A stretch of 43,102 nucleotides of DNA from Candidatus Nanohaloarchaea archaeon (lineage in GTDB: Archaea > Nanohalarchaeota > Nanosalinia > Nanosalinales > Nanosalinaceae): contig JBEQAY010000001.1 of NCBI GenBank assembly GCA_041640075.1, positions 14,845 to 57,946 on the forward strand. Direction: 5' to 3'. Below, piece by piece: positions 1 to 43,102 of the stretch. The notes under the pieces are model-generated. The model was given only the letters and a program-made list of their open reading frames with translations. It did no database searches and was not told the origin of the DNA. Each line of letters begins with the position of its first letter. Position 1 is the first letter of the stretch. The position numbers and the translations under genes were made by a program.

Positions 1-133
1 CAATAACAGCAAACCTGGCCATCGTCTCAGATAGCCCAACGTTACTGGCAACAACACTTGTTAAACCGATAGAAGCAAGATAACCTATCACCGCCGCCAG
101 CGGAAACGCCAGATACTTCCACGGATCTCTCAT
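1..133 (-). CDS. Small membrane protein, partial (runs off window start)
   Basis: ATG at 133 reads MRDPWKYLAFPLAAVIGYLASIGLTSVVASNVGLSETMARFAVI, open to the window edge and hydrophobic; TTTTATAA box at 157-164. Confidence 0.7.
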   Translation of the reverse strand, partial: MRDPWKYLAFPLAAVIGYLASIGLTSVVASNVGLSETMARFAVI

Positions 134-189
134 AATATTAATCTATTAGAGTTAGATTATAAAATTAAGAGTAAAATGAGGAGGGATGT

Positions 190-2613
190 TTAACGTGGGG
201 CCTCTCCCAGGACCTCATCAGGAATGTACTCTCCTCCCTGACCCTCTCTGTGCTCCTGAAGATACTCGTTGACATGTTCAATTAGATCGTCCATTCTGTG
301 CATGTCATCTGTAATTGAATCAACAGTTGAGCTGAACTCGTTCTCTGAGACACCCAGTACTTCGTTGAACTGTGTGCAGAGGTCTTCAACCTTCTTTACT
401 TTTGTTCTAATCTTAGACATCTTGCTATGGATATCCTTCAACTCTTCTCTGATCTTGTTCTCATGCTGGTAGGAGTTCTCAATCTCATCTATCATCTCCT
501 GCTTGGTCTTCGCACCTTCTGTGAAGTCATTCATGTCCTCTACTATACCTGTAAACAGTTCAGCCTGATCGTGGACGTCGTTAAGCTCATTCTGAACGCT
601 GGTTACTTCCTTTTCAATCTTGTCTTTCAATCTCCTAGCTTTTTGGAAATCAAGTTTATCGAAATCATCTACGAACTGAGAAAGCGCATCGATGTCCTCT
701 TCGAGACTTTTTAGCTCTTGTTCGTCAAACTTTACAATCTTTGTACCTTCGTTTGCCATATCATCATTATCGTTTTGCGGGTTTTTATTACCTGTCCCTC
801 CTGACTCATCGCCGTCGTCTGAATCATCCTCATCCAGTAATCGAATAAGCAGTCTCCTGGTGATAACACCTTCCTGTCGTATCCTCTGAAGTATCCTCTG
901 GCGCTCGGCCTGAGGATTACCTGAGTGCTGTATATCCTCTACAAGCTTGATTATCAACGGGTCGTTCATGTCTACGTTCACTTGAACACCGTCATTTCGT
1001 AGGGAACGGATTTCAGCGGTCAGATCCTGGAAGATCTGGTCGTCAACCTGTAGATCTCTTACAGCGGACTCTATGTCATCCAGTTTCTGTTCGACATCGC
1101 TGAGATCACCGCCCTGAGACTGAATCTGTGTAACCGCCTGCTCGATGTTGTCTAGCCTGTTTGTAACCTCTGAAAGATCGATGTCGTTGTCTTCGATTGC
1201 CTGAACTATCGCATCTTCATCGAAGCCGTCGCCGAGATCCAGTCCCTGGATCACGCTCTGAAGGTCCTGTCCAAAGACATCGTGCAGAACAGTTCTCAGC
1301 GCACTTTCAAGATCATCTGAAGACATCCCTCCACCGCCCATTTGCTGTCTTATCTGACGGAGTTCAGCAACTATCTGCTGGTTGTCACCGCTGTCCAGGT
1401 CAACTCCCAGAGCGTTCAGTGCGAAAAGAAGCTGATACGCATCCATCCCAACCCTTGCAGTCTCACTGTCGCTGCCGGAGCTGTCCACCTGCTCCAGGAT
1501 CTGCTCCAGGATGCTCATGACCTCTTCGTCTCCCTGGAAACCGCCGAGATCGCCGAGATTGTTGTTAGTGTTCTGGTTAATTATGCGTACAAGCTCCGGA
1601 TAATCATCTCTGGAGCCTCCACCGCCACCTTCGCCCTCAATCTGGAAGGTGCCTCTATCCGTATCTTGGCGGTCACTCGTAGCTGCAAGTCCTTCATATT
1701 CATAGGTTCCTGGAGAGAACTCCTCTGTAACCTCAACCCTGTCACTATCACTTGAATCTCCTTTCCAGTCCTCGGCACCGACGGGTCTGAACTTTATAGT
1801 CGTACCTTCAATTTCTGCTGGACTTGATATAACCTCAGCCCAGAGTCTTACCCTTCCATTTTCCTCATCTACTACTTCATGACCGGCTTCGACCTCTAGA
1901 TTCCCTTCATGATGCCCTCTTATCCTGAAAGTACCGGTTTTTTCGACAGAGCTGGTTTCCCCGTCCGTGGTTTCAGCCCTGTACCGGTATCCCTCACCAG
2001 ACGGTATACCTGTCTGGCGTACGCTGGCCGTGCTGTTGCCTGTAGAAGTATCAGAGACTTCAAAGTCTGGTAATTCAACCTGAGTTTCCTGGATAGAATT
2101 ATCTCCTGGAGTAGGCCTAGCCGTAACAGTGACAGCGCCGTTATCCTCGCCGGGATCAGCATCCTGTGTCTCGACATCTACTTCAAGATCAGGCCCTTCC
2201 GGTTCATCAGGTCTGCTCGGGTTGAAGCTTATTGAATCGTCTGCCGTGCCGTATGTAGCGCTGACCTGGATATCACATTCTACAGTATCTACGTCAGGGA
2301 CTTCGATAGTATCTGTTGCAAAAGTACCTCCGCTCCAGCTAGTTACCTTACCGGAAATATCTCTTCCGTTCATAGTCAGCGAGTAATCGGATATAGAACC
2401 ATCGCCCGAATCGTAACTTCCTCTCAGCGCGAATCTTTCCCCTATAGTGGTATTGCCCGTCTCCCGCATCGAGACTGAAGGGCCTTCATCCCTTGAAGTT
2501 CCTCCGCCGCCTCCGCTGCTCTTCGAAACCTTGTCCTTCCAAAGAATGGCTAGTATAATTACGGCCATAACGAGAAGTCCTATCCAAAGGTTGTCCGGTA
2601 GGCCGTACGCCAT
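190..2613 (-). CDS. Hypothetical membrane-anchored protein (N-terminal TM, beta-rich Ig-like region, helical region, C-terminal coiled coil)
   Basis: 807-aa ORF; TM LWIGLLVMAVIILAILW; Gly linkers; heptad-like C-terminus; TTATAA box at ~2635-2642. Confidence 0.85.
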   Translation of the reverse strand: MAYGLPDNLWIGLLVMAVIILAILWKDKVSKSSGGGGGTSRDEGPSVSMRETGNTTIGERFALRGSYDSGDGSISDYSLTMNGRDISGKVTSWSGGTFATDTIEVPDVDTVECDIQVSATYGTADDSISFNPSRPDEPEGPDLEVDVETQDADPGEDNGAVTVTARPTPGDNSIQETQVELPDFEVSDTSTGNSTASVRQTGIPSGEGYRYRAETTDGETSSVEKTGTFRIRGHHEGNLEVEAGHEVVDEENGRVRLWAEVISSPAEIEGTTIKFRPVGAEDWKGDSSDSDRVEVTEEFSPGTYEYEGLAATSDRQDTDRGTFQIEGEGGGGGSRDDYPELVRIINQNTNNNLGDLGGFQGDEEVMSILEQILEQVDSSGSDSETARVGMDAYQLLFALNALGVDLDSGDNQQIVAELRQIRQQMGGGGMSSDDLESALRTVLHDVFGQDLQSVIQGLDLGDGFDEDAIVQAIEDNDIDLSEVTNRLDNIEQAVTQIQSQGGDLSDVEQKLDDIESAVRDLQVDDQIFQDLTAEIRSLRNDGVQVNVDMNDPLIIKLVEDIQHSGNPQAERQRILQRIRQEGVITRRLLIRLLDEDDSDDGDESGGTGNKNPQNDNDDMANEGTKIVKFDEQELKSLEEDIDALSQFVDDFDKLDFQKARRLKDKIEKEVTSVQNELNDVHDQAELFTGIVEDMNDFTEGAKTKQEMIDEIENSYQHENKIREELKDIHSKMSKIRTKVKKVEDLCTQFNEVLGVSENEFSSTVDSITDDMHRMDDLIEHVNEYLQEHREGQGGEYIPDEVLGEAPR

Positions 2614-2694
2614 GCTTTGTAATTCTCATGTCTAATTATAAGTTGAAGGGCCTAGAACAGCACTAGAAAGATTAAAACACGTGAAGAGGTTGTA

Positions 2695-3330
2695 TCACAT
2701 CCAGTCCGAGTTCCATTCATCATCGTCCTCCCATTCATCATACACATCATCTGAATTCGTCTCAGTTCCTTCAGTTTTCCACGAGTCTGGTTCATCCAGT
2801 ACGACCTGGTTCCCCATGTTCCAGTTGTTTGCGGGTTGTTCCGAGAGCACCTGATTGCCCCAGTTTACGTTTCCTCCTGCGAAGATGATATCTCCGTCAT
2901 CGGTTTCCTCCAGTTCATCGAGCTCCTCCAGCATTCCTTCGATTATATCGTTTGCTTCGTCAAGGTCCTCTGCCTTCTCCCTGTAGAGAGACTCCCATAG
3001 AACCGCGTATGCATCAGTTCTACCGTTACTGCTATTTACGTCGTCCACCAAATCCGAGACCCTTCCTACTATGTCCTCGTCGAACTGCTCGCCGCCCATG
3101 ACCTGCTTGTAGAGCTTGAACCTCTGATCGTGGAAGTCGTCATTATGGAAAATATACTCGGCGATATCTGCGAACGCCTTTGCATCGTCCTGAGGCGCTT
3201 GCTCCACATATACAGCTGCTCCCAGTGCCTCGAGATCAGCAGTATCGTACATCTCCGGGTTCTCGTCCATGTACTGCTGTCCCAGAGCCTCCAGTTCATC
3301 CTGACTTGGGTAATCATCTGCAGCCGACAT
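2695..3330 (-). CDS. Acidic hypothetical protein, paralog of the C-terminal half of 3449-4447
   Basis: Start MSAADDY at 3330 with SD GAGGTG at 3341-3346; shares MGGxQxDEDI and WExLYREKA motifs with its neighbour. Confidence 0.85.
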   Translation of the reverse strand: MSAADDYPSQDELEALGQQYMDENPEMYDTADLEALGAAVYVEQAPQDDAKAFADIAEYIFHNDDFHDQRFKLYKQVMGGEQFDEDIVGRVSDLVDDVNSSNGRTDAYAVLWESLYREKAEDLDEANDIIEGMLEELDELEETDDGDIIFAGGNVNWGNQVLSEQPANNWNMGNQVVLDEPDSWKTEGTETNSDDVYDEWEDDDEWNSDWM

Positions 3331-3349
3331 CCAAAAATAGCACCTCTTA

Positions 3350-3369
3350 TTGTTATCTAAGAGTAACAA
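3350..3369. promoter_or_regulatory. Palindromic operator candidate TTGTTA-N8-TAACAA
   Basis: ttgtta tctaagag taacaa, just downstream (minus strand) of a TTAAATA box at ~3371-3377. Confidence 0.7.
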
Positions 3370-3448
3370 CTATTTAATATGTTGTGGTATTTACCTGATT
3401 TTTCGGAGAACTCCTGAACTTGTAGAAAAATAAGAGGGAAAATGTGGT

Positions 3449-4447
3449 TTAGAGGTTTCCTGCGAGGCTGTCGATGTCGTCTGCTTTCTGTGACTGTGCC
3501 TGTTCTGTGTTCTCTGCGATCTGAAGTCCTGTTCTGGATGCCTGAAGTCTTGAGTCGTCTCTGTCTAGTCTTGAGACTTCGTTCAGCATGCCTTCGATGA
3601 CTTCCTGTGATTCCTCGTTGTCTGCTGCTTTCTCTCTGTAGAGTGCTTCCCAGACAAGTGTGTCTGTTTCAAGTGCCTGCTTGACGTCGTTTACCTCGTC
3701 TACTGCGTCGCCTACGTTTCCTGGGATGTCTTCGTCGTACTGGTCTCCTCCCATCTGTCCCTTGTAGCGCAGGAATGCGTCGCCGTTGAATGCGTCGCCG
3801 TAGTTGTCGATGAACTCTGCAAGCTCTGCTGTTCCTATATCGTCGTACTGTCCCTCTTCCATGTCCTTGAGTACTCCTGCAGTTCCAAGAGCAACCTGTT
3901 CGTCGAGGTCAAGGTTGTAGAGATCGTCGTCTGCTACATCCTCGTATTCATCCAGGTTTTGATGATGTTCGACAGCTACTGCATGCGCAGCAGTTGTAGG
4001 TACGTTATCGTATTCTTCGTCTGTCATGTCATTGTCACCTCCTGTATCATTTGATCCAATCGGTTTTGACTCAATAGTATCATTTTCCTGTGGAACACCG
4101 CCTTCGAATACCCTGTCGGTGAGTTCCGAGCTGAAACCTGTTTCGGCCTCTCCAGGTTCTCTGAGCTCTCCGACAAGCCAGATGTTGTAATTTTTGTCTT
4201 CTCCACCTGCCAGAAGTACTTTGTCGCCGGTCAGGTCGGCTTCCATATCAAACTCGTCTTCAGGATCATATTCTGCACCGTTCCTGGTTGGAACTGTAAG
4301 GCTGTCGATGTAATGGCCCTTTGCAAGCCTTTCTCCTGTCGCCAGTCCTGTTCCTTCTCCCTCTACAACAAGGGTTCTCTCAACTCTTTCACCGTCTTCC
4401 TCATAGGTTCCCTCGAACAGCTTTACAGTGTCGTAGTTCATGAACAT
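3449..4447 (-). CDS. Acidic two-domain hypothetical protein; possible internal in-frame start at 4027
   Basis: ORF to 4462, likely ATG at 4447; C-terminal half paralogous to 2695-3330. Confidence 0.85.
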   Translation of the reverse strand: MFMNYDTVKLFEGTYEEDGERVERTLVVEGEGTGLATGERLAKGHYIDSLTVPTRNGAEYDPEDEFDMEADLTGDKVLLAGGEDKNYNIWLVGELREPGEAETGFSSELTDRVFEGGVPQENDTIESKPIGSNDTGGDNDMTDEEYDNVPTTAAHAVAVEHHQNLDEYEDVADDDLYNLDLDEQVALGTAGVLKDMEEGQYDDIGTAELAEFIDNYGDAFNGDAFLRYKGQMGGDQYDEDIPGNVGDAVDEVNDVKQALETDTLVWEALYREKAADNEESQEVIEGMLNEVSRLDRDDSRLQASRTGLQIAENTEQAQSQKADDIDSLAGNL

Positions 4448-4472
4448 TACAAACCACCACACCCAATCTTTT

Positions 4473-4490
4473 TATTAGCTTTTAGTAACA
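4473..4490. promoter_or_regulatory. Operator candidate TATTA-N8-TAACA (1 mismatch)
   Basis: tatta gcttttag taaca, adjacent to a minus-strand TATA-like TATATTT at ~4490-4496. Confidence 0.6.
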
Positions 4491-4569
4491 AATATACCCG
4501 GCTTCGAGAGAGTGTGCAACTTTTAGCAGCTTCAGCAGAGAAATTAATGAAAAAATTGTTGGAAGTGTT

Positions 4570-6309
4570 TTACCACTCCTTTCTGAGGATTACTGCCGAG
4601 ATAAGGAGGCCCAGGATTACTGAGATTGCCAGTTTTGTGATGTCTCCCAGTGCCTGGATTGAGGTTACTGCCTGATTGAACATTCCTGTGATTCCTCCGC
4701 TCCTGTCCTTCAGAGAGTCCCTGACTTCTTCTCCTAACCTGAGCTGTACGGTCTCTTCCTCTTCTACCATCTCTCCTGATGCACGGACTGTGATGTCCTC
4801 TGTTCCTTCTACCTGGTCGTAAGGGATCCCTGCGTAGATGTAGGACTTCCCTGTTTCTCCGGAGTCAACGTTAACTACTTCTGGCCTGATTGAGATCCAG
4901 TCAGGTCCTTCACCACTTACCCTGTACTCGTTCTTCATTGTTCCTGTGTTTTCAAGGTGGATCTCGTAGAGCACGCTTCTGTTCTCTCCTGCGCTCTGGA
5001 TGTTCGGCACAACATCCATGTCGAGGTTGTAGCAGTCCTCTACAGTGAAGCTTGAGGTTGCTGTCTTGCTTGGTTCAGCGAACGTGTCGGACTGTACATC
5101 GACTTCTACGTTGTATGAATCTCCTACAGTGTACTCTGAGGAGTTGAAGTCGATCTCAAGCCTTCTTGTTTCGCCCGGATCAAGTTCTACAGATTCCTCC
5201 GAGATGCTTCCTCTGGAACTGGAGACGCTGTAAGTATCTGATGCCTCTCCTGTGTTCTCTACTGTGACCTGCTTCTCGAATCTCTCGTCTTCACATACGT
5301 TCTGTGAACCGCTTTCGAAGTTCACTGATACATCCTGACCGTTGTAAATATCTAGCTGGGCACTTGCAGAGCTGGTTGATTCTCCTTCTGCTGTAACCCT
5401 GATTGTTCTATCCTGAAGCTGTTCAGGCGTGTACTCCACAGTAGTTGTTCGTGAGTCTCCTGCAGCGATGTCAAGTTCTGTGTCCTCAAGCTCTCCGTAG
5501 TTTGTGGAGAGTGTGAAGCTGTCGGATCTTGTTCCCTGGTTCTGTACTGTGACATCGAACTCTGCTTCTGTCAGTGCTGCTGATCTCTGGTTTTCAGGGC
5601 TTATTGTGGTGCTTGACTCGTAGCAGTTCTCTGCCTCGAAAGATGTTGAGGTGACGTCTTCTGCGTAGCTGGAAGTAGATTCTGCTTTGATGTTGAAGGA
5701 GCGGTCGTTTACCGCAATTCCTGAAGATCTTGTTAGCTCAACTGTTTCTGTCTCTCCTTTATCAACTCTAACTTCTTTCTGTGAGAAATCTCCTGCATCA
5801 GCACTCATCCTGAAAACTTCTTCCTGAGTACCTGAATTACTTACAAAAACTGTGTAAACTGCTTCTTCGCCCCGGCAAACAGATCCAGGGTTTTCAACTT
5901 CTATATCAACGTTATGATCTCTTATTACTTCTACTGTTCCTTCTGTACTGTACGTCTCCTCTGTAGCCTGTGACTCTGCATCTATCCTGAAGGTGTACTG
6001 TCCTTCCTGTCTGTCAAGGTTCGGGTTGAACCATACCTGAACTGTCTGTGACTCTCCAGGCTCCAGATTTCCTTCTTCAGGGACCTGGCCTGGTGCGACT
6101 CTTATTTCGTCAGAATGTGTGGATGAAATATCGTATATGTCTTCAACTGTACCCGTATTAGTTATTTCTACCTCATAGGAAGTGAAAGAATCTACTTTAA
6201 CAGATGAATGGTCTGGAAAAATATCAAGATCTGCTGTACTTGCTGCTGCAAGATTAAGGGTTAGTAATGCTGCAATTGTAATTATACCAATTTTGTGAAG
6301 CCGTGTCAC
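4570..6309 (-). CDS. Surface protein with ~5 Ig-like (CARDB/NEW3, COG1470-like) domains and a C-terminal TM anchor
   Basis: Signal peptide; repeated V-x-V-x-N-x-G-x3-D-x-Y motifs; VC...CY Cys pairs; C-terminal TM plus RKEW; GTG start with SD AGGTGA. Confidence 0.85.
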   Translation of the reverse strand: MTRLHKIGIITIAALLTLNLAAASTADLDIFPDHSSVKVDSFTSYEVEITNTGTVEDIYDISSTHSDEIRVAPGQVPEEGNLEPGESQTVQVWFNPNLDRQEGQYTFRIDAESQATEETYSTEGTVEVIRDHNVDIEVENPGSVCRGEEAVYTVFVSNSGTQEEVFRMSADAGDFSQKEVRVDKGETETVELTRSSGIAVNDRSFNIKAESTSSYAEDVTSTSFEAENCYESSTTISPENQRSAALTEAEFDVTVQNQGTRSDSFTLSTNYGELEDTELDIAAGDSRTTTVEYTPEQLQDRTIRVTAEGESTSSASAQLDIYNGQDVSVNFESGSQNVCEDERFEKQVTVENTGEASDTYSVSSSRGSISEESVELDPGETRRLEIDFNSSEYTVGDSYNVEVDVQSDTFAEPSKTATSSFTVEDCYNLDMDVVPNIQSAGENRSVLYEIHLENTGTMKNEYRVSGEGPDWISIRPEVVNVDSGETGKSYIYAGIPYDQVEGTEDITVRASGEMVEEEETVQLRLGEEVRDSLKDRSGGITGMFNQAVTSIQALGDITKLAISVILGLLISAVILRKEW

Positions 6310-6316
6310 AGGTTAT

Positions 6317-6334
6317 TGTCACCTGATAATAACA
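6317..6334. promoter_or_regulatory. Operator candidate TGTCA-N8-TAACA overlapping the SD
   Basis: tgtca cctgataa taaca, between the TATATAAAAA box (~6345-6354) and the start codon. Confidence 0.6.
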
Positions 6335-6394
6335 CTTGTATTTATTTTTATATATCAATTGATAGTGAAAGATATTTCTCACTGTAAAGTCGTA

Positions 6395-9300
6395 TCAAAT
6401 CAGTTTCGATAGAAGTCCTTCGTCGCGTTCCTGTCGTGTATCTGTTGAACTAATTCTTATTTCCCTAGCAAACTCCTCTCCATCTGCTGATGCTGTTATT
6501 TCAGGTGTAAACTCTCCTGCTTCCTGTGGTGAAAAGTAGAAGTAGACTGTCTTCCTTTCTCCTGGCGCCAGAACAACGTTATCATCAGTTATTGACACCC
6601 AGCTATCAGGGATGTCACTTACTGCTACCTCGTAGTTCCTGACTTCGTTTCCTTGATTGTATACTGTCATCCTGGCCTGTCCGGGCTCTGTGTTCCTGAC
6701 CGTTACCTGTCCTGGGAAGGTATCAAACTCTTCTCCAGCCTCTATAACCTCTACATTTTTGCTGGCGGATCCTGTCTCCCCCGAGGTCGCAGCCCGAACC
6801 CAGAATCTTTTCCCACCGCTCAATCCAGCAGTTACTTCGAAGCAGACTCTACCAGAACCAGCGCGAGAGTCCAATCTCTCGCCGTCCCGGAAAAGTATTA
6901 CCTCCGGTTCAGTATCGGAGGAGACATCTGCACAGATCTCGAAGTCCTCTCCCTCAACCGCTTTCGCCGGCGCATCCAGTCTTGAAATACGGGCTCTCGG
7001 TAGCACCTCCAGCTGTCTCTTGGTCGAGAAGCCTCCTGCAGACACTGTGAACTCCTTCATTCCTGAACTTGAAGGAGTGTAGAACACTGTGTAGCCACCT
7101 GAACTCGTGGTTGAAACCGTCTTGCCGAATCCCTGTGTACTGACCGTCACATCTACAGGTCTGTTCACGTTCTGTACATCACCAGTAATTCTTACGGTTT
7201 CACCTGTGAGGACTTCAGTAGGATTTACTTGTGCTGAAAGACCTGTAGGAATATTCCTGTCTCTTTCAGCTCTGTCAGTACAGTCCTGTACTTCTACACT
7301 CCCCTCCCTGAACTGTATTCCGCCGTTTTCAACCCTTACAGTAAACTCTCCGTCATCCAGTTCTTCGACATCTCTGAAAACTACTTCAACTTCCTCTGTT
7401 TCATCTTCATCAATCTCAATTAACTCTTCGTCCGTTTCCGCTCCGAGTCCTGTTCCAGAGACCTCAAACTCTTCATCATCTTCAAAGTTTGTGATCTCAA
7501 CCTCAACAGTCAGGTCTTCTCCTATGCAGACTTCATCGCTATAGGAAAGTGAGAAATCAAAGTCCCCTATCCTTTCAAGCCTGAAGTTTAATAATTCAGT
7601 TTCATCTTCTTCGAGCTCTACATCCCTTTCTTCAGTTCTGTAGCCGTCTTTTGAAGCCCTTACCTCGTATTCATCAGGTTCAAGTTCGAAATCAACTTCA
7701 CCATCGTCATCAGTATACTTTACCTCTGTATCGCCGTTTTCCACTCTCACTCTCGTATTTTCAAGATTTCTGGACTCCTCGTCTCGGACTCTTACCTCGA
7801 GGTATGCGTCATCGCCCCTTTGATCTTGCCGGGAGCTAGCTCGAAAATCCACGACTTCTATGTTTGATTCTTTCGATTCATCTCCTGCCTCTGCAATAGC
7901 CCTAAACTCCGTTAGACCGGTGCGTTCTGCTTCATAATCCTCCTCTATCTCGCATCTGGATCCAAAGCAGCTTACTTGCTCAAATGTATCCCAGCTCTCA
8001 AACCTTCTTTTCTCTTGAAGTCGGAGATTATCAAGATTCTTGCCCCTTGCCGATGCAGAAATCTCTATTTCCCTCCGTACCGGGTATTCATCCTGTAGAC
8101 CATCTAGGACGACCGAAGAAACCTCAGATTCACCTGATGAGATTTCATCTATAAATTCCACTGTTTCAACACTGCTTTCGGCTTCTCCCTCCTGTGAAAC
8201 CGCTTTTATACGGAAATCATATTCTAGTTCCTCGTTAGAAATAAAAGAAGTTTCTATAGAGCATTTAATTTCACTACACGCCACAGTTTCCTCATCTTCC
8301 CAGGTCTGGTGCTTTCTACTCTGTACAATAAGGTTCTCAAGATCTATCCCTACTGCAGACCCCTTTATTTCAAGGCGGTCATCTACAGGATACTGATCTG
8401 GAAGATCCACAATACTTACGTCTGAAATACCATTCTCAGGGTAGAAAACCGTCTCAGTAGTGGCGGAAGTAATGCTTTGACCATCTGAATAGGCCTTAGC
8501 TCTGAATGTTTCAGTCCCTGATTCATCTGTACTGTAAACAGTTTCAACCTCACATGACTGTGAAGGACATTCTCTAGAGTAAATCTCTTCCCAGGAACCT
8601 CCTGACTTCCTTTCTACCGCTAAATCATCTGCATTACCCTCAAGCTCCGCACTCACTGTTATCTCTTGATCTACACGTGCTTCCTCAGGCGATGAAATTT
8701 CGATACTATCGATTAAATCATTGATATCAGATTGCCTGAATTCGACGACTTCAATACCTGATATCTTTGTTCTACCTCCAGCAGTTCCTTTAATCCTGAA
8801 TTCGACATTACCTGTTTGATCTGTAGTATATTGAGTCGTAATAGTACAGATACTGCCCTCACAGTTGTTTGAATCCACATAATTCCAAGAAGAAAACCTT
8901 CTTTTCTCCTGTATCTCTATTTTATCTAGATTTTCTCCCTCCATAGATCCTGAAACAGTAAGTGGTGTGTTTAGTCGGTTTTCTGAGCCTAATTCATCTA
9001 TTGCTATCGAAGAAATCCGATTTCTTATATAGAAACCTACAGTTTCTGTGTCTGAGTACCGGGTATCGTCACCTGCTCTCGCCTTTACTCTAAAGTCTTT
9101 TTCTGTCGTTTCAGTAGCTGTATATGTTGTTGAGATGCTGCACGTGGAGGAGTCTCCACACTCTACGAGTTTTATCTGCTGCCATCCACCGTCACCACGT
9201 TCCTGTACAGTAATTTCATCTAGATTATTCCCTGAGGCCTCTCCTTCAATATTCAAGGATTCTCCCACCGGTTTATCTGCGGGAAGATTTTCTATCGATA

Positions 9301-12300
9301 CACTGTTAACCCTGTCCTCTGGCTGCGGTTCTTCATCTTCTTGGTCTTGGAAATCCACTGTTTCTAAACTGGTTTCCATGTTTGAATTTCCTGCTTCTGC
9401 CCTGATTCTGAAGTCCACGGTTCCTTCCTCATCTTCAATGTAGTAATCGGTGATCTGGCAGCTATTTCCGGAACAGGTGCTTGTCTCAACGTTCTGCCAG
9501 CTTCCGGATTTCCTCCTTTGAATCATTATCTCCTCAAGATTTTCACCTTCTGCATCCCCTATTATCTGAAGACTTTCATCCACAGGATAAGAATCTGGTA
9601 GACTGACTATGTTCACGGAGTCTACGCGGAACTCTTCTGTTCTGAAAAAGTTCACAACCTCGATGTTTGAGTATTCAGACTCCCCTCCTGCATAAGCTAC
9701 AAGCCTGAACTCCAGATTCTCGGTACTCTCAGGCTCGAAGCTTGTATCGAAGTTGCAGGTACTTGAACTGCTGCAACTCTTTGAAGTCTGTTGTGTCCAT
9801 GAACCAAATCTTCTCTTTGTCTGTAGAACTACCTCATTCAGATTTTCTCCTTCAGCCTTCCCTGAAACCTGCAAAGGGTCTGCGATATTCCCTCTATCAG
9901 GTATCTCATATAATACAACGTTCTGGACGCTGTAACTGATCCTAGACGTAAACTCTACGTTTTCAATGGTTGAAGAGCCAGAATCTCCTGTAGATTCAAC
10001 ATATGCACGGAAATACTTTTCACCTGTTGAAGCTGCGGAGTAGGTACGTTCTATGTCACAGCTATCCTGATTGCCGCAGTCTTCGGACCTCCAGCTATTC
10101 CAGTCATCTTCTTCATAGTTCTTCTCCTGTATATAGATTCTCTGTAGGTTTTCACCTGAGGCATCTGCTTCTATATCAAAGCTGTCTCCCTTCTGAACGC
10201 TTGCAGGAAGATTATTTATACTCACAGAATCAACCTGCCCTTCATTGTCAATAAATTCGACATTTTCAATGTTAGAGTACTCCACATCACCACCTGCTTC
10301 TGCACGTATCCTGAAACTTTTTTCCTCCTCTGTATCTGTAATGTAATCTCTGTTTATCTGGCAATTATCCTGATTATTGCATTCCTTTTCTCTATAGCTG
10401 TCCCAGCTGTCATCTTCATAATCTCTCTCCTGGATTGTAATAGTGTCAAGATTCTCTCCCTCAGCTTCTCCAACTATCTCAAGGGATCTGCCAGTGCTGT
10501 ATTCCTCCGGTAAATCGTTTATATCTACGTTTTCAACTCTATCTTCATCCTCTACGAACTCCACTGTTTCTTTAGCAGAATAGTCTGTATGTTCATTGGT
10601 TTCTGCTTTGATACGGAAGTCTTTCTCCACTTCTTCGTCCTCATTGAATTCCCTGCCTATTTCACAGCTGTTGGCACCATCACAGTCCGTTGAACGCCAT
10701 TCGTTCCAGTCATCCTCATCTGCATCTTTCTCCTGTATTGTCAATACTTCAAGATCTTCCCCCTCAGCCTCTCCAACTATCTCAAGATCTTCATCCGTGG
10801 GATGACTGTAGGGCAGATCTTGGATAGTTACCGCATCTATAGTATCTTCCTGAAAGTCAACTGTCTCTATACCTGAGATATCATAATCATCGCCGGCTTC
10901 AGCTCTCAGACGGAAGTCCACTTCCTCATCATGATTCTGACTGTAATCATAGCCGAAATCACATTTACTGCCGCTGCATGAATCTGTTTCAACTCGTTCC
11001 CAGTCCTCTCCAGGATCCCTCTTCTGAAGTATGATTCTCTCCAGGTTCTTCCCATCTGCATCCCCCATGATATCCAAATCCTCATTTGTTGGATGGGTAG
11101 ACGGGAGGTTATCTATATCTACATCGTCTACCCTGTAATCTACTCTATCGTAGAACTCCACAGACTCTATATTAGAGGATTCTGAGCTGTCTCCAGCATA
11201 GGCTACAAGCCTGAACTCCAGATTTCCTGTTCTCTCAGGATTAAATTCGTAATCGAAACCACATTCGTCATCATTCCCACAGTTTTCAGATTCTACATCA
11301 TCCCATGATTCGAACCTCTTTTTGGTCTGAAGTACTATCTCATCTAGATTATTTCCTGAGGCATCACCTGTCACCTGAAGATCCTCGTCCACATCACGAC
11401 GGTCTCCCAGCTCATCAAGATTAACACTGTCAACAGAATCTGATTCAGGTGTTTCATCTTCACTCCTGATAAAATCAACATATTCTGAATCAGAACTATC
11501 AGAGTCATCTCCTGCCTCTGCATACGCTCTAAATTCTTTTCCTCCAGTTCCCACAACATCATAATTTCTTACAAGCACACAGTCTCTTCCGCCATCACAG
11601 TCTGTAGAACGCCAGTCCGTCCAGACCGATTCGCCCGGTTCTTTCTCCTGTATATAGATTCTATCCAGGTTTTCACCTTCTGCTTCAATTTCTATATCAA
11701 AACTTTCTCCTTCTTCAACTTCCTCAGGTAGATCATATATCCTGACATCATCTACAGCTCCTTCATTCCCTGGTAAAGATGTCCTGCTCACAGAGGTTCT
11801 TGCAGTAACGCCGCCTTTGAATTTCACCAGTCCACGGAAGCTAGCTGTTCTTTCGTCCAGTTTTTCCGCATCTAGGTATGTTGAACCACTGTTTGAGCAT
11901 CTTCCTGATGTATAACTGTTTGAACAGTCTCTCGTATCAAAGCTGTGCCAATCACCGTCGTCTCCGAGATACTGCAGATGAGCAGTCCCTTCATCATCAA
12001 ATCTTTCAGCAGAATCCTCTGCTGTCACACTCATACTGACTCTACTTCCACTAGATGCGGTCTGAGGTGGTTTATTTGTCCATGAAACACCGTAATCTAG
12101 ATTATGGTAGTACGTGACTTCCTGATACCTGGTGTTCTCTCCACCATCACCTGACTGTATCCTAAACCGGTATTCGAAAGTCCTGGAATTACTTTCAGAG
12201 TGTTCAAAGCTCCAGTCGCATCCGCCATAGTTGCTACATGTTTTCGTCCTGCGGTCTGTAAACACTTGTTCACCTTGTTGACGGGACTGAAAGAGAACTT

Positions 12301-12454
12301 GGTCAATGTTCGAACCTTCAGAGGTCATCGAGAACTGTAGATCTTCACCTACCTGCCAAGCAGACGGAACTTCATCAAAAGAAGCCTCGGTGACCGACGC
12401 TGAGGCTATGGAAATGAAAAGAGCAAAAACAAGAGCAGCAAGTATCTTTTTCAT
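6395..12454 (-). CDS. Giant secreted surface protein (~2,019 aa): 15 tandem ~100-aa Cys-pair repeats, then PEGA/CarboxypepD-reg-like and Ig-like domains
   Basis: Start MKKILAALVFALFISIASA with SD GAGGTG; repeat consensus visible in the translation; C-terminal ~480 aa paralogous to 13033-14589. Confidence 0.9.
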   Translation of the reverse strand: MKKILAALVFALFISIASASVTEASFDEVPSAWQVGEDLQFSMTSEGSNIDQVLFQSRQQGEQVFTDRRTKTCSNYGGCDWSFEHSESNSRTFEYRFRIQSGDGGENTRYQEVTYYHNLDYGVSWTNKPPQTASSGSRVSMSVTAEDSAERFDDEGTAHLQYLGDDGDWHSFDTRDCSNSYTSGRCSNSGSTYLDAEKLDERTASFRGLVKFKGGVTARTSVSRTSLPGNEGAVDDVRIYDLPEEVEEGESFDIEIEAEGENLDRIYIQEKEPGESVWTDWRSTDCDGGRDCVLVRNYDVVGTGGKEFRAYAEAGDDSDSSDSEYVDFIRSEDETPESDSVDSVNLDELGDRRDVDEDLQVTGDASGNNLDEIVLQTKKRFESWDDVESENCGNDDECGFDYEFNPERTGNLEFRLVAYAGDSSESSNIESVEFYDRVDYRVDDVDIDNLPSTHPTNEDLDIMGDADGKNLERIILQKRDPGEDWERVETDSCSGSKCDFGYDYSQNHDEEVDFRLRAEAGDDYDISGIETVDFQEDTIDAVTIQDLPYSHPTDEDLEIVGEAEGEDLEVLTIQEKDADEDDWNEWRSTDCDGANSCEIGREFNEDEEVEKDFRIKAETNEHTDYSAKETVEFVEDEDRVENVDINDLPEEYSTGRSLEIVGEAEGENLDTITIQERDYEDDSWDSYREKECNNQDNCQINRDYITDTEEEKSFRIRAEAGGDVEYSNIENVEFIDNEGQVDSVSINNLPASVQKGDSFDIEADASGENLQRIYIQEKNYEEDDWNSWRSEDCGNQDSCDIERTYSAASTGEKYFRAYVESTGDSGSSTIENVEFTSRISYSVQNVVLYEIPDRGNIADPLQVSGKAEGENLNEVVLQTKRRFGSWTQQTSKSCSSSSTCNFDTSFEPESTENLEFRLVAYAGGESEYSNIEVVNFFRTEEFRVDSVNIVSLPDSYPVDESLQIIGDAEGENLEEIMIQRRKSGSWQNVETSTCSGNSCQITDYYIEDEEGTVDFRIRAEAGNSNMETSLETVDFQDQEDEEPQPEDRVNSVSIENLPADKPVGESLNIEGEASGNNLDEITVQERGDGGWQQIKLVECGDSSTCSISTTYTATETTEKDFRVKARAGDDTRYSDTETVGFYIRNRISSIAIDELGSENRLNTPLTVSGSMEGENLDKIEIQEKRRFSSWNYVDSNNCEGSICTITTQYTTDQTGNVEFRIKGTAGGRTKISGIEVVEFRQSDINDLIDSIEISSPEEARVDQEITVSAELEGNADDLAVERKSGGSWEEIYSRECPSQSCEVETVYSTDESGTETFRAKAYSDGQSITSATTETVFYPENGISDVSIVDLPDQYPVDDRLEIKGSAVGIDLENLIVQSRKHQTWEDEETVACSEIKCSIETSFISNEELEYDFRIKAVSQEGEAESSVETVEFIDEISSGESEVSSVVLDGLQDEYPVRREIEISASARGKNLDNLRLQEKRRFESWDTFEQVSCFGSRCEIEEDYEAERTGLTEFRAIAEAGDESKESNIEVVDFRASSRQDQRGDDAYLEVRVRDEESRNLENTRVRVENGDTEVKYTDDDGEVDFELEPDEYEVRASKDGYRTEERDVELEEDETELLNFRLERIGDFDFSLSYSDEVCIGEDLTVEVEITNFEDDEEFEVSGTGLGAETDEELIEIDEDETEEVEVVFRDVEELDDGEFTVRVENGGIQFREGSVEVQDCTDRAERDRNIPTGLSAQVNPTEVLTGETVRITGDVQNVNRPVDVTVSTQGFGKTVSTTSSGGYTVFYTPSSSGMKEFTVSAGGFSTKRQLEVLPRARISRLDAPAKAVEGEDFEICADVSSDTEPEVILFRDGERLDSRAGSGRVCFEVTAGLSGGKRFWVRAATSGETGSASKNVEVIEAGEEFDTFPGQVTVRNTEPGQARMTVYNQGNEVRNYEVAVSDIPDSWVSITDDNVVLAPGERKTVYFYFSPQEAGEFTPEITASADGEEFAREIRISSTDTRQERDEGLLSKLI
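7841..12395 (-). repeat. Array of 15 protein-level tandem repeats, ~303 bp each
   Basis: Consensus V-x2-V-x-I-x2-LP...G-x-A-x-G-x-NL-x2-I-x2-Q...W-x7-C-x4/5-C...FR-x2-A-x-AG...S-x2-E-x-V-x-F; repeats 1-2 are diverged. Confidence 0.85.
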
Positions 12455-12468
12455 ATTTTTACACACCT

Positions 12469-12954
12469 CTAGCAGGCACCCTCTACATTGTAGCCTCGCT
12501 CAACGACGTATTCAGCTTCTGCACCGAATTCTCCGGAGTAATCAGGGTCTACTTCCATCCTAAGCTCAGAATCGCTTTCCCTGAACCTCACTTCGCGGCC
12601 TACATAGTCGAAAAAATCATCCCCATCAAGGTTATCATAGGAGTCAACTTTCTGTACTAGTTCCTCTTTTTCACCTTCATCCAATCTACAATTTCCAGGT
12701 AAAGCTTCTTCCCAAGATCGGATCTCATAATCTGATTTATAGGGAGTCTCACTCGCACCATCAGAGCCCTTACCATGTTTATCTTCTCTACCATCTCGAG
12801 GTGTACCTCCATCTTCGTGATGCCAAAGCCCTCTGTAAATTTCAAATGCCTTCCAAAGTGTTGCTCCGCCAGCCCCAGTAATTGCAAGTCCTGCCAGTAT
12901 ATTGGCGCCTCTTCTACTTAACTGATATTCTTCTCCATCTTCCCCAGCCGACAT
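12469..12954 (-). CDS. Small exported or membrane-anchored hypothetical protein, first gene of an operon with the giant protein
   Basis: Start MSAGED; LSRRG followed by a hydrophobic stretch; two Cys; stop is 14 bp from the next start. Confidence 0.75.
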   Translation of the reverse strand: MSAGEDGEEYQLSRRGANILAGLAITGAGGATLWKAFEIYRGLWHHEDGGTPRDGREDKHGKGSDGASETPYKSDYEIRSWEEALPGNCRLDEGEKEELVQKVDSYDNLDGDDFFDYVGREVRFRESDSELRMEVDPDYSGEFGAEAEYVVERGYNVEGAC

Positions 12955-12959
12955 ATGTT

Positions 12960-12977
12960 TGTTACTAAATAATAACA
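12960..12977. promoter_or_regulatory. Operator candidate TGTTA-N8-TAACA (perfect)
   Basis: tgtta ctaaataa taaca, between a TTTAAG box (12978-12983) and the ATG at 12954. Confidence 0.7.
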
Positions 12978-13032
12978 CTTAAATCATTGATTATACTCCT
13001 GTATATTTTTCTCCATCTCAGATTTCAAGAAA

Positions 13033-14589
13033 TCAAAACATTAGACTGAGCATGATAAACGCAATATTATAGACATCGAGTGAAGAGTCCCTGTACTGTG
13101 GGCTTGAAGTTGAGAAAACCTGGAGATCATCAGAGTAAATCTCATCTCCCTGCGATTCCACACTTAGAGACGCCGTGAACTCTCCACTCTCACCCGGAGA
13201 AAGATAGAAGTAAACTGTTTCTCGCTCCCCTTTATTCACTGAGACGTTCTGTACTGGATCTGAAAGCCATTCTGAAGGGATATTCTGAAGTTTTACAGTA
13301 TAATTTCTCGTGTTTTCATTAGTGTTGTAGAGCTCGACCTTTACCAGGCTGTCCTCAGTCTCTACCGATGAAACCTGTCCAGGAAAGCTTTCAGCCTCAG
13401 GCCCCTGTTCCAGAACGTTTACTTCCTTGCTGGAAGATGCATCACTGCCGTAGGTCAATGCCCGGATCTCGTAATTGTATTCCCCTGATTCAGGAGCCTG
13501 AATTTCGAAGCAGACATTTCCTTTTTCCTGCCTGGACTCTATGACCTCGCCATTCTGAAGCAAGACAACTTCAGGTATGACAGAGGAATCTACCTGTCCG
13601 CATATCTCAAAGTTTTCGCCTGAAAACACCTCATTTTTTGCTTCCAGCTGACTTACCTTCGGGTCTGGTACGGCTTCAAAAGTTGCTGAGTCGGATACAC
13701 GTGGTGTTGATACCGTCACTGTTTTTGAACCGCTTGTTTCTGGCCTAATGAAGGTCTGGAAGTATCCGTCACGGCCTGCCTGTATAGTGCGCTTCTCTTC
13801 ACCGTTTATACTCATGTTCAGTTCTACAGCCCCTCTTGCACCATCAGCAAATCCTTTTATTCTTACTACTTCTCCTACCGAAGCCTTTTCACGTCCCTCT
13901 ATAGGGTATACATTCACATCTATATTTTCTACAGAAGCAGGGCTTCCCGGAACCACACAGTCGTCTATCTGGACAGTTCCCGTAGCCGAGTCAGAGTCAG
14001 TGTTGGATGCTGAGACACGGAAATCCTGTTCCCCTGTGCCTCTTACACCTGTGAATATGAATCGGTAAGTTCTTGTCTGGCCGGAGTTGATTACGAAGCT
14101 TTTTCCTGCAAGAACCTTTCCGAAACCGAATCCTGTTGTGGAGACGACCTGTCGTTCGTCGCCCGTATTTTCTATATCAAAGTCTACGGAGAAGCTTTCA
14201 CCCCTGCAGATCCTTTCAGGACTGTTCAGTCTTGTGATCCGGATATCGGAATCTGTGTCCTCGTCTTCATCTTCTTCAGCCATCGAGAAACTGTAGCTCG
14301 CATCAGCATCTTCCTGAACCAGTATCTGGCGTTGAATTGTTTCATAACCTTCTTTACTTATTTCAATGTCGTATTCTCCGTCTTCAAGATCTCTTTCAAA
14401 TACATCTATGTTATTTCTTTCTAAAGTTGTTCCTTCGCCTTCCACAGTTATGTCAAAATTTTCTATTTCCTCACCTGTTGTGGATACAGCTTCTATAGTT
14501 ACTGTTGCTGCAGCAGCTCCTGTTAAGGCTACCAGAAAAACTGTACAGAGCATATACTTTGTGATCTTGCCTTTTTTCATCAGGTTCAT
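13033..14589 (-). CDS. Secreted surface protein with PEGA-like and Ig-like domains and a hydrophobic C-terminal tail
   Basis: Signal peptide ending LTGAAAA; GEYDIEISKEGY PEGA-like motif; TTTAAG box ~26 nt upstream of ATG 14589 (start could be 14580 or 14610). Confidence 0.85.
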   Translation of the reverse strand: MNLMKKGKITKYMLCTVFLVALTGAAAATVTIEAVSTTGEEIENFDITVEGEGTTLERNNIDVFERDLEDGEYDIEISKEGYETIQRQILVQEDADASYSFSMAEEDEDEDTDSDIRITRLNSPERICRGESFSVDFDIENTGDERQVVSTTGFGFGKVLAGKSFVINSGQTRTYRFIFTGVRGTGEQDFRVSASNTDSDSATGTVQIDDCVVPGSPASVENIDVNVYPIEGREKASVGEVVRIKGFADGARGAVELNMSINGEEKRTIQAGRDGYFQTFIRPETSGSKTVTVSTPRVSDSATFEAVPDPKVSQLEAKNEVFSGENFEICGQVDSSVIPEVVLLQNGEVIESRQEKGNVCFEIQAPESGEYNYEIRALTYGSDASSSKEVNVLEQGPEAESFPGQVSSVETEDSLVKVELYNTNENTRNYTVKLQNIPSEWLSDPVQNVSVNKGERETVYFYLSPGESGEFTASLSVESQGDEIYSDDLQVFSTSSPQYRDSSLDVYNIAFIMLSLMF

Positions 14590-14619
14590 TGAAAGTTTCT
14601 GGTTCGTCACTTAAACGAA

Positions 14620-15669
14620 TTATTGATGGTTTTGGCCATTTAACTTGAATTCGACAGCTACCTTCCTTTTTGCAGGGGAGAAATCAGCTACAACCCGCTT
14701 CTCCAGAACTTCAACCTCTCTTCCCTGTTTCTCGGCTTCATTCTCAACTTTGGAAACTACCTCTCCGTACAGGTTTTCTTTATCCTGGATGCTGTAGACC
14801 ACTAAAACCCCTCCTTCAGCTGTACACCCTATAGCTTCAGTTACGAACTCCAGACTGTTTGTAGGCGAAGGCATCAAGACCCTGTCAAAACTGCCCAGGT
14901 CAGGACATACCTCCTTTACATCACCCTCCAGGATCTCAACAGTATCAGAAACATTGTTCAGTTCAACGTTCTCCTTTGCATATTTCACTGCTTCAGGGTT
15001 TTTCTCTACCCCTATCACACGTGAAGGCTTAGAATTCCTCGCTATAGTGACAGGAAAAGGTCCAGCACCACAGAACATCACCAGCACTTCCTCACCTCTC
15101 TCTACAGATTCGAAAATCCTTTTCCTCTCTGTACCTTCCCTCTCTGAGAAAAACATCTCTGTAGGATCTACTTTTATCTTTGTATCATGCTCTTTATGTA
15201 CTGTCTCTGTTTTATCGCCGTAAAGCAGTTCATAATCGCCAACCCGGAACTCCCCGCTTAATTTTTGCGTCTTCAAAAGTATAGAATCAATACCAGGGTT
15301 GTGTTCAAGTACTCCTTCAACCGCCTGCTCCGTTGACATCTCATCCAGCTCACTGATGACTACGATATCACCTATTCTCTCGTAAGACGGTACTCTGACC
15401 TCATCTTCGTTACTATCTTCTTTCAGGACCGAAACTTCCGCTGAAATTTCTTCTTTGGCGTCTCTAAGCCCTTCATCTACAAAAACTTTTTCTCCTTCCC
15501 TGTAATTCTCCTTTACATCTTCCATAGAGAATTTTTCCGATGAGAATACTGATATCTCAAGCTCTGTGCCTTTGTTTTCTGCCCTGTACCTGTTTCCATC
15601 TTTCTCCAGGTCGAATCCCTGCTGGCTGAATAGTTCCTCAACTTTCTTTTCAAGTTTTGACTGCTCCAT
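14620..15669 (-). CDS. trm5: Trm5/Met-10 family tRNA (guanine-37) SAM-dependent methyltransferase
   Basis: SYERIGDIV, SGEFRV, ETVHKE, FFSERExxERxRI, VLVMFCGAGPF, VEKNPEA and FDRVLMP motifs. Confidence 0.85.
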   Translation of the reverse strand: MEQSKLEKKVEELFSQQGFDLEKDGNRYRAENKGTELEISVFSSEKFSMEDVKENYREGEKVFVDEGLRDAKEEISAEVSVLKEDSNEDEVRVPSYERIGDIVVISELDEMSTEQAVEGVLEHNPGIDSILLKTQKLSGEFRVGDYELLYGDKTETVHKEHDTKIKVDPTEMFFSEREGTERKRIFESVERGEEVLVMFCGAGPFPVTIARNSKPSRVIGVEKNPEAVKYAKENVELNNVSDTVEILEGDVKEVCPDLGSFDRVLMPSPTNSLEFVTEAIGCTAEGGVLVVYSIQDKENLYGEVVSKVENEAEKQGREVEVLEKRVVADFSPAKRKVAVEFKLNGQNHQ

Positions 15670-15756
15670 ATACTCCAGGATTTTTCTCAAGGAGTTAAAT
15701 CAATGACCATTCCGACCCGTTTTTGATTTATATCGGTAGGGGAGGAAAATCTTACT

Positions 15757-16452
15757 ATGCTGAAGCTTGTAGGGCTGGGACTTGAAGACGGAGAAGTCAC
15801 ATCTAAAGGACTGGAAGCGATCAAATCATCGGAAAAAGTATTCGCAGAGTTCTACACAAATACAGAGACAGTAGATCTGAAATCTTTAGAGGAAAAAACC
15901 GGGAAAAGTATAGAGAAACTTTCTCGAGAAGAAGTTGAGAGAAAAGATAAAGTGCTCGAATCAGCTAGAGAACACGACACAGCTTTCCTTGTCTCAGGAG
16001 ACCCTATAACCGCTACAACACATTACGACATCAAGCATCGAGCTGAAAAAGAAGATATAGAAACAGAGGTAATCCACGCGCCCTCCATACTGACTTCTGT
16101 AGCAGAGACCGGGTTAAACGTCTACAAATTCGGCAGAGTAGTCACATTACCCGAAGACTCTAAACCACAATCCTTGATTGAACATATAAGAAAAAATGAT
16201 GAAATAGGACTTCACACGCTAATTTTACTGGATATAAACTACAAAGCGGACGAAGCTGCTGAAAAACTTGTAGACATGGAGGAAAGTCTTGGTGACCGTG
16301 AAGCAATTTTATTCGAAAGAGCAAACTCCAGCAACCAGACTGTAACACATGGGAAACTTGGAGAACTTGAATCAAAGGGAGCAACTCCTCACTCCATCAT
16401 CCTCATTGGAGAGACATCTCACAAAGAGGACGAGAACCTCGAAGCACACTAA
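15757..16452 (+). CDS. dph5: Diphthine synthase
   Basis: MLKLVGLGL, AEFYT, LVSGDPITATTH, IHAPSI, YKFGR and GLHTLILLDI motifs. Confidence 0.95.
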   Translation: MLKLVGLGLEDGEVTSKGLEAIKSSEKVFAEFYTNTETVDLKSLEEKTGKSIEKLSREEVERKDKVLESAREHDTAFLVSGDPITATTHYDIKHRAEKEDIETEVIHAPSILTSVAETGLNVYKFGRVVTLPEDSKPQSLIEHIRKNDEIGLHTLILLDINYKADEAAEKLVDMEESLGDREAILFERANSSNQTVTHGKLGELESKGATPHSIILIGETSHKEDENLEAH

Positions 16453-16464
16453 TTCACGGCAAAA

Positions 16465-16701
16465 TTATTCTTCATCAAATTTTCCCAGCCTTTCCAGCGT
16501 CTCAAGTATTCCCCATGCATAGATAACTGATTCCCAGGCTCTGATATAGTCCTCTTCGTCCAGAAAATGCTTTGTATCCTCTTTATAGGCCAGAACGTTC
16601 TCCATCTGTTCAACATCTTCATCTACGTCTTCTAGCCTATCTACAAGATTCTGCAACCACTTATTGGTCTCCTGTTCCAGCTTCTCTTGAGTTGAATCCA
16701 T
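16465..16701 (-). CDS. DUF357 family protein
   Basis: AYKEDTKHFL...A...YAWGILE motif; DUF357 is commonly adjacent to dph5 in archaea. Confidence 0.8.
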   Translation of the reverse strand: MDSTQEKLEQETNKWLQNLVDRLEDVDEDVEQMENVLAYKEDTKHFLDEEDYIRAWESVIYAWGILETLERLGKFDEE

Positions 16702-16755
16702 TCAAACACCTGATAAGAATTTGAGATAAATTAAAAGAAAAATTGGAAAAGGGAA

Positions 16756-17712
16756 TTACCTTCCCTGTACTTGTACGTTGGTCCTTGTCTCCTTGATGTA
16801 TCCGTAATCAGCGTCTACTCTGATCGGAACTGTTCTCTGCAAGGTGTCGGACACACCATCGATTTCCATGTTAAAGCATCCTACACCTCTGCCGTCAAGG
16901 ATGGAGACGTTCTGGTAGTTCTGCTCGTTTGCATCTGAAACTTCAAACGTTACATCTCCTACATCTTGGATCTGTATCTGTAGCTCTCCCTCTGTATCCT
17001 GAATTCCTGACATGTCAAAGTCTGTAGAGTCTGGAACTTGACCTGGGTGGAAAGGCTGACCTTCTCCCTGATTTCTGGCGATAACACAGAACTGCTTCTG
17101 AACTGAAGATGAACCTGTGTCGTAAATCGGGATTGGAGTTGGTGTCCTGACCTCCATCTGTACAGGAGCGTCTGAGTTTTCAAGTCCAGTTGATCCTTGA
17201 GGACTTCCTTGATCTCTGTACTGATCTTCTCCCATTATCTGCACCTCAGCTGTTCCTGTCGTAGAGTAATTGAAAACTATGTTTGAGTTGAACGTGTAGT
17301 CAACATTCCTATCTGGACCTAGGCTTGGTGATTCAAAATCAATCTGCCGCGTCTGCGGTACTGCGGGGGTCTGTTCTCCTGCTGCTCGTAGAGTCCCATA
17401 TTCAAGTGTTCTGTATTCGGTACTCATACTTCCACTCGTCGGCTTCCAGACCTGATCTCCAGAGTCACCGAATGGAGGATTATATAGTCTTGCATAGACA
17501 TTCCCGGCATCTGTCTCACCATCATTCACCAGTTCCATCCTGAACTGGGTGTTCTGTCCGGCGGGCACAGGATTGGGAAAAGGAGAGAACTCGCTCACTG
17601 TTATTGAGCTTGAACCCTGATCTTCCTCTTGATTTCCTCCTCCGGTGCACCCGGATACTATAATGGTTAGAAGCATTAGAGCCAGTACTATCTTATTCTT
17701 CGCGTCTTTCAT
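16756..17712 (-). CDS. Putative lipoprotein, paralog family member 3
   Basis: Lipobox-like IIVSGC after a hydrophobic core; beta-rich. Confidence 0.85.
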   Translation of the reverse strand: MKDAKNKIVLALMLLTIIVSGCTGGGNQEEDQGSSSITVSEFSPFPNPVPAGQNTQFRMELVNDGETDAGNVYARLYNPPFGDSGDQVWKPTSGSMSTEYRTLEYGTLRAAGEQTPAVPQTRQIDFESPSLGPDRNVDYTFNSNIVFNYSTTGTAEVQIMGEDQYRDQGSPQGSTGLENSDAPVQMEVRTPTPIPIYDTGSSSVQKQFCVIARNQGEGQPFHPGQVPDSTDFDMSGIQDTEGELQIQIQDVGDVTFEVSDANEQNYQNVSILDGRGVGCFNMEIDGVSDTLQRTVPIRVDADYGYIKETRTNVQVQGR

Positions 17713-18539
17713 TAGTTATTCACGATTGTTACACCTGTGGTTTGGGCTTTGACGTATTTATAACGTATGGTTAAAAACAGGTTTCTCTCCACCTCTCCTG
17801 CGCTCTCTGCCTGGATAGTGCAGGAGAAATCTAGCGAATCTCTGATAACAGGATCCTTAGTAGATGGACACCCATCTCCCACAAATACTGACGAAGGACT
17901 ATACTCGAAGTCATAGCTTCCGTTTATATTACCTGAGCCTTCTTTGGATACCTGGAAATCTATGGTTTTATTCTGACCTAGTGGTATAGGAGTCTCAACC
18001 TCCATATTCACTCCTACCTCCCCATTCGAGAAGCTCATAGCCTGCTTGCTCGTCCTGTTAATCTGATCAAGAGGTTTGAACTTTACAGTCATAGGCTGAT
18101 AATTCTCTATTATAGAATCGTACGGAATAGTTACAGATATAGTGGACTGTCTCTGATTAAAACCACCAATCTGTTCCTGTGATGGGGCAGTAACTCTCCA
18201 GCTACACTCCATAACCGGGTAGACACCCTGTTGAGCTGTTTCAATTTCTTCAGGAGTACAGGACTTATCAGAACTTTCCAGAAGCCCTAAATTATATAGA
18301 CTGATATCTCCAATATCTATATCGTTTCTGTGGTAGTTCTTCAGAGTTAACTCCACGTTTATAGTCTGTCCAGGACTTAATGTCTGATCGCTAACTCTGA
18401 AATCCGTTATCTCTAAGCCTTTACCAGATACCTGTTCTGGCGCCGAAGTTGGCGTTCCTTGATTTCCTCCAACCGGGAGCTGTGAGCACCCTGATACGAT
18501 TATAACCGCTGCGATAGTCAACAGTATTTTACCGTCCAC
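17712..18539 (-). CDS. Putative lipoprotein, paralog family member 2
   Basis: IIVSGC lipobox-like motif; GTG start; overlaps both neighbouring genes. Confidence 0.85.
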   Translation of the reverse strand: MDGKILLTIAAVIIVSGCSQLPVGGNQGTPTSAPEQVSGKGLEITDFRVSDQTLSPGQTINVELTLKNYHRNDIDIGDISLYNLGLLESSDKSCTPEEIETAQQGVYPVMECSWRVTAPSQEQIGGFNQRQSTISVTIPYDSIIENYQPMTVKFKPLDQINRTSKQAMSFSNGEVGVNMEVETPIPLGQNKTIDFQVSKEGSGNINGSYDFEYSPSSVFVGDGCPSTKDPVIRDSLDFSCTIQAESAGEVERNLFLTIRYKYVKAQTTGVTIVNN

Positions 18540-19578
18540 GATACATCACCCTTACATTCCTTGTACCTACATCTTTAACGTACGAGTAATTTGATCTTGC
18601 GAAAACCTCTCCCCGGATGCTGGGGACCGGGACACCGCCTTGTTGCAAGCTCCAGTCGATCTCACACCTGAAAACTTTGGAGCCGCCTTCATAGATGCGT
18701 AGATTTCCACTTAAAGGTACATCTCCCGGTCTTGGACATAAAGGCACTTCATTTCCTTCATTTACACTTGAAGGGTCGACGCCATCCATCCGACGTGCGA
18801 TACTCTTAGCTACTTCTTTTCTTTCTTCGCTCATATTTGATGTTATTTCCACGTCTTCAAAACTTACACCTCTGGCATCCATTGCCGGAGGAGCCAATTC
18901 TACAGTACCTGTATAGGAACTTTCTTCAGGATTCTTGTTTTCAAGCTGTACCAGTATCTCCGCATTGTCTCCTTCGAGAAATGTTGGAGCTCCTCTTTCG
19001 GAGCTACTACCTATAGTTTCCATCTCGATCTTCATGGGTCCCTGTGAGGACTTTGAGAAAAGCTCTTCAGTCCCCTGTACATCATCATTCGTTTTTACTT
19101 GTAGCTGCCTGAAGGCCTCGACGCTGTAATCGAAAGGTACCTCAAACTTCAGCTGGCAGTCATAACCATTCAAAGGAACGTTACCTGTACTCTGCTCTAG
19201 CTCCCAGTTCATCTGTATGCTGTAGCCAGGAGCAAGACCGTAACTGCCTTCCGTATCTGAAACATTGGAACTTGAGGCAGAGAAATCCGAGATATCGAAA
19301 ATATCTGGACAGTGGTTTGTAAGTATCTGGTTCCCGTCGACATCACCATCAGAACTCCCCAATTCAACCTTTGCTGGAAGTTCTCCAGAATTCGTTACGC
19401 CCATCCTTACTCTTACAGTTGATCCAGCTCTAATTTCACTAGGGGTTACCTGCAACTGGTCAACGGTTATCGCCTGGCCGCCCTGAGTCTGAGTGCCCTG
19501 GCCGCCGCCTCCACCGATGCAGCCTGATGCTACTACGGAGGCTGCGAATATACATAAGATTACTAAACGCTGGTTCAT
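18529..19578 (-). CDS. Putative lipoprotein, paralog family member 1
   Basis: VVASGC lipobox-like motif followed by a Gly linker; TTTTTAA box ~26 nt upstream. Confidence 0.85.
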   Translation of the reverse strand: MNQRLVILCIFAASVVASGCIGGGGGQGTQTQGGQAITVDQLQVTPSEIRAGSTVRVRMGVTNSGELPAKVELGSSDGDVDGNQILTNHCPDIFDISDFSASSSNVSDTEGSYGLAPGYSIQMNWELEQSTGNVPLNGYDCQLKFEVPFDYSVEAFRQLQVKTNDDVQGTEELFSKSSQGPMKIEMETIGSSSERGAPTFLEGDNAEILVQLENKNPEESSYTGTVELAPPAMDARGVSFEDVEITSNMSEERKEVAKSIARRMDGVDPSSVNEGNEVPLCPRPGDVPLSGNLRIYEGGSKVFRCEIDWSLQQGGVPVPSIRGEVFARSNYSYVKDVGTRNVRVMYRGR

Positions 19579-19591
19579 CCAATTACTGTTT

Positions 19592-20392
19592 ATGATAGAT
19601 CCTGTTAAAAACTTTCTATTCGAGAAGTTCTGGCTCCCTATAATAGATGAGTCAGTGTACTACAATCCGTACAACACCATAGTTTACGCTCTACTTTTCG
19701 GATTTTTGGTTCTATACGTACTCTACCCGCTTGTCAAGAAGATGAATATAGAGATCGACAGAAGATTCATTATCGGCTTCACACCTTTCATAGTGTTTGG
19801 CGGAGCGCTCAGAACTTTGAAAGATGTCGATGCCATAAATACAATACTGCTTGAAACACCTTTCATCTACCTCATACTTTTCGGAACAGGTACATCCCTG
19901 CTCTACCTAGCCGGGAAAATTGAGGAAATGACTGATATCGCATACCAGAGAACACTTGCCGGATCAGGAATCTTCCTGACACTGGCAATACTACCCTTCT
20001 TCAAACTGAAGGAACCTCTCGCCCTCATACTTTTTACAGGCAGCACTATCACCTGGATGACTGCAGGCTACCTATATCTAAAGTACAGGAAACCTGAATT
20101 TCTTTCATGGGACTTTACACTCCCGGTAGCCGCACATTATCTCGACGCCACATCCACATTTACGGCACTACAATTCGGAGCAGAGGAGAAACATGTACTT
20201 GGAAGAGCTTTCATCGACATTTTCGGCAGTGGCGGCATGTTCATCCTCAAAACCCTGGTTATAGTGCCTGTCGTTCTCTATATAGTAAGGAACTTTGAAG
20301 GGGAGGAGAAAACTTTCTATATCTTCATTATAACCCTGCTTGGACTGGGGATCGCAACTCGAAATATTTTACAGACAGTAGCTTTAGGTTAG
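19592..20392 (+). CDS. DUF63 family polytopic membrane protein
   Basis: YNPYNTIVYA, PFIVFGGALRxLxD, TPxIY, AHxLDATST and EKHVL motifs; ATG at 19592. Confidence 0.85.
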   Translation: MIDPVKNFLFEKFWLPIIDESVYYNPYNTIVYALLFGFLVLYVLYPLVKKMNIEIDRRFIIGFTPFIVFGGALRTLKDVDAINTILLETPFIYLILFGTGTSLLYLAGKIEEMTDIAYQRTLAGSGIFLTLAILPFFKLKEPLALILFTGSTITWMTAGYLYLKYRKPEFLSWDFTLPVAAHYLDATSTFTALQFGAEEKHVLGRAFIDIFGSGGMFILKTLVIVPVVLYIVRNFEGEEKTFYIFIITLLGLGIATRNILQTVALG

Positions 20393-23238
20393 CGATCAAA
20401 TTCGCCACCGTAACACCTGACGTTGCTCCCTGTGGTAACGACAACACCATCACCACATGAGCTAACTACACTGCTCAACTGTCCTTCAAAGAACGGCAGT
20501 CTCTCAATCCATGTACTGCACTGAACGGAATTTGCTCCAATTTTCACCGGTTTCCTTCCATCATTTTCTTCATCCCAGACACTCATGTAATTTTCTGCGG
20601 CCTCTTCCATACTGCTTACATCGCTCTTGTAATTTTTTTCCTCAGTACAGATCTCATGTCTTATCTGCTCTATCTGAACGTTGCCGGGACTACTCTGGTC
20701 CTGGTAAAATATTATCCCATCCGCCCGGGTGTGACGTCTTTCAAGACGTGGTGCTCCTACAGGATCACTTGGATCCACAAGAAGATTGCCAGTCTTTGAC
20801 GCGATATGACTAAAGAGACCCTGCAACTCCCTGTCCTCATTAAGTAAGTTGCTTGCCTCCATAGCAGTTTTCCCCTGATCGATAGTCACAGGGCGTCCAT
20901 CAACCATCACCAGGTTCGGTTCACGCCAGCCGGAACTGCCTTGATCAGGATCCCTCAATGCACAACCATCTCTAGCGTCGATTGAATTCTCTGATGAACA
21001 AGTACTATACAGGTTGTATGGACTGGATTCATTGTACTCCTCTGTCACCAGCAAAGGACAGTTAAAACGAGTACACAAGGTATTCTGGACATCAAACCCT
21101 GTCATACTATCTTCCTTTACTATAGTGTAATTACCATCAATCCTCATAACAAGCTGCTCCCCTGTAGGACTTATCTGTCCGAGATCCTCCTCTTCTATCT
21201 TCATTGTACATCTAAGAGGTGCAGGCTCCACATCAGCACTGAACCAGCTATTACTCTGTCTGCGAGTAATCCTCTCCTTAGCATTTTCAGAGACCTCGTA
21301 ATAGTCCTCTCCCATATCGGAGTCCTGTTGCAAGCCGACACAGGTATCTGCGTGAGTGGTTACAGATGAGTCCACAATTTGAATGGATTCAGGACGAACC
21401 TTGTATTTGGAATTGAAACCCGGAGTCTCAAAACCAAATCTTGCAGCGAACGGAACAGCTCTTCTATCACCAGTCTCTGTCTCATAGAACGTAATCGGGG
21501 AGTTCACATTAACATAGGACTGTACAGGAGTATCAGCCGTCTCAGACTTCTTAAATCCAGGGTCAATGTTCTCTTCCCGTCTATACTGACGTGACATCGC
21601 ATCAACGTATAGAGTTGCCTGGGAGGCATAGTTGTATCGAACCTGTAGCTCCATCACCCTATCAACTCCTAGAGATGGCTGCAGGAGCTGGCAGTCCCCC
21701 AAATTTAGTTCCTCTAGAGAACCGGTAGGGGATACACCTAGACCAGGAAGAATATAGTTCCTGCCGTCATCGAAACTACTGATATTATTCCAGCCAGTAG
21801 TACAGTAAGTTTTCTGTGAGTCAACTATTGAAATTCTGTAACTCACGTTACGTGCATTGATTCCCTTCAAGCCGTTACGCGTATTCTCAACGAGGAAATT
21901 CACAGGCAATGTATAATCCGCCTCTTTGTAGGCCACATCAATTGTATCAGTACCTAATCCGAAATCAGATATCTGCAGCTCGTAGCGCTCACCTCTAGCC
22001 TCAGAACCTGGCCTGACAGTATTGTTCATCTGCCACTGTCTGAAACACTGTGGACCCTTAGCCATACAACCTAGCTTTGCAAAAGCCTGGTTTGCAGCCC
22101 TCATCTGAGGTGCAAACATATCTCCCTGGAAGAGTGTGACTCCTGCTTCAGAATTAGCTGCCTCTGTACCTAAAAAGTCCGCCCAAGCACCACCTACGCC
22201 TAATGCACCAAGAACCGGACCTGCAACGATAGGAATCACCTGTGCTATCATACCCCAAGTTACCACCACAAGAACCAGAGAAATAATACCAGCTATAAGA
22301 GTATAAACAATCCAGGCAACCAGTAATACCACAGCTACTGGAGCTGCTGTACCTAAAGCACTGGCAACTCCTGAACCTGCAACAAGTCCTCCTAGACCTT
22401 CAGCTGCAGCCGCTTCACCAGCAGCTGCTTCTCCTGCTGCAGCTTCTCCACCGATCATACCACTGGCAGTCTCTATATGGGAAGCTGATGTGACTGCAGT
22501 TTCAGCCATTTCCTTAGCTTCCATACCTGTTTGAGCTGCGCCTCTAGCTGCTTCACCGGCTGCAGCAGCACCACCGGCAGCTGCACCAGCAGCTGCAGCA
22601 CCGCCTTTTCCTAAGTTTTTCGCCTGCTTCACTGCATGATCTGATGCCTTCCAGAACTTACTTCCATCACCCAAAAACTCGAAAGCAAGCGAAGAAATGA
22701 AAATAGTCACTATAAAAGGCACTGAAATGAAAAGCAAAGTAGGAATAAACTCTATAAACCCTGTAAGACTCAATAATTGTGTTGGATCCTGAACTAAAGC
22801 CAGTACTGTACTCGGGAAGTTAAAGAACCATACAATACCTATAAAGAGTGCTACATAACGGATCTTGTATCGATTTACAAAACCTATGCCAGACTTAACG
22901 GTTGAAATAGCGCCTCCATCTTCATCATCGTCATCTTCCTCTTCTTTACCGCCATATCCATGCATGTCGGAGTAAGTAGTGTTACTATGGCTTTTGATAT
23001 TGTGAACTCCCTGATAATACATTAATTCAAAAAATCGGAATGTCCCGCCCAATGCGCCTATAACGGCTTTGAACGGCCAAGCTATCAACCCAATTGCAGC
23101 CTTGATACTGAAAGTCATCGCCTTTATGTAAAATTTTCCGATTTTGCTGAAAAACCAGATATAGAAGTAAATTATGAGGGAGAATCCTAGAGTGAAAGGA
23201 GATAGAAGTAATGCTATTCCCCAGCCTTTCAGACTCAT
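20389..23238 (-). CDS. Large multi-TM protein with an Ala/Gly-rich segment and a Cys-rich extracellular region related to the lipoproteins
   Basis: 949-aa ORF; several TM segments; AAAAGE repeats; VRYNYASQA...PVQSYV...SPI motifs. Confidence 0.85.
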   Translation of the reverse strand: MSLKGWGIALLLSPFTLGFSLIIYFYIWFFSKIGKFYIKAMTFSIKAAIGLIAWPFKAVIGALGGTFRFFELMYYQGVHNIKSHSNTTYSDMHGYGGKEEEDDDDEDGGAISTVKSGIGFVNRYKIRYVALFIGIVWFFNFPSTVLALVQDPTQLLSLTGFIEFIPTLLFISVPFIVTIFISSLAFEFLGDGSKFWKASDHAVKQAKNLGKGGAAAAGAAAGGAAAAGEAARGAAQTGMEAKEMAETAVTSASHIETASGMIGGEAAAGEAAAGEAAAAEGLGGLVAGSGVASALGTAAPVAVVLLVAWIVYTLIAGIISLVLVVVTWGMIAQVIPIVAGPVLGALGVGGAWADFLGTEAANSEAGVTLFQGDMFAPQMRAANQAFAKLGCMAKGPQCFRQWQMNNTVRPGSEARGERYELQISDFGLGTDTIDVAYKEADYTLPVNFLVENTRNGLKGINARNVSYRISIVDSQKTYCTTGWNNISSFDDGRNYILPGLGVSPTGSLEELNLGDCQLLQPSLGVDRVMELQVRYNYASQATLYVDAMSRQYRREENIDPGFKKSETADTPVQSYVNVNSPITFYETETGDRRAVPFAARFGFETPGFNSKYKVRPESIQIVDSSVTTHADTCVGLQQDSDMGEDYYEVSENAKERITRRQSNSWFSADVEPAPLRCTMKIEEEDLGQISPTGEQLVMRIDGNYTIVKEDSMTGFDVQNTLCTRFNCPLLVTEEYNESSPYNLYSTCSSENSIDARDGCALRDPDQGSSGWREPNLVMVDGRPVTIDQGKTAMEASNLLNEDRELQGLFSHIASKTGNLLVDPSDPVGAPRLERRHTRADGIIFYQDQSSPGNVQIEQIRHEICTEEKNYKSDVSSMEEAAENYMSVWDEENDGRKPVKIGANSVQCSTWIERLPFFEGQLSSVVSSCGDGVVVTTGSNVRCYGGEFDR

Positions 23239-24377
23239 TCCTCGCTCACCTCACTTGAGACCAGTTTGACATTATTTAATGTAAATGAACCCTGACCTCT
23301 GAAGCGGAGATCGTCATCTTGGGAGAACGCTCCCTCAGGTATATCTATCCTGTTCTGGCCGTTTACAGGTGATAGAGTGGTATTGAACGATCCCAGGAAT
23401 ATATCTAGAGTCTTTGAACCTGATAGCTGCTGGTAGTCAAATGAAATCTGCTCTCTAGTATTTTCCCTGCTCACGTAGTTTTCCTGCGTCTCGTTCATGT
23501 AAATTGTAACGTTTTTGTCCGTTGAGCGAGTGGTACCAACGTATCTTACTGTTAGCTGAGAGTTTTCGAGAGTGTATTTAGCGTCAGCATCTGTCTTGAA
23601 CTCAAGAGTGTTGTAACCCGGTGCTAGAACATTCCTTGGCAGGCTAATCTGCTGTGTTGATCTTACCGCGTCCCTACTGAACACTTGCTCGTCATTTACT
23701 TCTATTTCAAGCGGTGCAGTGATTACCGAGGAGTCTGTGGGAATATTAAAGGTTAGATTGGCCTCCATGAAGTCCTTAAGTTCGTACTGGTACATCTGGA
23801 AGTTACTGACGTGATCGTTAAACTTTCTATCGTTCACAGTCACCTCAAGATCTTCGAGAGCGTATTCTGTTGTGCCCAGGAGCCCGCCTTTGTTGACACC
23901 TATCTTTATCTCGTTCATTCCGCTGTCAAGATTTCCTTCACTTATCTCCACGGCTTCAGTGGCAGATGTAACCAGCTGGTTTTCGAATACTTTTTCTCCG
24001 TTAGATTTGACGTAGAGTGCTCCTGATCCCTCCTTTCCAAGTACTTCAAAGGATACTTCGGCTTCGGTAGGTTGTGTACCATTGTATAGCACCGTTACAG
24101 TGTTTCCTGAGAAAAGGCTGTTCTTCAGTGTTTCCTGATCGGATTGATAGGCCTGTATCTGTCCCCGTCCTTCTCCTATGTTGAATGTTCCAAAGTTGAC
24201 AGTTCTTATATCGGTTGTTGCTCCGCCGATTTCCCCGAAGCTCTCCGAGGCCAGGATCATGCTGTCAGGCTGCGTATTGCCGAACTGGAGACCTATGTCC
24301 TGGGCAGCTATCATCATTAAGCCAAAGAATGTGAGGCCGATCGCTACCACTACCCCGAATCGTTCTGCCATATACAT
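23235..24377 (-). CDS. Membrane-anchored beta-rich hypothetical protein with 2-3 internal repeats
   Basis: N-terminal TM; repeated LxxxxNxxxVF...LxxGxNxI...YxLE units; 4-bp overlap with the 949-aa gene. Confidence 0.8.
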   Translation of the reverse strand: MYMAERFGVVVAIGLTFFGLMMIAAQDIGLQFGNTQPDSMILASESFGEIGGATTDIRTVNFGTFNIGEGRGQIQAYQSDQETLKNSLFSGNTVTVLYNGTQPTEAEVSFEVLGKEGSGALYVKSNGEKVFENQLVTSATEAVEISEGNLDSGMNEIKIGVNKGGLLGTTEYALEDLEVTVNDRKFNDHVSNFQMYQYELKDFMEANLTFNIPTDSSVITAPLEIEVNDEQVFSRDAVRSTQQISLPRNVLAPGYNTLEFKTDADAKYTLENSQLTVRYVGTTRSTDKNVTIYMNETQENYVSRENTREQISFDYQQLSGSKTLDIFLGSFNTTLSPVNGQNRIDIPEGAFSQDDDLRFRGQGSFTLNNVKLVSSEVSEE

Positions 24378-24424
24378 TAAGGATTGTTTTGAGGGTTTTT
24401 ATTGTTAGGCAGGTAATCAAGAGT

Positions 24425-25414
24425 ATGGAGATTTTAAAATCAGACAGGAGAGACGGGTACGTCAACGTTGAGATAGAGAACGAAGACGATCTGTGGTACC
24501 TGAAGGATATAATCAAGAAAGGGGACTTATTGAAGACCCGGACGATGAGGACCAAGCTGGACGGCCGGGAGAAGAAAGCCGTCACTTTGGATCTGGAGGC
24601 CGAGAAAATAGAGTACCAGGAGAACCGGCTCCGGGTCACAGGAGAGATCAAGAAAGGGGCGGAGGATATCGAGATGGGATACCACACTTTCAACCTTGAA
24701 CCAGGTAAAGAGTTCGAGATATGGAAGGATTTTACCGATGAAGAATGGGAGCTTCTGCAGGAGGCTGAAAGCCACAAATCCTACAAGGTACTTTTCTGCC
24801 TGGTGCAGAAAGGTGAGGCAGATTTCTTCGTGGTCGAGGAATCCGGTATAAAGGATCTATCAAAGGTCGATGTGAACGTTCCTGGAAAGCTTTACAGCGA
24901 TCAGGAGACCGGCGAAACGTTTTACAGAGAGGTGAAGGACGTTATCTCACGGAGCATCAGGGATGTCGACTACCTTGTGCTCGGAGGTCCGGGCTTCGAG
25001 AAAGATAAAGTCAAGAACATGCTTGATGAGGAAGAACTTGAGAAAACCTTCATGCAGGACACCTCTGTAACAGGACGCACAGGCCTGAACGAGGCCATAA
25101 AGCGAGGCGCACTTGACAAAGTCGTGAAAGATTCTCGTATTTCCAGAGAATCAGAAGTAGTAGAGAACCTGCTTGAATCCATCCGTGAAAATGGAGAAGC
25201 TACCTACGGAGATGGCGTAGACGAGCTAGCAGACCAGGGTGCAGTAGAAACCCTCCTACTTACGTCGGAAACCTACCGTGAAAACCCGGATCTAGCGGAG
25301 AAAACCGAGCAGATGGGTGGAGAGGTCGAAGTAGTTCATACCGACCATGAAGCAGGTGAAAGACTTGAGAACCTTGGCGGGAAAGCCGCAATTCTGAGAT
25401 ATAATCCGGGTTGA
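24425..25414 (+). CDS. pelA: mRNA surveillance protein pelota
   Basis: ENEDDLWYL, RLRVTGEI, GYHTFNLE, GPGFEK, GAVETLLL and LxxLGGKAAILRY motifs. Confidence 0.95.
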   Translation: MEILKSDRRDGYVNVEIENEDDLWYLKDIIKKGDLLKTRTMRTKLDGREKKAVTLDLEAEKIEYQENRLRVTGEIKKGAEDIEMGYHTFNLEPGKEFEIWKDFTDEEWELLQEAESHKSYKVLFCLVQKGEADFFVVEESGIKDLSKVDVNVPGKLYSDQETGETFYREVKDVISRSIRDVDYLVLGGPGFEKDKVKNMLDEEELEKTFMQDTSVTGRTGLNEAIKRGALDKVVKDSRISRESEVVENLLESIRENGEATYGDGVDELADQGAVETLLLTSETYRENPDLAEKTEQMGGEVEVVHTDHEAGERLENLGGKAAILRYNPG

Positions 25415-26548
25415 TCACTGAAGCCGCTCAGCATCTTCTCTGGATCCTAAAGTTACCGGTATCTTCATCTCCTCTCCATCCCTGATAACTGTAACGTTCA
25501 CCGTTTCTCCGACCTCTGGACCTGACTGTAGATAGGTTAGTATATCGCCTATACCCTCCATTCTGCGATCATTTATACCTGTTATAACGTCCCCTCCCAC
25601 AGTGATGTTCTGCCTGTTGATCTGAACTGTTCTATTACCGCTCTTTAAACCTGCTTCATAAGCAGGTCCGTCCTCCACAACATTCATAACCAGGAAACCG
25701 GAGGCATTCGAAAGATTCATCTCACTGGCAATCTCTGGTGTAACAGTAAGCCCTGAAACTCCAAGCCAAGGATACTCGAAATCCTGCCTGTCATCAATTA
25801 TATCCGGAACCACGTTCTCAACTATATTTACAGGTATAGCAAATCCTATCCCAGAAAAAGTTCCTGAACGGCTTTCTATAGCAGTGTTTACACCTATAAC
25901 CTCTCCTTCAATATTCAGCAGAGGTCCTCCAGAGTTACCAGGGTTTATAGCAGCATCAGTCTGCAGAACATTTGGTATAGAAAAACCTGTACCGGTTGGA
26001 AGCATTCGACCTTTCTGCGACACTATTCCTGCAGTCATCGTTCCTCTTAACCCAAATGGATTTCCAACTGCGACTGCTGTCTGACCTACATCTACTTCAG
26101 AAAGGTTTCCAAGTTCAAGGGGCTCGAGATTATTTTTACTGGCTTTAAGAACTGCAATATCATTATTTTGATCCGTACCGACTATTTCAGCGCTCTGAGT
26201 TGTTCCATCAGTAAAAGTTACTCTTACCTGGTCTGATCCTTCTATTACATGCTCATTGGTGACTATGTGACCTCTTTCATCATATACAAAACCTGATCCC
26301 TGCGCATTTTCAGATCCTCTGGAAGTTATGGAGACCACAGACTGATCTATATCCTGGAAGAGACCTGAAAGCTGCTGGTTTTGATCAGAACTGTTTACAT
26401 GTACAACTTTCCGCGGTTCATCGATACGATCCTCCAGCTGATCCATCCTACTATCCACGACCTGAAAACTGGCAAAGCCTCCTATAACCGCTCCCACTAG
26501 GACCAGAGCAGAGGCAAAAGTAAAAGCAGAAAATCTGTCAACTTCCAT
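25415..26548 (-). CDS. htrA: HtrA/DegP-family trypsin-like serine protease with PDZ domain
   Basis: GSGFV, TNEHV, DIAVLK, QTDAAINPGNSGGPL, C-terminal PDZ and N-terminal TM. Confidence 0.95.
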   Translation of the reverse strand: MEVDRFSAFTFASALVLVGAVIGGFASFQVVDSRMDQLEDRIDEPRKVVHVNSSDQNQQLSGLFQDIDQSVVSITSRGSENAQGSGFVYDERGHIVTNEHVIEGSDQVRVTFTDGTTQSAEIVGTDQNNDIAVLKASKNNLEPLELGNLSEVDVGQTAVAVGNPFGLRGTMTAGIVSQKGRMLPTGTGFSIPNVLQTDAAINPGNSGGPLLNIEGEVIGVNTAIESRSGTFSGIGFAIPVNIVENVVPDIIDDRQDFEYPWLGVSGLTVTPEIASEMNLSNASGFLVMNVVEDGPAYEAGLKSGNRTVQINRQNITVGGDVITGINDRRMEGIGDILTYLQSGPEVGETVNVTVIRDGEEMKIPVTLGSREDAERLQ

Positions 26549-26634
26549 GGAACTGATTCGAAACTCCAGTATTTTATAACCTGAACCCACCAACCAGTAA
26601 GCTCTTTTTAACCTTCTCCGAGAAAAAACCAGTT

Positions 26635-27015
26635 GTGAAAGACAAAATCTTCAGCTTCACACCTCTCGGCAGAGCAGATCTCCTGCTCGAAGAATTCATA
26701 GGAGAAAACCCGAAGAAAGAACAGAAAGAATTCCAGGCATACGAGACCGCACTCGCCAAGTACCGGAATCTTAAGCTCTTCCAGATAATAGTCAAAATCC
26801 TGCTCTACGCCGGACTAATAACATCAATAGTCGCATCACTCGGATTCCAGCAGATAAGGATAATCAACCAGATCGCATCCTACATCGGTGTAACCTTCCT
26901 TCTAATCGCCTACGTCGCCGTAAACTACTTCACAATGATCTACCGAGAAGAATACCACGTCAGAAGAGAAATACTCGTATCAAAAACAGAAATAAGACAA
27001 GAAAAACCAGAATAA
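26635..27015 (+). CDS. Small two-TM membrane protein
   Basis: 126-aa ORF with two hydrophobic helices; TTTTTAA box upstream; exact start uncertain. Confidence 0.65.
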   Translation: MKDKIFSFTPLGRADLLLEEFIGENPKKEQKEFQAYETALAKYRNLKLFQIIVKILLYAGLITSIVASLGFQQIRIINQIASYIGVTFLLIAYVAVNYFTMIYREEYHVRREILVSKTEIRQEKPE

Positions 27016-27022
27016 CTCATAA

Positions 27023-27103
27023 AAGCCATGTAAAACATGGCTTCGGCATGATGAAATTCGAAACTCAAAGAGTTTCTGCTTTCACAGAAAATCTAAGATT
27101 TTC
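27023..27103. repeat. Cluster of three short perfect hairpins downstream of tRNA-Ser
   Basis: AAGCCATGT-aaa-ACATGGCTT 27023-27043; GAAACTC-aaa-GAGTTTC 27060-27076; GAAAATC-taa-GATTTTC 27087-27103. Confidence 0.85.
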
Positions 27104-27125
27104 GAGAACTTTGTCACAGAAGTTT

Positions 27126-27211
27126 CGCCGAGGCTGGGATTTGAACCCAGGAGGGCAGTGACGCCCACCACCTTTCCAGGGTGGCACCTTTAGCCACTCA
27201 GTCACCTCGGC
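27126..27211 (-). tRNA. tRNA-Ser(GGA); no intron, CCA not encoded
   Basis: GCCGAGG/CCTCGGC acceptor stem; CCACC-CTGGAAA-GGTGG anticodon arm; long variable arm; GGTTCAAATCC T-arm; G discriminator. Confidence 0.97.
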
Positions 27212-27267
27212 AAATAGCATATTTGCTTGAGGTCGAGAAAACTCGTTCGAGTTTTCGACCCTCGGCA
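27205..27267. repeat. Double-hairpin insert flanked by the 8-bp direct repeat CCTCGGCA (tRNA 5' end)
   Basis: Repeat copies at 27205-27212 and 27260-27267; hairpins at 27210-27226 and 27237-27256. Confidence 0.75.
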
Positions 27268-27351
27268 TACTATCTATGTAGAAAAGTCTTCGATACACTT
27301 TTTTATTTGGGTCTGTAACTTAATCAGATTCAATCCTTGAGTTTGATTCCA

Positions 27352-28008
27352 TTACTTTTTACTGCAGAATATGCTCCAGACAGGGTTTTCGAAGTCTTCA
27401 GTATTTATTTCGGACTCTTCTTTCAGGATCTTGAGGTTGTTTTCCTCCAGAATTTCCTTGATCAACTGACGTGGGTACAGGTATCTTTTTACCAGAGATC
27501 CGTCTTCCTCCTCTCTTATATCCGGTTCAGGGCTTCCTTTCGTTAGCTTGAAATTGATGTAGAGCACTCCATCTTTTTTGAGTACTCTTGAGAGCTCTGA
27601 GACTGGTTTATGTATTTTCTCTGGAGGGTAGAAATGTATTACTGAGTTGCACCAGATGCCGTCGAAAGTGTTTTTCTGAAAACCTAGATTCTTAACGTCC
27701 ATCCTGTGAAGTTTTTCACCCATGTTGTTTGCTTTGTATTTATCGGCTCCAAACTCTAGTGGCTTAGGTGCTCTATCTATCCCTGTGGTGTCGTAGCCGT
27801 TCTCCAAGAAGTAGTTGACGTCTCTACCCCAGCCACAGCCAGCATCAAGAATTCTACCGCTTTCTCCTACAAGTTTCTCAAATTTTTTCAGAAGTTGAAC
27901 GTATCCCTGCATGTGTTTCTGGTACAGCGACATCTTGTCGACGTACTGTCGAAAGTTTTCATTGAACCATTTGACAGGATCAGTGAGTTCCCTGCTCATA
28001 CAGTTCAT
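27352..28008 (-). CDS. Class I SAM-dependent methyltransferase
   Basis: ILDAGCGWGRD, FDGIWC and RVLKKDG motifs; start may be at 27999. Confidence 0.9.
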   Translation of the reverse strand: MNCMSRELTDPVKWFNENFRQYVDKMSLYQKHMQGYVQLLKKFEKLVGESGRILDAGCGWGRDVNYFLENGYDTTGIDRAPKPLEFGADKYKANNMGEKLHRMDVKNLGFQKNTFDGIWCNSVIHFYPPEKIHKPVSELSRVLKKDGVLYINFKLTKGSPEPDIREEEDGSLVKRYLYPRQLIKEILEENNLKILKEESEINTEDFENPVWSIFCSKK

Positions 28009-28025
28009 TTAGAGAATAATGGTTT

Positions 28026-28982
28026 TTACTGCTTCCATCTTTTAGGGTAAGTCTTCGGATCCATATGGACGGATTTCAGAGTCGCTGCCGTACCTTCTTC
28101 ATCGTAGAGTGCTTCAGAGTTCATATCTGCAGTTGCAAGAGCTACGAGCTCTCCTTTCAATGTGGTGATAGCCACCATCTCTCCTTGTTTTATACCGTCC
28201 TGAAAGCGTGAAATTCCTCCTGCTCCCAGATCTGCACCGTTGGCAACAGCGTTGACCGCTGAATCCTTTATAGCTATCTTCTTCAGATGCTGTATAGCTT
28301 TCTCCTTGGGATATAGGACCTCTGCCAGTTTCTCAGGATTTCCTTCGTTATGGAAGTGGTAAGCGTCAACTACTTCCTGTAACGTATTTGTTTCACCTTC
28401 CGTGATTTCTCCCTGTCTTGTTCTCCGGAGCTCTACCATCTCTGCATCGGTGTCAAGTTTCTCCCCAAGCTGGTCTATAAGTACGCGTACGTAGAACCCT
28501 GATTCACATTCTACACTTGCTAGAACATTTTTACCGTTTTTTTCCAGGAATTCTATATCGTAGACTTCTCTTTCTCTTTCTTCTCTTTTGACAGCTGATT
28601 TCTCTGGCGGAACCTGTTTGTTAGTTCCCTTGAAGCTTTTCAGAGCTTTTCTTATCTCTTCTTCGTCTTTTTCTTCCTCCAGTTCGGCCTCAAATACGTA
28701 TTCTTTGTCTGCCTGTGCAAGTGCATCGTTCAGCCTTGTAGCGGAGTTGATTCCTACCGGGAGTACTCCTGTAGCATTTGGATCCAGTGTGCCGAAGTGA
28801 CCTGTTTTCTTCAGGTCAAGTTCCTTCCTGGTCCAGGTAGATACCTGGTTGCTGGTCGGTCCGAACGGTTTATCTACTATCACTATTCCTTCTTCCAGGA
28901 GTTTTTCTGGAGATCTGTTCTCAGGGATCTCTCCGAACTCAGGGTCGGTTTCTGCTTCCTCCCTTGTATACCATTCAGACAT
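28026..28982 (-). CDS. cbf5: H/ACA RNA-guided pseudouridine synthase Cbf5 (TruB family, PUA domain)
   Basis: DKPFGPTS, GHFGTLDP, QVPPxxSAVKR, CESGFYVR, ELRRTR, DSAVNAV and YPKRWK motifs. Confidence 0.95.
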   Translation of the reverse strand: MSEWYTREEAETDPEFGEIPENRSPEKLLEEGIVIVDKPFGPTSNQVSTWTRKELDLKKTGHFGTLDPNATGVLPVGINSATRLNDALAQADKEYVFEAELEEEKDEEEIRKALKSFKGTNKQVPPEKSAVKREEREREVYDIEFLEKNGKNVLASVECESGFYVRVLIDQLGEKLDTDAEMVELRRTRQGEITEGETNTLQEVVDAYHFHNEGNPEKLAEVLYPKEKAIQHLKKIAIKDSAVNAVANGADLGAGGISRFQDGIKQGEMVAITTLKGELVALATADMNSEALYDEEGTAATLKSVHMDPKTYPKRWKQ

Positions 28983-29057
28983 ATGAAAAGGAGTTCGGTC
29001 CGAGTTTTTTAACTGGAGAGGAAATAGAGTGGAAAGGAGGAAAAAATTGAACTTTTT

Positions 29058-29774
29058 CTACTGGACGCCGAGAAGCTTCCTGAAGATGTAGGTCAGCGGC
29101 ATGATCATGATAAAGTAGAATCCCAGCCAGTTCAGCGCGTTCCCTACATACGGTATATTCACTGGTAGAGGGACGAAGTGGGCGTTCAGCTTCAGTTTAG
29201 CGTCATTTGGCTGATCCTGAACTGTTTCAAAGTTCATGAACTGCCAGTTGACTCCCAGAATTTTGACAGTCTCCTTGAGGCCTGCTTCACTGCTCCCTGA
29301 CTGCAAAATTATCTCTGAGTTATTCTTCACCTGTAGTTCCTGGGTCTGATCTGCGTACTGCAGCTGTCCTGTAAACGTGTTGTTCTGGGTTTCGTTCATC
29401 TGTATGTCAGGTGCGTACGTGTTTCCAAGCCATGGGAAGAAAAGTCCCACGAATATTATCGTGGCGAACATTGGCTTCATGTTAAGCATCATAAACTTCT
29501 GGTTGAGCTGCAGAGTCTTCTTCATATGTTCTGAAGCCTTGTCGTGCTTATCGTTTTCCCTGGCTTCCTTCATCTTGTCCTGGTAATCATTCAGCTTCTC
29601 CTTTATCTCGTCTGCGCGTTCAACATCAAGGAAAATCCAGTAGATAACTGCAAAAAGTCCTGCAAGTGCTGCGGAGAAAAATCCGAGAGATACGTACGGC
29701 CCTGCAACAAGCAGTGGCTGGAAAATTGCATCGTAGAATGCGAAAAGTGGTGCCAGAATCTGGGCTATGGCCAT
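29058..29774 (-). CDS. EMC3/TMCO1 (DUF106, Oxa1 superfamily) membrane protein
   Basis: TM, coiled coil, MKPMFAT, then WLGFYF...FRKLLG; canonical position downstream of secY. Confidence 0.9.
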   Translation of the reverse strand: MAIAQILAPLFAFYDAIFQPLLVAGPYVSLGFFSAALAGLFAVIYWIFLDVERADEIKEKLNDYQDKMKEARENDKHDKASEHMKKTLQLNQKFMMLNMKPMFATIIFVGLFFPWLGNTYAPDIQMNETQNNTFTGQLQYADQTQELQVKNNSEIILQSGSSEAGLKETVKILGVNWQFMNFETVQDQPNDAKLKLNAHFVPLPVNIPYVGNALNWLGFYFIMIMPLTYIFRKLLGVQ

Positions 29775-29864
29775 GTCTATCGATTGCCCAGGAAGTCTTT
29801 TAAAATACAACCAGTCTGGCGAAAAATGTGCGCTTAGAGGTTTACAAAGGGTAAAAGAGGGAAA

Positions 29865-31253
29865 TTATGTCATGAAGTCTTTGAGTGCTGGATGGAGTTC
29901 TTCCATGTGTTTCTGGGCCAGCTGCTCGTAGAGCCTGTACAGGATCATGACTGTAAGAAGGATTCCTGTTCCTCCTCCTGCGGCTCTTGTCATGTTGGCG
30001 AGTGCTGCAAGAAGTCCTACCGAGAAACCGGACAGAATTGTCAGTGCCGGGATGTAACGGTTCAAAACCTTTTTTATGACTCTCTTGTCTTTTCTGAAAC
30101 CTGGTACTTTCATCCCTGTATCCTGTATCTGTTCTGCTACAGAGTCTGCGTCCTGACCCGATGTACGCATCCAGAAGATCGAGAAAAGGATCGATCCAAA
30201 TGTGTAAACTGATGTGTAGAATAGTATATGGAATATGCCGGTGCCACCTATTGCTCCGGACTGCAGGAAGGTTTCAACTACTGTTGTGGGTGCCTGGAGG
30301 AAGTAGACGAGTCCTGACTGTGCCTGTCCCTGTGAGAAGCATCCAAGGATTGAACATCCGTCTGCTCCTGCAATAGATGATCCTACGATCTGGAAGTTTG
30401 TTACAAGTGCTGCGATTAAAATTACTGGCATGTTTGAAGTGTATATGAATTTCAGCGGCCATTTCTGTCCGAAACCTCGGACGTTTCCGAATGTTAGCGG
30501 TATTTCGACTTTCATTGACTGCATGTATACTACTGCTGAGAAAACCAGGATTGTCGAGACGATGGGTAGTAATGCGAATATGTCAAATGTTGTCAGGAAG
30601 TTGAATAATGCTCCTACTGGGCTTGCTTCACCTGTTACGCTCCAGTATAGTTCTCCTGTCTGTGTGAGTGGTGATATTGCTGATATGTAGACCTGTTTTG
30701 ATACTCCTGCTGCGATGAATAGTCCTGTTCCGGAACCGAATCCCCATTTCTGGACCAGGTCGTCCATCATGATGATCAGCCATCCTCCAAGGATGATCTG
30801 TCCGGAGAGAAGTGCCATGAGTCCTGGCTGACCTGCAACGTTTCCGAACTGTCCTGATGCCACCCATCCTACTGCCTGTATAACTGTCAATGAGTATGCG
30901 AGGACTTTCTGAGCTGCCTGGAACTTCTGTTTACCTTCCTGAGTATTTGTGTTCCAAGGCAGTAGCTCGGATCCTACAAGCATCTGGAGTACAATAGATG
31001 CTGTAACGATCGGTCCAATTCCCAATGTAATTATCGATCCGATCTGTGCTCCTAGAAGTGTCTGAAATGTTTCAAGCCGCGCAAGTGCAGTAGCAACGGC
31101 CTGAGAGTTAGCCCCATAAACGTTGATAGAACCTAAAAGGAAGTAAAGAACTAGTACTACACCTGTCCATGCCAGCATCTCCTTAAGCGATTGTTCTTTC
31201 TCTGGCTCCGTCACGCTCGGAAGGTAGCTTGCTATCTGGACAAGTGAGACCAT
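29865..31253 (-). CDS. secY: Preprotein translocase subunit SecY
   Basis: LGIGPIVTASI, KWGFGSG, PLKFIYTSNMPVIL, VPGFR and GGGTGILL motifs. Confidence 0.98.
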   Translation of the reverse strand: MVSLVQIASYLPSVTEPEKEQSLKEMLAWTGVVLVLYFLLGSINVYGANSQAVATALARLETFQTLLGAQIGSIITLGIGPIVTASIVLQMLVGSELLPWNTNTQEGKQKFQAAQKVLAYSLTVIQAVGWVASGQFGNVAGQPGLMALLSGQIILGGWLIIMMDDLVQKWGFGSGTGLFIAAGVSKQVYISAISPLTQTGELYWSVTGEASPVGALFNFLTTFDIFALLPIVSTILVFSAVVYMQSMKVEIPLTFGNVRGFGQKWPLKFIYTSNMPVILIAALVTNFQIVGSSIAGADGCSILGCFSQGQAQSGLVYFLQAPTTVVETFLQSGAIGGTGIFHILFYTSVYTFGSILFSIFWMRTSGQDADSVAEQIQDTGMKVPGFRKDKRVIKKVLNRYIPALTILSGFSVGLLAALANMTRAAGGGTGILLTVMILYRLYEQLAQKHMEELHPALKDFMT

Positions 31254-31260
31254 TTATTTT

Positions 31261-31689
31261 CTAATCCTCTAATGTAACAGCTTCTGCTCCTGCTTCTTCA
31301 ATCTTTTGTTCCGCAGAATCGGAGAATTTTTCCGCTCTAATCTCTATGTCGCGGGTTATCTTTCCTCCACCAAGAATCTTGTCATAACCTGCTTCGTCGG
31401 CGTGGAAAACATAACCATCTCCTGATTCCTCGGCTACTCCTTCTTCGACAAATTCCTGGATTCTCTGGTCGATGTCGCGCAGGTTAATTCCGTTCTGTGG
31501 TTCCTGTCGGGAGTTAAATCCGTTTTCCCCAAGTTCGTTGATTCCTTCCTTTGTCATGTTCTTTGACTGTCCTTTCTTTCCGGAACCTGCGTTTCCTCGG
31601 CCTCCACGGTTACCTGCTCCTCTGTTCTTTTTGGAGCTTCCGTGTCCGTGTGTGCCAGACTTGTTCTTCTTTGATCTTCTTCTTACCAT
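31261..31689 (-). CDS. rpl15: 50S ribosomal protein uL15
   Basis: THGHG, RGAGNRGGRGNAG, KILGGG and FSDSAxxKIEEAG motifs. Confidence 0.97.
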   Translation of the reverse strand: MVRRRSKKNKSGTHGHGSSKKNRGAGNRGGRGNAGSGKKGQSKNMTKEGINELGENGFNSRQEPQNGINLRDIDQRIQEFVEEGVAEESGDGYVFHADEAGYDKILGGGKITRDIEIRAEKFSDSAEQKIEEAGAEAVTLED

Positions 31690-31702
31690 TCTTGTATCAC
31701 CT

Positions 31703-32053
31703 CTAAATCATGTTCTTGAGGAGTTCATCCATGTTTGGACGTTTTCCAAGTGCTCCTCCATTATTGTAGTTTTTCTTCGTGCTTCTGAATCCGCCTGAAG
31801 GTGGTGTCATTGAAAGCTTTACACCAGGCTCGATCTTGACATCTTTTGAACCTGCAACTTCTTCAACTACGTCGTCGGAAACTTCTCCGTATGCGATGTA
31901 GTCTTTGGCTTTGTTCAGCATTCCTTTTATTGCTTCGTCATCGTCTTCAACGAAGAGTACCTGGTTCTTCTTTGTAAGTCCAAGTGATTCAAGTGTTGCT
32001 GAGATCTTTTCGGAAGCATCTACGTCTCCTCTAACCTTTACTACTGCAATCAC
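31703..32053 (-). CDS. rpl30: 50S ribosomal protein uL30
   Basis: IAVVKVRG, GMLNKAKDYIAYGE and PPSGGF...GGALG motifs; operon position. Confidence 0.95.
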   Translation of the reverse strand: MIAVVKVRGDVDASEKISATLESLGLTKKNQVLFVEDDDEAIKGMLNKAKDYIAYGEVSDDVVEEVAGSKDVKIEPGVKLSMTPPSGGFRSTKKNYNNGGALGKRPNMDELLKNMI

Positions 32054-32112
32054 TCGAAAACACCTCTTGTGTTTTCTGCGTGATCAAGAAAATCTTTGAT
32101 TTTCGTAATCAT
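32048..32112 (-). repeat. Double-hairpin cassette and 20-aa uORF upstream of rpl30
   Basis: Hairpins at 32056-32076 and 32088-32104; TGATT duplicated 59 bp apart; uORF 32112-32050 MITKIKDFLDHAENTRGVFE. Confidence 0.8.
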
Positions 32113-32114
32113 CT

Positions 32115-32795
32115 CTAGTTCTCCTCCTGTTCTTCAGGTTGTTTGTATTCATTGAGTTTCTGCATTGCTTCGAAGGTTGCCTTGATGACGTTCTCTCGTG
32201 TTCTGGTGCTTCCACGTGTGGTTGCCCAGATGTCTTCAATTCCTGCTAGTTCGAGCATCTTCTGGATTCCTTCTCCTGCTGCAAGACCTGTTCCTTTTGG
32301 TGCAGGTTTGAGTTCTACTTCAACGGATCCGGATTTTCCTGTGACCTTGAACGGGATTGATGTGTTCGTGTCTCCCTGATCCTCCCATGATCCGTTTCCT
32401 CTCTGTACTTCGATCAAGTTGAGCTTTGCGTTCCTGCTTGCGTCCTCGATTGCTGCACGGGTGTCATCCGACTCTCCCATGCCTACTCCGATTACCTTGT
32501 TTCTGTCGCCGAGGATTGTCATCGCCTTTGAGTTGTATCTTGCTCCTGACTTGTGCATTCTTACTGTTCTCTTGGAAACAGTACGGGATTTTCCTCCTCC
32601 TTTTCCAGGAGTTCCTCCGATAAGCACTACTTCCTCGTCAAGATCAACAAGCTGGTCTACAAGCTCCGGCTCCATGATCTCTCTGTCATGTCTTAAAGCA
32701 TCTACAATATCCGTTATCTCTCCTTTAGCTACTTTCTTACCAAGCTTGGTCTTTGGAGTCCAGATCTCTTCGTCTTCCATTTCCTGTTCGCTCAT
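32115..32795 (-). CDS. rps5: 30S ribosomal protein uS5
   Basis: WTPKTKLG, VRMHKSG, RGNGSWE and PAPKGTGL motifs. Confidence 0.97.
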   Translation of the reverse strand: MSEQEMEDEEIWTPKTKLGKKVAKGEITDIVDALRHDREIMEPELVDQLVDLDEEVVLIGGTPGKGGGKSRTVSKRTVRMHKSGARYNSKAMTILGDRNKVIGVGMGESDDTRAAIEDASRNAKLNLIEVQRGNGSWEDQGDTNTSIPFKVTGKSGSVEVELKPAPKGTGLAAGEGIQKMLELAGIEDIWATTRGSTRTRENVIKATFEAMQKLNEYKQPEEQEEN

Positions 32796-33301
32796 TCGAA
32801 ATCACCTTCGATGTTTTCTTTTACTTCTTCGAGGTTTCCGGGTACGTCTTTTCCTGTCATCTCTTGGATGTGCTCTCCTCTGATTCTTGATTCTTCTGGG
32901 AGTGCTGCTTCTCCTGCAGGTACTTCTACTCCTGCGTCTCTAAGTCCCTGGACTGCTGCGAAGACTCTTCCTTTACGTGAGTTCTTCCTGAGTCCGATGT
33001 CCAGGATTGCTTCATCTGTATCTGCTCTGTGACCTGCAAGGAATCCTGTCAGGTATGCTGCTGGAAGATTACCTGTGTGGTGTTTCCAGCCGTATTCTTC
33101 AAGCTCTTTGCTGATCGTCTGAGCTGAGTTCTCATCTCCTTCTGGTTTGTATCGGGAGATGTGTACTCGGGTATGGTTGTTTGAAAGTCGGACTACTGCT
33201 CGTGGCTTACCTGAGTTCAAAAGGTCCAGGCGCTGCTCGTAGTCTGTTTTCTGTTCCTTTCTTCTCTTGAAAGGTACTTCGTAGTTTGATGTCTCTGCCA
33301 T
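32792..33301 (-). CDS. rpl18: 50S ribosomal protein uL18
   Basis: RRKEQKTDYxxRL, NLPAAYLTG and AILDIGL motifs. Confidence 0.97.
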   Translation of the reverse strand: MAETSNYEVPFKRRKEQKTDYEQRLDLLNSGKPRAVVRLSNNHTRVHISRYKPEGDENSAQTISKELEEYGWKHHTGNLPAAYLTGFLAGHRADTDEAILDIGLRKNSRKGRVFAAVQGLRDAGVEVPAGEAALPEESRIRGEHIQEMTGKDVPGNLEEVKENIEGDFE

Positions 33302-33747
33302 TATCTTTTAACCTCGTCTTCTACGTAGTTGTTCAGGTGTTTCTTGTTCCTGAAGAACCCTCCTTTTGCCTTGTTGTAGAGCTCTCTGTACTGTTCTGAT
33401 GTTATTTCTTCTTCATCTCGCATTTCCTTGAGCTCTGATCTGAGGGCTCTGATCTTTTCCATCCATTCATCTTTCTCGGATTTCCTGGCTGTCTTCTTTC
33501 CTTTACGGCTTCCGTGGCCTTTCTGCTGTCCCTTGGCTTTCTGTTTCTTGTTGTGCTTTGCACGGGCCTTGGATGTTCCTTTCTTATCTCTTTTCTGAAT
33601 TGCTCCTCCTTCGATAAGATTTCTGATGTCCTGCCTGGTTATTGCTTCTCCTATCTTCTCCATCTGTTCAGGGTCTAACCAGACACGGTCTTCTCCAACA
33701 TCCATTACGTCTGCTGCTATTCTTTTTTGACTCTTAAGATCTGCCAT
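33301..33747 (-). CDS. rpl19e: 50S ribosomal protein eL19
   Basis: QKRIAA, RVWLDP, AITRQDIR and YRELYNKAKGG motifs. Confidence 0.97.
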   Translation of the reverse strand: MADLKSQKRIAADVMDVGEDRVWLDPEQMEKIGEAITRQDIRNLIEGGAIQKRDKKGTSKARAKHNKKQKAKGQQKGHGSRKGKKTARKSEKDEWMEKIRALRSELKEMRDEEEITSEQYRELYNKAKGGFFRNKKHLNNYVEDEVKR

Positions 33748-34076
33748 TACTTCTCTTCACCTCTGTTAAGGACTTTGATGTCCTCTTCATCTGCTTTTTC
33801 GATAATCTGTTCACGTTTACGTCCTCCGACTGTTGAACCGATTCTGGCTGCTTCGCCTTCCCCAAGTTCTTTGAGGTCGGAAGTATTGTGTACTAGTACT
33901 TCTTCGTAACCTGAAGGATGCTTTCCTCTGTGATCCTTATCAGTTCTGAAGCCTGCCTGTGGCATCGGTGCTGCTCCCTTCTTCTTTAATCGGGAACGTG
34001 AATGATGGCCTTGAGGCTTCCTCCATGATTCAGGTACTGACTTTTTCTTGTGATTATCCTGTCTATCAAATCCCAT
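33747..34076 (-). CDS. rpl32e: 50S ribosomal protein eL32
   Basis: SWRKPQG, RGKHPSGYEEVLVHN and VGGRKR motifs. Confidence 0.95.
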   Translation of the reverse strand: MGFDRQDNHKKKSVPESWRKPQGHHSRSRLKKKGAAPMPQAGFRTDKDHRGKHPSGYEEVLVHNTSDLKELGEGEAARIGSTVGGRKREQIIEKADEEDIKVLNRGEEK

Positions 34077-34594
34077 TATTCTTCTACCTCCGTGATGTAG
34101 ATACCGTCCTGGAAGGTTCTTGGATCTCTGTTTCCTTTGTCAGAGAGCTGTTCGATCCTTGCAGCTGTCTGAGCTACGTTTTCCTTGTCGCTGCCTCTGA
34201 CTTCGATTTCCTCTCCATCTACTGAAACGTCGACTCCTTCCATTATATCTGCTTTACGCGGGTTTCTTTCACCCATGAAGTTCTCCACGACAAGCTGATC
34301 TCCCTGTGTCTTGATTGTCATAGGGAAGTGAGCGTAAACACCTTTCAGGTGGTAAACATGCTCGTCCTGAAGGCCTTCTATCATGTTTTCTGTGTGGCTC
34401 TTGAACGTCTTAACGATGCTCTCGATATCTTTCTTGCTGCTGTCTGTCGAGAACTTTACTGACCCGTTTGTCTCTACGTCGATCAGTGCGTGCTTCATCT
34501 TCTTCTCTACCGTTTTATCTCCATCGCTGACTTCAAGGACTCCGTTCTCGTAGTCTGCTTCAAATCCTTCAGGTAGTTCAATTTCCAGTTCCAT
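34076..34594 (-). CDS. rpl6: 50S ribosomal protein uL6
   Basis: YAHFPM, NFMGE, QTAARIEQ and DPRTFQDGIY motifs. Confidence 0.97.
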   Translation of the reverse strand: MELEIELPEGFEADYENGVLEVSDGDKTVEKKMKHALIDVETNGSVKFSTDSSKKDIESIVKTFKSHTENMIEGLQDEHVYHLKGVYAHFPMTIKTQGDQLVVENFMGERNPRKADIMEGVDVSVDGEEIEVRGSDKENVAQTAARIEQLSDKGNRDPRTFQDGIYITEVEE

Positions 34595-34606
34595 TTTTCT
34601 GCACCT

Positions 34607-34996
34607 CTAGTAGACGTATCCGAGGAGTTTTCCTCCGATCTGTTCTTCTCGGGCCTCGTCATGAGTCATGACTCCCTGAGGGGTTGTTACGATAAGCTTT
34701 CCGAATCCCTGCGCTGGCAGGTATCTTCGAGCCCATTTTGCGTACTCGTTATTGCTCATCGAGAACCTTGGCTTGATCGACTGGCATTCGTTGATCGTTT
34801 CCTTGACTTCAACCTTGAACTTGCCTCCTTTACCGTCCTCGACAAGTTCAAAGACTCCGATGTATCCCTGCTGCTGTAGCTCGATAAGCACGTTCTTTAC
34901 CAGATTGCTGGTAGGTGAGATCGTTGCGTAATCGTTACCTGATCTCGCTGCATTGTTTATTGACGAAAGTGCATCGCTCAGTGTATCTTGTGACAT
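34607..34996 (-). CDS. rps8: 30S ribosomal protein uS8
   Basis: GYIGVFE, IKPRF, YLPA, TTPQGVMTH and GGKLLGYVY motifs. Confidence 0.97.
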   Translation of the reverse strand: MSQDTLSDALSSINNAARSGNDYATISPTSNLVKNVLIELQQQGYIGVFELVEDGKGGKFKVEVKETINECQSIKPRFSMSNNEYAKWARRYLPAQGFGKLIVTTPQGVMTHDEAREEQIGGKLLGYVY

Positions 34997-35010
34997 TATA
35001 TCTTCCTCCT

Positions 35011-35235
35011 TTAACTCAGTTGCTCGAAACCGAGCTCCTCTGCGATTTCACGGAAGCACTGTCTGCAGTAGTCGAGTCCATACTTTGAGATAACTCCTCT
35101 ACCTGTTCTTCCGCATCTTCTGCATTCTTTCTTTGATTTTCCGAAATCCCTCTCCTTTGGGGAGTTGTGCTTCTCATACTTTCTTCTCTTACCTTCCTTG
35201 TGCTTTATCTGTTCAAGTACTTCTTCATAACCCAT
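35011..35235 (-). CDS. rps14: 30S ribosomal protein uS14 (zinc type)
   Basis: CRRCG...[13 protein letters not shown]. Confidence 0.95.
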
Positions 35236-35751
35236 TTATTGGGTCACCTCCATTCCGAGCTCGTCTTCAACGAACTCTCTGGCTTCTTCGTCACTGATCT
35301 TGTGATCCTTTCCAAGTTCTCTTGGCTTGTGATCTCTCTTCTTGACCCTGTATCCAGGTCTCTCAAGTTTTACTGCGACCTCGAAACCACGCATACCGAT
35401 GTCGGAATCGTAGTCGATTCCTGGTACGTCGATGTACTCGCTGATTCCGAAGGAAAAGTTTCCGTTTCCATCGAATGCCTGTTCTGAGATCTGGCTGTCT
35501 GCTGCTGGCAGGACTTTTTCAAGGAATTCTCGGGCTTCTTCTCCTCTCAGTGTTGTCATTACTCCCAGGTTGAGTCCGGCACGTTTTCCAAAGGTCTTTG
35601 CGTCTCCTCCGGATTCTGTTCTGACTGCCTGGCTTCCTGTCAGTTTTTCGACAAGTGCAACTGATTTCTCTACAGGATCTCCGACTTCTCCTGTTCCAAT
35701 GTTGACAACGACCTTTGCGATCTCGATCTGTTTCATTTCATTTTCTGTCAT
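35236..35751 (-). CDS. rpl5: 50S ribosomal protein uL5
   Basis: KVVVNIG, TLRG, FDGNGNFSFGI and RPGYRV motifs; ATG at 35751. Confidence 0.97.
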   Translation of the reverse strand: MTENEMKQIEIAKVVVNIGTGEVGDPVEKSVALVEKLTGSQAVRTESGGDAKTFGKRAGLNLGVMTTLRGEEAREFLEKVLPAADSQISEQAFDGNGNFSFGISEYIDVPGIDYDSDIGMRGFEVAVKLERPGYRVKKRDHKPRELGKDHKISDEEAREFVEDELGMEVTQ

Positions 35752-35756
35752 GGTGA

Positions 35757-36407
35757 TCACTTGATGTCTAGTCCTGTCGTTGCTACAAGGTTTTCTAGCT
35801 GGGTTTCAAATGTAGTATCGTTTTCGATGATAGCTGTGTCAGGGTTCATTCCTCTTCTCTCGATTTCCTTGACTTCTACAGCGTCGCCTGCATGCTTTCC
35901 GCGGACTACAAGTGCTTCAGCTCCTTCTTCAAGCTCGACTTCTTCCACTCCGTCTCCGAATACTAGTGTGTTGCCTGTCTCGAACTCGTCCTTGGTGCTG
36001 TAGTTCTCTCCTGTGTGGAGTCTGTAGACAAATCTGTCTCCTTCTTCATGCTTGTCTACTACTTTTCCTACAGGTTTTCCTGAATCGACTGGTACGAAAT
36101 CCAGGTTAGCTCCGTTCTTGACTACCCGGAATGTTTCTTCTGTCTCCGGAATCTCGATCAAATCAAGTACTCCTACTCCATCCTGGATATCTCTTACTGG
36201 TTCTCCGTTTCTCAGGAGATCTCCATTTCTGATTATTTCTTTTGCTTCTTTCTCTGTCTCCGCGTACTCAAGTACGTCCCTTAGGAAAAGTCCTGCTGGG
36301 ATTGCGGAGTCTGCATCTCTCGAACCTTTGATGGTTGAGACATACTTCTCTTTCTTCCGTTCAATCGGATAATGTTTCGGTGCTGAAAGTCTCTTCTGAT
36401 GTGTCAT
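35757..36407 (-). CDS. rps4e: 30S ribosomal protein eS4
   Basis: HQKRLSAP, LRDVLEYA and GKHAG motifs; ATG at 36407. Confidence 0.95.
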   Translation of the reverse strand: MTHQKRLSAPKHYPIERKKEKYVSTIKGSRDADSAIPAGLFLRDVLEYAETEKEAKEIIRNGDLLRNGEPVRDIQDGVGVLDLIEIPETEETFRVVKNGANLDFVPVDSGKPVGKVVDKHEEGDRFVYRLHTGENYSTKDEFETGNTLVFGDGVEEVELEEGAEALVVRGKHAGDAVEVKEIERRGMNPDTAIIENDTTFETQLENLVATTGLDIK

Positions 36408-36412
36408 AAAAT

Positions 36413-37231
36413 TCAATCCTCCTTCTGATTCTCCAGGTATTCGATCATGGTTTTACGGTCCTTGTTGGACTTCTCGGCCTGGATAAGTGCGTCAAAGTCA
36501 GGGCTCTCCATCTCGGAGATCTGATCCTTCGCATCGCCGATTGTCCCGCCTACAACGTCACTGTAGTCGGAACTTTCCTCTGAAGCTTCCTCATCCGTCT
36601 CCTCGTCAGAGGTATCGGTTTCAGAAGACTCTTTGTCTTCGGATTCGGCGTCTTCAACGATTTCTTCCTCGTCAACTTCTTCCTCGATCTGTTCTTTGAC
36701 TTCTTCGATCTCTTCTTCGTCCATATCCTCGAACTGTTCGTGGGCTCCTGACTGTCCGCCCTGCATCTGCTGCATCATCTCTTCCTCTTCGTCTTCTTCG
36801 AGTGCTTCTTCGACTTCTTCGTCGTCTACCTTGATGGATTCGAAGTCTGAAATATCGTACTTGTCCAGTCTGTCCTCTTCTGAAAGGTTAAGGCTCTGGA
36901 TCTGTACGTTTGATGGTCTGAGAGGGATCTGATGTACTGTACCGTCGACGGCTTCTTTTTCTACTCCGTCGATGTAGATCCTCTCGTTTTCTCTGTCAAT
37001 ATTGTTTACGATTCCCTCTGCTCCTTTCCTGTCTCCACGCATTACTTTAACTCGGTCTCCGTTCCTGATTCCGATGTTGCGTGTTCCTAGTTCGTCTCTG
37101 AGGTTGTGTGAAAGGTTTGCTGAGATGAAATTATCTTTTACGTGCTGTGGAGCGTTTTCTCTGTACTTTCTCTGCTTCTGAGGATCTGTGCTTGATTTCC
37201 AGCTTCTGCTCCAGTTTTCTGTCTGCTTCAT
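36413..37231 (-). CDS. rpl24: 50S ribosomal protein uL24 with a long acidic C-terminal extension
   Basis: PQKQRKY, GDRVKVMRG KOW motif and PSNV; then ~150 extra residues. Confidence 0.95.
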   Translation of the reverse strand: MKQTENWSRSWKSSTDPQKQRKYRENAPQHVKDNFISANLSHNLRDELGTRNIGIRNGDRVKVMRGDRKGAEGIVNNIDRENERIYIDGVEKEAVDGTVHQIPLRPSNVQIQSLNLSEEDRLDKYDISDFESIKVDDEEVEEALEEDEEEEMMQQMQGGQSGAHEQFEDMDEEEIEEVKEQIEEEVDEEEIVEDAESEDKESSETDTSDEETDEEASEESSDYSDVVGGTIGDAKDQISEMESPDFDALIQAEKSNKDRKTMIEYLENQKED

Positions 37232-37238
37232 TTTTAGA

Positions 37239-37637
37239 TCACACTACTTTTGAGGCGATTTTTCCTACAGGGCTGAACCTTTGAACTACTTCCTTTGCGA
37301 TAGGTCCTTTGGTTACAGATCCTTTAGGCAGTCCGCCTTCTTCCATCAGGACTGCTGCGTTATCTTCGAATTTTACTCTGAGTCCGCTTGGTCTCTGGAA
37401 CTCCTTTCTCTGTCTTACGATTACTGCGTCAAATACCTGGTGCTTAACTTCCTCATCTCCCTTCAGGATCTTGACAACGACGATGTCGCCAACTCCTGCG
37501 GAGTTTCTACGGCTTCTGCGGCCTTGCTTGCTTTTGATTCCGATTATCTTCAGTTTCTGTGCTCCAGAGTTATCTGCACATGTAAGTTCTGAGCCGATGT
37601 CAAGAGTTCGTGTAATGTTTGATCCTACTGGCTTCAT
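37239..37637 (-). CDS. rpl14: 50S ribosomal protein uL14
   Basis: CADNSGA, AVIVRQRK and FEDNAAV motifs. Confidence 0.98.
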   Translation of the reverse strand: MKPVGSNITRTLDIGSELTCADNSGAQKLKIIGIKSKQGRRSRRNSAGVGDIVVVKILKGDEEVKHQVFDAVIVRQRKEFQRPSGLRVKFEDNAAVLMEEGGLPKGSVTKGPIAKEVVQRFSPVGKIASKVV

Positions 37638-37644
37638 TCTTTGA

Positions 37645-37950
37645 TCATTCCTCGTCTACTTCGATTTCTTCGTCGTCATCGAAAACCTTCATGATGACGT
37701 GGCTCTTGGTTTTTGAGATAGGTCGTGTCTCTCCCACTTTAACCTGATCGCCTTCCTCAAGTTCGACGTCTTCAGGTACGTGGACTGAGATCTTAGTATT
37801 TCTTCTTTCATATCTTTCGAACTTTGGAACTTTCTCAGCGTACTCCCATCTTACGGTTGCTGACTTGTCCATTTTTGTGGATACGACTCTTCCAACGAAA
37901 GTTCCTCCTCTGATCGGGTATTCTGTTTCAATTTCGGATTCTGCACTCAT
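37645..37950 (-). CDS. rps17: 30S ribosomal protein uS17
   Basis: GRVVSTKMDKS, KFERYERR and GETRPISKTK motifs; SD GAGGTGA. Confidence 0.97.
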   Translation of the reverse strand: MSAESEIETEYPIRGGTFVGRVVSTKMDKSATVRWEYAEKVPKFERYERRNTKISVHVPEDVELEEGDQVKVGETRPISKTKSHVIMKVFDDDEEIEVDEE

Positions 37951-37976
37951 TATCTTGGTTCACCTCTAAACAAACT

Positions 37977-38089
37977 TCTCCGCCAGAACTTCAAAGGGAA
38001 TAGACTATGCACTCTACAAAAGTGATTTTTCCATTCACCCCCGAAAGTATCGGTCGCCCGACTTCCAGCGGAAATGACACTCGCGTGTC
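37977..38089 (-). ncRNA. Candidate structured 5' leader RNA of rps17 and the downstream operon
   Basis: Two GCGA-tetraloop hairpins, a 12-bp closing stem and a long interrupted hairpin, folded by eye; G-U pairs work only on the minus strand. Confidence 0.65.
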
Positions 38090-38112
38090 GTAACATCAAA
38101 AGACAAACTAAA

Positions 38113-38122
38113 CCTTAAAAAG
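38113..38122 (-). promoter_or_regulatory. TATA box (TTTTTAAG) for an internal promoter upstream of the rps17 leader
   Basis: About 25 nt upstream of the first leader hairpin. Confidence 0.55.
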
Positions 38123-38142
38123 GGTGTTAATGAAAAAGGTCT

Positions 38143-38427
38143 TCAGTCAAAATCTTCCCAGTTACTTGGTATTTTCATGTCTATACGGTCTTCAGGACGC
38201 TTGGCGATAGTTTTCCCGTTGAGTTCGACTTTTTCTCCTGAAGGTATCTCTATCAGGAATGTGCAGTTCTCTTTTTCGATCTGTTTACCGTCGATTGTGA
38301 GTGTGTCCCGTGTTTCGTCCAGGATCTCGCCCTTGATCCCTTCCTGTGTCGGGTCAGTTGACTCTATTATCTCTGCTTCCAGTCCGATGAGTTCGTGGCG
38401 TGGCAGGTTTTCCGGTGTGATAGGCAT
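38143..38427 (-). CDS. rnp1: Ribonuclease P protein component 1 (Rpp29/POP4)
   Basis: HELIGL, GxILDETRDTL and GxxIAKRPEDR motifs; canonical position before rps17. Confidence 0.95.
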   Translation of the reverse strand: MPITPENLPRHELIGLEAEIIESTDPTQEGIKGEILDETRDTLTIDGKQIEKENCTFLIEIPSGEKVELNGKTIAKRPEDRIDMKIPSNWEDFD

Positions 38428-38473
38428 TGGAAATCCTTTGTTTGAGAAGTCTTATTGAGGTTGGGGAAAATTT

Positions 38474-38998
38474 TCAGTTCCATTCGTTTTCTAGGATTCC
38501 GTACATGTAGAGGTCTTCGTGTTTTCCTTCGTGGTATGCCTGTTCACGTAGTTCTGCTTCTTTCTCAAAGCCGAGTTTCTCCCATATGCTCTGCGATGCT
38601 TCGTTAGTTCCCAGGGCTCTTGCGACAACTTTGTGGACCCGGAGTTCCCTGAAGGCATAGTCTATCATCAGTTCTGATGCTTCTGTTCCGTAGCCGTTTC
38701 CGTGGTGTTCCGGATGTATCCAGAGGCCGAGCTGTTTGACTCCTTGTTCTTTTTCCGGTGAAAGGCTGATCATCCCTATCATTTCTTCTTCGTGGGAGAT
38801 CGCCAGGTTCACTTCTTCGTCACCGCAGATGACCTGTTCAAAAAATTCTCTTTCCTGTTCAAGGTTTGCAGGTTTTGAATGGGAAATATTTGTCCTGATA
38901 TTGGTCAGGTTGTAGGTGTCACGGATGAATTCGATGTCTTCTTCCTCTACAGTTCTGAGGTTGATCTTCTCTCCTTCAAGGAAAACTGCTCCTGGCAT
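38474..38998 (-). CDS. GNAT family N-acetyltransferase (RimJ/RimL type)
   Basis: LGLWIHPEHHGNGYGTEA, NEASxxxWEKLGF and YGILxxEW motifs. Confidence 0.92.
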   Translation of the reverse strand: MPGAVFLEGEKINLRTVEEEDIEFIRDTYNLTNIRTNISHSKPANLEQEREFFEQVICGDEEVNLAISHEEEMIGMISLSPEKEQGVKQLGLWIHPEHHGNGYGTEASELMIDYAFRELRVHKVVARALGTNEASQSIWEKLGFEKEAELREQAYHEGKHEDLYMYGILENEWN

Positions 38999-39080
38999 AC
39001 CTATGTATACGAGATGTAGAATTTAATATCCTATGAGTAAGAGAAATAGAGAGAATAAGTAAATTAGAGAAAAGAGAGAT

Positions 39081-39386
39081 TTACTGGACTTCGATGTTTT
39101 CCTTGTCGAAGCCTTCTTCCGCCAGGACGTCTTTTATCCTGCGTGTGTGGTCTCCCTGTAACTCAATCTGTCCGTCTTTGGCTGTTCCTCCGCATGCAAG
39201 CTTGGATTTAAGGCTGGAGGCAAGTTCGTCGAGATCTATGTCGTCTCCGAGTCCTTCGACGACTGTCATCTCCTTGTTGTAGCTTCGGGAGTCAATCTTG
39301 ACTTTGATTTTTTGCTCGGCTCTCGCCAGAGAATCTGAGATGTCGAGTTCGTCTTCGATTCCGCTGTTGGGATTGATGTCTGACAT
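39081..39386 (-). CDS. sui1: Translation initiation factor SUI1/aIF1 homolog
   Basis: LKSKLACGGT and IELQGDH motifs. Confidence 0.95.
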   Translation of the reverse strand: MSDINPNSGIEDELDISDSLARAEQKIKVKIDSRSYNKEMTVVEGLGDDIDLDELASSLKSKLACGGTAKDGQIELQGDHTRRIKDVLAEEGFDKENIEVQ

Positions 39387-39397
39387 TATAGTATAAT

Positions 39398-39601
39398 CTA
39401 GTTAGAACTTTTCTCGTTTAAAACAGTTTTAATCCGGGCGATGCTTTTCTTCATGTCTGCAAGTTCACCAGGGTTCTCTGCGAAGCCTCCTACTTCGATC
39501 TGACCTCTTTCCTTTACAAGTTCCTTCTGAAGGTCTGTAAGCTGCTGCTGGAGTTCGTCTTCCGTCTTGTCTCTGAGTTCCTGTGTGTCAAGCTTTGTCA
39601 T
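39398..39601 (-). CDS. rpl29: 50S ribosomal protein uL29
   Basis: ELR...ENPG...KKSIARIKTVLNE; operon position. Confidence 0.95.
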   Translation of the reverse strand: MTKLDTQELRDKTEDELQQQLTDLQKELVKERGQIEVGGFAENPGELADMKKSIARIKTVLNEKSSN

Positions 39602-39613
39602 AGATAACCACCT

Positions 39614-40681
39614 TTAACCTTCAACTCTGGTTTCAAGCCAGTCTGTGAAGGTTGTACGGTTTTTGTCGTTTTCTTCTGCTTCGAGAAGTGCCTCGTAGTC
39701 CGGATTATCCAGATCTTCTATTGCGTCTTTAGCATCGCTGATTGTTCCGGATACAATTTCCTCGTACTCTGCCTCTGCTCCTTCACTTTCTTCAGCTTGT
39801 TCTGTATCCTCTACAGGAGGTTCTTCATCAGCTTTGGATTCGTCTTCCTGTTCTTCCTCTGGTTCTTCACTTACTGCTTCTTCTTCGTCTTCAGTTTCTT
39901 CTTTGGATTCGAAGGCGTCTCTTACTTCGTCTACCTCGATGTCTGAGGTTTCGATTGTTTCTCCTCTTTCTTCAATTGCTCTTTCGATTTCACCTGAAGT
40001 CATGTTGTCTGCTTCTTCTATGACGTCTTCAATCCTGGTTGATTTCTCTGCTGCGTCTTCGTCAACCTGTGTCTCGTGGAAGATTTCCTTTTGTACGTCT
40101 TCGATCTTTCTGTGCTGGAACTCTGGAAGTGAGTCCATGATTCGGACTTTGACTCCGATTGCTCCAGGCTTTGTACGTGCAAGTTCGTATGCCTTTGAGA
40201 CGTTGTCTTTTGATGTGTTTCCACATCTCTTTACGTATCCGAATGAGAATTTTTCTGTTCGTCCACGGTTTCCGGAGAGCTTTCCTGTGATCTCTACTTC
40301 TGCTCCGATTACTCCTGCTTCCTTCATTCTGCGGATGTAAGTGTATCCTACTCTTTTGGCGTGACCGCCTTTTTGAAGCCAGTCGGCGATGCTTTTTGCA
40401 ACGACTTTTGCGTTGGCGTCTCCTTCCTCGATCTCGTTGACCTCGATCTGAGGGTTTTCAAGATCGAATGCTTCTTCCATGTCTTCTGTTAGTTCGTTGA
40501 TACGTGATCCTCCACGTCCGATGACCAGTCCTGGTCTCTGTGCGTGGATCACTACTTTTGTGCTTGTAGGTGTACGCACGATATCTGAGTGGCTGTAGCC
40601 TGCTCCTTCAAGTTCCTCTTCTAGGAACTCGTCAAGTCTTACCTTGCGTGCGCCTTTCTGTATGAATTGTTTTTCTTTCAT
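39614..40681 (-). CDS. rps3: 30S ribosomal protein uS3 with a long acidic C-terminal extension
   Basis: RPGLVIGRGG KH motif, GAEVEITGKL and GAIGVKVRIM; then ~165 extra residues. Confidence 0.96.
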   Translation of the reverse strand: MKEKQFIQKGARKVRLDEFLEEELEGAGYSHSDIVRTPTSTKVVIHAQRPGLVIGRGGSRINELTEDMEEAFDLENPQIEVNEIEEGDANAKVVAKSIADWLQKGGHAKRVGYTYIRRMKEAGVIGAEVEITGKLSGNRGRTEKFSFGYVKRCGNTSKDNVSKAYELARTKPGAIGVKVRIMDSLPEFQHRKIEDVQKEIFHETQVDEDAAEKSTRIEDVIEEADNMTSGEIERAIEERGETIETSDIEVDEVRDAFESKEETEDEEEAVSEEPEEEQEDESKADEEPPVEDTEQAEESEGAEAEYEEIVSGTISDAKDAIEDLDNPDYEALLEAEENDKNRTTFTDWLETRVEG

Positions 40682-40694
40682 TCTAGTATACCTC

Positions 40695-41093
40695 TTATTC
40701 TGAAACGAATACTTTGACGTGTGCTGCTTTTGATGTCCTTCCTCTTAGTCTGGAAGGTGTTGCGACTTCTCTCCCCTGGTTGGTGATGACGTTTGAAACG
40801 TTCATCGCGTTCGGGTTGAGTCCCTGATCCTCTCCGTTGCTCTTGGCGGCCTGAACGAGCTCGAGGATTTCTTCGGCTGCCTTTACAGGATAGCCTCCTG
40901 CTTCTCCTCCGCTTCTGTGTCCTGCGTCGGAGTCGAACTTTGTGTATGGGACGTGAAGGTCTTTTTCGATTACTTTCTCAAGCTTGTGCTCGGCTTTGTC
41001 GACGGAGTCTCCCTTGATGAATCGGCCGATCTCTGTGCTGTCCTTCCATGAGATCGGAATGTTTTTGCCGACTGCCTTTGCTTCTTCTGTCAT
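40695..41093 (-). CDS. rpl22: 50S ribosomal protein uL22
   Basis: ISWKDSTEIGRFIKG, VPY and GGYPVKAA motifs. Confidence 0.95.
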   Translation of the reverse strand: MTEEAKAVGKNIPISWKDSTEIGRFIKGDSVDKAEHKLEKVIEKDLHVPYTKFDSDAGHRSGGEAGGYPVKAAEEILELVQAAKSNGEDQGLNPNAMNVSNVITNQGREVATPSRLRGRTSKAAHVKVFVSE

Positions 41094-41108
41094 TACTGAA
41101 GCACCTCT

Positions 41109-41486
41109 TTACTTGAGTGGCACGTGCTTGGATGAACGTGTTGCTCCAAGTCCTGGTGCGCTGTGTGATACTTCTTTACGGGTTTGTGAAAACTCTCCAA
41201 GGTAGTGGCCAAGCATTTCAGGTTCGATCTCTACTTCGATGAATCTCTGTCCGTTGTATACCTGAATTGTCTTGTCGATCATCTTTGGAACTACAATCAT
41301 GTTTCTTTCATGCGTCTTGACGTTGTCTTTTTCTTCAAGATCTTCGAGAAGTTTTTTCTCATCATCTTTGAGTCCTCTCTTGATCTTTCTTCTTCCGTCT
41401 GATGTTAGAAGTTCTGCGAAGTCCTCAAGGTTCATTTCCTTGAGTTCTTCAACTGTCTTTCCTCTGTAAGTAAATTCTTCACTCAT
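41109..41486 (-). CDS. rps19: 30S ribosomal protein uS19
   Basis: FTYRG, KTHERNM, MLGHYLGEF and GATRSSKHVPLK motifs. Confidence 0.98.
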   Translation of the reverse strand: MSEEFTYRGKTVEELKEMNLEDFAELLTSDGRRKIKRGLKDDEKKLLEDLEEKDNVKTHERNMIVVPKMIDKTIQVYNGQRFIEVEIEPEMLGHYLGEFSQTRKEVSHSAPGLGATRSSKHVPLK

Positions 41487-41490
41487 GTTA

Positions 41491-42189
41491 TCATTCCTCC
41501 TTGCTTCCGCTCTGTGATGCGCCTATGTTTCCTACTTTACTTCCTGGGGAAGCGTGCTTGGAAGTTGTCTTAGGCATTCCTGGTTTTGCTGATCCACCGA
41601 ATGGGTGGTCTACTGCGTTCATGGCTACGGCGGAAACCGTTGGGTAAGACTTTCCTTTCGCCTTCATTGCCTTGTGCTTGTTTCCGGCCTTGACGAATGG
41701 TTTGTCCTTTCTTCCTCCTGCTGCTACTTTTCCGACTGTTGCTCTGCATTCTGTGGATAGTTTCTTGAATTCCTTGCTTGGTAGTCGGATTCTTGTTCCG
41801 TCTGCTTCCTGTGTTACGACGAATGCGTATGTTCCGGAAGAGCGGACAAGTTTTCCGCCGTCGTTCGGCTGTGTTTCGATATTATGTATTGGTACTCCTT
41901 CTGGGATCTCTCCTAGAGGAAGTGTGTTTCCTTCTTTGATCTCGGCTTCTACTCCTAGCTGGATTTCCTGTCCTACCTCGATTCCTTCAGGTGCGAGAAT
42001 GTATCTTTCTTCTCCGTCCTGGTACTCTACGAGTGCAACTGGTGCACTTCTTGAAGGATCATGCTGGATATCCTGTACTGTTCCTGTTATTTCTGCGCTC
42101 TTGTGTTCTACCTCGCCTTTACCGTTCTGACTTGCCTGGTAGTTTGGCGAGCCTTTTCCTCTTCTCTGTTGTCTTAGTGGAGATCCCAT
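41491..42189 (-). CDS. rpl2: 50S ribosomal protein uL2
   Basis: QRRGKG, HDPSRSAP, DGGKLVRSSG and AMNAVDHPFGG motifs. Confidence 0.98.
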   Translation of the reverse strand: MGSPLRQQRRGKGSPNYQASQNGKGEVEHKSAEITGTVQDIQHDPSRSAPVALVEYQDGEERYILAPEGIEVGQEIQLGVEAEIKEGNTLPLGEIPEGVPIHNIETQPNDGGKLVRSSGTYAFVVTQEADGTRIRLPSKEFKKLSTECRATVGKVAAGGRKDKPFVKAGNKHKAMKAKGKSYPTVSAVAMNAVDHPFGGSAKPGMPKTTSKHASPGSKVGNIGASQSGSKEE

Positions 42190-42200
42190 GTTAAGTCACC

Positions 42201-42470
42201 TTAAATCATTCCAAGCTCGGTCGCAACATCCATTGCGTCGTCGCTTGGACCTAGTTTTACGTATGCTTTTTTCTCGTTCTGTGGAGTAATCGATGTGTTT
42301 ACTTTTTTAACCGTCACATCAAACAAGAGTTCGACTGCGTCAGCCACCTGATTCTTGTTTGAATCGATGTCGACCTTGAGAACAATCTTGTTCTCCTCGT
42401 CGACCATATCCATTGCCTGCTCTGTGATGTGAGGGTTTTCAATCAGTTCAAGTGCTTTCTGTTCATTCAT
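42201..42470 (-). CDS. rpl23: 50S ribosomal protein uL23
   Basis: PHITEQAM, VKKVNT and KKAYVKL motifs. Confidence 0.96.
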   Translation of the reverse strand: MNEQKALELIENPHITEQAMDMVDEENKIVLKVDIDSNKNQVADAVELLFDVTVKKVNTSITPQNEKKAYVKLGPSDDAMDVATELGMI

Positions 42471-42529
42471 TTTTACGAAAACACCTCAAGTGTTTTCTTG
42501 TAAAACCGAAAATCTTTGATTTTCATTTT
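42466..42529 (-). repeat. Double-hairpin cassette and 17-aa uORF upstream of rpl23
   Basis: Hairpins at 42477-42497 and 42508-42524; AAAATGAA duplicated 56 bp apart; uORF 42526-42473 MKIKDFRFYKKTLEVFS. Confidence 0.8.
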
Positions 42530-42535
42530 GATCAC

Positions 42536-43102
42536 CTAGTGGAAGAGCTCCTCGTCTTCAAGTCTTTCAAGTGCTTTTTCTGTCCAGACGACAAGTCTCC
42601 CTGGCTTTGCTCCCGGCGCCAGCTTCTCTGCGTTAAGCTGGTCGACTACTGAAACTTCTACACCTTGAAGGTTGGAAGCTGCCTGTTTGACGCCGTTATC
42701 TTCTGCAACTACTACCAGAGGACCGACTTTTCTAACGTACTTTCGTCCTCTGTTAGCTCCTCTACCTGATCGGACTTTCTTTTCGCTGACTCTTTCAAGT
42801 TCATCTTCAAGTCCAAGATCTTCGAGCTCTGCCTTCAGTTCCTGTGTCTTCTCGATGTCTGCAAATCCTTCTGTGGTTAGCGGTAGGTCGCCCTCGTAAT
42901 CATGTTTTTTGCTTACAAGTTCTTCGTCAGAAGTAGCTGAGATTGCTGATCTGATCGCTTTTCTTCTTTCCTTCCTGTTGATGTCTTCTGAGAAGTCTTT
43001 CTCTGCTTTCGGTGGGTGAGCTCTTCGTCCTCCAACCGTGTTTGGAGATTCTGCTCCAACCCAGTAGAACTGTTCTCCACGGGCCAGAAGTGCTTTCCTT
43101 GG
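42536..43102 (-). CDS. rpl4: 50S ribosomal protein uL4, partial (5' end outside the window; absent from the ORF track)
   Basis: Frame reads PRKALLARGEQFYWVGAESPNTVGGRRAHPPK...LAPG...PGRL to a TAG at 42536-42538. Confidence 0.95.
   Translation of the reverse strand, partial: PRKALLARGEQFYWVGAESPNTVGGRRAHPPKAEKDFSEDINRKERRKAIRSAISATSDEELVSKKHDYEGDLPLTTEGFADIEKTQELKAELEDLGLEDELERVSEKKVRSGRGANRGRKYVRKVGPLVVVAEDNGVKQAASNLQGVEVSVVDQLNAEKLAPGAKPGRLVVWTEKALERLEDEELFH

Follow-up and report, generated by a model that had tools for sequence, protein, structure and literature searches.

A palindromic, probable operator in front of surface-protein and lineage-specific genes of Nanohaloarchaeota, and a TrmB-like candidate for its repressor

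Repressors of the TrmB family bind downstream of the TATA box, and the part of PMC4158304 covered here gives several sites for them: TATCAC-N5-GTGATA as the glycolytic motif of TrmBL1/Tgr in Thermococcales, TACT-N3-AGTA for TrmB of Pyrococcus and TACT-N7-8-GAGTA for TrmB of Halobacterium. In the same part TrmBL2 is described without a sugar-binding domain. TrmBL2 (TK0471) is a chromatin repressor of many hypothetical genes which binds both coding and intergenic DNA, and for which the part of PMC3031468 covered here reports that a consensus was not found. For nanohaloarchaea it has been proposed that giant surface proteins with a VirB4-like ATPase inject effectors, none of which is named in the sections of PMC10266531 used here; these sections also report a 50-fold increase of host glucose-6-phosphate and a share of hypothetical genes of more than one third in nano-sized symbiotic archaea. 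Haloferax has a vesicle-forming GTPase operon, ArvABC/OapABC (PMC10927574, covered in part).

We analysed a stretch of 43,102 nt (the window) of the genome of a nanohaloarchaeon close to Ca. Nanosalina, which is labelled G000; other G numbers denote comparison genomes. The original prediction was that the palindrome TGTTA-N8-TAACA is shared by four consecutive promoters of surface and structural genes, each with a TATA-like box ahead of the site, and is read by one factor encoded elsewhere. It named enrichment over shuffled DNA and conservation at orthologous promoters as checks. All four sites have the sequences and positions that were claimed (Table 1), and since the genes below them are all on the minus strand, the invariant TAACA indeed faces the TATA box. 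The TATA-like box was present at three of the four sites. For operator 1 it is TATTAAAT (3372-3379, minus strand), with the hexamer starting 9 nt ahead of the site; at operators 3 and 4 this distance is 18-20 and 5-6 nt, respectively. At operator 2 the TATA pattern had no match, and just a weak TATATT abuts the site. The distance to the ATG of the downstream gene is 20 nt for operator 1 and 25 nt for operator 2. Operator 4 lies directly behind its TATA box (TTTAAG, 12978-12983) and 5 nt ahead of a leaderless ATG, which is the modal geometry of the regulon. The sole other match above 6 bits in the window (position 4065, 8.6 bits) is within a coding region, so that the motif is absent from the remaining promoters of the window; the original prediction had noted this for housekeeping promoters.

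Table 1. Operators and genes of the window, numbered from its first nucleotide
Feature	Position	Strand	Remarks
211-aa acidic cytoplasmic protein (28% D+E)	2695..3330	-	downstream of operator 1
Operator 1	3351..3368		perfect; 22.7 bits, matrix from other genomes
332-aa acidic cytoplasmic protein	3449..4447	-	downstream of operator 2
Operator 2	4473..4490		one mismatch (TATTA); 14.4 bits
579-aa tandem Ig-like surface protein	4570..6309	-	N-terminal signal, C-terminal membrane helix
Operator 3	6317..6334		TGTCA half; 7 nt ahead of Ig-gene GTG; TATA ~6345-6354
Putative second operator of Ig gene	6353..6370		36 bp upstream, over BRE
2,019-aa secreted repeat protein	6395..12454	-	13 repeats of ~101 aa
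161-aa acidic protein, twin-arginine-like signal	12469..12954	-	SRRG..L + Ala/Gly helix
Operator 4	12960..12977		perfect; 22.5 bits

The two cytoplasmic proteins are paralogues (42% over 113 aa), in agreement with the prediction. No Pfam or PHROG family matched the 211-aa protein, and searches of Pfam, PHROG and Atlas for a function of the pair gave no match and only 10 close homologues. The 332-aa protein is limited to the genus (3 of 61 genomes) and has a conserved C-terminal domain and a variable N-terminus; its AlphaFold model was unusable (pLDDT 34.5). The paralogue locus of G005 has no site of at least 6 bits. The Ig-like surface protein is the most conserved target, being found in 44 of 61 genomes and in 37 of 40 within the family. 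In its operator, the Shine-Dalgarno sequence GGTGA coincides with the gene-proximal half-site, which accounts for the TGTCA deviation. The site at 6353..6370 scores below 3 bits here and 9-12 bits in G001, G004 and G010, and is likely a second, weak operator of this gene. The repeats of the 2,019-aa protein contain W-x-C-x-C; its C-terminal end carries an Ig region and no ATPase match was obtained. Its gene has no operator of its own and is likely co-transcribed with the 161-aa gene behind operator 4, because only 14 bp lie between the two. A gene with such a twin-arginine-like (RR) signal ahead of a large surface gene is also present in G001, G010 and G014.

On a genomic scale the motif had to be redrawn. 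Instead of a half-site of 5 bp around N8, the consensus is an 18-letter palindrome with a half-site of 6 bp, TGTYAY-N6-RTRACA, and instead of four promoters it covers about 30 genes in G000 and occurs in 65 of 70 Nanohaloarchaeota genomes (259 sites vs 36 for a reversed control pattern). With the spacer of 8 there are seven perfect sites in G000, and 0-2 with any other spacer from 0 to 20. Intergenic segments hold six perfect sites (0.17 expected) and 17 sites with at most one mismatch (4.2 ± 2.3 expected), both above every one of 60 dinucleotide shuffles. TGTYAY dyads number nine at spacer 6 and 0-1 at the other spacers tested (2-10), and an unbiased search ranked TTGT-N12-ACAA as the top spaced dyad (34 vs 3.7). 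A matrix from 49 sites, none of them of G000 or G001, gave 42 of 1,128 G000 genes a site of at least 10 bits within 110 bp, compared to 4.7 for 30 permuted matrices. The genome holds 42 strong sites, 40 of which are outside ORFs, and is ~91% coding. An excess of TACT-N6-AGTA (25 vs ~13) was dismissed, as all 25 copies are in coding DNA.

The operator of the Ig gene is retained at 26 of 30 orthologous promoters, and syntenic genes of G001, G004, G010 and G014 also bear sites, all counted over kin genomes which are not independent. Of 19 site-bearing G000 genes for which G001 has a reciprocal orthologue, only five retain a site of at least 8 bits, a number that takes in divergent housekeeping neighbours. 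The TATA signal peaks at -30 to -28 relative to the ATG, and the modal site begins 6 nt past the first letter of the TATA hexamer and leaves 4-5 nt to the ATG; these distances are blurred by some wrong starts from our own hexamer-based ORF caller. Among 81 strong sites of three genomes, a TATA-like hexamer was upstream of 39 and downstream of six, the pattern leaving 36 unclassified. Most sites occupy the position of a repressor, between TATA and start codon, as was foreseen. In archaea, a dimer sitting between TATA and start site prevents the recruitment of RNA polymerase. We consider it very probable that the palindrome is the operator of one repressor.

Lineage-specific orphans with acidic, cytoplasmic products make up most of the targets. 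Only 2 of 30 G000 targets, vs 156 of 672 other genes, have a signal or membrane helix, so the description 'surface and structural genes' suits the conserved core and not the majority. This core consists of the Ig surface protein, the repeat-protein unit and weaker sites at arvABC/oapABC and trmB; the rest are fast-turnover acidic cytoplasmic orphans, enzyme-like genes and proteins with a twin-arginine signal. The comparison genomes, for G000 including one of its own genus, have no homologue of 17 of 30 targets in G000 (135 of 672 others), of 16 of 25 in G001 (200 of 735) and of 16 of 21 in G010 (161 of 530, with 800 of 1,119 kb covered). The arvA promoter has a site of at least 3 bits in 28 of 30 cases and of at least 6 bits in 19, at a fixed position; in G000 the GTPase gene is followed by those for OapB and OapC. 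The regulon includes a polyprenyl-synthase-like gene, for which host origin was considered (9 close homologues). RR-signal genes carry a site in 7 of 13 cases vs 151 of 2,288, with an RR filter that was tuned once examples were known. In a count split by tatC, 5 of 17 RR-signal genes have a site in tatC-less genomes and 2 of 10 in tatC genomes, 20 of 27 being without one; no Tat translocase was found in the source assembly. In three genomes, all 16 ORFs above 1,300 aa start without a site of their own, so that giant proteins are not generally co-regulated, and the genes upstream of the largest ORF of G010 also lack a site.

The best candidate for the repressor is encoded on a contig other than that of the window, in line with the prediction. 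It is a TrmB-family protein of 283 aa (G000 C17:10302-11153), the gene of which is present in 31 of 31 genomes. It has an N-terminal winged HTH (PF01978, E 1e-19), in which 49 of the first 80 columns are invariant among 30 orthologues; these include Y50 and D51, which do not vary in 16 of 16 sequences and are named in Table 1 of PMC4158304 (covered in part). The sugar-binding domain PF11495 had no match in the G000 protein and is precomputed on many orthologues, and the fold matches the TrmB sugar-binding domain 2f5t (E 3e-6). In length and alignment the protein is like TrmBL2. Behind a distal TATA, the trmB promoter has a variant site in the same register, which reaches 6 bits or more at 29 of 55 loci (2.7 with permuted matrices, 0 of 300 reaching 29; 6.9% of all genes) and occupies one shared position in 45 of 55; it is weak in G000 (4.4 bits) and G001 (3.4 bits). 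We infer that trmB is autoregulated from the distal promoter; the site would also fit trmB as a target of another factor. Besides trmB, the only one of 23 regulator-like G000 genes with a conserved site is a genus-restricted RHH gene (G000 C5:123-518). It has a strong site in G000, G001 and G003 and was rejected as the regulator, since it matches strongly in no more than 3 of 61 genomes and weakly in five others; we count it as a target. Indirect evidence, from its co-distribution with the motif, its invariant recognition helix and the variant site in its own promoter, inclines us, with some reserve, to a TrmB-like protein as the binder, TrmBL2-like being the best candidate. Its specific binding and its inducer are uncertain, because TrmBL2, the nearest relative with a solved structure, has no known consensus and is described without a sugar-binding domain.

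An origin of the palindrome from AT-rich promoters, from Shine-Dalgarno sequences or from a basal element of promoters can hardly be right. Within the window alone significance is marginal (four sites vs 1.06 ± 1.09 by chance, 5 of 100 shuffles also giving four), and the operators of the Ig gene and arvA overlap the Shine-Dalgarno sequence in one half; but the excess is specific to the spacer and exceeds shuffles and permuted matrices, sites of at least 3 bits occur at only 3-5 of the 54-89 Shine-Dalgarno genes per genome, and less than 5% of promoters (37 of 804) bear the operator. The shuffles, the permutations and the range over 65 of 70 genomes already contradict it. Silencing of new or foreign genes, with the palindrome nucleating a TrmBL2-like filament on functionally unrelated targets, would suit the H-NS-like action of TrmBL2 on many hypothetical genes and the prevalence of orphans. 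It is nevertheless improbable: the GC (0.462 vs 0.468) and GC3 (0.462 vs 0.491) of the targets are near average, of 21 proteins scanned just two had PHROG matches, both weak, a strong site is present at only 17 of the 152 orphans that have a promoter to themselves, and the site is precisely placed and retained at the conserved Ig gene across genera.

A real operator read by another conserved regulator, for instance a small winged-helix or RHH protein (conserved at 76-87% between G000 and G001), would make trmB merely a target. The weakness of the G000 trmB site and the absence of a known TrmBL2 consensus speak for this, and not all regulators bind their own promoter. We find it somewhat unlikely, since none of the small winged-helix/RHH genes has a conserved site, the strong-site RHH gene is essentially genus-restricted while the motif is phylum-wide, the half-site resembles the TrmBL1 motif, and two regulators have dyads of their own: TTAGG-N4-CCTAA, at what we take to be suf-like and metal-transporter-like genes, and GTTCG-N8-CGAAC, at a presumably ArsR-like gene. 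Quite possible, if not our preference, is that the regulon serves the symbiont's own cell in starvation, detachment, dormancy or the remodelling of its surface, with the orphans staying in its cytoplasm and none being delivered to the host. Consistent with it are targets such as oapABC, a peptidase-S24-like gene, a desuccinylase and the RHH regulator, a match in an AT-rich stretch upstream of cdc6, the giant proteins without sites, and RR-gene sites that are independent of tatC. A stress programme would, however, be expected to use conserved genes, whereas ~60-75% of the targets are lineage-specific and the remainder diverge faster (46% vs 69% identity). A DNA-damage regulon was rejected, as sites are also missing from the radA-like and RPA-like genes identified in G001.

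Our preferred reading, with a probability of about one half, is that these genes are kept silent by one conserved dimeric repressor, most likely TrmBL2-like, and are released by a signal, which may be contact with the host. The TrmB-like dimer would bind the palindrome between TATA and start and block polymerase recruitment; a small molecule of the host might then act on its C-terminal domain and lift repression, which is the weakest step; and release would switch on surface adhesins, vesicle formation and host-acting proteins. A host-contact programme is a tentative part of this reading. Unlikely as a whole is its extension to an effector regulon of a DPANN symbiont, in which a TrmBL2-type repressor would sense the haloarchaeal host and free adhesins, vesicle formation by ArvABC and, by the dozen, lineage-specific proteins acting inside the host, including twin-arginine-signal proteins which a symbiont devoid of Tat would leave to the Tat system of the host. 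If true, candidate effectors could be read off from the motif in each genome of nanohaloarchaea. The findings bear on the switching of nano-sized symbiotic archaea between free and attached states and on their effect on hosts, and an operator shared across the phylum, for which a candidate repressor can be named, singles out ~30 genes per genome from dark matter. They would present a case of new orphan genes repeatedly joining one old regulator, with targets changing between genera.

Our literature search, with subscription papers and supplements beyond its scope, found no paper on this motif or on a nanohaloarchaeal regulon. The words 'promoter' and 'TrmB' are absent from the main text of PMC11803251 and PMC10266531; Table S5 of the former consists, in the part inspected, almost entirely of annotated genes, and no TrmB row was found in its file.

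As far as the covered parts of the cited papers describe them, several known systems resemble this one. Like that of TrmBL1/Tgr, the palindrome covers the start site behind BRE/TATA, with some sites upstream of the BRE; the half-sites are similar (TGTYAC here, TATCAC there), and both show autoregulation (here presumed) and a regulon of ~30 genes. In contrast, the spacer is 6 instead of 5, the candidate has 283 aa instead of 341, and orphans and surface proteins take the place of glycolysis among the targets. TATCAC dyads with spacers of 2-10 are missing from G000. A glycolytic regulon was rejected: enolase, pyruvate kinase and triosephosphate isomerase, chosen via sequence motifs, score below 0. 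A weak site is found upstream of the TATA box of ppsA (4.6 and 2.8 bits in G000 and G001, the two genomes covered). The best sites hold a TACT-N4-AGTA inner core, as in TrmB of Pyrococcus and Halobacterium, but the spacing differs, the outer TGT/ACA is most informative here, and this is not a sugar-transport regulon. The giant surface proteins of PMC10266531 belong to the same lineage as our large Ig-like surface proteins, and the orphan targets would be candidate effectors; however, the 2,019-aa protein gave no match to an ATPase, and the largest ORFs have no site. The gene order GTPase, OapB, OapC in G000 equals that of Haloferax ArvABC/OapABC, with the difference that a conserved weak operator is present here and that vesicle formation is a putative function in nanohaloarchaea. 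To TrmBL2 the candidate has a full-length profile match (E 5e-22, 260 positions), and the TrmBL2 structures (PDB 5bpd, 5box) take Foldseek ranks 1-8; what differs is the sharp, promoter-restricted operator with its presumed binder, and if this binder is right, a TrmBL2-type protein would have a defined operator.

The genes beside the four palindromes TGTTA-N8-TAACA, all of which were found where the original prediction of a repressor operator had placed them, lie on the minus strand in the order 161 aa, 2,019 aa, the 579-aa gene of a tandem Ig-like surface protein (Ig gene) and paralogues of 332 and 211 aa (see the table). The sites are 5 nt (161-aa gene), 7 nt (Ig gene), 25 nt (332 aa) and 20 nt (211 aa) from the starts. 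The site excess within the window alone was marginal (4 sites against 1.06 expected; 5 of 100 shuffles gave four). However, perfect sites in the genome carrying the window (G000) numbered 7 at a spacer of 8 and 0–2 at each other spacer from 0 to 20, and its intergenic DNA held 6 perfect and 17 near-perfect sites, far above the averages of 60 shuffles (0.17 and 4.2), the control that had been proposed. Together these settle the reality of the motif.

Coordinates of the features discussed (G000 unless another genome is named)
Feature	Location	Strand	Remark
Palindrome	window 3351-3368
Palindrome	window 4473-4490
Palindrome	window 6317-6334
Palindrome	window 12960-12977
161-aa gene	window 12469-12954	-	2,019-aa gene begins 14 bp after its end
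518-aa secreted protein	window 13033-14589
807-aa protein	window 190-2613
Lipoprotein-like and membrane genes	window 16756-24377
Pilus-like cluster	C1:848-14639
Second Ig579-like gene	C42:12-1478
TrmB-family gene	C17:10302-11153
GGDEF-domain gene	G020 L004:1673-2470
Palindrome match near cdc6	C25:1034-1051 (L047)		also G001 L056, G002 L032, G003 L026, G004 L019
TTAGG-N4-CCTAA	C8:5275-6375, C29:3786-4619; G001 L172, L173, L176; G010 L314, L348
Candidate regulator of TTAGG-N4-CCTAA	C6:421-774
GTTCG-N8-CGAAC	C47:1357-3610, C8:325-1433; G001 L175, L176, L183

An unbiased dyad count in the promoters of three genomes returned the palindrome as the top spaced dyad. The half-site is 6 bp and the full motif TGTYAY-N6-RTRACA with A/T flanks. 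Using a scoring matrix of 49 sites, none from G000 or the same-genus genome G001 but including sites of the relative G010, sites of at least 10 bits were detected at 42 of 1,128 genes (G000) and 45 of 1,178 (G001), where 30 permuted matrices gave on average 4.7 and 3.7; 40 of the 42 strong G000 sites were outside ORFs. The operator is phylum-wide: the strict pattern occurs in 22/31 relatives (control, 1/31) and a wider one in 65/70 genomes of the phylum (259 sites versus 36 for the reversed pattern). A literature search found no description of it.

A conserved G000 protein has its nearest named relatives in Ca. Nanosalina and other Nanohaloarchaeota. In G000, TATA peaks at -30 to -28 relative to ATG, and the majority of transcripts appear to be leaderless. 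The modal site starts immediately after the TATA hexamer and stops 4–5 nt short of the ATG. Among 81 strong sites, TATA was upstream in 39 and downstream in 6, the TATA pattern used leaving 36 unclassed; some promoters carry two sites, about 31–38 bp apart, which flank TATA. We infer that one dimeric repressor reads the palindrome (probability about 0.9). Bound just past TATA it would block polymerase recruitment, as is established in archaeal transcription for a dimer downstream of TATA (part of PMC4158304).

Conservation at orthologues, a check proposed with the original prediction, was observed for the Ig gene, present in 44/61 genomes: 26 of the 30 promoters examined (G000 among them) keep a site 3–13 nt before the start. 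The TGTCA deviation at this site is explained by its gene-proximal half, which also serves as Shine-Dalgarno sequence. G001, G010 and G014 share with the window the arrangement site, gene with twin-arginine-like signal (RR gene), large surface gene, site, Ig gene; in G010 and G014 the first site is followed by an additional orphan gene. The 332/211-aa pair is genus-specific (3/61 genomes); sites adjoin it in G004 and adjoin a syntenic gene pair in G001, which BLAST did not link to the G000 paralogues, and no site of 6 bits was seen at the short G005 paralogue locus.

Several neighbouring genes have no site. The 518-aa protein shares 32% identity with the last 450 aa of the 2,019-aa protein and is found in a rearranged position in G001. 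Three lipoprotein-like genes and membrane genes of 949 and 380 aa, without Pfam family, also lie in the same order next to the Ig locus of G001, G010 and G014. The 807-aa protein has an N-terminal membrane helix, a long coiled-coil-like tail and only weak, coiled-coil-type matches. Directly before the window, ATPase-like and membrane genes with small pilin-like ORFs (by eye) look like a type IV pilus or archaellum-like system; orphan genes, several with sites, lie in or next to this cluster in G000, G001, G010 and G014. A second Ig579-like gene is 85% identical to its G010 orthologue and 44% to the window copy; its contig (C42) is possibly a contaminant.

The targets are mostly not the surface and structural genes first supposed, since only 2/30 in G000 have a signal or membrane helix (other genes, 156/672). 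They are more acidic than other genes, and 17/30 lack a homologue in G001 versus 135/672 (p 2e-5); those with one share 46% identity, others 69%. Homologues were likewise missing for 16/25 targets versus 200/735 others in G001, and for 16/21 versus 161/530 in G010 (800 of 1,119 kb), whose sites contributed to the matrix. In a Pfam scan of 99 site-adjacent proteins, some of them divergent neighbours, most had no family; among the matches were GHKL and AAA ATPases, a GGDEF domain, RimK-like ligases, methyltransferases, APH kinases, a VRR-NUC nuclease, divergent polyprenyl synthases and Tat signals. The GGDEF diguanylate-cyclase gene (E 2e-33), in an archaeon, stands right behind a perfect site. 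The GTPase-oapB-oapC operon, named arvABC in Haloferax and required there for vesicle formation (part of PMC10927574), is a second conserved target: 28/30 of its promoters score at least 3 bits, at a fixed position, and 19/30 at least 6, while only 3–5 of 54–89 Shine-Dalgarno genes per genome reach 3 bits.

RR genes were enriched for the site (7/13 versus 151/2,288, with a filter tuned after examples had been seen; 7 of 27 scored genes from a group of 30 picked by profile, against 5% background). TatC was found in 7/31 genomes. Neither tatC nor tatA was found in G000 (assembly 89% complete), where the rpS7/EF-2 interval that holds both in G001 is assembled but empty; in G001 they sit in an accessory island with a Tat substrate. 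G012, G025, G029, G009 and G010 (90–98% complete) yielded no TatC and 3–13 Tat-signal matches each. A special link is disfavoured: the site at RR genes is no commoner without tatC (5/17 in tatC-less versus 2/10 in tatC-bearing genomes) and 0/16 ORFs above 1,300 aa have a site at their own start.

Rapid turnover of the targets and the presence of enzyme types modifying proteins or nucleotides fit host-directed proteins, and equally well a programme that serves the symbiont cell itself. Tentatively, and with the odds somewhat against it, a host-derived small molecule might release the repressor on host contact. Glucose-6-phosphate is 50-fold higher in colonised hosts, and injection of as yet unnamed effectors was proposed (both in section 11 of PMC10266531); a figure legend mentions pores between cells (PMC11803251).

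Two other dyads were noted. TTAGG-N4-CCTAA, conserved before suf-like and metal-transporter-like genes, resembles a DtxR-type site; GTTCG-N8-CGAAC precedes an ArsR-like gene and an adjoining divergent gene pair. About 200 bp upstream of cdc6, a palindrome match lies within an AT-rich stretch, likely a replication origin, between two inverted boxes with G-runs that we take to be ORB-like; the match either arose by chance among TGTTATA repeats or ties the regulator to replication start.

A credible candidate repressor is a TrmB-family protein, encoded in 31/31 genomes; 49 of the first 80 alignment columns do not vary, and the protein matches TrmBL2 full-length in sequence and fold. A same-register motif variant lies behind a second, distal TATA upstream of its gene, at the identical place in 45/55 loci; it reaches at least 6 bits at 29/55 named loci (2.7 under permutation; 6.9% of genes), is near-perfect in some families and weak in G000 (4.4 bits). 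Among 23 regulator-like genes in G000, only an RHH gene, essentially genus-restricted, also keeps a site. On balance we lean slightly towards the TrmBL2-like protein as the repressor, which would also restrain its own distal promoter.

The half-site resembles that of the TrmBL1 operator, although the TrmBL1 motif TATCAC-N5-GTGATA itself is absent and glycolytic genes lack sites, except for a weak one upstream of TATA at ppsA in the two genomes examined; a glycolytic regulon was therefore rejected. By analogy, the operator would act like that of TrmBL1, though on other genes. TrmBL2 keeps many hypothetical genes repressed, yet its binding yielded no consensus (part of PMC3031468), which counts both for and against a TrmBL2-like binder. 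The unusual regulon of orphans would represent a new variant of TrmB-type control.

Follow-up and report, generated by a model that had tools for sequence, protein, structure and literature searches.

A mobile two-hairpin cassette that brings a Shine-Dalgarno sequence and start codon to rpl30 of a nanohaloarchaeon

The rps5-rpl30 junction of a Candidatus Nanohaloarchaea archaeon holds an old and a new start codon for the downstream gene, separated by two hairpins, which raises the question of what this DNA is, how it came to lie ahead of a ribosomal-protein gene and how rpl30 could be translated behind it. The junction belongs to a large ribosomal-protein operon within the window, by which we mean the whole 43,102-nucleotide stretch that was analysed; the home genome (G000) is 0.98 Mb in size and 89% complete. 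With a probability of roughly 0.7, we take the rpl30 cassette to be a small non-coding two-hairpin repeat, present or absent among close relatives, that carries its own Shine-Dalgarno sequence (SD) and start and is kept harmless by translational coupling. The best reading of the family is a selfish, non-autonomous repeat biased to highly expressed genes, and neither a conserved switch nor an intron. The junction is laid out as follows.

32115..32795, minus strand: rps5 (uS5), the upstream gene (open reading frame list; Pfam Ribosomal_S5 and S5_C)
32121..32127, minus strand: old SD GGAGGAG, in the last rps5 codons, now the SD of the uORF (sequence)
32115-32117, minus strand: rps5 stop codon TAG, 2 nt ahead of the old ATG
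32110-32112, minus strand: old ATG (sequence)
32050..32108, minus strand: mobile two-hairpin cassette, 59 nt (exact empty allele in runs X2, X3 and X5; identical unit at rpl1 in L175/L176)
32050..32112, minus strand: uORF, 20 codons from the old ATG, its TGA overlapping the new GTG (GTGA; translation)
32088..32104, minus strand: hairpin 1, 7-bp stem GAAAATC/GATTTTC, the most conserved motif of the family
32077..32087, minus strand: linker, predicted to pair with the old start (lengthening hairpin 1) and with the new GTGA (lengthening hairpin 2)
32056..32076, minus strand: hairpin 2, 8-bp stem, holding the new SD across its loop and 3' arm
32061-32066, minus strand: new SD GAGGTG, pairing with the 16S 3' end at -9.7 kcal/mol
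32051-32053, minus strand: new start GTG, cassette-borne (sequence)
31703..32053, minus strand: rpl30 (uL30), starting at the cassette GTG (Pfam Ribosomal_L30)

The anatomy described in the first-pass annotation (SD, TAG, ATG, both hairpins, linker and GTG) was present on the minus strand in its entirety, including the new SD straddling the loop and 3' arm of hairpin 2, and translation bore out the uORF (MITKIKDFLDHAENTRGVFE) that runs from the old ATG to a TGA overlapping the new GTG. The old SD pairs with the 3' end of the organism's own 16S rRNA at -10.7 kcal/mol. Two copies of TGATT are spaced 59 nt apart at the junction, the left flank of the cassette being ATGA and its right end GTGA, and the register of the unit can be slid within 32048-32111. 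In relatives rpl30 starts with ATG or GTG, and its gap to rps5 is -23 to 9 nt in 37/41 loci.

An empty rps5-rpl30 site, predicted for relatives on the strength of the window alone, does exist as DNA. Contigs of runs X2, X3 and X5 carry the exact 59-bp empty allele, with the joint running from 32047 to 32107 and 5 letters shared; the piece from X3 has 6 differences in 198 letters. The allele was empty in three of the four runs compared, the fourth, X1, matching the window and possibly being its source, and the same three runs hold another cassette at rpl18-rps5, a junction that is empty in the window. The unit also stands ahead of rpl1, unchanged from ATG through GTGA (63/63 letters), in L175 and L176, two metagenome loci that possibly stem from a single data set, and the rpl1 start of the home genome is cassette-free. 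In front of rpl1 (G026, G062) and of rps7 (G009) there are near-copies with 1-2 differences; looser versions occur at rps14 and rps7 in other genomes. The rpl30 cassette is a discrete travelling unit, real and mobile.

The copies at rpl1 also define what the unit carries. Since the ATGATTAC...GAGTGA unit precedes rpl1, whose product begins M-N-F, ATGATT is carried by the cassette; with ATGATTAC travelling in this way, the true junction repeat is therefore TGA only. The element had been described as start-codon-duplicating, a description that did not survive: ATGATTAC moves with the cassette, and across 38 cassettes there was no excess match downstream of the start (p 0.65). The letters of the 5-nt TGATT repeat are as reported, but their reading as a duplication is not, the match being partly coincidence around a shared TGA. 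On the upstream side, the match between old and new start showed a small excess (38 cassettes, p 0.0008). The junction repeat measured 2-5 nt in 31/38 cassettes, with a maximum of 15 and 20 nt in one allele, and was TGA in the two cleanest filled/empty pairs; ATGA...GTGA can be read either as a TGA duplication or as a target plus an element end. One copy in the congener G034 brings ATG and uORF to a site that has neither an ATG nor a downstream gene, so the unit's targets extend beyond start codons.

Two other readings were weighed. On-the-spot inverted duplication of the start region, or an assembly error, would draw on arms and duplications of local sequence, as seen at L19e (G006, G013), L24 (G021, G046) and S5 (G004, runs X2/X3/X5), and on the slight upstream excess match at starts. 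It is contradicted by the identical copy at rpl1, with 63/63 letters shared between two unrelated genes, and a profile built from 20 cassettes of other genomes finds the four full copies in the home genome (E 1e-6 or better; none in the reversed control), leaving a local origin very improbable. A bulge-helix-bulge (BHB) mRNA intron, excised by the tRNA splicing endonuclease to restore SD and ATG ATT GCA, would explain why clean removal of 59 nt restores the gene; EndA is present, and similar single hairpins lie within tRNA introns. A spliced unit would, however, need no SD, start or in-register stop of its own, and the empty form exists as DNA. No whole-cassette BHB was found at rpl30, and weak ones in differing registers occurred in 7/37 cassettes, with a scanner that is insensitive, since it recovered only 4/11 tRNA introns. 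We give the intron reading hardly any credence.

Beyond this junction, the strict two-hairpin pattern was found at 16 loci among 185,579 species genomes: 10 in Nanohaloarchaea/Nanohalobium/Nanosalina, 1 in Asbonarchaeaceae, 3 in entries named uncultured archaeon and 2 in Woesearchaeota. The hairpin-1 pattern occurred in 41/61 genomes (reversed control 0). In 41 Nanohaloarchaeota ribosomal-operon loci there were 43 hairpin-bearing junctions of 30-160 nt. On a tree of 11 concatenated proteins, 42 filled junctions, in 18 of the 22 junction types scored, required at least 37 changes (SUI1-P29 and P29-S17, which have extra genes or leaders, and junctions with N were excluded). Cassettes have been gained many times independently; rps5-rpl30 itself is filled in 4/41 loci, by four different cassettes. 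Comparison with congeners revealed insertion differences at 26/49 hairpin rows for G034 (14 rows without orthologous flanks) and at 8/39 for G022 (18 such rows), counts in which a few rows repeat one site.

Within the home genome, family hairpins form 15 arrays of at least two, and adjacent pairs numbered 0 in each of 3 shuffles. Insertion at the starts of housekeeping genes, as first proposed, was seen at nine gene starts with an old ATG and a family hairpin, judged by eye from protein sequence (rpl30, rpl23, rps27ae, rpl21e, an exosome subunit, topoisomerase VI A, two ATP synthase subunits and eIF5A), and likewise in the operon loci; at six further candidates the arrangement was absent or ambiguous. 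The rpl23 copy lies within the window.

42473..42526, minus strand: second cassette, at the rpl4-rpl23 junction (empty versions in runs X2 and X8 and in 12/15 loci)
42524-42526, minus strand: old ATG of this cassette (sequence)
42508-42524 and 42477-42497, minus strand: its two hairpins (sequence)

Its uORF has 17 codons and ends 2 nt ahead of the new ATG at 42468-42470. In three genomes, cassettes occupied 6/246, 12/251 and 1/270 tight junctions, and the genes downstream of them had ribosomal-like codon bias (p 7e-4 and 2e-5), a score that also follows gene class and was computed with a crude gene caller. Coding regions of the home genome contained 68 hairpins against about 40 in shuffles, mostly weak matches, and no frame-breaking copy was seen inside them.

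Related arrangements were observed in other settings. Inspection of 42 loose-pattern loci on viral contigs revealed the start-codon arrangement in none; eight viral contigs (L100, L101, L103, L110, L112, L115, L116 and L133) share a recurrent element in which hairpin 1 lies beside a G+C hairpin within a G-rich/C-rich outer stem. Hairpin arrays without an SD lie within long open frames at L163 (G022:C1:839744) and G000:C4:47423-47521 and resemble Rickettsia palindromic elements. At rpl6-rpl32e in L066 (G046), about 40 nt of gene end and start are duplicated with G+C-rich hairpins between the copies, and the frame from the old GTG is coupled: a different repeat family with the same arrangement.

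The operon and its surroundings have further features of their own. Window 37951-38142 is a 192-nt leader before rps17 with a promoter-like start; relatives have leaders of 150-330 nt with shared short motifs, and we regard it as a candidate conserved regulatory RNA. Window 38474-38998 encodes a 174-aa ORF, acetyltransferase-like by eye, between SUI1 and an RNase P subunit, an interval that is highly variable among relatives. A small cysteine-rich ORF lies between rpl32e and rpl19e in L064-L067 and L069 (families f3/f4). Repeats of about 303 nt fill window 7875-11707 in the gene of a large repetitive protein. Just beyond the window end (G000:C1:57750-57900), a scaffold gap whose flanks are duplicated interrupts rpl4; this is an artefact of the assembly.

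We then considered how rpl30 and its counterparts could be translated behind a cassette. The coupled uORF and stem-buried SD described at rpl30 recurred throughout the family. In 38/38 cassettes the frame from the old ATG stopped within -4..+8 of the new start, in 35 of them at +4 (14), +1 (12) or 0 (9) and in the rest at -2, -4 or +8; the other two frames ended there in 1/38 and 3/38, and shuffles in 17%. The interval was chosen post hoc and the cassettes are related by descent; the counts therefore lack independence, and 38/38 carries no formal p-value. Under a wider rule that allows GTG and 8-nt overlaps, 42/43 were coupled (the exception being S4e-L5 in G021), as were 8/9 gene-start copies in the home genome, where one uORF ends at -10. 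An SD preceded the new start in 37/37 cassettes ending at a start, compared with 435/570 plain junctions, and lay in the last hairpin in 15/21 start arrays versus 1/30 other ends (15/16 versus 4/40 after five tRNA-leader arrays were reassigned by hand). All three frames of hairpin 1 are in use, so the uORF peptide is not conserved and is unlikely to matter. Among 31 long hairpin-free junctions, 19 had no start, 9 were coupled and 3 uncoupled, several of the coupled ones being recognisable as decayed cassettes. Because decayed copies retain frame and SD and lose their hairpins, selection after insertion appears to keep frame and SD and not the stems.

The cited sections of PMC6728339 describe experiments in Haloferax and E. 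coli that showed coupling at ATGA/TGATG overlaps in 13 of 14 gene pairs. The cassettes share with such pairs the overlaps themselves (ATGA, TAATG/TGATG), with the stop overlapping or abutting the downstream start, an SD inside the upstream frame and a start structure that translation would open; they differ in that two real genes are linked there, whereas the cassettes are mobile and set up the arrangement anew with a disposable uORF. From this layout, we infer uORF translation and coupling in the cassettes. Ribosomes finishing rps5 would restart at the old ATG; while translating the uORF they would unwind both hairpins and stop on GTGA, and they would then restart at the GTG by way of the SD that they had just exposed, direct loading there being blocked, as predicted, by the stem. 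Insertion is likely tolerated because ribosomes pass through the uORF and reinitiate on the displaced gene, and is probably harmless to the host. Coupling may act as a filter on survival, given that inserted copies lose their hairpins over time and keep frame and SD.

Folding predictions agree with a closed new start. The rpl30 cassette region folded better than 200/200 shuffles (z -3.6), the last three bases of the new SD were predicted to be paired, and the predicted opening cost was 16.4 kcal/mol for the new start region and 11.2 for the old. Predicted accessibility of the SD window was 0.31 in filled and 0.53 in plain junctions. The linker paired better with the tail of its own cassette (what follows hairpin 2, start codon included) than with swapped tails (-3.4 versus -2.6 kcal/mol, p 0.0002; p 0.011 on 19 unique tails), and among 17 cassettes with a 2-nt spacer CAC faces GTG in 4 and CAT faces ATG in 3. 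This pairing fits equally well with single-stranded DNA or RNA structure during spread, with template-switch correction or with regulation. Pair counting on alignment A1, which contains 7 near-identical rows and has its hairpin-1 brackets off register, gave values as high in 55/500 shuffles. Two structural candidates were rejected: a closed dumbbell intermediate, as circular folds were no more stable than linear ones in 38/38 cassettes cut start to start, and a kink-turn at the GCA/GA loop, the register of which is at odds with the kink-turn consensus. The rpl30 unit itself scored -19.0 circular versus -18.0 linear as RNA and -11.9 versus -13.8 as DNA, and was branched and not a rod. Rfam covariance models run over 26900-43102 reached gathering score for tRNA only, and the cassette matched no family.

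A stem that shuts the SD and a uORF whose translation opens it could also form a co-opted switch, tuning rpl30 output to upstream translation. The lower accessibility of SD windows in filled junctions, the covariation of linker with start codon and the preference for translation genes point in this direction. Close relatives, however, lack a cassette at rps5-rpl30 and have a different one a gene upstream; with 4/41 loci filled, almost all gains are independent; hairpins decay while frame and SD are retained; and the empty junction is already tightly spaced and of a coupling type. Co-option of the rpl30 cassette as a regulator is therefore unlikely, as judged from these comparisons of sequence.

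How the cassette spreads is the least certain step of our reading. The first-pass annotation had proposed looking for a HUH/TnpA(REP)-like or other transposase. The Y1/RAYT family (PF01797) had no match in 37 family genomes. IS110 was found in 0/5 cassette-rich genomes and DDE_Tnp_1 above cut-off in 1/5. TnpB (8/41 genomes) and RT (6/41) are both missing from the home genome; both occur in genomes without a hairpin-1 match and do not track cassette load. Family hairpins were found neither around TnpB/RT-type genes (14 loci) nor beside 4 TnpA loci of other families, and no HUH-like motif was present among 608 shared proteins of <420 aa. The 14 proteins common to G000 and G034 but absent from G022 were ordinary or without assignment and included no mobiliser candidate. 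Tyrosine recombinases were present in 5/5 cassette-rich genomes and were not found in the incomplete home genome.

Alternatively, an enzyme dedicated to the task, a single-strand (HUH-type) or other transposase or a recombinase, might mobilise the same coupled cassette in trans, which is how REPINs and PATEs move. IS200/IS605-type insertion takes place 3' of a 4-5-nt target, and under trans-mobilisation the left-flank ATGA and right-end GTGA would be target and end tetranucleotides. A precise unit with a tiny repeat is what such an enzyme would leave; doublets and 3-4-hairpin arrays are REPIN-like (cited part of PMC3116915), 52-bp terminal-only PATEs are mobile in Haloquadratum (cited part of PMC3119063), and the tyrosine recombinases were found in all five cassette-rich genomes searched. 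The enzyme could be divergent, or could come from a virus or a host cell. Set against this are the PF01797, IS110 and DDE_Tnp_1 results, the lack of any tie between TnpB or RT and cassettes and the lack of a HUH-like motif, and we consider trans-mobilisation possible but doubtful.

We favour spread by host DNA machinery, with no dedicated transposase, over an unseen transposase or an RNA route, although we hold it tentatively and at somewhat less than even odds. Template switching, or recombination through short SD/ATG homology, would copy cassettes at heavily transcribed sites where single strands are exposed. This route is preferred because copies are partly built from local sequence and biased to highly expressed loci: some have inverted arms derived from the native start region and 12-40-nt duplications that include the SD, which fits template switching. 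Two points count against our reading. A preference for the costliest genes is unexpected in a neutral parasite, unless insertion itself were to depend on transcription. The precision of the 59-nt unit and its 3-nt repeat are also more suggestive of insertion by an enzyme than of sloppy template switching.

Among described elements, the cassette is a variant of the non-autonomous prokaryotic mobile repeats; it behaves as a MITE or REPIN would, yet no partner transposase was found for it in the genomes searched. The proposal of a REP/MITE-like mobile element accordingly divides: a mobile unit stands, on the empty sites and the copies at other genes, and membership of REP or IS200/605 is unsupported because no Y1 transposase was found in the 37 family genomes. 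The cassettes are repeated short extragenic palindromes, mostly doublets (15 home-genome arrays; 41/61 genomes); a REPIN doublet comprises two inverted copies of one conserved motif, and here both hairpins open with GAAAA and close with TTTTC, but in 14 cassettes the 2-nt flanks lacked mirror symmetry. They are also short, non-coding and multicopy, with filled and empty sites, as MITEs are, and a search of 5 cassette-rich genomes with two Pfam families gave neither a DDE nor an IS110 partner in most of them. The Chunjie MITE reportedly leaves an operon intact. REPINs, as the cited part of PMC3116915 presents them, are likewise short, extragenic, non-autonomous non-coding palindrome pairs that also occur as singlets or longer arrays, but are RAYT-moved and randomly spread in extragenic space, whereas the cassette sits at highly expressed gene starts, supplies SD, start and coupled uORF, and has no RAYT/Y1 in its family (0/37). 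The terminal-only PATEs (52 bp) and SMRs of Haloquadratum walsbyi resemble it in being archaeal, hypersaline, 50-110 bp long and transposase-free, with strain-specific insertions, and the mobilisation of SMRs is likewise unexplained; by the same cited passages (PMC3119063), PATEs have IS605-type ends and no target duplication, whereas no IS605 parent was found for the cassette, and SMR-A targets other mobile elements whereas the cassette targets gene starts. PATEs share subterminal palindromes with IS605-type elements and depend on an available TnpA; at the level of genes and of hairpins beside them, neither was found for the cassette. Prokaryotic MITEs (Correia/NEMIS, RUP, Rickettsia RPE), in the sections cited of PMC2229807 and PMC10969869, are <200 bp, A+T-rich and structured as RNA, with filled and empty sites and a short target repeat, and sometimes lie in frame in genes or in RNA genes; their terminal inverted repeats, which mostly have TA ends, pair into a single long stem, and they join ORFs in frame, whereas the cassette has two separate hairpins and is out of frame, with a stop overlapping the new start. 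No published description of the cassette was found in the open literature.

Family-like hairpins also flank many tRNAs of the home genome and occur in some introns. Those in the window, and the related sites elsewhere, are as follows.

27023..27103, plus strand: three family hairpins between a plus-strand gene and the tRNA-Ser(GGA) 3' end (profile of other genomes' cassettes, E 7e-4)
27210..27267, minus strand: two hairpins at the tRNA-Ser(GGA) 5' end, similar in kind to the start-codon cassette and possibly homologous to it
G000:C3:38444-38641, C6:3900-4073, C39:5683-5830, C12:22690-22833 and window 27205-27267: tRNA-end duplications
G000:C1:66717-66772, C3:18265-18408, C12:8157-8309, C39:1785-1930, C34:7086-7137, C25:4150-4223 and C7:17952-18002: sites of a second repeat subfamily

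At tRNA-Ser(GGA), 8 nt of the tRNA 5' end are copied upstream at 27260-27267, and duplications of 7-20 nt of tRNA ends were seen at 6/39 home-genome tRNA calls. Such 3'/5' end duplications, with hairpins between the copies, look like miniature attL/attR pairs and also occur in G021 and G001. The profile of 20 start-codon cassettes matched tRNA flanks at E about 1e-3 and an intron at E 0.54. The second subfamily, of 50-75 nt, recurs with blastn E down to 1e-8 in three tRNA introns, at two tRNA flanks and at two sites away from tRNAs, which directly indicates that the sequence of introns is also dispersed in the genome as DNA. Intron content differs among G000, G034 and G022: the introns of G000 in Thr(GGT), Leu(TAA), Arg(TCT) and Ala(TGC) are absent from the other two, by ARAGORN calls that misplace some introns (the Glu-TTC call on C13 resembles tRNA-Cys). 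Recently gained archaeal tRNA introns (cited parts of PMC3293823 and bioRxiv 10.64898/2026.10.13.758758) are similar in their patchiness and in the duplicated tRNA ends beside inserted DNA, and differ in that the start-codon cassette has no consistent splicing motif. As its own intron match is weak and the connection is clear only for the sister subfamily, the tRNA-intron connection of the start-codon cassette is only a lead.

The rpl30 cassette points to a way for selfish DNA to survive in streamlined ~1-Mb genomes without a detected Y1-type transposase: it lands at gene starts and rebuilds translation initiation within 59 letters. Filled and empty alleles in near-identical strains constitute a natural experiment on archaeal translational coupling and bear on the length and structure that a bridging uORF can tolerate, and gene callers will miss cassette uORFs or misplace starts. 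A bolder reading, which we think improbable but worth stating, is that the cassettes represent a new class of transposase-free DPANN mobile DNA, driven by transcription and host enzymes, aimed at the most expressed loci and repairing what it breaks: with SD, start and uORF at gene starts, with a duplicated end at tRNAs and with a splicing motif in anticodon loops. The origin of archaeal tRNA introns is called open in the cited passages of bioRxiv 10.64898/2026.10.13.758758, and the sister repeats in tRNA introns and flanks bear on how such introns arrive; if the bolder reading were true, the cassettes would also be the missing source of new archaeal tRNA introns.

Follow-up and report, generated by a model that had tools for sequence, protein, structure and literature searches.

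A predicted uS8-sensing leader RNA ahead of the rps17-secY operon in a family of nanohaloarchaea

Introduction

Autoregulation by ribosomal protein uS8 is reported for Escherichia coli and Vibrio cholerae in the available text of PMC10931766 and PMC3616713. According to the same parts of these sources, the E. coli operator overlaps the start of rplE, the third gene of the spc operon, whose core reads L14-L24-L5-S14-S8-L6-L18-S5-L30-L15-secY (PMC3616713). The accessible part of PMC4176348 describes the uS8 site as two base triples, G597-C643.U641 and A595.(A596-U644), with A642 as the only conserved base contact and position 641 variable among natural uS8 sites. Outside Gammaproteobacteria, the regulation of spc-type operons is stated to be unknown (PMC10931766, available text). 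In yeast, RPS22B (uS8) is autoregulated through a conserved bulged stem in an intron in the 5' part of its own transcript; the control acts on the splicing of one gene, and the authors could not align the stem to the bacterial sites (available part of PMC13232506).

Lineage-restricted structured RNAs before ribosomal protein genes, several of them mimicking rRNA, are described for Archaea in the accessible text of PMC7247131 and PMC10931766: L1 (Methanococcus), L4-Archaeoglobi, eL15-Euryarchaeota, S15-Halobacteria, and S15-Methanomicrobia. In the literature surveyed, as far as its available text goes, L1 is the only archaeal ribosomal protein autoregulator that has been tested, and the four further leaders are predictions. 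Within these same texts, none of the leaders has uS8 as its ligand, precedes rps17, or belongs to the lineage studied here, and the available supplements of PMC7247131 contain no 'Nanohalo' entry. The five nanohaloarchaeal ncRNAs in Table S3 of PMC10266531, in the available version, lack the core described below on either strand, as judged by eye. The literature searched (titles and abstract openings, with subscription journals thinly covered) yielded no description of an archaeal uS8 leader, and the leader reported here is apparently undescribed so far.

Results

Setting and fold of the element

The window is a stretch of 43,102 nucleotides from contig JBEQAY010000001.1 (assembly GCA_041640075.1) of a Candidatus Nanohaloarchaea archaeon with a genome of 0.98 Mb. 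Its minus strand carries a ribosomal protein cluster, in which Pfam matches give the order sui1, GNAT acetyltransferase, rnp1, then rps17-L14-L24-S4e-L5-S14-S8-L6-L32e-L19e-L18-S5-L30-L15-secY. From rps17 to rps8 the genes are packed, with gaps of at most 14 nt, and the gene of the predicted ligand is inside the operon behind the leader. The 192-nt gap between rnp1 and rps17 was described as exceptional in an earlier note on this DNA; none of the 22 gaps counted from rps3 to a methyltransferase gene is longer, and the second longest measures 82 nt. The features of this gap and its neighbors are collected in Table 1. The uS8 of this genome is ordinary, and its closest solved structure is the M. 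jannaschii S8 in 1I6U (E 4e-36). Two other proteins of the cluster, uL24 (272 aa) and uS3 (355 aa), have long acidic C-terminal extensions with similar ends of about 45 residues (window 36413-36830 and 39614-40100).

Table 1. Positions of the leader's parts and of the genes around it.
Feature	Position in window	Strand	Remarks
rnp1 (RNase P subunit p29)	38143..38427	-	Pfam PF01868; upstream neighbor, outside the leader's control
TATA box of promoter P1, TTTTTAAG	38114..38121	-	conserved family-wide ahead of the element
TAC initiator-like motif	38090..38092	-	24 nt after the TATA A; probable start at about 38091-38089
5' hairpin GACAC-GCGA-GUGUC	38076..38089	-	variable; missing from many relatives
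Conserved strand CCGCUGG	38065..38071	-	partner is either the strand that follows the uS8 core or a far 3' strand (helix P1)
5' half of uS8-site mimic, AAGUCG	38059..38064	-	corresponds to 16S 595-600 (E. coli numbering)
Hairpin cap G-GCGA-C	38053..38058	-	length 6-15 nt (short members) or 32-50 nt, with a UUGU loop (long members)
3' half of uS8-site mimic, CGAUACU	38046..38052	-	corresponds to 16S 638-644; U641/A642 bulge
Lower stem strand UUC	38043..38045	-	covaries with 38064-38066
Second conserved motif GAAAAAUC	38024..38031	-	consensus RAAAAYC; 39/40 members
P3, long interrupted hairpin	37989..38047	-	sequence variable; in competition with the uS8 lower stem at its base
Helix P1, 3' strand UUCUGGCGGAGA	37977..37988	-	5' partner 38063-38074
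Shine-Dalgarno (SD) GAGGUGA of rps17	37960..37966	-	complementary to the 16S 3' end GAUCACCUCC
rps17 (uS17)	37645..37950	-	Pfam PF00366; first gene after the leader; ATG at 37950
rps8 (uS8)	34607..34996	-	Pfam PF00410; predicted ligand; seventh gene of the rps17-secY run

The earlier note had proposed, from the letters alone, a candidate ribosomal leader RNA in this gap. The sequences that it named (TATA box, hairpin, P1, P2, P3, SD, and ATG) were all recovered on the minus strand where it had placed them, and its fold, drawn by eye, is exactly the minimum-energy structure in ViennaRNA. The structure stands out on the mRNA strand only: positions 37977-38090 of the minus strand fold at -49.5 kcal/mol (z -6.0, 0/200 shuffles), compared with z -1.6 (12/200 shuffles) for the plus strand. 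With flanks added, the z values are -2.7 and -1.2, respectively. The GNRA loops to which the note had drawn attention are not conserved across members and were rejected as functional features. The element is single-copy in the genome by BLAST, and a search of the window region against Rfam 15 returned no match to E 10 and no family near threshold, as the reading of a new leader would have it. The loci of eight relatives gave one unrelated chance match only (E 0.61).

Distribution among relatives

We found rps17 in 42 of the 50 genomes of the family and inspected the upstream sequence in each of the 42. Three of these regions are cut by contig ends, among them that of G004, which shows the 3' half of the element. 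Of the 39 genomes in which the region upstream of rps17 is intact, 36 have the element; these come from 17 genera. A scan of metagenomes returned only four close loci, two of them identical; one identical contig was dropped. The working set of 40 thus comprises the 36 family members, a second copy on contig C53 of the same assembly, and three metagenome contigs.

The three family genomes in which the element is absent (G016, G018, and G006) manage without it, which counts against a uS8 leader; G006 retains both promoters and a decayed relic. None of the genomes without the element has it relocated near the operon, and the loose search pattern occurs at chance level throughout these genomes. 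The interval from rnp1 to rps17 is without the core in all 18 genomes of three sister families, and in 17 of them the two genes nearly abut. In one sister-family genome (G054, locus L145), unrelated hairpins take up about 150 nt of this gap, without the uS8 core.

A covariance model found one strong match per genome, always before rps17. Among 20 genomes of other families it found nothing better than E 0.02; these blanks are weak, since the model with its fast filters missed all four genus g20 genomes of its own training set. The structure is real and conserved within the family.

The second copy lies on contig C53 (1408-1941, locus L164) and precedes a second rps17 that is 60% identical to the first; its own long-form leader nearly matches the leaders of genus g6. 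C53 is probably a contaminating contig in the assembly. Unrelated genes have often been inserted between rnp1 and the leader promoter (L002, L005, L009, L016, and others), or rnp1 lies elsewhere; this break in the operon is an insertion hot spot.

Match to 16S rRNA helix 21

The invariant core of the leaders reads RAGUCG...CGAUACU. Helix 21 (h21) of this genome's 16S rRNA reads AAGUCC...GGAUACU, and all 18 16S rRNAs of the family have AAGUCY..GGAUACU there. The uS8 site in h21, as seen in the M. jannaschii S8-rRNA complex (PDB 1I6U), has the same AAGUC/GAUACU core and the same U641-A642 bulge. Positions A596, U598, C599, G639, A640, A642, C643, and U644 are found in 40/40 leaders and G597 in 34/40, an invariance that is partly built in, because members were recognized by a pattern fixing most core letters; the unbiased count is the 36 of 39 regions. 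Position 641 varies (U in 35 leaders, A in 3, G in 1, C in 1).

The earlier note had left the ligand open between uS17, uS8, and another product of the operon, and had named 16S helices h11 and h20-22 for comparison. When this genome's 16S, 23S, and two 5S rRNAs were searched with a two-strand structural pattern of the core, only h21 matched. The exact match singles out uS8; nothing points toward uS17 or h11, whose mimicry was rejected on the same pattern. The pattern occurs at 23 places in 1.96 Mnt, in 14 of 8000 shuffled gaps, and in 23 of the 40 leaders. Its strict form retrieves only the two rps17 leaders genome-wide, and a looser form all 40 leaders, compared with 2 of 86 distant upstream regions (94 offered).

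The leader departs from h21 in several ways. Its lower stem and distal sequence are different, and h21 is not scored by the leader covariance model. Position 595 is Watson-Crick paired with 645 in 34/40 leaders, whereas it is bulged in rRNA for a base triple; at the level of base pairing, these 34 leaders are without the bulged 595 that makes the A595-(A596-U644) triple of the spc-type S8 operator. The pair 600-638 is flipped: every leader has G-C there, and all 18 rRNAs have Y-G. Genera g19 and g21 have C597 opposite C643, which arose in two separate events on the tree. The uS8 proteins of these genera have no change in common, and the contact regions VTT[PS]xG and GG[KQR]LL are kept, so a co-evolution of C597 with uS8 was rejected. 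As features of the sequences, the paired 595, the flipped 600-638, and C597 count against a plain copy of rRNA. In genus g19 (L234-L236), whose leader has C597, uS8 is unusually diverged (59-62% identity to that of this genome), and uS17 is among the closest (71-76%).

Covariation and folding energetics

In the 40-row alignment, 91.7% of the cells of the uS8-type hairpin are paired, and 10 of its 16 pairs have two-sided changes. None of 500 shuffles reached this fraction of paired cells, and slid controls gave 33-52%. RNAalifold recovers the same stem unaided. Pair 595:645 is A-U in 15/40 and G-C in 19/40 members. On a FastTree phylogeny of five concatenated proteins, this distribution amounts to about three compensated switches and two mismatches, and the support from covariation should thus be counted as few events, not 40. 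The covariation that the earlier note had looked to in the relatives' upstream regions is therefore present, on few events of the tree.

The note had also drawn a three-way junction. Its helix P1 is borne out in the 17 short-class members (genus g19 omitted), where 93% of the cells are paired and six of eight pairs covary. A strong far 3' partner, one that beats at least 49 of 50 shuffles, is present in 17/40 members only, and a universal junction was rejected. The junction thus belongs to a sub-lineage, and the uS8 hairpin is the general feature. The G-U pair closing P2 is present in this genome; among the short class, G597-U641 is kept in only 9/17, compared with G597-C643 in 13. Similarly, the base of P2 and P3 as the note had drawn it belongs to the minimum-energy fold here, but the conserved register differs, and the register of the note breaks the uS8 site. 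In long members, a helix of 6 bp capped by a UUGU loop covaries, and the h21-like arm spans 40-50 nt, compared with 38 in 16S rRNA.

Helix P1 and the lower stem of the uS8 site have four nucleotides in common and thus compete. The median cost of forcing the uS8 site is 0.45 kcal/mol in the nascent leader but reaches 4.6 once the leader is complete (4.5 for this genome); the cost for h21 itself is 2.8. Since the site is cheap in the nascent RNA and costly in the full leader, these calculations predict early folding of the site and its later invasion. The SD lies about 85 nt from the uS8-site mimic. With the site forced, SD accessibility in this genome is unchanged under constrained folding (0.64 compared with 0.64), and among 19 members a change above 0.1 was found in one, toward opening. 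A simple switch by SD sequestration is therefore not supported.

Second conserved motif

The motif RAAAAYC, found in 39/40 members, ends 26-39 nt after the start of CGAUACU; some members have it in a stem, others in a loop. For 3 of 17 family rRNAs there is a likeness to 16S h26a, which may be chance, because the A-rich motif also matches a 23S site and one 5S rRNA. The conserved CCGCYUG strand resembles 16S 879-885. uS8 also contacts 16S h25, close by h26a and 879-885. The best matches in rRNA are weak and several, and an rRNA source for the second motif was not adopted.

Promoters and transcription

A YAC trinucleotide lies at +23 to +28 after the TATA box of promoter P1 in 33/40 rows (two being unusable at contig ends), compared with 98 of 739 TTTAAR sites genome-wide. 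The spacing between TATA and initiator is that of both 5S genes. Since the initiator stands at this forward spacing, an antisense reading of promoter P1 was rejected. The two 5S rRNA genes (C13, 8991-9107; C12, 26364-26481) are different from one another, have a TATA box each, and lie apart from the 16S (C11) and 23S (C9) genes.

A second TATA box lies behind the RNA in 21/40 members, with a YAC in 14 of the 21. The second promoter goes with the form of the leader: 19 long members have it, 17 short members are without it, and four are discordant. No second promoter was found in 19/40 members, this genome included, and the operon mRNA should therefore start at promoter P1 in these. Lineages have kept both promoters, the first only (as in this genome), or no element (G018 and G016). 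As each arrangement is able to serve the operon, transcripts from promoter P1 would be operon mRNAs. In the available part of supplement 3 of PMC10266531, a named nanohaloarchaeon has 151 RPKM for a GNAT gene before rps17 and 3299 for rps17, a jump that would fit a fresh start at rps17 in that strain.

Discussion

We read the element as a uS8-sensing autoregulatory leader of the rps17-secY operon, with a probability of about 0.72. The comparison with rRNA, the covariation, the position ahead of an operon that encodes the ligand, and the blank Rfam search agree with the ribosomal leader that the earlier note had suspected. Because the leader copies the docking site of uS8 in rRNA, spare uS8 likely binds it and lowers the output of its own operon. 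The leader would be the 5' end of the operon mRNA. In the nascent RNA the h21-like site would form first, and the 3' strands made later would partly invade it unless uS8 is bound. Surplus uS8, beyond what new 16S rRNA takes up, would trap the h21-like fold, and the trapped fold would lower output from rps17 to secY. The regulated step is the weakest link of this scheme; a block of rps17 initiation with polarity down the translationally coupled operon is the most likely, and early termination is the alternative. Transcripts from the second promoter, in the 21 members that have it, would escape this control.

The leader has in common with the E. coli spc operator the predicted ligand, the operon core (PMC3616713, available text), and an h21-type core with a conserved bulged A, whose A642 equivalent is invariant here, and a variable distal stem (accessible parts of PMC3616713 and PMC4176348). 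In E. coli the site is at the start of the third gene; the leader here is untranslated and stands before the first gene, 2.2 kb upstream of rpl5, with no overlap with the rplE (uL5) start. Its strands follow the order of h21, whereas those of the spc site appear to have the opposite order, going by the published numbering with bulged A8 and A9 on the 5' side. There is no Rfam or sequence link between the two, and the extra motif and the second promoter have no counterpart in E. coli. The best reading is that the leader, with its other place and probably other strand order, is independent of the spc operator. Unlike the yeast RPS22B stem, it aligns to h21 letter for letter.

An unlikely variant is an attenuator or interference device, in which uS8 would capture the nascent h21 fold with the help of a second rRNA-like patch (AAAAYC and CCGCY) and so decide between termination of promoter P1 transcripts and read-through that occludes the second promoter. 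This would be an archaeal circuit built from a composite rRNA mimic, with the patch resembling 16S h26a and 879-885.

We likewise consider improbable an independent small RNA, transcribed from promoter P1 over about 110-170 nt to a 3' end close to the second promoter. It would act as a decoy or store for uS8, or on the downstream promoter through read-through interference, with the operon under its own promoter. The second TATA and initiator that go with the long form would suit such an RNA, as would the operons of G016 and G018, which run without the element, and the lack of a predicted SD switch. However, 19 of the 40 members, the window included, are without a second promoter and have the SD about 10-20 nt after helix P1. 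The single copy per genome, always before rps17 and with no strong score elsewhere, also speaks against it, and no conserved U-tract terminator was seen.

The leader might instead sense another product of the operon (uS17, eS4, or uS5) or a pair such as uS8 and a neighbor, with AAAAYC, the CCGCY strand, and the UUGU loop as a second site. The near-constant spacing of AAAAYC in 39/40 members, the likeness of the two motifs to h26a and 879-885, the C at position 597 in two genera, and the pair G600-C638, which is conserved yet not rRNA-like, would be in keeping with this. We nevertheless regard it as quite improbable, given that the A-rich motif has further, perhaps chance, matches in 23S and 5S rRNA, that the two-strand core matches h21 and not h11, and that A642 and C643 are invariant.

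A shrunken RNase P RNA, another missing housekeeping RNA beside rnp1, or a palindromic insertion element at a gene junction is very improbable: the element does adjoin rnp1, and AAG-U-CG and CG-CUU could, by eye, form a P4-like helix in about 15/40 members, but the housekeeping reading is excluded, since this genome encodes RNase P RNA, SRP RNA, and two 5S rRNAs at other loci; the invariant letters of the element are those of the uS8 core with no Rfam match to E 10, and a single-copy element with one strong model match per genome is not a dispersed palindromic repeat or MITE. The RNase P RNA of this genome lies on contig C9 (about 5780-6215), just downstream of the 23S gene, and the archaeal RNase P RNA was accordingly rejected as an identity for the element. 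That RNA is divergent and long, scoring 38 bits where the gathering score is 84, and most family members score under the cut-off. Recurring palindromic hairpins, some common to several contigs, lie at window positions 27212-27270 and immediately upstream of tRNA genes on C3, C8, C11, C23, and C47.

The reading specifies a predicted ligand and particular bases for mutation, which makes binding to the leader directly testable in vitro. The natural variants (presence or absence of the second promoter, long or short arm, C597, and loss of the element) offer built-in controls for a study of regulation by archaeal leaders. If the uS8-sensing leader is borne out, feedback by uS8 would exist in all three domains through independent RNA inventions, and cells with 1-Mb genomes, whose sister families have rnp1 abutting rps17, would have gained such control, not lost it.

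What the first reader, a model, noticed from the sequence alone, without database searches (positions are those of the whole stretch)
42466..42538. Second copy of the cassette at rpl23, with the same architecture and a different spacer
Seen (minus strand): TAGGTGATC-AAAATGAA-[aatc aaa GATTTTC ggttttacaa GAAAACAC ttgag GTGTTTTC gta]-AAAATGAA-TGAA. Deleting 56 bp restores AGGTGATCAAA-ATG-AAT-GAA. Hairpin 1 is identical to the rpl30 copy (17/17). Hairpin 2 has the same 8-bp stem and keeps GAGGTG, while the spacer is unrelated. The uORF MKIKDFRFYKKTLEVFS stops 2 nt before the rpl23 ATG and shares KIKDF and a terminal VF with the rpl30 uORF. Conserved stems with free spacers indicate modular palindromic units or selection on structure.
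Basis: seen in the sequence. Interest (0 to 1): 0.78.

Follow-up and report, generated by a model that had tools for sequence, protein, structure and literature searches.

The report
Start-codon-homing hairpin insertion in nanohaloarchaea
A 55-56-base two-hairpin insert sits in front of the rpl23 gene of a tiny salt-loving archaeon and is missing in close relatives; it is one copy of a lineage-wide, likely mobile repeat that settles at start codons and likely does no harm because a tiny reading frame across it would hand ribosomes on to the gene, much as the MIRU repeats of mycobacteria are thought to do.

Summary
Observation confirmed. The cassette is a true insertion: a relative at 96% protein identity has the exact 56-nt-shorter site, and strains in other metagenomes skip 55 nt. 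It belongs to a two-hairpin repeat found in 53 of 70 Nanohaloarchaeota genomes, 0-41 copies each, sporadic at many operon junctions; its hairpins also sit in tRNA introns and flanks. The rpl30 copy matches a copy before rpl1 in another species at 62 of 63 nt, which points to mobility. In 40 of 46 cassettes a mini-ORF starts at the 5' end and stops within -4..+2 nt of the gene's start (35% in shuffled chimeras). All three frames are used, so the KIKDF peptide is incidental, and the spacer is not free: it pairs with the tail. Best reading: a MIRU-like element tolerated through termination-reinitiation. No mobilising enzyme and no fixed target duplication were found, and translation is untested. 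I did not find it in print (nine searches). This scan reported the same element on other genomes (e1-2716701, e1-6915270).

The parts
42536..42538 (-). rpl4 stop codon (TAG), 9 nt before the cassette uORF start
42532..42537 (-). original Shine-Dalgarno-like AGGTGA; kept in the empty allele, now in front of the uORF
42473..42526 (-). bridging uORF, 17 codons (MKIKDFRFYKKTLEVFS*), stop 2 nt before the rpl23 ATG
42466..42521 (-). the 56 nt absent from empty allele L113 (placement ambiguous within the AAAATGAA repeat; 55 nt in other empty alleles)
42508..42524 (-). hairpin 1, GAAAATC-N3-GATTTTC, the family signature
42498..42507 (-). spacer; TTTTAC (42505-42500) is predicted to pair with the tail GTAAAA
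42477..42497 (-). hairpin 2 with inner SD-like GAGGTG (42487-42482), mostly paired in the predicted ensemble, 11 nt from the ATG
42471..42476 (-). tail GTAAAA holding the uORF stop TAA (42475-42473)
42201..42470 (-). rpl23
   Evidence: PF00276
32050..32112 (-). second cassette and its uORF (MITKIKDFLDHAENTRGVFE*), 2 nt after the rps5 stop, overlapping the rpl30 GTG by 4 nt; 59 nt absent in empty alleles
31703..32053 (-). rpl30
   Evidence: PF00327
27060..27103 (-). two-hairpin copy without SD or uORF, in the trailer of tRNA-Ser(GGA)
27237..27256 (-). family-type hairpin upstream of tRNA-Ser(GGA)
27125..27212 (-). tRNA-Ser(GGA)

Best explanation
The cassette is an insertion, one copy of a dispersed two-hairpin repeat of nanohaloarchaea that is likely mobile and likely survives at start codons inside operons because it works as a ribosome relay. 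Shown: it is absent from close relatives, occurs at many unrelated junctions, and carries an open frame from the old SD-ATG to a stop touching the gene's start, plus a second SD-like word in hairpin 2. Inferred: ribosomes finishing rpl4 reinitiate at the uORF ATG 9 nt away, melt both hairpins, stop 2 nt before rpl23 and reinitiate there, so a 65-nt gap that would break coupling becomes two short ones. Inferred: selection keeps only copies whose frame ends on the start codon, and the same element is tolerated in tRNA leaders, trailers and introns because these are cut away. Least supported: it likely spreads by host enzymes, copying from a donor at a short match around the TG of the start codon, since no dedicated transposase tracks it.
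For: Empty sites: rpl4-rpl23 gap 18 nt or less in 26 of 30 genome loci, 65-128 nt in 4; no cassette in 21 of 21 metagenome loci with this junction; clean 56-nt gap against 4 close relatives; joints skipping 55 nt in runs X2, X3, X4 and 59 nt at rpl30 in X2, X3. Real in DNA: identical contig in X1 (possibly the source), a variant cassette bridged in X4. Dispersed: 17-mer in 30 of 41 genomes, reversed control in 0; model R1 in 53 of 70, 0-41 copies, varying inside genera; cassettes at about a dozen different junctions across 21 operons; 15 of 19 large junction differences between G000 and G001 are cassette-like, in both directions (my reading; 3 weak). Copying: 62 of 63 nt identity between the rpl30 copy and copies before rpl1. 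Relay: 44 of 46 have a start codon within 9 nt before hairpin 1, 40 of 46 stop at -4..+2; other frames 2 of 88, chimeras 723 of 2070; 42 of 44 follow an upstream ORF end within -4..+18 nt; 12 of 19 further model hits bridge (3 of the 19 repeat training sequences). In H. volcanii 22-23 nt of intergenic distance abolishes reinitiation (PMC10666635 section 5). tRNA-linked hairpins: 14 in G000, 12 in G001, 1 in cassette-free G020.
Against: No RNA or ribosome data; translation of the uORF is untested. No mobiliser found: Y1 in 1 of 41; RT, IS110, TnpB, Cas1, three DDE families each in at most 1 of 5 copy-rich genomes. No fixed duplication: repeats around the two start codons average 4.6 nt against 4.1 in mismatched pairs, though 7 of 44 reach 7 nt or more against about 4%. 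6 of 46 and 7 of 19 cassettes do not bridge by my rule. The 46 were selected for an SD-like word and a following start codon, and include orthologous copies, so they are not independent. Stems are almost all Watson-Crick (673 WC, 5 GU, 3 other, partly by selection), which fits DNA palindromes as well as RNA hairpins. The same junctions (rpl23, rps3, rpl24, rpl30) are hit repeatedly, which a regulatory benefit could also produce.
Confidence: 0.75

Rival explanations
1. An adaptive regulatory leader: the hairpins and uORF tune or gate translation of housekeeping genes, and the element has been recruited or lost junction by junction.
For: Targets are mostly core genes: L10, L13, L21e, L24e, L1, L30, exosome, topoisomerase VI, ScpB, PheT, ATP synthase, eIF5A, RadA, SufBD, DnaJ. 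The inner SD is predicted to be paired, and at rpl30 the start codon too. Some junctions are hit in several lineages.
Against: Absent in strains 94-99% alike; none found in near-complete G019, G020, G023, G046; no conserved peptide or codon; copies beside tRNAs lack SD and ORF.
Confidence: 0.11
2. The hairpins arise in place by fold-back or template-switch synthesis during a local duplication of the SD-ATG region; nothing moves between loci.
For: L135 repeats 15 nt of its own SD-ATG region as the 3' arm of hairpin 2; a 21-nt repeat flanks the secY insert of G010; tRNA 3' ends are repeated behind hairpins, 8-20 nt in 4 of 13 trailer hairpins.
Against: A fixed 17-mer in 30 of 41 genomes and 62 of 63 nt identity between non-homologous loci need a template.
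Confidence: 0.06
3. A bulge-helix-bulge intron, or a block that ribosomes bypass, removed at the RNA level; its kin in tRNA introns would be the source.
For: Family hairpins lie inside tRNA introns (Cys, Leu, Trp, Arg, Lys).
Against: No BHB brackets either window copy; 3 of 46 cassettes against 13 of 138 controls, while the scan finds the tRNA-Cys intron. A spliced insert would not need a bridging frame.
Confidence: 0.04
4. The palindrome is a DNA operator for a transcription factor or chromatin protein.
For: Near-perfect inverted repeats; 37 of 45 family-type hairpins of G000 lie outside predicted coding sequence, which is 83% of the genome.
Against: Stem sequence and length vary with compensatory change; copies sit inside operons and tRNA introns, not at promoters; it does not explain the frame constraint.
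Confidence: 0.03
5. Assembly artefact.
For: G000 is a 58-contig assembly; no raw long reads were available.
Against: A variant is bridged in an independent study (X4); single-contig genomes carry many copies (G010 30, G021 24, G024 15).
Confidence: 0.01

Closest known systems
Mycobacterial interspersed repetitive units (MIRU; PMC12548453 passages; PMC3184786 section 9; Supply et al. 1997, PMID 9426136, not read)
   Same: Short dispersed units in operon junctions with empty and filled sites, described as inserting at start codons so that an inner ORF couples to the gene; mechanism of spread inferred, not shown.
   Different: Archaeal; AT-rich two-hairpin build against GC-rich repeats; spacing -1, -4, 0, +1, +2 in three frames rather than -4; no fixed 4-bp repeat; kin in tRNA introns and flanks; near-identical copies across species. 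Sequence homology to MIRU not tested.
Translational coupling by termination-reinitiation in archaea (PMC6728339 passages; PMC10666635 abstract and section 5)
   Same: Stop-start overlap of -4 or -1 nt, SD inside the upstream ORF, strict distance limit.
   Different: Here the upstream ORF is a 15-20-codon passenger on an inserted repeat; not tested in Nanohaloarchaeota.
Prokaryotic MITEs (PMC10969869, PMC2229807 passages)
   Same: Short, AT-rich, non-coding for a transposase, folding, variable copy number.
   Different: No fixed target duplication, only 4-6 bp of terminal inversion, no partner transposase found.
REP/BIME/REPIN with RAYT (PMC2817692 start of abstract; REPIN recalled)
   Same: Short palindromes in inverted doublets; flank polarity C-hairpin-T then A-hairpin-G.
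   Different: Y1/RAYT found in 1 of 41 genomes; copies sit before start codons and carry SD and ORF.

Membership tests
MIRU | 40-100 bp dispersed unit, tens of copies | tested here: met
   55-59 nt here; 0-41 copies per genome
MIRU | intergenic within operons, empty and filled sites | tested here: met
   42 of 44 follow an upstream ORF end
MIRU | inner ORF coupled to the gene at -4 nt | tested here: inconclusive
   40 of 46 bridge, but only 13 at -4; 18 at -1, 9 at 0..+2
MIRU | tetranucleotide direct repeats | tested here: not met
   repeat length 2-15 nt, mean 4.6 against 4.1 null
MIRU | GC-rich inverted repeats, mycobacterial host | tested here: not met
   AT-rich stems; pattern hits are nanohaloarchaea or uncultured archaea in 24 of 25
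MIRU | sequence homology | not tested
   no MIRU sequence was fetched
MITE | terminal inverted repeats | tested here: inconclusive
   outer arms GAAAA and TTTTC are complementary but short and inside the boundaries
MITE | fixed-length target duplication | tested here: not met
MITE | partner transposase with matching ends | tested here: inconclusive
   none of Y1, IS110, TnpB, DDE_Tnp_1, DDE_3, IS240 shared by copy-rich genomes; other families and supply in trans not excluded
REP/RAYT | RAYT (Y1) gene flanked by the repeats | tested here: not met
   PF01797 in 1 of 41 genomes, not in G000
Archaeal BHB intron | bulge-helix-bulge at both ends | tested here: not met
Archaeal BHB intron | spliced RNA | not testable with these tools
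   no RNA holder listed
Termination-reinitiation pair | downstream translation depends on upstream ORF | not testable with these tools
   geometry met; needs a reporter
Known Rfam RNA | match above gathering score | tested here: not met
   only tRNA in the window

The most novel reading that the evidence does not exclude
A transposase-free genetic parasite of archaea that homes on translation starts and tRNA processing sites using host enzymes, jumps between species, makes itself invisible by relaying ribosomes, and supplies much of the changing tRNA intron content of nanohaloarchaea.
Probability: 0.25. Interest if true: 0.85.

Novelty: new variant of a known kind. Interest (0 to 1): 0.62.

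Why it matters
It extends the MIRU strategy, so far described for mycobacteria in the papers I read, to archaea with a different sequence, and shows a repeat thriving inside the most essential operons of streamlined genomes with no known transposase. Dozens of natural filled and empty pairs with different frames and stop-start spacings are a ready test set for the rules of archaeal reinitiation and for how enzyme-less repeats move. The link to tRNA introns bears on where new archaeal introns come from. In practice the cassettes add false start codons before core genes and can mislead annotation.

Tried and rejected
Conserved peptide: three frames in use, 23/9/8. Fixed frameshift switch like e1-9062130: uORF-to-gene frame varies. 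BHB intron. Rfam. Mobiliser: Y1, RT (54), IS110 (55), TnpB (56), Cas1 (57), DDE families (103-105); tyrosine recombinases are in 15 of 25 genomes, not in G000, and do not track copy number, so they are neither supported nor excluded. Profiling: 103 proteins shared by G000 and G001 had no good hit in the 942 kb of G020 that I held, about 55 kb short of the whole; DinB is in 37 of 70 but not found in copy-rich G008, G010, G018, G021, G054; the PolB-like gene is in 34 of 70, including G020; 27 candidates scanned in Pfam gave no nuclease or recombinase (two further candidates were not scanned); five unknowns were not found in all four copy-rich genomes; the rest were not followed. Viruses: 2 pattern hits, neither a convincing cassette. 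Expression: no RNA holder listed. G002 begins the same insert but its 3' part reads N, so it counts only as filled. GU-versus-AC bias was too sparse to tell RNA from DNA. The whole-genome blastn failed on parameters; I used orthologous junctions. Paper searches for this element gave nothing on it; subscription journals and supplements were not seen.

Full report
Setting. The window is part of a 980-kb, 58-contig assembly and holds the S10-spc ribosomal protein operon on the minus strand. Records that share the cassette are titled Nanohaloarchaea, Nanohalobium, Nanosalina, Asbonarchaeaceae or uncultured archaeon in 24 of 25 pattern hits over GTDB; the one bacterial hit has no ORF behind it.

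Observation. Every stated feature is in the sequence. The 17-mer has 4 near matches in the window against 0.32 expected and 6 exact copies in the genome. Folding shows both hairpins and an extension of hairpin 2 in which the spacer pairs with the tail, at rpl23 and at rpl30. The spacer is therefore constrained. The rpl23 copy is not more stable than shuffles (z -1.3); the rpl30 copy is (z -3.4).

It is an insertion. The rpl4-rpl23 gap is 18 nt or less in 26 of 30 loci and 65-128 nt in G000, G002, G010 and G015. None of 21 metagenome loci with this junction has a cassette (one further locus lacked the junction). Contigs of runs X2, X3 and X4 skip 55 nt (for X3 and X4 the letters between are not known), X1 holds the filled allele unchanged and may be the source, and X4 also bridges a variant cassette. 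At rpl30, X2 and X3 skip 59 nt with 5 letters fitting either side. The G010 and G015 inserts differ in sequence from that of G000, so this junction was probably hit more than once (inference).

It is a family. The exact 17-mer is in 30 of 41 genomes of the order, the reversed control in none. Across 21 operons, cassettes appear sporadically before L23, L2, S19, L22, S3, SUI1, L14, L24, L5, S14, L32e and L30. Among 288 orthologous junctions of G000 and G001, 19 differ by 30 nt or more with one side short, and 15 of these look like cassettes, 3 weakly, in both directions (my reading). Targets are core genes. A covariance model from 41 copies finds matches in 31 of 41 relatives and 53 of 70 phylum genomes, 0-41 per genome, none in near-complete G019, G020, G023 and G046. 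Stems covary (90.4% of cells paired against 86.2% shuffled; 6 pairs change on both sides), with the caveat that copies were chosen for hairpins and are related. The rpl30 copy, from ATGA to GTGA, matches copies before rpl1 in two other species at 62 of 63 nt, and a third locus nearly as well; G000 has no cassette at its own rpl1. That argues for copying between loci and species.

The constraint is a bridging frame. I collected 47 two-hairpin cassettes, requiring an SD-like word in hairpin 2 and a gene start behind it but no uORF, and dropped one inside a tRNA-Trp intron. Of 46, 44 have ATG or GTG within 9 nt before hairpin 1 and 40 keep that frame open to a stop at -4 (13), -1 (18), 0 (5), +1 (3) or +2 (1). 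The two other frames do so in 2 of 88, head-tail chimeras in 35%. The frames KIKDF, RKSKIF and ENQRF all occur, so the peptide is incidental. An upstream ORF ends within -4..+18 nt of the uORF start in 42 of 44. Of 19 further model hits, 17 have a gene start and 12 bridge (3 repeat training sequences, one was scored on the opposite strand). In H. volcanii, reinitiation falls by 60% at 13 nt and is lost at 22 nt (PMC10666635, section 5), and downstream genes depend on upstream translation (PMC6728339, passages). A bare 56-nt insert would by that rule silence rpl23; the relay (9 nt, then 2 nt) would not. This step is inferred from another archaeon.

tRNA-linked kin. Of 45 GAAA-stem hairpins in G000, 14 are at tRNAs, 12 before gene starts, 11 elsewhere and 8 in coding sequence. 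They occur in introns, leaders and trailers; G000 has 14, G001 12 and cassette-free G020 one (on 942 kb of G020). They share the flank polarity of hairpin 2 (A before, G after: 14 of 25; 31 of 46 for hairpin 2), and 4 of 13 trailer hairpins are followed by 8-20 nt repeating the tRNA 3' end. SD-like words are rarer there, 7 of 26. PMC10266531 (passages) reports 15 of 39 and 4 of 38 tRNAs with introns in two nanohaloarchaea but not this element.

How it moves is open. Direct repeats around the two start codons are barely above chance on average, with a tail of long ones. No transposase, reverse transcriptase or Cas1 family tested is shared by copy-rich genomes, tyrosine recombinases do not track copy number, and profiling gave no candidate. 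I favour copying by host repair or replication enzymes at a short match around the start codon; supply of an enzyme in trans, or an RNA route, is not excluded.

Comparison. A 2025 review says MIRUs appear to be mobile, insert at start codons and couple an inner ORF to the gene at -4 nt (PMC12548453, passages); PMC3184786 section 9 adds empty and filled sites and 4-bp repeats. This element works like a MIRU but fails membership on host, base composition and repeat length. It fails REP/RAYT and BHB tests and lacks the fixed duplication of a MITE (PMC10969869 and PMC2229807, passages). Nine searches found no description for archaea; no supplements were read. After I had formed this reading, the scan's notes showed the same element on two other genomes and similar cassettes in other DPANN groups; these are unchecked notes, not support.

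Verdict. Real, polymorphic insertion; new variant of a known kind; best explanation 0.75; interest 0.62.

Noticed in passing
window 37951-38142 (- strand, before rps17): A 192-nt leader with a motif (GCTGGAAGTCG...GATACTT) that recurs in the 200-280-nt leaders of G017, G019, G022 and partly G023, G024; no Rfam match. Candidate conserved structured RNA.
   Followed up: no
window 38474-38998: A GNAT acetyltransferase gene inside the ribosomal operon, between SUI1 and RNase P p29, found at this place in only some relatives.
   Followed up: no
window 39614-40681, 36413-37231, 31703-32053: S3 (355 aa), L24 (272 aa) and L30 (116 aa) run far beyond their Pfam domains: long C-terminal extensions.
   Followed up: no
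G000:C13:3486-3609: ARAGORN calls this tRNA-Glu; it is tRNA-Cys(GCA) with a canonical BHB intron that holds the family 17-mer.
   Followed up: yes
G000:C3:38380-38700: tRNA-Gly(GCC) is flanked by stacked hairpins and two repeats of its own 3' end; G001 shows a similar but different trailer.
   Followed up: partly
L042 (G010 operon), rpl15-secY junction: A 149-nt gap flanked by a 21-nt direct repeat covering the SD, the ATG and two codons.
   Followed up: partly
G000:C16:2291 and C16:17208: Single hairpins whose 3' arm includes the A or AT of the start codon, before a 2-oxoacid dehydrogenase E2 gene and dnaJ; similar hairpins abut the first base of several tRNAs.
   Followed up: partly
L047-L050 (G031, G032, G034, G035), L32e-L19e junction: A 170-211-nt gap that seems by eye to hold a small cysteine-motif ORF absent from the window's family.
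   Followed up: no
G000:C11:19751-20052: Two identical tRNA-His genes separated by a run of N; may be an assembly duplication.
   Followed up: no
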